A stretch of 52,766 bases of DNA from Anaeramoeba ignava BMAN (GCA_028826165.1 JAPDFW010000045.1:1-52766), one strand, 5' to 3'. Shown: positions 1 through 52,766, counted from the stretch's first letter. Translations and numbers: made by a program. The notes: generated from the sequence alone by a model not told the origin.

Positions 1-254
1 TAATGATCTAATTTTGGAATTGAATTAATAATTGGAACATTTGGATAATTCCAATTTAATTGAATTGAATTTAAATAACTTTCATAATTTAAATTTTGAA
101 CAGAATCAATTTTTGTTGTTAAATTAATTTGATTTGAAGGATTTCCACAAATTTGAGATGGTGTATTACATGCTTTGATTTGAATTGAATAATCAACATT
201 TCCTAATATATCTGAATAAATTGTTATAATTAATTTGATAAAAAATATTTTCAT
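1..254 (-). CDS. Fibronectin type III repeat protein, partial (runs off window; starts mid-domain, possibly a 5'-truncated fragment)
   Basis: Open frame from ATG 254: MKIFFIKLIITIYSDILGNVDYSIQIKACNTPSQICGNPSNQINLTTKIDSVQNLNYESYLNSIQLNWNYPNVPIINSIPKLDH. YxIQIxAxN strand followed by IxLxW matches an FN3 domain boundary. Not in the ORF track because there is no stop in the window. Confidence 0.6.
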   Translation of the reverse strand, partial: MKIFFIKLIITIYSDILGNVDYSIQIKACNTPSQICGNPSNQINLTTKIDSVQNLNYESYLNSIQLNWNYPNVPIINSIPKLDH

Positions 255-372
255 TAAGAATTATTATAATTAATATTATTAAAAAGAATAAAAATTGTTT
301 TCATTCTTTTTTTAGAAAAATGTTTATTTAAAATTTTATTCTATAAAAAAAAAGTTTTTATTTGAATTAAAT

Positions 373-801
373 TCATTTTTCAATTTTGATTAGATCTTGA
401 TTTGAATTTTCAATCTTAAATTGCATTTTCTTTTTTTGTTCACGATTTTGTTGTTTTTTCTTTTTTTGAATTGCTCTTAATCGTTGTTTAAGAATTAATT
501 CAGACATTTTTTGTTGATTTTTCATATTTGTGACAAGTCTTTTATTTGTTTTAATTTCAATTAAATTAACAAGTGAATCTTTTGCTGTCATTTTTTCTTC
601 TTTCATTTTATGTGTTTTTGTCACTTGTTTTTCTTCTTCTGGTTCTTCTGTCATTTGTTTTTCTTCTTCTTCTTGTTTTTGAATTGATTTATTAAATTTA
701 TCAACAAGAGTATTTAATTGTTCATCAAGAATTGGTTGTAATTTTTTCTCTAAATTTCTTTTATTACTTCTTCTTCTTTTACTTCTTACACTTCTTCCCA
801 T
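373..801 (-). CDS. Small basic coiled-coil protein, LLPH/LAPS18 (DUF2423-like) candidate
   Basis: 142 aa; N-terminus MGRSVRSKRRRSNKR resembles the MAKSxRSKxxR start of LLPH-type proteins; Lys-rich C-terminus. Confidence 0.5.
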   Translation of the reverse strand: MGRSVRSKRRRSNKRNLEKKLQPILDEQLNTLVDKFNKSIQKQEEEEKQMTEEPEEEKQVTKTHKMKEEKMTAKDSLVNLIEIKTNKRLVTNMKNQQKMSELILKQRLRAIQKKKKQQNREQKKKMQFKIENSNQDLIKIEK

Positions 802-899
802 TTAAAAAAAAAAAGAAAAAAAATGAAATTAAAAAAAAATGAAAAAAAAATTTTTTTTTTTAAATAAATTAAATTATTTTAATTATAATTTTGTTAATT

Positions 900-1760
900 T
901 TTTTTAATTTCTTTTATAATTAATTTCTAAATGAATTTTAATTTAATTTTAATTTTAATTTTGTTCCACTTTTTGTTTCAATTTCTTTATAATTTGTTTC
1001 TAATTTGTTTCTAATTTCTTTCTAATTTGTTTCTAAATGAAATTTAATTTTAATTTTAATTTTGTTCCACTTTTTGTTTCAATTTCTTTATAATTTTAAT
1101 TTCAATTTCTTTCTATTTTGTTTCAATTTCTTTCTAATTTCTTTCTAAATGAAATTTAATTTAAATTTAATTTTAATTTTAATTTTGTTCCACTTTTTGT
1201 TTCAATTTGTTTCTAATTTGTTTCTAATTTCTTTATAATTTATTTCTAAATGAATTTTAATTTAATTTTAATTTTAATTTTGTTCCATTTTTTGTTTCAA
1301 TTTCTTTATAATTTTAATTTCTTTTATAATTTATTTCTAAATGAATTTTAAATTTCTTTCTAATTTAATTTAATTTTGTTCCATTTTTGTTCCATTTTTG
1401 TTCCATTTAATTTTTTTTTTTTTCACTTTTTGTTTCAATTTCTTTTCTAATTTTTGTTTCTAAATGAAATTTAATTTAAATTTAATTTTAATTTTGTTCC
1501 ACTTTTGTTTCAATTTGTTTCTAATTTTAATTTCTTTTCTAATTTATTTTAAATTTAATTTTGTTCCACTTTTTGTTTCAATTTGTTTCTAATTTGTTTC
1601 TAATTTGTTTCTAATTTATTTCTAAATGAAATTTAATTTAATTTTAATTTTGTTCCATTTTTTGTTTCAATTTCTTTCTAATTTGTTTCTAATTTGTTTC
1701 TAATTTTAATTTCTTTCTAATTTCTTTATAATTATAATTTTAATTTCTATTTTAATTTCT
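900..1760. repeat. Degenerate composite intergenic minisatellite
   Basis: About ten copies of TTTTGTTCCA(C/T)TTTTTGTTTCAATTT interleaved with TTTCTAAATGAA and (TTTCTAATTTG)n blocks. Confidence 0.85.
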
Positions 1761-1763
1761 AAA

Positions 1764-4700
1764 TTAATTTAATTTCATCGAATTTAAATAAAAAGTAAAT
1801 AATTCTTTTAGATCTTTTAAAGAATTAATTAAATATTCAATTTTTAAATTGGTTTTCTTATTTAAATATTTGAAATTCTCTCTTCTTTTCTTAAAAAAAT
1901 CTCCATTTTCATCAAATAAAAACCAAAAATTAGAAAGTGGATTTAAATCATCATCTTTTGAATTAACAAAAAATTTCCTCCATTCCTTATAAGAAAGAGT
2001 AGAAACTTGAAGAGAATTTGAATTCATAATTGAGATAATTTCATTCCAAGAAATTTTTTGAGAATTAAATAAATGAAAAACTTGACCAAATAAATCAGAT
2101 TGAATAGATAAAGAAACAATTGATTGAGAAACAAAATCAACAGGTAAACAATCTTCTAATAAATCTATATCAGGAGTAATTTTCATATGATAAACTCCCT
2201 TTATAAAACTAACAAGGAAATCTTTTTCGTTATAACAATTATTTAAAGAATCTCCCATAATTCTTGATGGTCTGTAAATTTTAATTGGAATCCCCTTTTC
2301 CTTTGCTTTCAAAATCAACAATTCAGAAACGGTTTTTGTTTGTGTATAACCTCCACTTGAATAAAGATTATTGTGAATATACAATGGAAATGCTTCATCA
2401 ATTTCTTCATAATCTTCCTCATAAACTGTCAAAACAGAAATTGTTGATATATAATTGATTGCTTTTAATTGATTCAAACACGATAACTTGATGATTTCTT
2501 TTGTTGAAAGGATATTTGAATTCCTCACTTTTTCATAAGGATAAATATAACTAACAGTTGCTCCACAATGATATATTAATGATACTTTTTTGGATAATTC
2601 GTTGAATTCATTTTCTTCCATTCCAAGATTTGTTTTGGATAAATCTCCTTCTATTGCTATAATTCTTTCTTTAAATTCTTCTTTCCAAATCAAATTTTCT
2701 TTCATTATTCTTTCAATTTTTTGTTTTCCATTTTCATTCTCATTTGCTCTAACTAAACAATAAATTGGTGTTTTTTGTTGTTCAAATTGTTTTAATAAAT
2801 CAAATAATAAAAATGAGCCAAGAAATCCTGTTGCTCCTGTTAAGAAAATACCATCTGGATTCTTCAATTTTTCCAAATCAAATTTCAAATCAATTTTCTC
2901 CAATTCAAATTTTAAATCTTCAGAAATTAACTTTTTTATTGTTGAATCTCCAAAATTTTCATTATTTTCTTTATTGGTAATAATTTCACTTTCTAAATTT
3001 TGAATATTATGAATAGAATTAATGTATTCAACCAATTTTCTTGGTGTTTGATTCATAAAGAATTGGTTAATTGGAATTTTCTCTTTCATTTCCATATTAA
3101 TTTTTGATTGTAAACTTAATAAGATCAATGAATTCCCTCCAAGTTCAAAAAAATTACTATCAAAAGATATTTCCTCAATTCCCAAGATTTTTTGCCAAAT
3201 TGAAATCATTTTCTTTTCCATTTCTCCCAAAATTTCTTGTTCAATTTTCACAATTTCCTTTTCATTAATTTTGGGTTTTTCCAATAAATTGTATTCAATC
3301 TTCCCATTTTGATTTAGTGGCAATTCATTCAAAATTACATAAAAACTTGGAACCATATATTTAGGAAGTTTATTTGAAACAAATTTCTTCAATTCTTCAA
3401 TCAATTTTTCTTTTTCCAAAATTTCTGGTTTTTTAGTAACAATATAAGCAGTTAAATAGCAAGAATTATAATCATTTTCATTAAAAGAAAACATTTTAAT
3501 TGCTGCTTGTGAAACATATGGAAACTCTTGAATAATTGATTCAATTCCTGATATTTCAATTCTATATCCTCTTAATTTTATTTGAGAATCTTTTCTTCCA
3601 AAAAATTCAACATTTCCTTCATGATTAAATCGAACAATATCTCCAGTTTTATATAATCTTTTCTCAGAATTTTTACTAAAAGGATTTGCAATGAATTTCT
3701 TCTTTGTTAAATCTGGATTATTTAGATATCCTTTAGACAATCCAATTCCTCCAACAAATAATTGACCTTTGATTTTAAATTTTAAATAAATTTTTTAGAT
3801 AAATTTTTTAATTATTATTTAATTATTATTTACCCCAAACACCAATAGGAACAGGTTGTAAAAATTGATCTAAAATATATAAATAAGTTTTTGCTAAAGG
3901 TTTCCCAATAAAAACTCGATCCGAATTCTTGTCACATTTCCAATAACTTGCATCAATCGTAATTTCTGTTGGTCCATAAGCATTATAAAATGAAACATTT
4001 TCAGGAAATATTTTGAAAAACTTGTTCATAATATCGTATTTAAGTGCTTCTCCTCCACAAATTATAATCCTTAAAGATTTCAACTTATCTTTGAAAATGT
4101 TGTGATTCTCTAGAAATACTTGAAGATAAGAAGGAACAAATTCAATCACAGAAACTTTTGTAGATGAGATAATTTCCAAAAGTTGAGGAATATCAAAATG
4201 AATATTTTCTGCTCCAATAACAACAGTTCCACCAACTATAAGTGGCCAAAATATCTCTTCAATACAAACATCAAAATTGATTGATGTGTAATTTAAGCAT
4301 TTTATCTTTTTCATTCAAGTTGACAAAGTTTTTGTACAGATAATAACCTTAAAGTTATTGCTTGGTGTTGGATCATAACTCCTTTGGGTTTTCCTGATGT
4401 TCCAGATGTGTAAATAACATAAGCTAAACTTTTCCCATCTATTTCTATTTTTTGCAGTATTTCCTCATAATTAATATTTTCTTTTTGCTCCCAAATATCA
4501 TTTGAATCAATATTGATAAAATTTCCTTCAAAAAATGAGAATTTGGATTTTGTTTCTTCATTGATAATAATTGATTTACACTCTGAATCCTTTATAATAT
4601 TTATCAATGATTCTTGTGGTAAATTAACATCAATAGGTAAAAAACAACAACCTGCTTTAAGAATTCCAATAATTGCTATTATAAGTGGTATTGAACGTTG

Positions 4701-7700
4701 TATCCCAATAGCAATCAAAGAATTTGGGATAATTTTATATTTGTTTATCAAATAAACTGCAAATTGATTAGAATTTTCATTTAATTGTTGATAAGTAATT
4801 TCCTTCCCAAGATAATTCAATGCAATATTTTTGGGTTTTTCTTTAGTAATCTTTTCAAAAATTTTATGTAAGAGTTTTTCATCTTCAGCAAATATTTTTT
4901 CTTTCTTTTCTTTGTTTAGCTTTTTATAATTAAAAGTATATAATATTTTTTCTTTTTCCTTTTCTGAAAGTAATGGAATAAAAAATATTGATTCATTTCC
5001 TTCATTTTTCACAATATATTCAATTAAATTTGTCAAATTATTTGCCATTTGTATAATTGTTTCTTTTCTGAATAAATCCACAGAATATGCAAAAGTGAAC
5101 GTGATATCTTCTTTATTTTGAGATTCACGATTTATTTCTTGGCATTCTAATGATAAATCAAATTTGGAACTTTGATAATCAGCATCATAAATTTCTTGGG
5201 ATTTCACATTTTTTAAATTAAATACACTTCTATCTTTTAAATGCTCATATGAAAACATTACTTGGAAAAGAGGATTATGTGAAGGATTATGTGCAATATT
5301 TAGTAGCCTCACAATTTTATCAAAAGGTAAATCTTGATATTTATGCGCTTCTTCATGTATTTTTTGAATTTCTCTTAAAAAAGAATTGAAACTCTGATTT
5401 GTATGCTCATCAAATTTTGTTATTATTGGAATTGAATTTACAAACAATCCAATAATATTTTCTGATCCTGAATAATGTCTTGATGAAAATGGAACTCCAA
5501 CAATAATATCATTTTGATTAGAATATCTATATAATAATATTTGGAAAACTGATAGCATAACTACAAACATTGTTGTGTTATTTTTTTCTGCAAAATTTTT
5601 CAATTTTTTGAATAATACTTGATCAATTCCAAATTCATAATAGGAACCCTTGAAACTTTGTTTTGTTTTTCTTGGGAAATCAAATGGTAAATTAAGATGG
5701 AAAGAAGATCCACTTAATTTTTGTTTCCAATATTCAAAATATTTGTTCATTTTTTCTGATTTGAACCAATTTTTTTGAGAGAGAATAAAATCAATATAAT
5801 TTAAGTTATGATTTATTTCATTCAATTCTTCTTCAGATACAATTCCTTTTTTCTCCTTGTTTTCAATATAAAAATTATAAAATGAAGATATTTTCTTATT
5901 CATGATATCATGAGAAAATCCATCAAAAATAATATGATGAACACAAATTAAAAGTAGATGGTTATGACCATAATGACAACTTCCACAATTATCTATATTT
6001 TGTTTTTCATTTTCATTATCAATAATGCAAAATAATTTAACTCTATATAGAAAATCGTTGAATAAATCAAAATGTTTGCTTGATTCTTTTCGAATAATTT
6101 GATCAACTTCTTTTGAGGAAATTACACTTCTCTCGATTTGGAAATTTCTATTTTCAATAAATTCTTGGTAATAGTTATCATTTTTCATCAAAATTCTGGA
6201 TCCAAAAATGGGATATAATTTTAACAATTTAGTAAATGAATATTCTAAAGCTTCAATATCTAATTCACCATTTAATTTTATTGGTATTGAGATATTATAA
6301 TTTCCTGGTGATAATTCCTCAAGAAAAAGTAATCTCTCTTGAGCAAATGATAAAGGATAAGGTGATTCTACATTTGGAAATTTTTCAATCATAAATATTT
6401 CATCTTCAAAATTTTGGTTTTTAAAATTTTTAATCAATTCTGAAATTTCCATAATAGTTGGGAATCGAAATATAAGATCTATTGGTAAATTGATTTGGAA
6501 AATATTTCTAATTCTTGATGCAAATAGAAGAACTGATAAAGAGTGTCCTCCCAAAGAAAAGAAGTTATCATTAATTTTGCAATTATCAATGTGTAAAATA
6601 TCTTTCCAAATGCTTTCAATTTGTTTTTCAATTTCATTTCTTGGTTTGAATTCTTCTTTTTCATCATTTAATTCTTCATTTTTGGAAAATTTTAAATAGT
6701 TTGGATCTTGAGCCATCTTCATTAATTTCCCTCTATCAATTTTCTTTCCAACAGTTAAAGGAAATGAATCAAGAAATATCATAATTGAAGGAATCATTGC
6801 TTGATGTAATTTTGGTTTCAAATAATTTAAAATGTTTTTTTTCCTTTCCAAAAATATTTCTTGATTTTCTATTTTTTGTGAATCTTGAGAATAAATAATA
6901 AAAGCAACCAAAATTTGTTTTTCTTTTAAAAAGCAAACAACTGAATTAACGATATTTGGATGTTTATTTAATACTGTTTCAATTTCCATCAATTCAATCC
7001 TAATTCCTCTTAATTTAATTTGATTATCGACTCTTCCCAAAAATTCAATTCCTCCATTTTTCATAAATCTTCCTTGATCTCCTGTTCGATATAAAATCTT
7101 GTTTGAATCATCTTTCGAAAAAGGGTTTGGAATGAATTTCTTTTTGGTAAGCTCTTCTTTGTTGATATAACCTTGAGAAACACATTTTCCTGAAACATAA
7201 ATTTCACCAGGAGCAAAAATAGGAACAAGATTTAATTTTGAATCAAGAATATAAATGGAAGTGTGAGGGATAGTTTTCCCAATAAGTATTTTTTCATTCC
7301 TTTCCAATTTTGAGTCAATTCTATATGATGTAACAATAATTGTTGTTTCTGTTGGTCCATAACCATTGAATAATTTAATTGAATTTAGTTTCAAATCAAA
7401 ATAAAGATCCACAACATTTCTTTTCAATTCTTCTCCACCAGAAATTATTCTTTTCAAAGAAGATGCTAATCTATAAGCTTCTTTATTTTCCAAAAAATAT
7501 TTCAGGAAAATTTCCAGTAAAGATGGAACAAAATTCACTGTTGTAACTGAATGTTGCCAAATTAAATCAAAAATTAAGTTGATATCTCTAAATTTTGATT
7601 GAGGAAGAATCACAACTTCTCCTCCTGTTGTTAATGGAATGAAAATTTCTTTAATTGAAGTATCAAAACTGTAAGATGCTTGATGAAGAAATATTTCTTT

Positions 7701-9815
7701 CTCTCTTTCTTGTTCGTCTTGATTAATGCAATATGCTGTAAGTAAACTATCAATTCTATATGATAAATTTGAATGTGAAATCATGACTCCTTTTGGTTCT
7801 CCAGTTGATCCAGAGGTGTAAATAATATAAGCCAAATCACTAAGTTCATTACATATTTTTGGATTATCTTTACTGATGTGAGAGAGTTGTACTTTCTTCT
7901 TTTTTTGGGAATTTTCTGATATTTTAATAGAAAAATTTCCATTTCCATTTCTATAAAAATTATCCAAAAAAATTATGTAATTTACTGAATTTGGTATTAA
8001 ATTGGAATATTTTTCAAAAGTTAAAATTGTATTAATTTTTGTGTCTTTGATAAAATAATTAAGTCTTTCTTGGGGATATATAGGATCTAATGCAACATAA
8101 CATGCTCCTGATTTTAAAACACTTAAAATTGCAATTATTAATTCAAATGAACGATCAAGACAAATTCCAACAAAAGTATTTGGTTTTACTTGGCAATAAT
8201 CTCTTAAAAAATGAGCCAATTTATTTGATATTTTATTCAAGTTTTTGTAGGTTATCGATTGATTTTGATAAATTAAAGCAATTGAATCAGGTTGTTTTTG
8301 GACTTGAGCTTCAAATTTTTGAAAAATAAAAAATTGATTTTGAGATAAATTTGTTGAATAATCAAAATTTGGATGAATTGAATCATCAAATGTTGATAAA
8401 TATTCAGAAACTAGTAAATTTGGATTTTGTGAAGTGCTTGAAATCAATTTACAGTAACAAGTAATTAGTTGATTGATAAAGTCTAAAGAAAATATTGAAG
8501 TGTTATATTCCACACCAAAACAAATGGAATCATTTTGTTTTTCATAAATAAATGAAAGTTTGTTCATAATTTCTGCAATTTCTCCAGGATATGATTTGGT
8601 TTCAACATCTTCAAATTTTACATTCATAGCAAAATTTGTTGCTGAAAAAGAAACTGAGTACAAATTTGTTGCGTTAATTTGAACAAAATTTTCATCCTTT
8701 CTAAGTAGTTTGATTATTTCTGATAAAGGTAACCATTCAAATTCTTTTGTTTGAGTTCTCATGTTTTGATTTTGAGAGAGAAGATGAAGAAACGACAAAT
8801 CTTTTTTGAATTTTGATTTTAAAGGAAGATTATTAACAAAAAATCCAATCAAATTAGGGAAAATTTTCCTATAAAACATCCCACTTGAATAACCAACTGT
8901 AATTGTTTTTTGTTTTGAAAATTTAAAGAGTAAAACTTGGAAAACGGATACTAAATAGATGAATAAAGTTGTTTTGTATTGTTTAATAAAATTTTCTATT
9001 GAAAACATTTCTTGTTTGTTGATATGAAAATAAATCCGTTTTGCAGATTCTGTAAAGGAGTCTTTGTTGTAATGATAGCATGTTGGAATTTTTAATTCAA
9101 GAGAAGAATCCTTGAAAACATCTTTCCAGTAATTTTCTGCTGATTCAATTTTACTGGATTTTTGCAAAAGTTTTTCTTCAAATTTTAGATAATCTTCCAT
9201 TGTATTTCTTTTAGAATCCAAATTTAATTCAATATTTTGGGATTTTGGATCTGATTTGAAATGAGAATAAAGATTTCTTTTAGAATCCAAATTTAATTCA
9301 ATATTTTGAGATTTTGGATCTGATTTGAAATGAGAATAAAGAAGAGATAAATTATTGAAAAATAAATCTATTGAATAACCATCAATGATAATATGATGAA
9401 AACAAAAAACAATTTTAAATTGATTTTGGTTGAATTGAATAATAGAACAAGAACATAAAGGGAAGTTTTCCAAATTAAAATGATTATAAATTTTTGATTT
9501 GACAATTTTGTTAATTGATTTTTTTGGGTTTTTATTTTGATTTAAATTAATAATTTCAATTGGAATTTCTATATTTTTAGGATGAATAATTTGATAAATT
9601 TTATCATTTTCTTCTTTAAAAGTTGTTCTAAATGATTCTTGGTTTTGAATTAAATAAATCCAACTTTTTTGAAAACTTTCTAAATTAAATTTTCCATTTA
9701 TATCAATTATCCATGAAAGATTATATTTAGAAGTATTTGGATTTAATTTATAATCAATAAAAAGTCTAAGTTGATGAGAAGTTGAAGGAAAAATTTTAGA
9801 ATTATTCATTTCCAA
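1764..9815 (-). CDS. Bimodular non-ribosomal peptide synthetase C-A-T-C-A-T-R (terminal thioester reductase), one GT-AG intron 3833..3767, apparent frameshift near 4311-4320
   Basis: C1 HHIIIDG; A1 YTSGSTGEPKG, FDTS, YGPTE, YRTGD, GRVDNQIKLRG; T1 FFSLGGHSL; C2 HHIIFDG; A2 YTSGTSGKPKG, FDVC, YGPTE, YKTGD, NGK; T2 FFELGGNSL; R domain TGATGFLG and YTQTK. Removing the 67-nt intron gives PVPIGVWG-QLFVGGIGLSKGY in frame. Confidence 0.95.
9204..9341 (-). repeat. 69-bp in-frame tandem duplication inside NRPS C1
   Basis: LYSHFKSDPKSQNIELNLDSKRN occurs twice in tandem. Confidence 0.9.
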
Positions 9816-9825
9816 ATAAAATTAA

Positions 9826-10012
9826 AAAAAAATGAAAAAATGAAAAAATGAAAAAATTAATTTTATTTTTTTCTAATTCTGTTCTCACTTTAAAATTAAG
9901 AAGAAGAAAAAGAAAAAGAAAAAGAAGAAAAATTTAAAAAAGAAGAAAAGAAGAAAAATTAAGAAAAGAAGAAAAAAAATTTTTTCATTTTTTCATTTTT
10001 TTTCTCATTTAA
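9826..10012. promoter_or_regulatory. Bidirectional promoter region (NRPS / RasGAP) with mirrored TTTTCATTTT initiator-like clusters
   Basis: Three AAAATGAAAA copies next to the minus-strand ATG and TTTTCATTTT copies toward the plus-strand ATG. Confidence 0.6.
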
Positions 10013-10070
10013 TTTTTTTAATTTTTCTTTTTGTTTATTTTCTTTTATTTTATAAAATTCAAATAGTGAA

Positions 10071-13000
10071 ATGATATTAAATATAAATCAAAAAGCAATT
10101 GCAAGATTTAATTATGCATCAACTGATCCAAAAGTACTTTTTTTTAATGAAAATGATGAGATTATAATTAACGAACAAATTAATAAAAAATGGGTTAAAG
10201 GAAAATTAGTTAAAAATAATATTGAAGGGATTTTTCCTTGTAAAAATTAAAATTAAATTAAATTAAAAATTAAATTAAAAATTAATTTGAATAAAAATAG
10301 TAAATTATGTAAAACTCCAAAATCCAATAGATCCTAAATTAGATCCTAAATTAAAATATCAAAAAAATTTTAATCAAGAAACTATGGAAATTTTTTTAAC
10401 TGATTTAAATCCAGAAACAAGCTATCTGGAAAGTGCTTTAATAAAAAAACAAACGGTTCCTTTAATAAAACTTTATAAACCAACTCGTTTACCATTATTT
10501 CCTTTTTCTAGAAAAGGTTGGTTAATGATTGGCTCTTCAAATGGAAAATGGAAGAAAAAATATTGTGTTTTGGAAAATCTTTCTTTAAGATATTTTCCTT
10601 CAGAAAAGGAAAATGAAAATGAAATGAAATCAATTTATATTGATAAAATTATGTGTGTAATTCGTGATAGTTTTCAAAAAACAGAGAAAAATTCAGATTC
10701 AAAAACAAAAGCAAATTCAAATCAAAAATCAAAATCAAAATCAAAATCAAAATCAAATAATAAAAATGATGAAAATTTTACATTTAGAATTATTACTAAA
10801 AACCAAAAGAATTATCATTTTCAAGCAAATAGTAAAAAAGAAATGGATGATTGGATAAATATAATTTGTTTGTTCCATGATTTATTGAAATTTTGTTCTT
10901 ATTCATCAACTACTGAAGATATTCCAACATTAAAATCATTGATTCAACTAATGGAAATTGTTTATCGAAGAATTCTTGAAATTAAAAGCAAAAATAATGA
11001 CCAAGAAAACGAGGAAATTCAAACAACATCTAAAACAATTGAGTTGTGGATGAATTTGTTGTTGTTCAAATATTATTTAGTATTAAAGGATAAATTCAAT
11101 GGAGAATCTTATGCAATTTCAATAAGAGACCAAGAATCAGAAGCACAACATGATTTAGAATTAAGGAAATATGATTACCTCAAAATATTGTTTGCCAAAC
11201 AAGAAGAAAAATGGATTGGCAAAGGAGAAAAATCTGATGGATATTTTACACAAGAATCAATAGCGCTATTAGCTTTTGATTCCAATCAAGAAAATGGACA
11301 AAAATCAGATGATAAATTTGATGACGAACCTTTATTTTTTGAAGGAAAAGAAACAAGGAATTTTGTTTCTAATGATTTACCTGAAGGATTTTTAATCAAC
11401 AAAGCTCTCTCAATTCTTAATTATGAAACGAAGACAAATGAGTTTGTGATACAGAAAAATGGGATTCTTTGTTATGAAACTACTCAAGGATGGAAAAAGA
11501 AATATTTGATATTGAACAATTTTTATTTAAATATTTATGCTTCCGACAAGGAAAAAAACCCAGAACAAACAATTCTACTTGATAAAACAACAAAAATTGA
11601 AAAATTACAACCAAAAGACAAAAAGAATATTTTCGCAATCTCAACAAAGGAATATGCTATTTTTAAATTTTATTCAACAAATCTTTTCGTGATTCAGGAA
11701 TGGATTCAAATGATTCAAATATCTATTTATTTACTCAATATATATGAACCAATCAATTCTGAAAATCGCGAAATTGAATCAAAAATTCATGAAATTGAAG
11801 AATTATTGAAATGGATTCAAGAAAGCATTTTGAATTCTGAAATTTTGATTTCAAGTTTGAGAAAAATGGAAAACGTTGGATTTTTCCAAAATGTTTCAAG
11901 AAGACTTTCCTCAAGTCGAAAAAACGAAAAAAATACAATTCTTCAGGATTTCCAAAATCAGCCATTTTTACAAAGACCAAGACAAAAAATACGAAAAGAA
12001 AGAAGTCTATTAAGCACAACTTCCAAAAATCAAACAGAAGAAGAAAGAAGAAAAACAATAGAGAATTTATTGGATCTTGTTGATGATGAAATTGCAAAAG
12101 AGCAGAATGAGGAATCTAATTCTCCACAAAAAAACATTTTAAAACCTGGGATTGTTAGACTTAATACTGATAAAAAAGTTACCAAACGAAATATATACGA
12201 ACTTGAAAGATATCGAAGACGTATTCCAAAAACACCAACAAAGAATATAAACGATGTCAGCTACTATCGAAATATCCGCATTTCAAGTTTATTTCTTGAG
12301 ATTAGTTTGTTTAAGAAAATCAAAAGAAAATTAGTTAAAATTCTTGGAAGATTGAAATTCCCAAATTTATCAAATGATGCTTTTATTGGTTTTACTCTTT
12401 CAAATACAAAAATCGAACCTTCCAACTCTTCTTCACATTTAAATCAGAAAAATATTTTGAAACATGATATTGTGAAAAAACAAGTATTGAAAAAAGAGAT
12501 TGCGAAACCACAAGAAATTAAAAAAGATGAATGGTTTCAAATTGAAATTGAAAACGAAAACGAAAACCAAGAAAGTCGATTCTTGAATATTAAATATCAA
12601 AACGAAATTTGGCAAATTGAAAAATCTAAAGTTATGAATTTCAAAATTGAATCAGATTTTAATGTTTTTAAAATAGATAATAACAATAATTTATCAAATT
12701 CCCAAGATAATGAAACAATTCAATTAAAAATTGATATTTTGGAACTCGAAAAGCTTAAACTCACACAAAAAGAAGCAATTTCACCTCACTCACCCTTATC
12801 AAAAAGAGTTGCTCCTGTTCGGTTCACATATTCATTTTTGAGTGATCTTGAAACCAATTCACGATCTCGAATTTATTCGTTCAATTTAAACAATTTACCA
12901 AGAAAAAAATCTATACAATTATCACATTATTATTTTGAGAAATGGAAACAGATCAATTTAAATGATGAGCAGCAATTTCCCATTTATTGTTCAGATTCGC

Positions 13001-16000
13001 TTTTATTTTTATCAAATAAGAAATGGATAACAAGATGGATTATGTTGAATAATTGGATTTTATCTGTGAATAAATCAAATTACTCACCAAAACCTGAAAA
13101 AATATACGATTTGAGAGATATAATTTCTATCAAGAAAGAAAAAAGCTTGTTTGGACAGAATAATGTATTAACAATACAAATGCCTGATATAATAATTTCA
13201 TTGGCTTCAGAAGACATTTTGAAGAATAGGAGTTGGGTTGATCAAATTAGTGCTTTGTTCAATTTTATTAGATTTATTGCTAGTGAAAATAACGAAAGAA
13301 AGGAAGAGGTTGATATTATTATCTATCGTTTAAAATCCTTGCTTGATTGGATACAACAACAATTGAAAAATTATCAAAAAGAAAAAGAAGAGCACGAGAC
13401 GATGATCCAATTATACAAAGAAATTGATTCACAAACAACTTTTAGTTTTGAAAAGAGAATAGAAATATGCGATTACAAAACAAATCATTTAATTCATTGG
13501 AGGAAAAAAATACTGAAAAGATTATTGGATACAAAATTACCAGAAAGAAATAGAATTAATTTTTATGGATATATATGGAAAAATTTCCCACAAAAATTAA
13601 TGAAACAAAAATTGGATGAGAAAATTATTACAAATTATGAAAAAGGAGATTGGATTATATTAAATATAAACAATGAAAAAACCAAAAAATTTGATTTAAA
13701 TGAATTGATTCATTCGGATCAGGAATTTATTGAAGGAATGATTATAAGAACAAAGGAAAAAGGATCAATTTTTAAAAAACATGTTCATTTGGTTGAAGAA
13801 ATTGAGGTAAAAAAAGAAGAACAAAAAAACGAAGATGATATTTTTCAAATAATACCAGAAACAAAAGATCGAAAAGAAAAGGAAAAAGAAATGGCTTTTG
13901 ACACAGAAAGTATTAATGAAAAAGAACCACCTGTTCATAAAACTGGAGCTGTTTATTTATCTCGTTCGAGATTGAAATTGTCATCAAGATGGAAAATTCG
14001 AAGTATTGAGATTAATGGATATAATTTGAATATTTGTCATATTGATAGTAAAAGAGTATTAAAAACCATTTCCTTAGAAGAATCAAGCGAATTATCAATA
14101 CTTGACAAAAACAACCCAAAAATCCCAAATATAACATCAATTCCCAAATGCTATCAAAATAACATAATTTCAATTACAAGCAAATAAACAAAAAATATTG
14201 TTTGCTTTTTCTGCAGAAGAAGAACAAAAAGATTGGCTTCAAAATTTCCAAATACTGAATTACTTTCTGTTTCTCTCTAATATTGTTGTTGAATATAATT
14301 ACACAGTATCAAACAACACGGATAATAAGGATGGAAATCATATTCATCAAAACCGAAACGAAAATCTTGAATCAATAAAGAAAATGTATCATAATGTCGA
14401 ACAAAGGAAAGAATTACTTTATAAATCAGCATTCCAAAATCGGCATTTTACACCATTTAAACAAGGACAATTACGACAGTTCTTGAACAAAAGAAGAAAA
14501 TCTTGGATATATTACTCACATCCGTGATTGGGTTGATGAACAAATTCGAAACACAGAGGAAGATGTGCGTGTAACAAAGGAAATGCTTTCTATTTGTCAA
14601 GAAAATAATATCGAAGAAAGTATAACAATTGAAATGAAAGGAATTTGTTGTTGGAGCAAAAAAGAACATTAGAAAATTGGAGAAAAAAAATATTGCCAAT
14701 TTTGCTTAGAATTTATTTGAAAAATAACGAAGATTGTAAATCAAAAGGTTATATTTCAACATCAAACCAAAATATCAAAAAGAAAATGAACCAAATGAGA
14801 ATAATTCTGAAAATGAAAATATTTGTGAAAAAAAATGGGTTGAAATTGAGGAAGAAATCAATCAAAATATAGGAAATGAGATGACAAAATACAAAGTGAA
14901 ATATGAAGATAAAACTGAAATTGTTGATGAAAATGAGATTGAGATTATTATCCCGGCAAAAATTATGCAAATCAAGAATTTTTTTGCGAATCCAATCCAT
15001 GAAATACAGACAATAATATCAACACCAAAAACATCCAAAACATCCAAAAATCAGGACGGAAAGAAGTAATTGATGAAGATGATGGTGATGTTGAAGATAT
15101 TGAAAGTTCAATCAAGAAGAAAACAATTATTTGATATGCTAATTTCTTATGAATCACCAATTCTGGAATTTTTAATCATTAAAACAAACGTTTGCAGATG
15201 CAGATTTGATAAGTAAAAATTTGTTTCTTATTTTCAACTCAAAAAATCAAGTTCTGGAATTAATTGAGTTTGCAATCAAAACTGAAGTGGAAAAAAACAA
15301 AATCGGAAAGTTCTTTATTTCGAGCAAATAGTGTTGCAAATAAAATGATGACAAATTATTCACGATTAATTGTGAACGAATATATGATTCATATTCTCCA
15401 AAAACCAACACAAGAAATAATTGAATTGCTATCAAATTACGAAGGAAATCCTTTTGAAATTTATCCAAATCCAGATGATCGAGAAAGTTTCAATAAAGAA
15501 AATTTAGAAAGAATCCAAATTTATGCCAAAAAATTTCTTGATTCAATATTGGATTCGATTAGTAAAGTTCCTCTTGGTTTAAGATATTTATGTGCGAAAC
15601 TCAACGAAATCACAAGTCAATTTTTCAGTGAATCTCAATATGTTGCAATTGGAGGACTTGTTTTCCTTCGTTTGATTTGTCCCACTATTGTTGCACCAAA
15701 TGTATTTGGGATTTTGGATCAAAAAGAGAAAATTACACCCAAAATTAGAAAGGCTTTAGTCGTCATTTCAAAGATTATCCAAAGCATTTCAAATGGATGT
15801 TTATTTAAAGATGCGGGCGAGCTTGTTTTGCTCAATGAATTTGTTGAGGAATCAATTCCAAGATTGAAAGGATTTATGGACTCATTAATAAAACCTGTTT
15901 ATTGTCTTGAACCAAAACCAAATGATGAATTAAATGAAAATGTTGTTGTTGTTGATCAAAAAGAAAATGATTTGGTTGTTTTTAAAGTTTCTGAAAATTT

Positions 16001-16154
16001 ATCAAAATGTTTTTTAGTTTCTTCAAATCGTTTTGATTTAGAAAGAAAAATTATTGAAAATATTCCAATTGAAAAATGTTCTCTTCCTTCAAAAAATGAA
16101 ATTGAATCTGCATTAGATAATATTTATAATTTGGATAATAATTCCTCAAAATGA
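10071..16154 (+). CDS. SH3 - multiple PH - RasGAP protein (intron 10240..10300; several frameshifts in 14180-15295)
   Basis: Exon 1 plus splice gives an SH3 domain (AIARFNY...KWVKGKL...GIFPLNYVK). Four PH-like domains (RKGWL..WKKKY..WINII; KNGIL..WKKKY..WIQMI; WITRW..WVDQI; KTGAV..WKIR..WLQNF). C-terminal RasGAP with SLFRANS arginine finger and VFLRLICPTIVAP. Confidence 0.85.
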
Positions 16155-16355
16155 GAAAAGTATTTTATCTTTTTTGAAAGAGAAAACAAATGGAGAAGAA
16201 TTAGTTGAACAATTTAAATCTTTAATTCATAAAAAATAATTCAAATTAAAATTAAAAAATAAATTCTTTTGTTTCTTTTTTTATAATATTTTTTTTTGAA
16301 TTTTAAAAAAAAAGAAAATAAAAATGAAAAATGAAAAATGAAAAATAAAATCAAG

Positions 16356-19300
16356 TTATTTAACTGTTTTTCCACTAATAGCAAGAGGAGTCAATAATTC
16401 AAAACAACGACCATCTTTACTTTTTGTTTGACCCAATTTTTTCAAAATATTAACAGGAACATAATTTGATTGTTTTGCATTAGGAGATTGATATTGAAGA
16501 GGATCATCAAGTTTAGCTTTTATGATATTATTTTGATTTGAATTTTGATTTTGATTTTGATTTTGATTTGAATTTTGATTTTGATTTGGATTTTGATTTG
16601 ATTTTGATTTTGATTTTTCTTTTATATTTTCATTGAAATTTTTTGATTCTGATTTTTTTGTTAATTGAGTTGGAATTGAAATTTTTTGTTCAGTTTTTGG
16701 TTGAGACATTTTCTTTATCAATTCATCAGCTAATTTATTTTGTTGTCTTTTTGCTTGAATTGTTACTGGACCTTTTGGTCTCCAAACTGTTCCTGCTGTG
16801 ATATTTTGTTTTTCTAATTTCTGAGCTTGTCTTATTTGAATCAGTTTAATATTTTGGAATTTCTTTACTCTTTCTTGGATTTTTGCTTGTTGAGCAGAGT
16901 TTGTATTTTCTTTATCATCAGTTTTTTGGTTTTTGATTTGGTTTTGGGAATAAATTGCAGATGTTCTTCCTTTTGTTTGCATTTGAGCATTAATAGGTTT
17001 TGGTTGGAAAGGTGTTGTTGTTCTTGTTTTTGGTGTTCTTCCTCTTATAATTTCTTTTTTATCTTCTGATTCAATATTTTTTGGTGATCTTCCTCTTATT
17101 ATTTCTTTTTTATCTATTGATTCAATATTTTTTGGTGATTTTCCTCTTATTATTTCTTTTTTATCTTCTGATTCAATATTTTTTGGTGATCTTCCTCTTA
17201 TTATTTCTTTTTTATCTATTGATTCAATATTTTTTGGTGATCTTCCTCTTATAATTTCTTTTTTATCTTCTGATTCAATATTTTTTGGTGATCTTCCTCT
17301 TATTATTTCTTTTTTATCTATTGATTCAATTTTTTGGTGATCTTCCTCTTATTGGCGATCTTGCTCTTGGTGGTGTTCTTCCTGTTGTTTCTTGTGGTTT
17401 TTGTTGAAATGCTCTTGGTATTCTTGCTCTTGGTGGTGTTCTTCCTGCTGTTTCTTGTAATTTTTGTTGAAATGCTCTTGCAAATCTCCCTTTTGTTGGC
17501 ATTCTTCCTGTTTTTTCTTGTGGTTTTTGTCCGATTGATCTTGGGAATCTTGCTCTTATTGGGGATCTTCCTCTTTTCTTTTCTTCTGTTTGTGATGGAT
17601 TTTTTACAATTTCTTTTTGGGTTTCTTTTTGAATATCATCTTCAATTTTAGGAAGTTGTTGTTTTGGTTCTTGAATATCATTTTCAATTTCAGGAAGTTG
17701 TTGTTTTGGTTCTTGAATATCATTTTCAATTTCAGGAAGTTGTTGTTTTGGTTCTTGAATATCATCTTCAACTTTAGGAAGTTGTTGTTTTGGTTCTTGA
17801 ATTTCATCTTCAACTTTAGGAAGTTGTTGTTTTGGTTCTTGAATATCATTTTCAATTTTAGGAAGTTGTTGTTTTGGTTCTTGAATTTCATCTTCAATTT
17901 TAGGAAGTTGTTGTTTTGGTTCTTGAATTTCATCTTCAATTTCAGGAAGTTGTTGTTTTGGTTCTTGAATTTCATCTTCAATTTCAGGAAGTTGTTGTTT
18001 TGGTTCTTGAATTTCATCTTCAATTTCAGGAAGTTGTTGTTTTGGTTCTTGAATATCATCTTCAATTTCAGGAAGTTGTTGTTTTGGTTCTTGAATATCA
18101 TTTTCAATTTCAGGAAGTTGTTGTTTTGGTTCTTGAATTTCATCTTCAATTTCAGGAAGTTGTTGTATTGGTTCTTGAATTTCACCATTATCATCAGGAA
18201 TTTCAGGAAGAGGAGCTTGAGGTTCTGAAATTTGTAAATCTTCTTGAAATTTCGATCCTCTTTTGATTAATAATTCAACAACATCTTCAAATCCATTTTG
18301 ATCTGCTAAATTAATTGGTGCATTTCCATCAATATCATAAACATTTACTGTTGCACTATATCGACAAAGTAATTCTGTAAATAATAAATTTCCATTTTCT
18401 GCTGCAATATGTAATGGTCTTTTGTTTTTATTGCTTGTATCAATCCAATCAAATGGTGCTCCATGTGCTAATACATTTAAACACGTATCAAGATCATTAT
18501 CTTGGATTGATTGACATAAAATCTTGATATTAATTATAATTTTAATTTTAATTTTAATTTTAATTTTAATTTTAATTTTGATATTTTTAATTTTAATTTT
18601 AATTTTTAATTTTAATTTTAATTTTAATTTTAATTTTAATTTTAATTTTAATTTTAATTTTAATTTTAATTTTAATTTTAATTTTAATTTTAATTTTAAT
18701 TTTAATTTTAATTTTAATTTTAATTTTAATTTTAATTTTAATTTTAATTTTAATTTTAATTTTAAATTTTAATTTATAATTTTGATTTATAATTTTGATT
18801 TTAATTTTATAATTTTAATTTATAATTTTTATATTTACTTGTCCTTTTTCATCTGGTGTTTTATCTTTGAATTTTCCATCTAAAAACATTGTATCTCGAT
18901 ATTTTTTTTCAATATACATTTGTCTTTCAGCTCTTTCTGTTCGAGCATCTGGTTTTGTAACATTTGTTGGAACATTTGCTTCCCAAACTGAATTTACTCT
19001 TTTATTTCCAATTACTTTCATTAACTTTTTGAATTATTTTTTTTTTAATTTTAAATGATTAATTTTTTTTCTTTTCCAAAAAAAACCATCTTTTTATTTG
19101 AAAATTTTACTTCAAGTGTTTCAATATCCCATTGATCTAAAGTTAAAGAACGAACTTTAGAAATATGAACACCTAAAGAACGATGAACACCTGAACAAGG
19201 TAAACAAATTACTGCACCTAACATAATAGATATCCAATCAGGATTCTTTAAAGATTGAATTAGAATTTTCCAATTTTAAAAATTTTGTTTTTACTAAATT

Positions 19301-22300
19301 TTTTTTTATTTGATTTTTTTACTTTTGCTCCACAATCACAACATTCGAGATTTTCAGGAAATTTTCTTATTTCTTCGATTGGAACAATTCTATCACTTTC
19401 ATCTCTATCAGATTTTAACATACTTTTTTCTTTATCAGATTGAACTTGGTTAAGTAAGCCAGCAATTTCATTTTGAATAAGCATTATCCTTATTTTCCAA
19501 AATTAATTTTTAAATTGATTTTTGAATTGATTATTAAATTTATTTTTGAATTGATTTTTGAATTGATTTTTGAATTGATTATTTAAATTTATTTTTTGAA
19601 TTGATTTTTAAATTTATTATTTAAATTTATTATTTGAATTTATTTTTAAATTTATTTTTGAATTTATTTTTAAATTTATTATTTAAATTAATTATTTGAA
19701 TTATTTAAATTAATAAATTAATTTTTAAATTTATTTTTTAAATTGATTTTTGAATTTATTATTTGAATTGATTTTTAAATTGATTATTTAAATTAATAAA
19801 TTAATTTTTAAATTGATTTTTAGAATTGATTTTTAAATTTATTATTTAAATTAATAAATTGATTTTTAAATTAATTATTTAAATTGATTTTTGAATTGAT
19901 TATTTAAATTTATTATTTAAATTAATAAATTATTTTTTAAATTGATTTTTGAATTTATTTTTAAATTTATTATTTAAATTAATAAATTAATTATTTAAAT
20001 TGATTTTTAAATTAATTTTTGAATTTATTATTTGAATTGATTTTTGAATTTATTATTTAAATTATTAAATTGATTATTAAATTGATTATTTAAATTTTTA
20101 AATGAAAAAATCTACCAATCCATCATATCCTCTTTTGTATCTGAAATAAATTTATATGTTTCTGTAATTGAAACAAGATCAAAACCATTTTTATTGGATT
20201 CTGATGGTTTTGGAGTACAAGTTAAAAGAGAGATTTTCTCTTTAAAAATTTTTGCATTCTAAAATGGAAAATTACAAAAAAAAAAGAAAGAAAATAAGTC
20301 AGAAATCTATTTAAAAATCAACTAATAATTTCAAAGTAATTTCATACTCCTTTTATTTTATAAAGATACATTATTCCTTCTTTAAGAGCACACCATATTT
20401 TTCCAGAGTTTGCACCTCCTTTTTTTTTCAAAGCACCTTCCTTTATTGGATTTTCAATTGTATCTGGAACTTCCTAAAAATATTATTATTTATTATTTAT
20501 TATTTATTATTTTTATTTTTTTACTTCCCAAATTTGAAAAATTTAATAATAATAAAAAAATACAATTTTATTTTTCGATTCAAGTTCTTCTTCTTTTTTT
20601 CTTTCTCGAATTTCACGAACAATTTCTGCAAAAGCATCTAATAATTTTAAATTTCGGAAAAAAATTATTTTTTAAAATGATATTTTTTTCTATTTTTAAA
20701 AAATTTTTTTTTAAAATTATAATACTTTCAACTCCATCTCCAGTTAAAGAAGAAACTTCTAAAAAAGGACAAGATAAAGTATAAGCAAGTGATTTTCCTT
20801 CCATTGAAGTAATTTTTCGATTTTTTTCATCGTCAGTTGATGTTCCGACAAGAAGCATTGAATAATCTTTTTGAGTTTTTGCATTCATTATTCGATCTCG
20901 AATAATTGGAATTAAATCAAATGAACGAGTATTATTAATTGAGTAAAGTAATATAAATCCATCTACATTTTTAAACCACTAAATTTTAATTTTAATTTTA
21001 ATTTTAATTTTATAAATGAATTTTAATTTTAATTTTAATTTTAATTTTAATTTTAATTTTAATTTAAATTTTTGATTTTAATTTTAATTTTAATTTTAAT
21101 TTTAATTTTAATTTAAATTTTTGATTTTAATTTTAATTTTAATTTTAATTTTATAAATGAATTTTAATTTTAATTTTAATTTTAATTTTAATTTTAATTT
21201 TAATTTTAAATAATTTTAATTTTAATTTTAATTTTAATTTTAATTTTAATTTTAATTTTAATTTTAATTTTAATTTTAATTTTAATTTTAATTTTAATTT
21301 TAATTTTAATTTTAATTTTTAATTTTAATTTTAATTTAAATTTTAATTTTAATTTTTAATTTTAATTTTAATTTTAATTTTAATTTTAATTTTAATTTTA
21401 ATTTTAATTTTAATTTTAATTTTAATTTTAATTTTAATTTTAATTTTAAATTTTAATTTTAATTTTAATTTTATTTTTAATTTTAATTTTTAATTTTAAT
21501 TTTTTATTTTTTAATAAATTTGAATTTTTAATTTTAATTTTTAATTTTTAATATAAATGAATTTTAATTTTAATTTTAATTTTAATTTTAATTTTAATTT
21601 TAATTTTAATTTTAATTTTAATAATAAATTTAATTTTAATTTTAATTTTTAATTTTAAATTTATAAATGAATTTTAATTTTAATTTTTAATTTTAAATTT
21701 ATAAATGAATTTTAATTTTAATTTTAATTTTAATTTATAAATGAATTTTAATTTTAGTTTTATAAATGAATTTTAATTTTTTGTTGATTTAATTTTTAAT
21801 TTTTAATTTTAATTTTTGGAATGTGACTAGTTTTTTGCTCTTTTTAATTTTTTTTTTGCTTTTTTTTTTTTTAATACTTGAGGATAAATTGAAACATAAT
21901 CATCACTTCCACTAATATCAATAAGGTCAAGTGTAACATCTTGATCATCAATTTTTGTTTTTTTTCTGTGATTATCATCTATTATATTTATATTTATATT
22001 TATATTTATTTTTATATTTATATTTATTTTTATTTTTATATTTATTTTTATTTATTTTTCATTTTAAAAAAAAAAACGTTAATAAAACAATATTCGATTA
22101 GCAAAATAATTAAATATCGAAATAATTACAAAGTGTGGGATCGTGTTCATATTCAAAATCATCTCTTACATAACGCATAATTAATCTGGTTTTACCTACT
22201 TGATCACCAGTTACACACTAAAATAAATTCAAGAAGAAAAAAAAAATTTGAGAAAAGAATTTCATGTTTTGTCATTTTCAAAAAACAAAAACAAAAACAA

Positions 22301-22348
22301 AAACAAAAACAAAATGAATTTTACAATTCTTAATAAAGGATTTGTCAT
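16356..22348 (-). CDS. AGAP/centaurin-gamma-like protein: degenerate Ras-like domain - PH - ArfGAP - ankyrin repeats - repetitive tail (about 10 introns; frameshift near 17328)
   Basis: Spliced: MTNPLLRI|[20 protein letters not shown]|..LIDISG..|[20 protein letters not shown]; [12 protein letters not shown]; ArfGAP CCDCGAK|[37 protein letters not shown]; ankyrin [21 protein letters not shown]. Confidence 0.88.
17035..17350 (-). repeat. 51-bp coding tandem repeat ([17 protein letters not shown], about 6 copies)
   Basis: CCTCTT recurs at 17041, 17092, 17143, 17194, 17245, 17296. Confidence 0.9.
17630..18200 (-). repeat. 42-bp coding tandem repeat ([14 protein letters not shown], about 13 copies)
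   Basis: GGAAGTTGTTGTTTTGGTTCTTGAA recurs every 42 bp, in frame with the ankyrin exon. Confidence 0.9.
18523..18838 (-). repeat. Intron filled with (ATTAAA)n hexamer
   Basis: GT at 18838, AG at 18523; joins KGQ|ILCQ in frame. Confidence 0.85.
19489..20115 (-). repeat. Intron filled with degenerate AT minisatellite
   Basis: GT at 20115, AG at 19489; splits the conserved PH-domain Trp codon (TG|G). Confidence 0.85.
20979..21877 (-). repeat. 899-nt intron filled with (ATTAAA)n
   Basis: Joins YPQ|WFKN in the Ras-like domain. Confidence 0.85.
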
Positions 22349-22433
22349 TAATTAAATCAAAAAACAAATGAAAATGAAAATGAAAAAATGAAAAAATTTT
22401 TTTATTTTTTTTTTCATTTTTTTCCTTCTTCTT
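22349..22433. promoter_or_regulatory. 85-bp bidirectional promoter (AGAP-like / actin-related)
   Basis: Head-to-head ATGs; AAATGAAAA x4 then TTTTCATTTT. Confidence 0.6.
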
Positions 22434-23880
22434 ATGAATTGTATAGTAATTGATTTAGGATCTTATTCCGTTAAAGCAGGATTTGCAGGACAAACAAAAC
22501 CAACAATTAAATTTCAAAGTGCGATTGGAAAAAATGATAAAAATAGTTTAATTATTGGACCAACACCACAAGAAACAAGAAATTTAAACACATTAGATTT
22601 TCTAATTTCAGAAGGACTTTCAACTGGATCAATAAATTGGGATTATGCGGAGCTTTTATATGAATATATTTTTGAGAAAAAACTCCGTATTCATGATACA
22701 AGTTCAACTTCAGTTCTTCATACTTTAATAACTCACACTACAAAATCAGATCTTGAAACTTTAACTGAATATTTTATGGAAAAACTTGATGTTAGACATT
22801 TTAATATCATTGACCAAAATGTTTCTATTATTGCTTCACTTCCACAAACTAGTGGTGTTATTGTTAATTTTGGTCAATCTTTTACTCAAATTATTCCTTA
22901 TTATTCTGGTGTTTTATTGAAATTTTCAAAATCTATTCTTAATATTGGTGGTAAAGATTTGACTGATTATTTGACTCAATTACTTACTACTCAAGGTTTT
23001 TATCTTGATTCTCCTCAAGGTTTTGTTATTGCTAGTGAATTGAAGGAAAATTATTCTTTTGTTAATTTATTTCCTCAAATTAATGATTGGGAAAAACTTT
23101 CAAATCAATTTAAAAATGAAATTTCAACAAACCCAAAACTTATGAAGAGATATCCTAATTTTAAAGTATTTAGGAATAAGATTATTGATTAATTTTAATA
23201 TTTAATTTTAATTTTAATATTTAATATTTAATATTTTTAATATTTAATATTTAATATTTTTAATATTTAATATTTAATATTTTTAATATTTAATATTTAA
23301 TATTTTTAATATTTTATATTTAATATTTAATATTTAATAATTTTAATTTTAATTTTAATTTTAATATTTATTTTTTAGTTTGAATTCATTTACAAATCAA
23401 AATTAAAATTGGATTTTTATTTTAAAATTTCAGGAATTAAAACCAATTACACATGAATTTGGAAATGGATTTTCATTTGATTTTAAATCAGAAAGATATT
23501 CAATAATGGAACCATTATTTGAACCAAAATTAATAGGGAATTTTCAAGAAGGATTACCAAATGTAATTTCTCAATCAATAACAAAATGCGAAATGGATAT
23601 AAGAAGATCACTTTATGAGGGGATAATTTTAGCTGGCGGTACAGCAGCAACACCTTTATTAGCAGAAAGACTCACACAAGAATTATCCGGACTTACAAAT
23701 TCAAAAGTGAAAATTGTAAATGAAAAAAATTTATCTTCTGCTGATTTAATTGTTTGGAAAGGTTCTTCAACTTTGGCTGCTCTTACTGGTTTTGAACAGA
23801 TTATGATTTCTCAACAAGATTATAAGGAAAATGGTGCTCATTTGATTTTTTCAGAAATGATAAAGGAATTTGTTCAATAG
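22434..23880 (+). CDS. Divergent actin-related protein (intron 23166..23433)
   Basis: IVIDLGSYSVKAGFAG, IGGKDLTDYL, EPLFEP, CEMDIRRSLY..IILAGG, VWKGSS, ISQQDYKENG actin-family motifs. Confidence 0.92.
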
Positions 23881-24012
23881 TTTAATTATTTTTACATTTT
23901 CTTTTAAACAAATCAAAACAATTTTTTTCCCTTTTTTTTTTTTTTCAAATTATTTTTTTCATTTTTTTTCTTTTTTTTAAATAAATTTAAATTAAAAAAA
24001 AAAGTTTTTAAA

Positions 24013-26103
24013 ATGAAAATTGGATTGATTTTATTTGTTTTTTTAATAATTGGATTTATTTATGGATATGATTGGACTCCAGTTGATCAAGTTCTCGAAA
24101 ATGCAGTAAAAGAAAAAGCATTTCCAGGATGTACTGCTCTTGTTGGTTCTTCTGAAGGAGTTATTTATGCAAAACCTTTTGGTTATTATACTTATGGTTT
24201 ACCTGCACCAGTTACTCATACAAATCCTGCAGTTCAAATGGATGTAATAAATCATTAATAATTATATTTAATTCAAATTTAATTTTATTTAATTCAAATT
24301 TAATTTAATTAATTAATTTAATTCAAAATAATTATATTTAAAAATATTTTTATAAAGACAATGTATGATCTTGCAAGTTTAACAAAAGTAGTCGCAACAA
24401 CAACAGCTGTTATGCAATTTTATCAAAGAGGAGAATTAGATCTTAATACTAAATTAATTGATCCAAAATTATTAGGTGAAAAATATAATAATAATGGAAA
24501 AGATCAAATTACTGTGAGAAATTTATTACTTCATAATGCTGGATTCCCACCTGATCCAGTTCCAGATTATTGGAATAAAACATTTGGATGTCCAGAAGCA
24601 CAAAAATATTATCCACCTGAAGATTTTAATTGTCGAGCTAAAATTTATTCATCTGTAATGACTCAAACACTTATTTATCCAACTGGATCTAAATATATCT
24701 ATAGTGATTTAAGTATGATTACAATGATGTATGTTGTTGGAAAACTTGCACATGATCTTAAGTATATTACACCTGAAGATCTTGATCCAATTTGTGTTGC
24801 TAATTCAAGTATCAATGTAAATGATTTAAATGGACTTGAACAATGTTATTATGAAGCTTATGTTAGAATTTTTGTTTTATCACCATTGAATACTCAAAGA
24901 ACTATGTTTAGACCAAATGTATCTTTATGGGGTGATTGTTCACCAACTGAAAATGATACTTGGTTTAGACATCAAGTTATTGAAGGATTTGTTCATGATG
25001 GAAATGCTTATATTATGGTTAAAATTTATATTTAATTTACAAAAAATATTTAATTTAATTTAATTTAATTTAATTTAATTTATTTTATTTTTTATTTACA
25101 ATAATAAAGGGAGGAATATCAGGACATGCAGGTAATTTTAAATTAATTATTAAATTATCTATTTCAAAAATTTATTTAATTAATAAATTTAATTTATTAG
25201 GATTATTTAGTATTTCACAAGATTTAGGATATTTAATGGAAAAATTAGTATTTGCACCTGAAGATTCTAATTATGTTAATAAAACAACAGTTGAATTATT
25301 TACAACAATTTATAATGAAACTCAATCATCACGTGCTTTAGGTTGGGATACTAATTTGGAGAATTATTATTGTGGAGACTTATCTCAAAAAACATTTTGT
25401 CATACTGGGTAAATTTGATTTTAATTTATTTAAATATTTAATTTAAATATTTTGATTTAAATAATTTGATTTAAAAATAATTTGATTTATAAATAATTTG
25501 ATTTAAATAATAGATTTAAAAATAATTTGATTTAAATAATTTGATTTATAAATATTTTGATTTAAATATTTTGATTTAAATATTTTATTTATAAATAATT
25601 TGATTTAAATAATTTGATTTAAATATTTTAATTTAAATATTTTGATTTAAATATTTTGATTTATAAATAATTTGATTTAAATATTTGATTTAAATAATTT
25701 GATTTAAATAATTGATTTATAAATAATTTGATTTAAATATTTAATTTAAATATTTTGATTTAAATACAATTTGATTTATAAATAATTTGATTTAAATAAT
25801 AGATTTAAAAATAATTTGATTTAAATAATTTGATTTAAAATATTTTGATTTATAAATATTTGATTTATAAATATTTTGATTTAAATAATTTGATTTAAAT
25901 AATTAATTTAAATATTTGATTTTCTAAAAAAAATAAGATTTACTGGTACTTCAATTTGTGCTGATCCAACAAGAAAACTTTATGCAATTTTATTAACTGC
26001 AAGAGTTTATCCAACAAGAGAAAATAATTTAATTAGGAAAGTAAGAACTCAATTTGGAACTGCAGTTCAACAAGTTTTTGATCAAGATGAAAAGAATAAT
26101 TAA
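24013..26103 (+). CDS. Secreted beta-lactamase-fold (class C / family VIII esterase-like) serine hydrolase; introns 24244..24357, 25018..25109, 25132..25200, 25409..25937
   Basis: Signal peptide MKIGLILFVFLIIGFIYG; SxxK in DLASLTK; LLLHNAG; YSD; VHDGNA; 22-nt micro-exon GGISGHAG; HTGFTGTS; LTARVYP. Confidence 0.92.
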
Positions 26104-26239
26104 AAAAAGGAAAAAACTAAAAATTAATTTGGATTTTTTTTGAATTTTTAATTCCACTTTTTTTTTTGGATCATTTTAAAGAAAAAAAGAATAAGAATAA
26201 AACCGAAAAAAAGTAAAAAAATAAAAAATCAAATCTGAA

Positions 26240-29200
26240 TTAATTCTTATCATTATCATTATCATTTTCAATTTCATTTTCATCTTCATTTTCATTTTCA
26301 TTTTCATTTTCATTTTCATTATCATTTCCATTTTCATTTTCATTTTCATTTTCATTTTCATTTAAATCAATTTCGTTTTCGTTATTATTATCTTTATCTT
26401 TATTATCTTTATTATCTTTATCTTTATCTTTATCGTTTTCATTATCATTATCATTATCATTCAAATCAATTTCGTTTTCTTTTTTAATGTTATCATTATC
26501 ATTATTATTATTATCTTTATTATCATCATCACTTGAATCATCTTCTAAAATTCCTTGTGTTTCTGATTTGTCTTTTTGTTTAAAGAATTTCTTTTCAAAA
26601 TAATTTCTAAATACTTTAATTCTCATTAAAAATATGAAAATAATCAATGCAATAATTAAAACAAAGAAAATAATTTCAAGAGCTGTTGTTGTTCTTTTCA
26701 ATGTTTTCGAATTTTCTTCATTGAATCCAAGTGTATATATTACTGCTTTTCTTACATTCATTAATATTCCAACAAAAGTTACTAAAAGGAATAATTGATT
26801 ATAATAATAATATTTCTTTTCTCGATATGAATTATAACTGAAAATAAACAAATAAGAGAAGCAAAATACAAAAACAACAACCAATGAATTGATGAAAGGA
26901 TTCCAAACTAATAAACTTAGCAAAATAACTATAATTCTGATAAAAAATTCAATAGAATCCCAAAAATATAACTTTTTAGTATAAAATTCTGCAAAGAATT
27001 GTGCAAATACACTTTTGTAATAACGTTCTTTTGTTCTTTTTTTTCGATATATAAATATAAAAAGATAAATTGGTGTTGATAAAATAACAAAAATCAATAT
27101 AATAAGTGCAAATATTTGCCATCCTTGATAACAATGAATATTCCCATCATAAAAAAAACGTTTCGTTTCTTTTCCTGCTATTTTCATGTTCTTGCAATCA
27201 ATTAATTTTATTGTTGTTTCTGAAATTGGGAAATAAATGAACATTATCAATGATATTATTGAATTTTTGAATTTATATTTGAGTGAATTTATATCAACAA
27301 ATTTTGAAATTTTGGATTTTTGATTTTTTCCAAATGAAACTGTTTTTTTATCTTTTTTGATTTCATCATTATCAATATCAGTATCAGTATCAGTAGTTGT
27401 TGTATCTTTATCTTTTTCTTTTTCTTTTTCTTTTTCTTTTTCTTTTTCTTTTGATTCATCTTTCTTTTTTTTCCTTAATTTACTAATCCATGTACTTATT
27501 CCCCAAACTGGAAAAAAAGTAATCAAGTAAATCAATATTGTGATATAATTCATTGCAATTTTACCAGGTGATGATAATTTAGTAAAAGGACATATTCCAA
27601 AATCATTCATAGGAACCACAAATTCTAATGAAAAAAATAAAGATAATGAATAAATGATTTCTGAAATAACTGAACGTGTTTGAGAAATTGGACGAGATTG
27701 AAGAGAGAATTTGCAAAAGAATCTGAGTGTCTGGAAAAAAAGAATAAACATTTGGAAGATATTTCTTGATTCCATAAATTTGTGGAAAAGAATCATGAAT
27801 ACTAAACCAGTGATAAATGCTCTAAGGAAATAACCAGCAAATTGATTTTTGCAATTATTAGTATTTTTGCATTCAGGATAAGTTGTCATAATTTCTGTGT
27901 AACCTTCTGGACATTCTCCACACAAATCACCGACTCTTTGATTGGAACAACTATCATAAAATACACATGATCTCTTATTGCAACAATAATTTTCAGGACA
28001 CAACGAAGAATCTGCGGAATTTGATGACATAGCAACAGAAACCCAAAATCCAGTGGAAGCATTAACAGAATTTGTGCCATCACAAACAATTCCGAGATCG
28101 CATTCTTGGCAAGGATATGTATCACTATCACTATCTGTTTCAATAAAAGAATAGCTTGCATAAGGGCATTGTGAACATCCAATTTCTGAAATAAATGAAG
28201 TTTGATCGAATGGCTCATAATAATATCCTTCTGTGCATGTAAATACATTTGAGTCCGATAAAATACCACCAACAACAGGAACTCTTGTATACAAAAATAA
28301 ATCTGATTCCAATGCAGCTTTGAATGTTGAATTGTAAATTTGGAGCACTGCTGTGTGATTCTCGTCAAAATCATCAATATCCAAATAGGACACAATATCC
28401 GATCCAAATTCTCCGTAATTTCGGGAAAATTTAGAATTTGAAACCTTCATGTTTCCTGTTCCTGTAATTACAACAGCTCCTCCAGAACCAGCCGTGTTTT
28501 CAATGAAACTACAACTATCGATTGTAATTTCACCATCGATTTGAAGAAACATTGCACCACCAGAAACGTGGCCAATGTTTTTCTGGAAAGTTTCATTGTA
28601 GAAAGAAGCCTGGAAACGTTGATCTGGAGGCGCTCTTGGGTCGTAACAATTGATATAAATACCTCCACCGTTTTTCGTGTTTGAATCGGAGTATTGATTG
28701 TTTTCAAAGTGAAACTCAACATTTCTTTTTGATCCTGAAAACGTGATTATTACAGCAGATCCTGCTACAGAAATAAACGTGTTCTGATAGAAATGAAAAA
28801 TGTTGTTTTCTGTTAATCCAGTCATATCGTTGATAGCCAAATAGATTGAACCTGTTTGGATGAATTTGTTGTTCAAATACTCAAAAGAAGAACTTCTGAC
28901 ATAAGCCGAACCGAAAAATGAAGTTGGCACAACGTTTTTGAAATAATTCCCTTCAAAAACCATTTGATATCCTTTGAGACCCGTTGGAGAAATCATGAAC
29001 AGAGGACTGAATGATTGTTGGTCAGAAATGAATGTATTTGAGTTGACTGTGAGGGTGATATTTTGGGCGTAATCCAAAAAAAAGGCAAGAACTGGAGAGG
29101 GACTTGAAATGATATTATTCTCAAAATAAAGGGAGATCTCTTTTGAATTACTTGTGTACAAATTGATCAATTCAGGTTGTTCGTTTTGGATTGTGATGTT

Positions 29201-29962
29201 ATGAGAATTGAAAAAAAACTCATTATAACTGGAATAAGAAAAAGATATTTGATAAAGAAAAGTTTGGTGCTCTCCAAGGAAAGTATTGTTGTAAATATAC
29301 ACTGTATTGTTGTTTTTATTCTCAATCAACAACAAAAACGGGATTATATCCGATGAAACATTGAAAGTGTTTTTTCCGAGAAAGTAAGTTTGAGAAAAAT
29401 TTGACTGACCAATATTTAAATTAATTCTGCCATTCAAATTATTTTCCGTTATGTTTATAACTGAAGGAAATTGGAGATTTGGTTGATCAAGAATTAAATT
29501 AGTATTTGTGAAGGTAGAACTTTTGAAGAACGTGAAACTTCCAGGTTGGAAAAATTCAACAACAGGACCAGTAAAGTCGCAAGCAATAAAAGTGTAATTG
29601 GCAGAATCAGCAACGAAAAAGTTAGTATCTTTTTCAACTGAAAAAGCAAAATTTTCAAAAATATAATTTCCTCCATTTTGCATTTGGAAATCGCAGAATT
29701 CTTGGATGTAGATTGTTGGTACTTCGCCGTTTGGCATGAATTCTATTCCACTTGATTCGAAATGAACACTCATATTAAAATTATAAACTCCTGGATCAAA
29801 ATGGATTTTAGTTGCATTTGAATAATTTGCTGCAATTACTATTTGACAAGGAGAACTTGATGAACAATCTCCCATTCCATCTGTTGAAATGTAGTAATCA
29901 ACTGCTTTAATTTTTGAGAATAAAAATAGAAATAAAAATATTGTTATTAATTGGAAATTCAT
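26240..29962 (-). CDS. Large surface membrane protein, paralog 1: signal peptide, parallel beta-helix/PMP-like repeats, Cys-rich region, multi-TM domain, acidic DN/EN tail
   Basis: 1240 aa, intronless; GGGIY/GGAMF/GGAVV with FxxN repeats; CxxCPxGY and GDLCGECPEGY; multiple hydrophobic helices. Confidence 0.85.
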   Translation of the reverse strand: MNFQLITIFLFLFLFSKIKAVDYYISTDGMGDCSSSSPCQIVIAANYSNATKIHFDPGVYNFNMSVHFESSGIEFMPNGEVPTIYIQEFCDFQMQNGGNYIFENFAFSVEKDTNFFVADSANYTFIACDFTGPVVEFFQPGSFTFFKSSTFTNTNLILDQPNLQFPSVINITENNLNGRINLNIGQSNFSQTYFLGKNTFNVSSDIIPFLLLIENKNNNTVYIYNNTFLGEHQTFLYQISFSYSSYNEFFFNSHNITIQNEQPELINLYTSNSKEISLYFENNIISSPSPVLAFFLDYAQNITLTVNSNTFISDQQSFSPLFMISPTGLKGYQMVFEGNYFKNVVPTSFFGSAYVRSSSFEYLNNKFIQTGSIYLAINDMTGLTENNIFHFYQNTFISVAGSAVIITFSGSKRNVEFHFENNQYSDSNTKNGGGIYINCYDPRAPPDQRFQASFYNETFQKNIGHVSGGAMFLQIDGEITIDSCSFIENTAGSGGAVVITGTGNMKVSNSKFSRNYGEFGSDIVSYLDIDDFDENHTAVLQIYNSTFKAALESDLFLYTRVPVVGGILSDSNVFTCTEGYYYEPFDQTSFISEIGCSQCPYASYSFIETDSDSDTYPCQECDLGIVCDGTNSVNASTGFWVSVAMSSNSADSSLCPENYCCNKRSCVFYDSCSNQRVGDLCGECPEGYTEIMTTYPECKNTNNCKNQFAGYFLRAFITGLVFMILFHKFMESRNIFQMFILFFQTLRFFCKFSLQSRPISQTRSVISEIIYSLSLFFSLEFVVPMNDFGICPFTKLSSPGKIAMNYITILIYLITFFPVWGISTWISKLRKKKKDESKEKEKEKEKEKEKDKDTTTTDTDTDIDNDEIKKDKKTVSFGKNQKSKISKFVDINSLKYKFKNSIISLIMFIYFPISETTIKLIDCKNMKIAGKETKRFFYDGNIHCYQGWQIFALIILIFVILSTPIYLFIFIYRKKRTKERYYKSVFAQFFAEFYTKKLYFWDSIEFFIRIIVILLSLLVWNPFINSLVVVFVFCFSYLFIFSYNSYREKKYYYYNQLFLLVTFVGILMNVRKAVIYTLGFNEENSKTLKRTTTALEIIFFVLIIALIIFIFLMRIKVFRNYFEKKFFKQKDKSETQGILEDDSSDDDNKDNNNNDNDNIKKENEIDLNDNDNDNENDKDKDKDNKDNKDKDNNNENEIDLNENENENENENGNDNENENENENENEDENEIENDNDNDKN

Positions 29963-30105
29963 TTATTGAATGTTTCTTATTAAAAATGAAAAAAAAAAAA
30001 TAAAAAAATGATCTAAAAAAAATTTTTTTTTTAATTAAAAAATTAAAATTAAAAAGAGAGAATAAATGAATAAAAAAAAATAAAAATAATTAATTAATTA
30101 ATTTT

Positions 30106-30250
30106 GGAAAGTAAGAATTTAAATTGGAACTGTAATTTAATAAAATTTTTTGATCAAATTTCAAAAATAAAATAAAAAAAAGGAAAAAAAATTAATTTGA
30201 ATTTTTTTTTTGGATTTTTAATTCCACTTTTTTTTTTGGATCATTTTAAA
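30106..30250 (+). pseudogene. Decayed copy of the 3' end and downstream flank of the beta-lactamase-like gene
   Basis: GGAAAGTAAGAA..AATTGGAACTG..TTTTGATCAA..ATTCCACTTTTTTTTTTGGATCATTTTAAA aligns with 26036-26180. Confidence 0.8.
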
Positions 30251-30295
30251 AAAAAAAAGATATAAAAAAGAGAAAAAAATAGAAAAAAATTTGAA

Positions 30296-33200
30296 TTAAT
30301 TTTTATCATTTAAATCAATATCATTATCATTATCATTATCATTATCATTATCATTATCATTATCATTATCATCATTATCATTATCATTATCATTTAAATC
30401 AATATCATTTTCATTATCATTTTCATTATCATTATCAATATCATTATCATTATCATTATCATTATCATTATCATTATCATTATCATTTAAATCAATATCA
30501 TTTTCATTATCATTATCATTATCATTTTCATTACCATTATTATTATCATTATCATTATCATTATTATTATCATTATTATCATTATTATCATTATTATCAT
30601 TATCAATATCATTATCATTATCATTATCATTATCATTATCATTATCATTATCATTTTCATTATCATTATCATTATCATTATCATTATCATTATCATTATC
30701 ATTATCATTATCATTATCATTCAAATCAATTTCATTTTCATTTTCATTATTATTATTATTATCATTATTCAAATCAATTTCATTTTCGTTTTTAATGTTA
30801 TCTTTATTATCACCATCACTTGAATCATCTTCTAAAATTCCTTGTGTTTCTGATTTGTCTTTTTGTTTAAAGAATTTCTTTTCAAAATAATTTCTAAATC
30901 TTTTAATTCTCATTAAAAATATGAAAATAATCAATGCAATAATTAAAACAAAGAAAATAATTTCAAGAGCTGTTGTGGTTTTTGTTAATGTTTCCGAATT
31001 TTCTTCATTATATCCAAGTGTATATATCACTGCTTTTCTTACATTCATTAATATTCCAACAAAAGTTACTAAAACAAATAATTGATTATAATAATAATAA
31101 TATTTCTTTTCTCGATATGAATTGTAATGGAAAATAGATAAATAAGAGAAAACAAACACCACAGCAACAACCAATGAATTGATGAAAGGATCTAAAATGA
31201 ATAAACTTAGCAAAATAACTATAATTCTGATAAAAAGTTCAATAGAATCCCAAAAATATAACTTTTTAGTATAAAATTCTGCAAAGAATTGTGCAAATAC
31301 ACTTTTGTAATAACGTTCTTTTGTTCTTTTTTTTCGATATATAAATATAAAAAGATAAATTGGTGTTGATAAAAGAACAAAAACCAATATAATAAGTGCA
31401 AGCTATTTGCCATCCTTGATAACAACTTATATTCCCATCATAAAAAAAACGTTTCGTTTCTTTTCCAGATATTTTTAAACTCTTGCAATCAATTAATTTT
31501 ATTGTTGTTTCTGAAATTGGGAAATAAATGAACATTATCAATGATATTATTGAATTTTTGAATTTATATTTGAGTGAATTTATATCAACAAATTTTGAAA
31601 TTTTGGATTTTTGATTTTTTCCAAATGAAACTGTTTTTGTATCTTTTTTGATTTCATTTTCATTTTCATTTTCATTATCAGTATCAGTAGTTGTTGTATC
31701 TTTTTCTTTTTCTTTTTCATTTTCTTTTTCATTATCTTTTTCTTTTTCATTTTCATTTGATTCATCTTTCTTTTTTTTCCTTAATTTACTAATCCATGTA
31801 CTTATTCCCCAAACTGGAAAAAAAGTAATCAAGTAAATCAATATTGTGATATAATTCATTGCAATTTTACCAGGTGATGATAATTTAGTAAAAGGACATA
31901 TTCCAAAATCACCCATAGGAATCAAAAATTCTAATGAAAAAAATAAAGATAATGAATAAATGATTTCTGAAATAACTGAACGTGTTTGAGAAATTGGACG
32001 AGATTGAAGAGAGAATTTGCAAAAGAATCTAAGCATTTGGAAAAAAAGAACAAGCATTTGGAAGATATTTCTTGATTCCATAAATTTGTGGAAAAGAATC
32101 ATGAATACTAAACCAGTGATAAATGCTCTAAGGAAATAACCACCAAATTGATTTTTGCAATTATTAGTATTTTTGCATTCAGGATAATTTGTCATAATTT
32201 CTGTGTAACCTTCTGGACATTCTCCACACAAATCACCGACTCTTTGATTTGTGCAGCTTTCAGAATATTCACATGATGTCTTATCGCAACAATAATTTTC
32301 AGGACACAACGCAGCTGTGACTTCGTTGAGATCTTTATCAATAGAAGTCCAAAAACCAGTGGAAGAATTAACACTATTTCCTCCTTCACAAGAATATCCA
32401 AGATCACATTCTTGGCAAGGATATGTATCATTATCACTATCCTGAATAACGAAAGAGTAAGTTGAATAAGGGCATTGTGAACAAGATAACTCAGTGATAA
32501 CTTCTCCCAATTCATGGTAGTCATAATAATATCCTTCTGTGCATGTATAAGTAGTTGCGTTTGTTAAATAATAAGTAGCAACAGGCACGTTTGTATACAC
32601 AAACAAGTTTATATTCGGTGCAGCTTTGAATGTTGAGTTGTAAATTTGGAGCACTGAAGTGCTCGAATTTCCTTCGGTGTTATCGACTTCCAAATAGGAC
32701 ACAATATCCGATCCAAATTGGGCATAATTCTCAAGAAATTCCGAATTTGAAACCTTCATGTTTCCTGTTCCTGCAATTACAACAGCTCCTCCAGAACCAG
32801 CCGTGTTTTGCACAAAACTACAGCTATCGATTGTTGTTTCACCATCGATTTGAAGGAACATTGCACCGCCAGAAACTTGACCAGTATTGGTTATGAAGGT
32901 TTCATTGTAGAAAGAAGCCTGGAAACGTTGATCTGGAGGCGCTCTTGGGTCGTAGCAATTGATATAAACACCTCCACCGTTTTTCGTTTTAGCATTGGAG
33001 TAGTAATTGTTTTGGAAATTGAATGTAATGCCGAATTTTCTCTCAGAAAGATAGATTGAAACTGATGCTTGTGTTGATCCGTTGAAGTAATTCCCGTCAA
33101 AATTAAATGCGTCATTTGCTGTTTTTCCAACAAGATCAAAAGAATTCAACGAAATCGGACCAGCTTGTTCGAATTCATTATTGGAAAAAGTGAAAGTAGA

Positions 33201-34313
33201 ATTGGCCAAATATAATGAATTATAGAAGCTGATTGGAGTCACATTCTGGAAATAATTCTCATTGAAAATCAATTGATAGTTGGAGAGTTCTTGAGACAAG
33301 ATTGTGAACAATGGATCATGAATCATTTCATCTGAAATGAAGTTATTGAATTGATTTGTGAAATTGAAATTATTGGTGGACTCCATTAGTAAGGAGAAAA
33401 TCACGGTAGGAGAAATGAAAGTATTGTTTTCGAAAAAGATTGAGATTCCAGATGACTTATTAAGGTATAAATAGAAAAATTCTGTTTGATTACTCTGCAT
33501 CGTGATATTATGAAAATTGAAAGAGATGTCGATATTATTGCATTCGATAAAAGAAAACCAAATCTCACTAAGTGTTATAATGTTTTGTCCAGGAATGAAG
33601 GTGTTATTGGAAAAATCAAATTCTAAATCATGCTCGTTTGCAAAATTAAATGTAAATCCTGAGACAGGCAGTTGAAATTGATTGTTTTCAAATGTAAATG
33701 TCTGAGGAGAATTTGAAAAGCTGCTTTCAACTGAAAAATATCCATCAAAAGAGTTTCCTGTGGCAGTGACAACTCGGGGAAATGGAAGAGATGAATTACT
33801 AAAAATGGATATACCAGATCCCGAAACTGAGTTATTAATCAGGTTGAAACTTTCAACGTCTTTCAAAATCAACATTTGATTTTCGATTTGGCAGTTAGAA
33901 AGGGTGATATTTGAAAAACTTAGGATCATAGGCGAAGGTGTCCGAATAGAGAAAGTGATTCCTTCAAAAGTATAACTTCCGTTACTTGAAAAAATAAGAC
34001 TAGTATAGATTGCCAAAGTAACAGTTGATGAAGTATCATTAGGTAAAAATTTGATTGAATTAGAAGCAATGTTGATTGGTCCGACAGCAATATTAAAATC
34101 TTCTGGATCTGGAATAATTCTGATTTCAGTTGCATCTGGAAATGAAACGGCTTTTGTGAATACACATGGTAAAAGCTCAGAGCAATCTCCAAGTGTACCA
34201 TTCCGATTAACATAATAAGTCACACATTCAATTTTTGGAATATATAATAAAATCAATAAAAATATCATATAATAAAAGTTGAAATGGGTAAATGTTTTTT
34301 TTTTGGGGTTCAT
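30296..34313 (-). CDS. Large surface membrane protein, paralog 2 (single-base frameshift near 31402)
   Basis: ORFs 31266..34328 and 30296..31387 together are collinear with paralog 1; C-terminal half nearly identical; long (GATAAT)n DN tail. Confidence 0.85.
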
Positions 34314-34623
34314 TTTCAAAAACAACAAAATTAAAAATTAAAAATTAAAAATTAAAAAATGAAAAGTGAAAAGTGAAAAAGAAATGAGAAAAAATTTTTA
34401 TTTGAATTTTGTTTTATTTCAATTTTTGTTTTACGTTTTAATTGAATTTTTGTTTTACGTTTTGGGGTTATTTTTTTGAAAGTTGCAAAAAAAAAATAGA
34501 AAGGAAAAGGAATTGGAAAGCAGAAGTAAATGGAAAATTAATTAGAAAGTAGAAAGTAATTGATCTAATTTTTATTTGCTTTTTTTATTTAATTGATCAA
34601 AAAAAAATCCTAAATAATTCTCA

Positions 34624-35314
34624 TTTATTTTTTTAATAATAAAAATTAATATAAAAATTAATTTTAAATTAATAAATATTTATTAAATATTAATTTATAT
34701 AATAATATAAAGGAATTAATTATATTTTATTATTAATTTTATTTATATTTTATTTATAAATAATTATTATTTATTTTTTAATAATAAAAATTAATATAAA
34801 AATTAATTTTAAATTAATAAATATTTAGTAAATATTAATTTATATAATAATATAAAGGAATTAATTATATTTTATTATTAATTTTATTTATATTTTATTT
34901 ATAAATAATAATTATTTATTTTTTAATAATAAATATTAATATAAAAATTAATTTTAAATTAATAAATATTTATTAAATATTAATTTATATAATAATATAA
35001 AGGAATTAATTATATTTTATTATTAATTTTATTTATATTTTATTTATAAATAATTATTATTTATTTTTTTATAATAAAAATTAATATAAAAATTAATTTT
35101 AAATTAATAAATATTTATTAAATATTAATTTATATAATATTATAAAGGAATTATTTATATTTTATTATTAATTTTATTTATATTTTATTTATAAATAATT
35201 ATTATTTATTTTTTAATAATAAAAATTAATATAAAAATTAATTTTAAATTAATAAATATTTAGTAAATATTAATTTATATAATATTATAAAGGAATTAAT
35301 TATATTTTATTATT
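34624..35314. repeat. 145-bp tandem repeat, about 4.8 copies, almost pure A/T
   Basis: AGGAATT anchor at 34711, 34856, 35001, 35146, 35291. Confidence 0.92.
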
Positions 35315-35463
35315 CAAGAAAGAATAGAAGAAAGGGGAAAGATAATTTTATTTTATTTTTTTTTTATTTTTTATTTTTGCTTTTTTTTAAAAATAATTTT
35401 TTTTTCATTTTTTTTCTTTTCTTTTAATTTTTTTTTAAAAACAAAAACAAAAACAAAAACAAA

Positions 35464-36796
35464 ATGAATTTGTAAGTTTTTTTTTTTTAAAAATAAAACA
35501 ACATAAAAAATTAATTTCAATTAATTTTTTTTTAGTTCTTTTTCAATAGGAGGTTTTCAAAAATTAGGCAAAACTGGTACAATTATTTGTTGTCTTATAT
35601 TCACAGCAGCTATTGTTATTCCTTCAGTGGTTGTTGCTTCTAAAGATAAAGATGCTTCAAACACTTCTGGTGTAAGTGGTTTTATAATTTTTTTTGATTA
35701 AAGCAAGAAAAACAAAAAAATTTTTTTTTTAACGTTTTTTTAAACAAAATTAAAATTAAAATTTGAATTAAAATTAAAATTTAAAATTAAAATTAAAATT
35801 AAAATTAAAATTAAAATTAAATTAAAATTAAAATTAAAATTAGAATTAAAATTAAAATTAAAATTAAAATTTAAATTAAAATTAAAATTAAAATTAAAAT
35901 TAATATTAAAATTTGAATTAAAATTAAAATTTAAATTAAAATTTGAATTAAAATTAAAATTTAAATTAAAATTTGAATTAAAATTAAAATTTAAAGTTAA
36001 AATTAAAATTAAAATTAAAATTAAAATTAAAATTCAAAATTAAAATTAAAATTTGAATTAAAATTAAAATTAAAAATAATATTAAAATTTAAAGTTAAAA
36101 TTAAAATTAAAATTAAAATTAAAATTAAAATTAAAATTAAAATTTAAAATTATAATTAAAATTAAAATTAAAATTAAAATTAAAATTAAAAATTAAAATT
36201 AAAATTAAAATTAAAATTAAAATTAAAATTAAAATTAAAATTCAAATTAAAATTAAAATTAAAATTAAAATTTAAATTAAAATTTAAAATTAAAATTAAA
36301 ATTAAAAATTAAAATTAAAATTAATATTAAAATTAAAATTAAAATTAAAATTAAAATTAATATTAAAAAGTTCTGCGATAAACCATTATGGCCTTGGATT
36401 TTGGTCTTTAATATGGTTCTGGTCTATTTTTTCCTTTCGAACACATTGAGCCAACTTTTGGGACAAGATTCACCTATTGTTAGAATTTTGGGCTTAATAA
36501 GCCTTTTAGCTTTCTTTTTTATGATTGCTTGGTCAATTATTGGATTAGTTTGGGCAACACGTTCTGGAATGGTAAATTCAATTAAATAAAATTAAATTCA
36601 ATTAAATTTAATTTAATTTTATAATTTGTTTTGAAATAAATAGAAAGATTGGTGTGGAAAACTTTATGATGTTACTCTTGGTGATTCCATTCTTTGGATT
36701 TCTTTAATGGGATTATGTAGTATTTTGATTTGTGTTGCTGCTATATTTTTCGGTTCCGCTATTAATCGATTTAAAGCAGGAGGAGCTGCTTTTTAA
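35464..36796 (+). CDS. Small four-TM membrane protein (CDKPLxxW motif, TMEM272-like candidate); three introns
   Basis: Spliced MNF|SFSIGGFQKLGKTGTIICCLIF..SG|FCDKPLWPWILVF..WSIIGLVWATRSGM|KDWCGKLYDV..GGAAF*; intron 35672..36370 is (ATTAAA)n. Confidence 0.75.
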
Positions 36797-37139
36797 ATTT
36801 TGACCAGGTTTCAAAAAGAACAATTTTTTCTTTTCTTTTCTTTTCTTTTCTTATCTTTTTTTTTTCTTATCTTTCTTTTACAAATCAAAATCCAATTTTA
36901 TTTCCAAAACAAACAGAAAAAAATTTTTTTTTACTCTTATTCTTTTGATTCATTTCTTTCTTTTATTATCTTTTTTCAAACAAAAGTTATTTACTTACGA
37001 AAATAAAAGAAAAAAAAATTTTTTTAATTATTATTTTTTTTTACTCTTTTGCTTTCTTTTTTTTAATAAAGAAATTAATCAAATCAATCTTTATTTTTTA
37101 ATAGAAAAATAATAAAAAAATAATAAAATAATAAAAAAT

Positions 37140-40100
37140 CTAAAGTAATTTCATTTTATCTTCTAAAACAAAACTTCGAATATTTTTATATTTAATAATA
37201 AATAATTTTCCTTCTTTCAAGTCATCATCTTCTAAATCCCTTTTTATTTTATTTTTAAAAAGAAATAAAATAAAATTTAATTAAAATAAAATAAATAAAA
37301 CAATTTTGCTTCTTTGTTATCTTTTTGAATAATTTTAAAAAAAAAAAAATTTTTTATTACTGATCTTCAAATTGAACATTTTCGATATCTTCGAGTACTT
37401 GGCAAGCAACAAACTCTTCAAAATCTGGTTGATCAACTTTGTTTTTTTATTTTTTTATTTATTTTTTATTTTAAAAATTGAATAAATTTGGATCATTTAA
37501 TTTTGCTTACTTTTATTTTGAAAAAAGTTTTTTTTTCTTTTTAATTTAGAAAGGAAAGATTCGTCTAAATGATTTATAATTAAGTTATGAAATCTTTTAA
37601 AGAGAATTTTATAAATAATTTTATAAATAATTTTATAAATAATTTTATATATAATTTTATATTTAATTTTATAAATAATTTTATAAATAATTTTATAAAT
37701 AATTTTATATTTAATTTTATAAATAATTTTATATTTAATTTTATAAATAATTTTATATTTAATTTTATAATTAATTTTATAAATAATTTTATATTTAATT
37801 TTATAAATAATTTTATATTTAATTTTATAAATAATTTTATATTTAATTTTATAAATAATTTTATATTTAATTTTATAAATAATTTTATAAATAATTTTAT
37901 AAATAATTTTATATTTAATTTTATAAATAATTTTATATTTAATTTTATATTTAATTTTATAAATAATTTTATAAATAATTTTATATTTAATTTTATAATT
38001 AATTTTATAAATAATTTTATAAATAATTTTATAAATAATTTTTATAATTAATTTTATAAATAATTTTATATTTAATTTTATAAATAAATTTATATTTAAT
38101 TTTATAAATAATTTTATAAATAATTTTATAAATAATTTTATAAATAATTTTATAAATAATTTTATAAATAATTTTATAAATAATTTTATAAATAATTTTA
38201 TATTTAATTTTATAAATAAATTTATATTTAATTTTATAAATAATTTTATAAATAATTTTATAAATAATTTTATAAATAATTTTATAAATAATTTTATAAA
38301 ATAATTTTATAAATAATTTTATAAATAATTTTATAAATAATTTAATAAATAATTTTATAAATAATTTTATAAATAATTTTATTAATAATTTTATAAATAA
38401 TTTTATATTTAATTTTATAAATAATTTTATAAATAATTTTATTAATAATTTTTATATATAATTTTATAAATAATTTTATTAATAATTTTTATATATAATT
38501 TTATAAATAATTTTATAAATAATTTTATAAATAATTTTATAAATAATTTTATATTTAATTTTATTAATAATTTTTTATAAATAATTTTATAAATAATTTT
38601 ATAAATAATTTTATAAATAATTTTATAAATAATTTTATAAATAATTTTATAAATAATTTTATATTTAATTTTATTAATAATTTTATAAATAATTTTATAA
38701 ATAATTTTATAAATAATTTTATAAATAATTTTATAAATAATTTTATATTTAATTTTATAAATAATTTTATATTTAATTTTATAAATAATTTTATAAATAA
38801 TTTAATAAATAATTTTATAATTAATTTTATAATTAATTTTATAAATAATTTTATATTTAATTTTATATTTAATTTTATAAATAATTTTATAAATAATTTT
38901 ATAAATAATTTTATAAATAATTTTATAAATAATTTTATAAATAATTTTATATTTAATTTTTATTAATAATTTTATATATAATTTTATAAATAATTTTATA
39001 AATAATTTTATAAATAATTTTATATATAATTTTATAAATAATTTTATATATAATTTTATAAATAATTTTATAAATAATTTTATAAATAATTTTATAAATA
39101 ATTTTATAAATAATTTTATAAATAATTTTATAAATAATTTTATATTTAATTTTATAAATAATTTTATAAATAATTTTATAAATAATTTTATAAATAATTT
39201 TATAAATAATTTTATAAATAATTTTATAAATAATTTTATAAATAATTTTTATAAATAATTTTATAAATAATTTTATAAATAATTTTATAAATAATTTTAT
39301 AAATAATTTTATAAATAATTTTATAAATAATTTTTATAAATAATTTTATATTTAATTTTATAAATAATTTTATAAATAATTTAATAAATAATTTTATATT
39401 TAATTTTATAAATAATTTTATAAATAATTTTATAAATAATTTTATATATAATTTTATAATTAATTTTATAAATAATTTTATAAATAATTTTATAAATAAT
39501 TTTATAAAATAATTTTATAATTAATTTTATATTTAATTTTATAAATAATTTTATAAATAATTTTATATTTAATTTTATAAATAATTTTATAATTAATTTT
39601 ATAAATAATTTTATAAATAATTTTATAAATAATTTTATAAATAATTTTATAAATAATTTTATAAAAATTTTATAAATAATTTTTATAAATAATTTTATAA
39701 ATAATTTTATAAATAATTTTATAAATAATTTTATAAATAATTTAATAAATAATTTTATATTTAATTTTATAAATAATTTTATATATAATTTTATAAATAA
39801 TTTTATAAATAATTTTATATTTAATTTTATTAATAATTTTATAAATAATTTTTATATTTAATTTTTATAAATAATTTTATAAATAATTTTATAAATAATT
39901 TTATAAATAATTTTATAAATAATTTTATATTTAATTTTATAAATAATTTTATAAATAATTTTATAAATAATTTTATAAATAATTTTATATTTAATTTTAT
40001 AAATAATTTTATAAATAATTTTATAAATAATTTTATAAATAATTTTATAAATAATTTTATATTTAATTTTATAAATAATTTTATATTTAATTTTATAAAT

Positions 40101-40505
40101 AATTTTATTAATAATTTTATAAATAATTTTATATTTAATTTTATATTTAATTTTATGTTTAATATCAAGGAAATCAATCTACTTTTGAACAAATTGAAAC
40201 TCTTTTTCAGAAAGTAATGATTGAATTTGAGAATCATTTATGATATTTGAGGAAAATTTTTCAATTTTTCTCAAACGAATTCTTAAATAAGAACGAAGAA
40301 GAAATTTAATTCGTTCAATTTCAGTTTCATAAAGATTTAAAATAAAAGTTGGAGTTTGATTTTGTGATTGTTGTTGAAAAATAAAAGATTCTTGTTTATT
40401 AAGTTGATTTTGAGTTTCATTAACTAAAGTTTCGTTAAAAGGAAAGATTTCAGGAGAATTCTTCTCATTAATCCAAGCTTTTTCCAAATCAGGAATAAGA
40501 TTCAT
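37140..40505 (-). CDS. GINS4: DNA replication GINS complex subunit Sld5
   Basis: AWINEKNSPEIFPF, ETEIERIKFLLRSYLRIRLRKIEKF, LLSEKEFQF, later exons DQPDFEEFVACQV and LKEGKLFIIKYKNIRSFV; the junction near 37440-37510 is one base out of phase as assembled. Confidence 0.9.
37594..40182 (-). repeat. 2.6-kb intron made almost entirely of a 12-mer satellite (AATTTTATAAAT on + strand)
   Basis: GT at 40182, AG at 37594; joins VQK|FHNL in frame; variants AATTTTATATTT and AATTTTATAATT. Confidence 0.9.
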
Positions 40506-40689
40506 AAAAAATGAAAAAAAAATGAAAAATGAAAAAAGTTTTTTTTTTTGTTTTTGTTTTGATTTTGATTTTGATTTTGATTTTGATTTTGATTTTGATT
40601 TTGATTTTTGTTTTTGATTTTTAATTTAATTTTCATTTTTTCATTTTCATTTTTTCTTTTCATTTTTTTTTATTTTTTTTTTCTTTTAA
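40506..40689. promoter_or_regulatory. Bidirectional promoter (GINS4 / CNNM)
   Basis: AAAATGAAAA x3, (TTTTGA)n spacer, then several TTTCATTTT copies. Confidence 0.6.
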
Positions 40690-43267
40690 ATGCAAATCAC
40701 AAAAATACAACTTTTTCTTTTCCTTTTATTCTTGACCTTAATCATAGTTGACACAAAAAAAGATCAACACAACACAGAAAGAAACAAAAAAACATATGGA
40801 GAAGGGGAAAAACTAATAGCAGAAGTACAACATCACATTTCACCCGGAACAGGAAAATTCTATTTATATTTAATAATATGCATTTCACTTGTATTAATAG
40901 CAGGTCTGATGTCTGGACTGACAATCGGACTACTAAGTTTGAATCTGCGGGAGTTAGAAATACTCAAAAGCGTTGGGGATCCAAACGAACGCAAATACGC
41001 AGCCAAAATCATACCGCTAGTGCGGAACCATCATTGGCTGCTGGTGACGCTATTGCTGTGCAATTCTGCAGCAATGGAAGCCCTCCCCATTTTCCTGGAT
41101 CAGCTTGTTAATGAAATACTTGCCATTGTGCTGTCAACAACAGCCATTTTATTTTTTGGAGAAATTTTCCCACAGGCTTTATGCTCGCGATATTCCCTCG
41201 CGATAGGCGCTAGGGTTGCTTGGCCCGTGCGCATTTTAACTTGGATAACCGCTCCTCTTTCATGGACAATCGGAAAACTTCTTGATTTTATTCTTGGACA
41301 TTCTTCCCCTCCTCTTTATGCAAGATATCAACTCAAAGAACTCGTCTCAATGCATGGGACAAAATGATGGCGGTCCGTTATCTACTGACGAGAGTAATAT
41401 TATTAAAGGCGCAATTGATTTGCGTGAGAAAACAGTCGATCGTGCAATGACTCCAATAGAGTCTGTTTTTATGCTCAATGCAGACTCTGTTTATGACGAG
41501 AGCATTGTTCTAGAGGTTCTTTCAGAGGGACATTCTCGTGTTCCCGTTTACAAAGACAATAAACATAATATTATCGGCATTTTACTTACAAAACGTTTAT
41601 TGAATATCGATCTTAGTACCCAAAGAAAAGTCTCCGATTTGGAGTTGTATAAGATCCCTCGTGTTTTTGATTCAACTCCGATGTATGATATGTTGAGACT
41701 TATGCAATCAGGTAAATCTCATATGGCTCTGATTGTGGATTCTGAAGTTTATGAAACCAATAAAAAAGAAGTTGTAAATGATCAAAAGAAAGGTAAAATT
41801 AAAATTCATTTATAAAATTAAAATTCATTTATTAAATTAAATCAAAATTGTTTTACAAAATTAAAATAATTTATAAAATTAAATTAAAATTCATTTATAA
41901 AATCAAAATTCATTTATAAAATTAAATTAAAATTCATTTATAAAATTAAATTAATTTATAAAATTAAAATTAAATTAAAATTCATTTATAAAATTAAATT
42001 AAAATTAAAATTAATTTATAAAATCAAAATTAAAATTGTTTGTAAAATTAAATATAAAATTGTTTATAAAATAAAATTTAAATTAAAATTCATTTATAAA
42101 ATTAAATTAAAATTGTTTATAAAATCAAAATTCATTTTATAAAATCAAAATTAAAATTAATTTATAAAATTAAAATTAATTTATAAAATTAAATTAATTT
42201 ATAAAAATTAAATTAAAATTAATTTATAAAATTAAATTAAATCAAAATTCATTTATAAAATTAAATTAAAATTGTTTTATAAAATTAAATTAAAATTGTT
42301 TTATAAAATTAAAATTCATTTATAAAATCAAATTAAAATTCATTTATAAAATTGTTTATAAAATTAAAATTAAATTAAAATTAAAATTTATTTTATAAAA
42401 ATTAAATCAAAATTAAAATTAAATTAAAATTGTTTATAAAATTGTTTATAAAATTGTTTATAAAATTGTTTATAAAATTAATTTATAAAATTAAAATTCA
42501 TTTATTAAATTAAATTAAAATTCATTTATAAAATTATAAAATTGTTTATAAAATTAAAATTGTTTATAAAATTAAAATTTATTTATAAAATTGTTTATAA
42601 AATTGTTTATAAAATCAAAATTAAAATTAAATTAAAATTGTTTATAAAATTAAATCAAAATTATTTTATAAAATTAAAATTAAAATTATAAAATTAAATT
42701 AAAATTATAAAATTGTTTGTAAAATTGTTTATAAAATTGTTTATAAAATTGTTTATAAAATTGTTTATAAAATTCATTCTGTAATGAAAAAAAAAAAAAG
42801 ATGAATTACAAGTTGATTTAGAAGATTCAACAGAAAACAAAACACCAAGAAATCAACCACAACTAATTAATGAATTTGAAAGTGTTATATCACATGATTA
42901 TCATTCAGGAGATGATTTATCTTCAATTTTTAATCAATCAGACAAAGAAAACATGCTTGAATCATCAGAAATTGATGAAATGGAAGGACAAAAAGTAATA
43001 GGAATAATAACACTTGAAGATATTTTTGAAGAACTTCTTCAAAAAGAAATTGTTGATGAAACTGATGTTTTTGTTGATGTTCATCAACGAGTTAGAGTTG
43101 TTGAAATTTTTAGAAAACTTTCTTCTTCAGGTCCTAAATTTTCTCATTCAAAAAGAAAATCTTCATTTACTATCCCAATAGCTGGTTTGGGAAATGTTAA
43201 TAAAAAGGAATTAATGACTAATGATGAAAAATTGAAATTATTAAAATCTTCTAAAAAAGAAAAGTAG
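40690..43267 (+). CDS. CNNM/DUF21-CBS domain metal transporter-like protein (MAM3-like); frameshift near 41357; intron 41793..42800
   Basis: AGLMSGLTIGLLSL, HHWLLVTLLLCNSAAMEALPIFLD, FGEIFPQALC, AMTPI..VFML, GHSRVPVY, GKSHMALIV, GIITLEDIFEELLQKEIVDETD. Confidence 0.93.
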
Positions 43268-43402
43268 TTAATTTTCTTTTCTAATCTGATAGTTAACTCA
43301 TTTCCATTTTTTTGATTTACAAAAAAGTTATGAGTTTAAAAATTAAAAATTTAATTTAAAACAAACCAAAACAAATCAAATCTTTTTATTGTTTTTTATT
43401 TT

Positions 43403-43453
43403 AATCAAATCAAATCAAATCAAATCAAATCAAATCAAATCAAATCAAATCAA
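43403..43453. repeat. (AAATC)n pentamer microsatellite
   Basis: About ten direct copies between convergent genes. Confidence 0.85.
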
Positions 43454-43679
43454 AAGAAAAAAATTGTTTTAATTATTCACAAACTGTTTTCTTTTTTTGT
43501 ATTAAAATTTCCAAAAAAAAAATTCAACAGAAGTGAAACCCAAAAAAGAAAAAAAGAGAGAGAGAAAGGAAAAGGAAGAAATAATTAAAGGAGAAAATCC
43601 TAAATTAAATTTTAAATAAATTTTAAATAAATTAATTTAAAAAATTTTTGAATTAAAAATTAAAATACTTGGATAAAAA

Positions 43680-46048
43680 TTATTTGCGTTGAGAACCACT
43701 TTTCTTTCTTCTGTGACCAAAACTATTATTTCGAGAATGAGTTGGAGTATTTCCATTTCTATTTTTATCATTATTTGGAAATATCATATTTTGGATTTTC
43801 TTTCCATAAGGTAAATTTCTAACTAATTGTAAATGAGGTTTAATAACTTCAGAAAGTTGTTTATGCTTTTCTTTTTCGGCAACTTTAAGAGCAGTTTGAA
43901 CAACATAGTTTCCATAAGGATCAGTTAGAAGTTGTGAGATTTTATCTTGATTTCGAATCAATTCATTTAATAATTCATCCTTCATTTGAGTATTTTTTGA
44001 ACGGAGACATTTTTCAACAACATTTGAAGAAAATTTCTGCATTGAAAGATCGAAAATATTATCTCGAACTTTCTCAACAAATTCGATAGGCATTGAATCA
44101 AGATCAAGAATGTATTGAATCACGTAGTTTGCAAAAGGATCTTGCATCAATTCAACTGAATTTTCGACAATTGATGAAATTAATTGTGATCTTTGTATTC
44201 CGCTTGAGAAATCAATACATCTCTGCATTACGCAGCAACCGTGCTTGTGTTTTGAAATGTGAATGCAATTATTTGCCACTTCTTGGAAGATTGGTGCATT
44301 TGATTCGGATGTGAATTTAGTCAAACATTTTTGGATCACATGATTTCCATTTGGATTATTTGCGAGATCTGCAATATGAGGAGATATTGCATTTACAAAG
44401 TAATCAATTTGTTGAGGAGTTGTGAGTGAATCAATCAGTTTTTGGATCGCTCTTGTTCCGTACATATCCACTGATATTGTGGAGAGATCTGGTGCGATCT
44501 TGTGGATCAGCATTAGACTTTCTTCTGTTGTGCAATATTCCATCACCTTTTGACACAGGTGACTTGCATATGGGTCAATGATAAGCTCGCTTAAATAAGG
44601 ATATATTCCTCCTAATACTGCTGTTATTAACTGCTTGTCTTTTGTCTCTTCAATTTGTTTTTGCAATAGTCTGCATTGTTGTTGATCTCGACTTATTAGA
44701 TACATTCTATTTACTGGTTCGTTTCCCATTTCTTGTTGTTTGTAATATTGTTGTTGATTTATTTGATAGTTTGGGTATACATTCATAGTGTTTTGAAAAT
44801 TGGAATAACTATGTGGTGGCTTTTTTATTTATTAAATTTAATAAATAAATAAATTTTAATTTTAATTTTATAAATGAATTTTAATTTTAAATTTTATAAA
44901 TAAATTTTAATTTTAATTTTATAAATAAATTTTAATCTACATCATATGAAAGTGCTCGCCTATGACCAGAACGCATTCTTGGATTATAATCATCAATATT
45001 TTCTTCAGGTAAATTATTTTGTTGATTGTTTTGTTGATTATTTTGTTGGAAATAGGGATAATTTTGTCTATCAAATTGTAACATTTCAAACTCAAAAGAA
45101 GAATATTTAGGAAAATTTGGATTAACATAAGCATTAGAAACACCATAAGGTGTTCGATTTATATTAAGATTATTATTATATTTGTTCTGATCAAGTGAAA
45201 GTGACATAAAATTTTGAGGTAATTTTGGAAATTGATTTGGATCAAAATTAAATTTTGTATTTCTTTGTAATAAAAAATCTGGAGATTGAAAATTATATTG
45301 TTGTTTTTCTTGTGATGTTTTATCAATTCCATTTCTTTGAGGATATATGTTTGTTTCATTTGGATTAAATCCATTTTGATTGAAAGAATTCATTTGATTC
45401 ATTGAATTATTTGGTAAATTTTGATTATTTTGAGTTTTTTGTAAATTTTCTTGAAGATTATTTTGTGGATTTGCTTCTTCTTTATCATCAATAAGTAAAT
45501 CTATTGGAGAAGGAGGTTGAAATATTGTATGTTTTGGAGATTTTGTTGGATTTGTTTCTTTTTTTTATTAAAATAAATTTTTTAAATTAAATTTTTAAAT
45601 TAATTTATTTTAAATTCCAAATTTTTTTTGTTTTTATTCTCCTCTTAAAATTTATTAAAATAATACCATAATTATATTGTTCTCGATTTTCTTTTTTAAT
45701 TGAATTTTGTTTTGAAGGATCAAGATTTAAACTTCTAAAATTATCCAAAGCTGATTGATATAAAGGATTTGAATTAGCAAATTGGTTTTGATCAGGATTT
45801 GAAAAAACAAAAGGAACTTGATCTATGTGGTTTTGATTTGGACTTATACTTTGATTTGGTGGAGAATATGCTGTTGAATTACTTAAAGGTCGAAACATTG
45901 TGGTTTTTGATTGAAACATTCTATTATTATTCATATTATTAGGAATGTATGTTTGTGGGTTTTGTGTTGTTATATATGATAAAAAATTGGGTGATGTTGA
46001 TAATTTTTGTTGTGATTCTTCAATTTTATTATTTGTTTGTTTTGACAT
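43680..46048 (-). CDS. Pumilio/PUF RNA-binding protein (introns 45666..45558, 44940..44820)
   Basis: Eight PUF repeats (CRLLQK, SHLCQK, TRAIQK, NHVIQK, CCVMQR, NYVIQY, SNVVEK, NYVVQT) after an N/Q-rich N-terminus. Confidence 0.93.
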
Positions 46049-46338
46049 GAAAGAAAAAGTGTGAAAAAAAAAATGAGGAAAAAAAAATGAAAAATTAAAA
46101 AATAAAAAAAAAATTTTTTTAATTAATTTTTCTCCTTTTTGTTTTTGCTTTTTTTTTTAATAATAATCAAATTATAATTTTAATTATTTATCAATTCAAA
46201 ATTTATTCTAAAATTAAAATTAAAAATAAAAAGTGGAATAAAAATAGAATTTTCTCTTTTTATTTTTTATTTTTTATTTATTGAAAAAAGAAAGTGTTTT
46301 TTTTCTTCACATTAAAAAACATTTTGAATCTTTTTTCT

Positions 46339-47724
46339 TTAAATTTTTTTCTTCTTCTTTTTGATCTTTTTCTTCTTTTTCTTCTTCTTTTCTTCACTTT
46401 TTTCAATAATTTCTTTCCATTGATTTAAAATTGCTTGAATAATTTTATAATCTTCTTTGTTTTCTCTAATTCTAAAAGTAAATGGACCATTTTCAATAAT
46501 ATTTTTATCAATATTCCATGAAAAAAGAGCACTTCCAGTTTGTTCACAAAATGGATTAAGTTCAATAATTTTCACATCTAAATTATTCAGAACAACAAAA
46601 TCAATAATATAATTTTTAAATCCACATTTCTTTTCTATTGTTTCATTTATTGATTCAAAAAAATTTAAAATGAGTTTTTGGATTGATTCTTTGTTTTGAA
46701 CAAGATCTTGAAAGAAACAATGAGAATAATATTGAGATATTGCATTTAATTTTCCTTGATAAACAAATCCTCTAAATTCATTTGAAATTGAGAAATCAAC
46801 AAATTCTCGAATTACAATTTGTAAAGAGTCATCAAATTCTAAATTATTTTGATTTTGATTTTGATTTTGATTTTGATTTTGATTTTGATTTTGATTTTGA
46901 TTTTGATTTTGATTTTGATTTTGATTTTGATTTTGATTTTGATTTTCATTTTGATTTTTGATTTTGATTTTGATTTTTGATTTTTGATTTTTGATTTTCA
47001 ATTTGATTTTGATTTTCAATTTGATTTTGATTTTGATTTTTTGATTTTGATTTTCATTTTGATTTTGATTTTCATTTAAACTTTCATCTTGAAATTCAAT
47101 AAATCTTCTTAAATCTGAAATTATTCTAAAAGACCATTTGAAAAATTCCATCACTTCTTCAACAGAATCAAAAGCCATTGTTTGAAAAAATGCTTTTCTT
47201 ATTTGAACTAATTTTAGATTTAAATCATTTAAATTTTGATTTTGATTTTGATTTTGATTTTGATTTGGAATCTGAATTTCAAATTGAATTTGATTTTCAT
47301 TTTGATTTTGGATTTGGATTTGATGTTTATTTTCTTTTTCCTTTTCTTTTTTAAGATTTGAAATGATTTTTGATTGAATTTTATCAACAGCATCTTTAGG
47401 ACTTCTAGTTGATAATTTAGCAAAAACTTTATCACAATTACAAATTTTTTTAACATTAGAAATTGATTGTTTTAAATCTTGATAAATTTTATCAATAATA
47501 ATTTGTTCATTTTGATTGATTTTTTTATCTGTTAAAGTTTTTAAAAGAATTTCAATTTGAAATTTTTTAAGAGGAATAAATTCAGTATAAAAAGTAAAAG
47601 GTTTAATTTTTTGATAATATTTTTCAAGATTAAATTGAGACCAATATTGATAATTTGCTTTTTTTTCTTGTTGAGTTTTTCCAGGAATTGAACCATCATC
47701 AACTTGAATAATTGAAGTAGTCAT
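46339..47724 (-). CDS. CDC123-like (R2K clade) ATP-grasp protein with QN microsatellite insertions
   Basis: FAKLSTRSPKDA, IVIREF, EFRGFV..LNAISQY, IIELNPF..TGSALFSW. Confidence 0.88.
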   Translation of the reverse strand: MTTSIIQVDDGSIPGKTQQEKKANYQYWSQFNLEKYYQKIKPFTFYTEFIPLKKFQIEILLKTLTDKKINQNEQIIIDKIYQDLKQSISNVKKICNCDKVFAKLSTRSPKDAVDKIQSKIISNLKKEKEKENKHQIQIQNQNENQIQFEIQIPNQNQNQNQNQNLNDLNLKLVQIRKAFFQTMAFDSVEEVMEFFKWSFRIISDLRRFIEFQDESLNENQNQNENQNQKIKIKIKLKIKIKLKIKNQKSKIKIKIKNQNENQNQNQNQNQNQNQNQNQNQNQNQNQNQNQNQNNLEFDDSLQIVIREFVDFSISNEFRGFVYQGKLNAISQYYSHCFFQDLVQNKESIQKLILNFFESINETIEKKCGFKNYIIDFVVLNNLDVKIIELNPFCEQTGSALFSWNIDKNIIENGPFTFRIRENKEDYKIIQAILNQWKEIIEKSEEKKKKKKKKIKKKKKKI

Positions 47725-47825
47725 TTAATTCTTAATAAAAAAAAAGGAATAAAAATGGGAAAAAAATGAAATTAAAAAATTTCAAAAATATTTTTTTTCA
47801 TTTTTCTTTTTTTCTTTTTAAAAAA
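47725..47825. promoter_or_regulatory. About 100-bp bidirectional promoter (CDC123-like / Rab)
   Basis: AAAATGAAA near 47765 and TTTTCATTTT near 47797. Confidence 0.55.
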
Positions 47826-49248
47826 ATGAATAATAATTCTGTTAGTACATTTATTATTAAACAATTAATTATTGGAGATAGTATGACTGGAAAAAGTAGT
47901 ATTATGATTCGTTATTGTGATAATAAATTTATTGATTCTGTTGAAGCTACAGTTGGTGTTGATTTTAGATATGTTTCTGTTCAAAAAAATGGAAGACATT
48001 TTGGTTTACAAATTGTTTGTTTTGTTTAATTTTAATATTAATTTTAATATTAATTTTAATTTTAATTCTAATTTTAATTCTAATTCTAATTTTAATTTTA
48101 ATTTTAATTTTAATTTTAATTTTAATTTTAATTTTAATTTTAATTTTAATTTTAATTTTAATTTTAATTTTAATTTTAATTTTAATTTTAATTTTAATTT
48201 TAATTTTAATTTTAATTTTAATTCTAATTTTAATTCTAATTTTAATTTTAATTTTAATTTTAATTTTAATTTTAATTCTAATTTTAAATTTAATTTTAAT
48301 TCTAATTTTAATTCTAATTCTAATTCTAATTTTAATTTTAATTTTAATTTTAATTTTAATTTTAATTTTAATTCTAATTTTAATTCTAATTCTAATTCTA
48401 ATTCTAATTCTAATTCTAATTTTAATTTTAATTTTAATTTTAATTTTAATTTTAATTTTAATTTTAATTCTAATTTTAATTCTAATTCTAATTTTAATTT
48501 TAATTTTAATTTTAATTTTAATTTTAATTTTAATTCTAATTTTAATTTTATTTAGTGGGATACAGCAGGTAAATTTGATTTATTTTAAATTTTGAAAACT
48601 TTTTTAAATTTAAAGCAAAGAAGATTACAACTTCAATTTTTAAAATCAAAATATAAAATTAATTTATAAATATAATAAATTGAAATAAAATTAGGTCAAG
48701 AACAATTTAGAACTATTATTAATTCATATTATAGAGGAAGTCATGCTATTATGATTGTTTATGATATAACAAATGAAAAAAGTTTTGAACAAGTAGTATA
48801 TTGGTTTAATGAAGCTGAAACATATGCACCAAAAGAAATATCTAAATTATTAGTAGGAAATAAAAAAGATCAAGAAAAACATAGAGTTATTACATATCAA
48901 CAAGGAAAAGTAAATTAAACAAAAATTTTTATCCGATTTTAATTTTAATTTTAAAATTTTGATTATTTTTTTTTGTTTTAAAAAGGATTTAGCTGATTCT
49001 TATAATAGTGGATTTATTGAAGTAAGTGCAAAAACTGGAGAAAATATTAAAGAAGCTTTTGAACTTCTTGGTTTTGAACAATTTAATAAGTAAATTTTAA
49101 TTTTAATTTTAATTTTAATTTTTAATTTTAATTTTAAATTTTAAATTTTAGATTATCTAATGAAAATTTAAATCAAAAAGAACAAGAAATTCATTTTCAA
49201 ATTGTACAAAATAATGAAAAAGAAAAAAAGAAAGAAAATTGTTGTTAA
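47826..49248 (+). CDS. Rab family GTPase (Rab1-like), four introns, 13-nt micro-exon 48556..48568
   Basis: GDSMTGKS, TVGVDF, LQI|WDTAG|QEQFRTI..YYRGSH, VGNKKD, EVSAK, C-terminal CC prenylation motif. Confidence 0.93.
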
Positions 49249-49356
49249 AGAAAAAGAATTTATTTTGTTTTTGTTTTTTATTTTTTTTAGTTAAAAAAAT
49301 TTATTTTTTTTTTAAATTTTTTTTTTCATTTTTTTTTTCAATTTAAAAACAAAAAA

Positions 49357-50220
49357 ATGATGATGATTCCTTTTAATTCTTTGAATAAATTTTCAAATAT
49401 TCAAAATTCAACATTTAAACATTTACAAAATCATTTATCAAAAACTACAATTAAAACAATAACATTTACAATACAAAACAATACAAATAAGAAAATAAAT
49501 AAAAAAATAGAAATAAATGAAGAAAATTCAATAATAAAAAAACAAGTTAAAATTTTAAAAAGAACATTTAAAATATCAAAAAAGAAATTTTTAGATCCAA
49601 ATAAATGCAAAGATTGCCCAACAAAACCATGTTGTGAGTCAGATAATTGTTGTTGGAATTGTAAATACAGAAAGGATCACAATACATTATTTTGTCAAAA
49701 ATGTTATAAATTACAAGAACCGTTTAAGCAAGATCATTTTGAAATTTTTGGATTAGAAAAAAAAATTGATATTGATTTAAAACAACTTGAAGATAAATAT
49801 GAGGAACTGCAAAAGATGCTTCATCCCGATAAATTCTTTTCAAAATCATCTCAAGAACAAGAATATTCAGCTGAGCATTCTTCTAGAATTAATCAAGCTT
49901 ATTATATTTTGAAAAATTTTAATTTGAGAGCAAGATATTTACTTCATCTTAATGGCTTTAATTTCGATGAATACACAGAGAAAGACCCAGCTTTGCTAAT
50001 GGAAATTATGGAGAAAAGAGAGGAAATTGAAAATATGACGAGCCAAGAAGAATTGAAAAAAATCAAAGATGAAAATTCTCTTGAAATTAAAAAAGTGGAA
50101 CAAAATTTGATTCAAAATTTTAATCAAAAAAATTTTAATCAAGCTAAAAAAAATATTATTCGTTTACAATATCTAACAAAATTAGATAAGGATATTTCAA
50201 CAAAAATTACTTTAAAATGA
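49357..50220 (+). CDS. HSCB: HscB/Jac1/HSC20 Fe-S assembly co-chaperone with organellar presequence-like N-terminus
   Basis: CWNC..FCQKC, DHFEIFGL, LQKMLHPDKF, SSRINQAYYIL, RARYLL, LLMEIMEKRE, RLQY. Confidence 0.93.
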   Translation: MMMIPFNSLNKFSNIQNSTFKHLQNHLSKTTIKTITFTIQNNTNKKINKKIEINEENSIIKKQVKILKRTFKISKKKFLDPNKCKDCPTKPCCESDNCCWNCKYRKDHNTLFCQKCYKLQEPFKQDHFEIFGLEKKIDIDLKQLEDKYEELQKMLHPDKFFSKSSQEQEYSAEHSSRINQAYYILKNFNLRARYLLHLNGFNFDEYTEKDPALLMEIMEKREEIENMTSQEELKKIKDENSLEIKKVEQNLIQNFNQKNFNQAKKNIIRLQYLTKLDKDISTKITLK

Positions 50221-50361
50221 GAAAGAAAACAAATAAAACAAAACAAGAAAAAAAATTTTTTTTTTTTTCAAATTTTTTTTTTCATTTTTTTCTTTTCAAA
50301 AAAATTGAAATATCAAAAATTAAATTAAAATAATTTTTAATTTTATAATTTTAAATTTTAA

Positions 50362-52766
<2,405 letters not shown>

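Follow-up and report, generated by a model that had tools for sequence, protein, structure and literature searches.

To our knowledge, multimodular non-ribosomal peptide synthetases (NRPS) are rare outside bacteria and fungi, and the occurrence of such a gene in the protist Anaeramoeba ignava BMAN raises the questions of whether it truly belongs to this organism, whether the copy at hand is functional and what it would make. The window analysed here is an entire contig of 52,766 bp, in which the NRPS gene corresponds to the deposited gene M0811_14704 (100% identity). The 2024 Anaeramoeba genome paper (Jerlstrom-Hultqvist et al.) refers to several non-ribosomal peptide synthases, and in its Supplementary Data 7 are found the A. 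ignava antiSMASH NRPS regions 140.1 (1-29,809) and 55.1 (1-30,394), for which the antiSMASH class only is stated (PMC11550330). When the gene end plus 20 kb is taken, these regions appear to fit the window contig and the contig of a twin gene described below. The existence of the gene is therefore not new, as regions fitting both copies were already in that table (PMC11550330); what is added here is the domain architecture with its reductase, the frame break, the relation of the two paralogs with gene conversion between them, and the pocket codes.

Domain architecture of the NRPS

The gene spans 9809..1764 on the minus strand and has a C-A-T-C-A-T-R architecture. Domains were assigned by Pfam profile search and motifs were read directly from the translation, giving the following features.

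9807-9809, minus strand: start codon (MNNSKIF...), the same start as in the deposited proteins P0001 and P0270
8391-9797, minus strand: C1, N-terminal condensation domain, HHIIIDG at 9398-9378 (PF00668, split over profile positions 3-167 and 170-447)
9204-9342, minus strand: 69-nt tandem duplication (23 aa x 2) just past the C1 active-site motif (period 69, 2.0 copies, 98% matches)
6750-8315, minus strand: A1, adenylation domain, core motifs complete (Pfam)
6432-6623, minus strand: T1, carrier domain, GGHS serine codon at 6542-6540 (PF00550, 49 bits)
4941-6365, minus strand: C2, LCL-like condensation domain, HHIIFDG at 5939-5919 (Pfam and match to solved C domains)
3300-4838, minus strand: A2, adenylation domain interrupted by a frame break and an intron (Pfam)
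3021-3209, minus strand: T2, carrier domain, GGNS (PF00550, 53.5 bits)
1887-2849, minus strand: terminal thioester reductase with TGATGFLG, ISTISV and GGYTQTK (PF07993, 206.7 bits)
1764-1766, minus strand: stop codon, read from the sequence

As assembled, these domains are distributed over three pieces, namely 9815..4311 (Condensation, PF00668, 447.8 bits; AMP-binding, 387 bits; PP-binding), 4314..3826 (AMP-binding, profile positions 208-370) and 3740..1764 (AMP-binding_C; PP-binding; NAD_binding_4, 206.7 bits). A twin of the gene, M0811_11149, lies on a contig of 244,254 bp and reads through to give a product of 2,658 aa; the A2 core motifs are complete in this paralog, while in the window assembly a stop falls between A3 and A4. 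The 69-nt tandem duplication is present in both paralogs.

All sequence features listed by the first-pass annotation were found where it had placed them, including both HHxxxDG motifs, both carrier serines, and TGATGFLG and YTQTK in the reductase. Of the hallmarks of a modular NRPS, HHxxxDG is present in the C domains and GGxS in two carrier domains, and a phosphopantetheinyl transferase (PPTase) is encoded in the genome. The best solved relatives of C2 are the C domains of DhbF, Txo1/2 and TycC (E 1e-50 to 1e-44). The reductase scores 206.7 bits against a cut-off of 20.1 for PF07993 in the window copy, and 276.4 against 213.35 for the thioester reductase model TIGR01746 when scored on the paralog (P0270); its TGxxGxxG motif and catalytic Thr/Ser, Tyr and Lys are present and line up with their counterparts in MxaA (4u7w).

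A resident gene of the amoeba

The gene is flanked and interrupted by features of a eukaryotic type.

3767-3833, minus strand: spliceosomal-type GT-AG intron of 67 nt, 6% GC, phase 1 (G3833 T3832 ... A3768 G3767)
9829-9854, minus strand: three overlapping TTTTCATTTT units, which contain TCATT and fit HCAHW, 18-45 nt upstream of the NRPS ATG
10071-16154, plus strand: divergent eukaryotic neighbour with an SH3 exon (10071-10250), a PH ORF (10384-14187) and a RasGAP ORF (15264-16154), from domain searches

The predicted intron, 3833..3767, agrees exactly with the earlier claim of a GT-AG intron: it has GT and AG ends, contains in-frame stops, and its removal restores the A8 core (...PIGVWG|QLFVGGIGLSKGY). 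It is used by both deposited models, that of M0811_14704 and that of its paralog, in which it measures 66 nt; alignment of the copies places three 1-nt indels inside the intron versus two in 8 kb of exons. The motif TTTTCATTTT occurs 49 times in the window versus 13.9 expected, a count reached in 0 of 100 shuffles, and precedes the start of the NRPS and of six or more further ORFs of the window by 14-35 nt on the correct strand, so that the upstream motif is, as proposed, shared by the NRPS and other genes. In Trichomonas the Inr 'HCAHW' precedes genes by no more than 30 nt (PMC7370421), and TTTTCATTTT is a putative initiator-like promoter element of the host.

The head-to-head RasGAP neighbour was also recovered, with the refinement that the divergent gene opens with the SH3 exon and the PH ORF, the RasGAP domain being located farther away. 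The gap between the NRPS and the SH3-PH gene is only ca. 260 nt, and this arrangement is repeated on two separate contigs; the window contig also bears PUF and D123 genes. The GC content of the NRPS gene is 24-25% versus 26-33% in neighbouring ORFs, in line with the host-like AT content noted earlier.

Bacterial contamination or a chimeric misassembly, by which the NRPS would not be part of the amoeba genome, might be invoked because the relatives of the gene are all bacterial and the host was grown in xenic culture and carries bacterial symbionts (PMC11550330). Such an explanation is extremely improbable given the intron and the host initiator-like motif in the gene, its low GC content, its proximity to the SH3-PH gene on two contigs and the level of identity to these relatives, which is at most 32% among the matches listed. 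The earlier view that contamination is unlikely is borne out by the eukaryotic genes on the contig, the initiator-like motif, the spliceosomal-type intron and the second copy on a 244-kb contig, and the gene is almost certainly a genuine resident C-A-T-C-A-T-R NRPS of A. ignava.

Divergence between the two copies and their substrate pockets

Homology between the paralogs ends ca. 40 nt past the NRPS stop, at 1725. Synonymous divergence (pS) between the copies is ca. 0.18 in the flanks, ca. 0.03 over most of the NRPS and 0.009-0.03 in converted tracts, and the differences are clustered in islands, two of which cover the substrate pockets. As judged from this alignment, a new element of the locus is that the two copies form a gene-conversion mosaic, in which most of the NRPS of two old duplicates has been homogenised and islands of old divergence have been left. 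The overall dN/dS between the copies is 0.37, significantly below 1.

The specificity codes are manual readings based on motif offsets, set against known codes; for A2, an alignment with Txo1/Txo2, in which the Ser signature is seen, served to fix the positions. The manual A1 code is DTKNIGGIIK in the window copy versus DTESIGSIIK in the paralog, with differences in the codons starting at 7652, 7535 and 7364; position 239 is Lys in the window copy and Glu in its twin. For A2, the manual code is DVEEIGAIDK versus DIEDIGAIDK, from which the chances that the C-terminal residue is basic (Orn/Arg/Lys-like) may be put at about even. Overall, five of the 16 variable code positions differ between the copies (p = 3e-5 versus the gene-wide rate, p = 0.005 versus the synonymous rate), an enrichment that is weaker under the mosaic model (estimated p of ca. 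0.03 for A1 alone) and that may partly reflect the placement of the islands.

A frame break in the second adenylation domain

The frameshift suspected at 4311-4320 is present in the window assembly, in which the frame changes twice around these positions and a TGA is read at 4313-4311.

4292-4316, minus strand: frame break in A2, between cores A3 and A4, with an extra G (4316) and an extra A (run 4294-4292) relative to the paralog
4233-4323, minus strand: deposited 'intron' of M0811_14704, 26% GC and coding-like, whose removal deletes ca. 30 aa and with them the A4 core FDxS

Both insertions are of 1 nt relative to M0811_11149 and are 22 nt apart. The paralog is in frame at this point and encodes ...LNEKDKMLNYTTIGFDISIEEIFWPL... 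with a canonical A4 core. Only two copies of the stretch around the break are found in the assembly, and the 8-kb window gene is otherwise devoid of stops and frameshifts. Of the stand-alone NRPS described by the first-pass annotation, the architecture stands, but the window copy is frame-broken in A2 as assembled, a state that the annotation itself had named as counting against its reading, and the intact form is the paralog on the other contig.

According to the deposited model, 4323..4233 is spliced out to yield a protein of 2,629 aa that skips the break. The segment does have GT and AG ends and its removal keeps the frame, which is why the gene predictor picked it. This model is nevertheless very improbable, as the segment is coding-like with 26% GC versus 6% in the genuine intron, the paralog reads the same stretch in frame and obtains from it the conserved A4 core with the Asp of FDxS, and a protein lacking it would have no working second A domain anyway. 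The deposited model of M0811_14704 hides the frame break under a false intron, an annotation error that is reported here for the first time.

A more serious competitor is that the organism itself carries an intact window copy and that the extra bases arose as errors of assembly or polishing, the duplicated region being 98.5% identical between the copies; both paralogs would then work in A. ignava, with diverged pockets (Lys versus Glu at A1 position 239) and two products. The two insertions are the only coding indels in the ca. 8 kb aligned between the copies, and they sit together in an unusually divergent patch of 70 nt with nine differences, including a whole-codon AAT versus GGC (SNPs close to the break are at 4336, 4284, 4278-4276, 4269 and 4265). 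They might be consensus or polishing errors in the duplicated region, and the patch itself could be a local assembly artefact. One of them lengthens an A-run from AA to AAA, as is typical of long-read errors, the dN/dS indicates purifying selection, and an excess of differences in the pockets is what would be expected of two functional, diverging enzymes. Against these points, the inserted G lies outside any homopolymer, and the conserved Ser of FDxS, found in the twin and in 92% of 60 relatives, is Cys (FDVC) in the window copy beside the break. Non-consensus residues are also in excess downstream of the break (11 sites in the window copy versus 4 in the twin, a marginal asymmetry with a one-sided p = 0.06; upstream, 7 versus 6). 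Finally, the other long ORFs of the contig (5.5, 3.8, 3.7 and 3.1 kb) are uninterrupted, which points to a low general rate of indel errors. An intact window copy thus keeps a substantial share of the probability while staying the less favoured option. The sequence evidence tips modestly towards a frame break that is real in the organism, and the reading that we prefer, with similarly modest confidence, is that the window copy as a whole is the broken paralog of a laterally acquired, resident bimodular NRPS of ca. 2,650 aa.

A more far-reaching proposal, which we regard as unlikely, is that conversion spares the pocket islands and that selection keeps two specificities. The window copy would then be functional and its break an assembly error, and the amoeba would be diversifying an acquired synthetase of leupeptin-like peptide aldehydes with a basic C-terminus, acting on proteases of the phagolysosome or symbiosome or on colonising bacteria.

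Proposed assembly and release of the product

The mechanism below is proposed for the intact form of the NRPS, for which we infer substrates, product, expression and biological role. T1 and T2 would be primed by a single AASDHPPT-type PPTase. A1 would load a polar or charged residue and A2 a basic one (Orn/Arg/Lys-like), the two being condensed by C2, and an acyl or peptidyl group may be attached by C1. The MxaA-like reductase would then use NAD(P)H to release the thioester, giving an aldehyde or, after a second reduction, an alcohol. The role of protease inhibitor suggested in the first-pass annotation would be a speculative one for such a product. Activation in trans, as had been supposed, is plausible: a genome search detected one Sfp/AASDHPPT-type PPTase (AASDHPPT_N and ACPS, 266 aa) on contig C113.

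The two ends of the enzyme are those for which the earlier claims need qualification. Release by a terminal reductase holds, and an alcohol is as possible as the aldehyde that had been put forward because, among solved structures, the reductase matches MxaA (4u7w, E 2.7e-63) far better than AusA (E 1.2e-13); MxaA performs a four-electron reduction to the alcohol. The product may therefore be either. At the other end, C1 had been taken for a starter C domain that N-acylates the first residue. Its position agrees with this role, since no module precedes it and it begins at residue 3 of the protein, but its best database matches are internal elongation C domains (24-27% identity), with 7 N-terminal domains among the top 40. 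In a comparison made without a labelled reference set, its best solved match was TycC (5e-21) versus 1.4e-17 for the surfactin synthetase C-domain entry, which we take to be a starter C.

Whatever the state of the window copy, the product might thus be other than an N-acyl dipeptide aldehyde: C1 could be fed by another of the six or more NRPS proteins in the genome, or could be inactive, in which case a free dipeptide aldehyde would cyclise to an imine or pyrazinone, or the reductase could reduce twice to give an amino alcohol. The affinities of C1, which displays no preference for the surfactin synthetase entry, and of the reductase speak for these routes, as do further NRPS loci on six other contigs. 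On the other side, the HHxxxDG motif of C1 is intact, and bacteria have C-A-T-C-A-T-R genes of collinear make-up with no partner NRPS beside them (P0091), which fits a self-sufficient starter C. Such products are a tentative option, rather less likely than not.

Anaeramoeba houses sulfate-reducing symbionts in a dedicated symbiosome. The genome authors proposed that NRPS products influence which bacteria colonise it (PMC11550330), an idea that the defined architecture and reductive release make testable at one locus. The candidate product is a charged dipeptide with a basic C-terminus, M0811_11149 is the copy to express and the single PPTase is named as its required primer. Conversion with retained pocket divergence also bears on the way in which an assembly line gained by lateral transfer can evolve in a eukaryote.

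Origin and comparison with known systems

Named relatives were bacterial in all cases, with no more than 32% identity, among the 120 matches listed; fungal reductase domains rank far below bacterial ones, and in a tree of R domains the paralog pair sits on a long branch without a supported sister group. The description of the gene as a bacterial-type, R-terminated bimodular NRPS in a eukaryote is upheld by these named relatives. On the strength of such comparisons the gene is of bacterial type and was probably acquired laterally, being now a nuclear resident of A. ignava.

Among characterised enzymes, AusA/PznA of Staphylococcus aureus (A-T-C-A-T-R) is likewise bimodular with a terminal thioester reductase, which releases a dipeptide aldehyde (PMC8210680). 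The AusA model NF047350 ranks second among all NCBIfam models and first among those for named enzymes, at 1079 bits versus an equivalog cut-off of 2500. Unlike AusA, the A. ignava NRPS has an extra, N-terminal C domain, and its pocket codes point to charged residues versus Val or Tyr/Phe. The enzymes that PMC8210680 cites from gut commensals (Guo et al. 2017), on which the earlier proposal was modelled, resemble it, as far as that description goes, in being small, R-terminated NRPSs; they are described there as making dipeptide aldehydes that inhibit proteases, some of which are stabilised by an N-acyl tail. One Lachnospiraceae protein, with 22% identity, is among the matches listed.

The C-A-T-R modules MxaA (myxalamid) and MxcG (myxochelin) are closest in the terminal part: the R domain is nearest to that of MxaA, with TGATGFLG, STxS and YxxxK aligned, and A2-T2-R matches the MxcG model over 917 positions (846.6 bits, versus a cut-off of 2300 for the equivalog NF038078). 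In contrast to the bimodular A. ignava NRPS, each of them consists of one module supplied by other proteins. In database searches the R domain came closest to bacterial C-A-T-R proteins of ca. 1,500 aa (37-41% identity). The same seven domains, collinear over the full length, are found in uncharacterised bacterial C-A-T-C-A-T-R genes from metagenomes (P0088, P0089 and P0091), the last of which is flanked by neither a partner NRPS nor tailoring genes; they differ from the A. ignava NRPS in sequence (28% identity), in being intronless and in their bacterial context.

Identity and anatomy of the NRPS gene

The first exon of the NRPS gene is 100% identical to the hypothetical protein M0811_14704 of Anaeramoeba ignava, and the window corresponds to the entire 52,766-bp contig. 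Seven antiSMASH NRPS regions are given for A. ignava in the genome paper (PMC11550330, Supplementary Data 7), of which regions 140.1 (1-29,809) and 55.1 (1-30,394) match this gene and a second copy (hereafter the twin), assuming that a region extends to the gene end plus 20 kb. Since both loci fit, the existence of the gene is known from the literature; its anatomy is not published. The locus tag M0811_14704 does not occur in the accessible portion of the supplement text. Glorin synthetase, a dictyostelid enzyme considered because of the AT-rich sequence, was dropped given that the host is A. ignava. Overall, the first-pass annotation, which saw here a stand-alone C-A-T-C-A-T-R NRPS, is confirmed as an observation and supported in part as an interpretation. 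The NRPS is genuine, belongs to a known kind and was probably acquired laterally by an unusual host; its existence had already been published, and the window copy is probably a broken paralog.

Features of the NRPS gene, with Pfam content of the three pieces
ATG at 9809 to TGA at 4313-4311, minus: first frame by ORF reading, 1,832 codons; Condensation, AMP-binding, PP-binding, Condensation, then the beginning of another AMP-binding
9204-9342: tandem duplication of 69 nt, adding 23 residues directly after the first active-site motif (C1)
4314..3826, minus: second frame by ORF reading; mid-portion of the second AMP-binding
3833..3767, minus: predicted GT-AG intron, 67 nt, 6% GC, whose excision joins ...PIGVWG to QLFVGGIGLSKGY, the A8 core
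3740..1764, minus: third frame by ORF reading; AMP-binding_C, PP-binding and NAD_binding_4

The Pfam domain order over the three pieces thus gives the architecture C-A-T-C-A-T-R. The two condensation domains each have HHxxxDG, the two carrier domains their serine (GGHS and GGNS), and the reductase its motifs TGATGFLG, ISTISV and GGYTQTK, so that the domains, motifs and GT-AG intron initially reported from the sequence are confirmed. Protein searches used single exons or, for whole-protein steps, the deposited proteins with the same start (P0001, and P0270 for the paralog), rather than a joined spliced model. In the first homology search, the cluster of this gene contained no Logan member.

Residence in the eukaryotic genome

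Neighbouring genes, an upstream motif and GC content indicate that the NRPS is a resident eukaryotic gene. Eukaryotic neighbours on the RasGAP side, as first annotated, were found again, and the same contig also encodes PUF and D123 proteins.

Neighbours of the NRPS gene
10071-10250: SH3 exon
10384-14187: PH-domain ORF
15264-16154: RasGAP domain, same contig

The motif TTTTCATTTT occurs 49 times against 13.9 expected. Three copies at 9829-9854 precede the NRPS start, at a distance of 14-35 nt, and at least six other ORFs are likewise preceded by the motif, in line with the earlier view that the NRPS and host genes have it in common. Anaeramoebae are metamonads, kin to parabasalids. The motif contains TCATT, compatible with the HCAHW initiator, which in Trichomonas sets transcription starts at most 30 nt from genes (PMC7370421). 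About 260 nt separate the NRPS start from the SH3 start, with motif copies at each, and by its layout this stretch looks like a bidirectional promoter region. The GC content of the NRPS gene is 24-25%, versus 26-33% in its neighbours.

Arrays of a TTTTCA(TTTT) unit were also detected at 26289-26358, 31657-31753 and 40508-40666, within and between ORFs; since they are not confined to sites just ahead of start codons, simple repeats also include the initiator-like motif. Other repeats are a satellite at 38000-40000, 2 kb or longer and devoid of G and C, in which a unit of the type AATTTTATAAAT and ca. 12 nt recurs, and a repeat of ca. 140-170 nt at ca. 16520-16690 with more than 260 matching places on many contigs (75-87% identity), often in tandem arrays.

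Between the PH and RasGAP ORFs (14187-15264), ca. 1 kb of coding-like sequence of about 30% GC shows at least five frame changes, its pieces having no AT-rich intron between them, and, for instance, the end of a PH domain (...FAFSAEEEQKDWLQNF) sits one frame off the 1,267-aa ORF. This SH3-PH-RasGAP gene may be decaying or unusually spliced.

A paralogous copy homogenised by gene conversion

In the 42.8-Mb genome (147 contigs), condensation domains occur on eight contigs. The search for NRPS paralogs proposed at first pass revealed the twin: positions 1-10432 of contig C99 (244 kb) are an inverted copy of window 1725-12096 with 96% identity, encoding M0811_11149 of 2,658 aa. The other NRPS loci are merely 27-28% identical to this NRPS in the shared part. 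Six further condensation-domain loci were noted on contigs C114, C101, C59, C68, C115, C8 and C97, with open frames of 1,450-2,420 aa, and C97 carries a separate 1,209-aa frame whose T-R part is 30% identical to the window NRPS.

The coding sequences of the two copies are separated by 124 substitutions and just two indels, with a dN/dS of 0.37 (41.5 synonymous and 65.5 non-synonymous changes). That they might be alleles was considered and rejected, because homology stops at 1725 and the remainder of the contig lacks a counterpart; flank pS is moreover 0.18. The SH3 exon and 10999-12096 show a synonymous divergence of 0.18, against ca. 0.03 for the NRPS and 0.009 for 10384-10998. NRPS differences are clustered, with a gap CV of 1.3, and form four islands (7751-7460, 5408-5084, 4337-4266 and 2558-2354), in which pS and pN locally equal the old flank values, with change-free stretches of 400-500 nt between them. 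Older duplicates that gene conversion has homogenised show such a pattern.

The adjacent SH3-PH gene is duplicated too and is far more diverged than the NRPS (window 9816-12096 against its counterpart, L011 1-2346); the twin contig terminates within it. The PH frame remains open in the twin, the indels in this ORF being multiples of three.

A frame break in the second adenylation domain

The frameshift suspected at 4311-4320 is present in the assembly, where two 1-nt insertions lead to an immediate stop at TGA 4313-4311.

Insertions in the window copy, from alignment with the twin
4316, minus: extra G
run 4294-4292, minus: extra A

In the twin, which lacks both bases, the frame continues as ...LCQLNEKDKMLNYTTIGFDISIEEIFWPL..., a canonical A4 core. 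The deposited model of M0811_14704 (2,629 aa) spans the break by means of a 91-nt GT...AG "intron" (4323..4233), a stretch that is coding-like (26% GC) and whose excision loses ca. 30 residues, FDxS among them; a protein spliced in this way would have no working second A domain.

The stretch around the break occurs in just two copies in the assembly. The break could be an artefact in a gene otherwise intact, as suggested by the occurrence of only two coding indels in the whole gene, both within a 70-nt patch with nine differences, one of them a whole-codon change, and by the intact state of the remainder. On the other side, the G insertion lies outside any homopolymer, and the conserved Ser of the adjoining FDxS is Cys in the window copy while it is Ser in the twin and in 92% of 60 relatives. 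Non-consensus sites downstream of the break number 11 versus 4 in the twin, compared with 7 versus 6 upstream (p = 0.06). On balance, we lean slightly towards a break that is real in the organism. If so, conversion by the intact twin would have kept the rest of the window copy healthy-looking.

At codon 4276-4278, all three bases differ from the twin (AAT versus GGC). This codon lies inside a short ATCA-ATCA-AT tandem adjoining both insertions, as would be expected from a single complex mutation or from an artefact of the local consensus.

Substrate pockets

Code positions were set by motif offsets and verified on the alignment to Txo1/Txo2, which shows the Ser signature DVWH-S-L-D.

Pocket codes of the two copies
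A1: window copy DTKNIGGIIK; twin DTESIGSIIK
A2: window copy DVEEIGAIDK; twin DIEDIGAIDK

Five of the 16 variable code positions differ (codons 7652, 7535, 7364, 4269 and 4143), including A1 position 239, Lys in the window copy and Glu in the twin. Relative to the gene-wide rate, this number has p = 3e-5; relative to the synonymous rate, p = 0.005. The excess is weaker under a mosaic model, with p of about 0.03 for A1 alone by our own estimate. The A2 code is similar to what we take to be the Orn (DVGEIGSIDK) and Arg (DVADVGAIDK) codes, and the twin A1 code to what is presumably the Lys code (DAESIGSVCK); these resemblances may serve as leads, not as tests.

Origin

The best non-self matches are at most 32% identical and, among the matches listed, every named one comes from bacteria, in many cases cyanobacteria. 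Bacterial metagenomes contain collinear C-A-T-C-A-T-R genes of 28% identity, one standing alone without a partner NRPS, and the closest R-domain relatives are bacterial C-A-T-R proteins (37-41% identity). The R-domain search returned no A. flamelloides protein, and fungal reductase domains ranked far lower. The proposed lateral acquisition from bacteria agrees with these relatives, although in an R-domain tree of 129 rows the pair has a long branch and an odd composition, and no sister group gains support. A representative-protein search with exon 2 did not find a donor; this search was swamped because summed A-T matches of giant multimodular NRPSs outrank true R-terminated relatives.

Priming, initiation and release

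The genome search for an Sfp-type PPTase, put forward as a check at first pass, detected a single 266-aa protein with AASDHPPT_N + ACPS on contig C113, entered as M0811_12138 in the orthology table of the genome paper (PMC11550330). The role of C1 as a starter domain, proposed earlier, agrees with its N-terminal position only; when its subtype was examined via solved structures and match positions, the best matches were internal elongation C domains.

The terminal reductase scores above the TIGR01746 cut-off (276 bits versus 213), and the NRPS falls outside the AusA and MxcG equivalog models. Release is predicted to be reductive: judging from the domain's affinities, the product may be an aldehyde, or an alcohol after a second reduction, since the reductase is closest to that of MxaA (E 2.7e-63), whereas that of AusA is only a remote match (E 1.2e-13).
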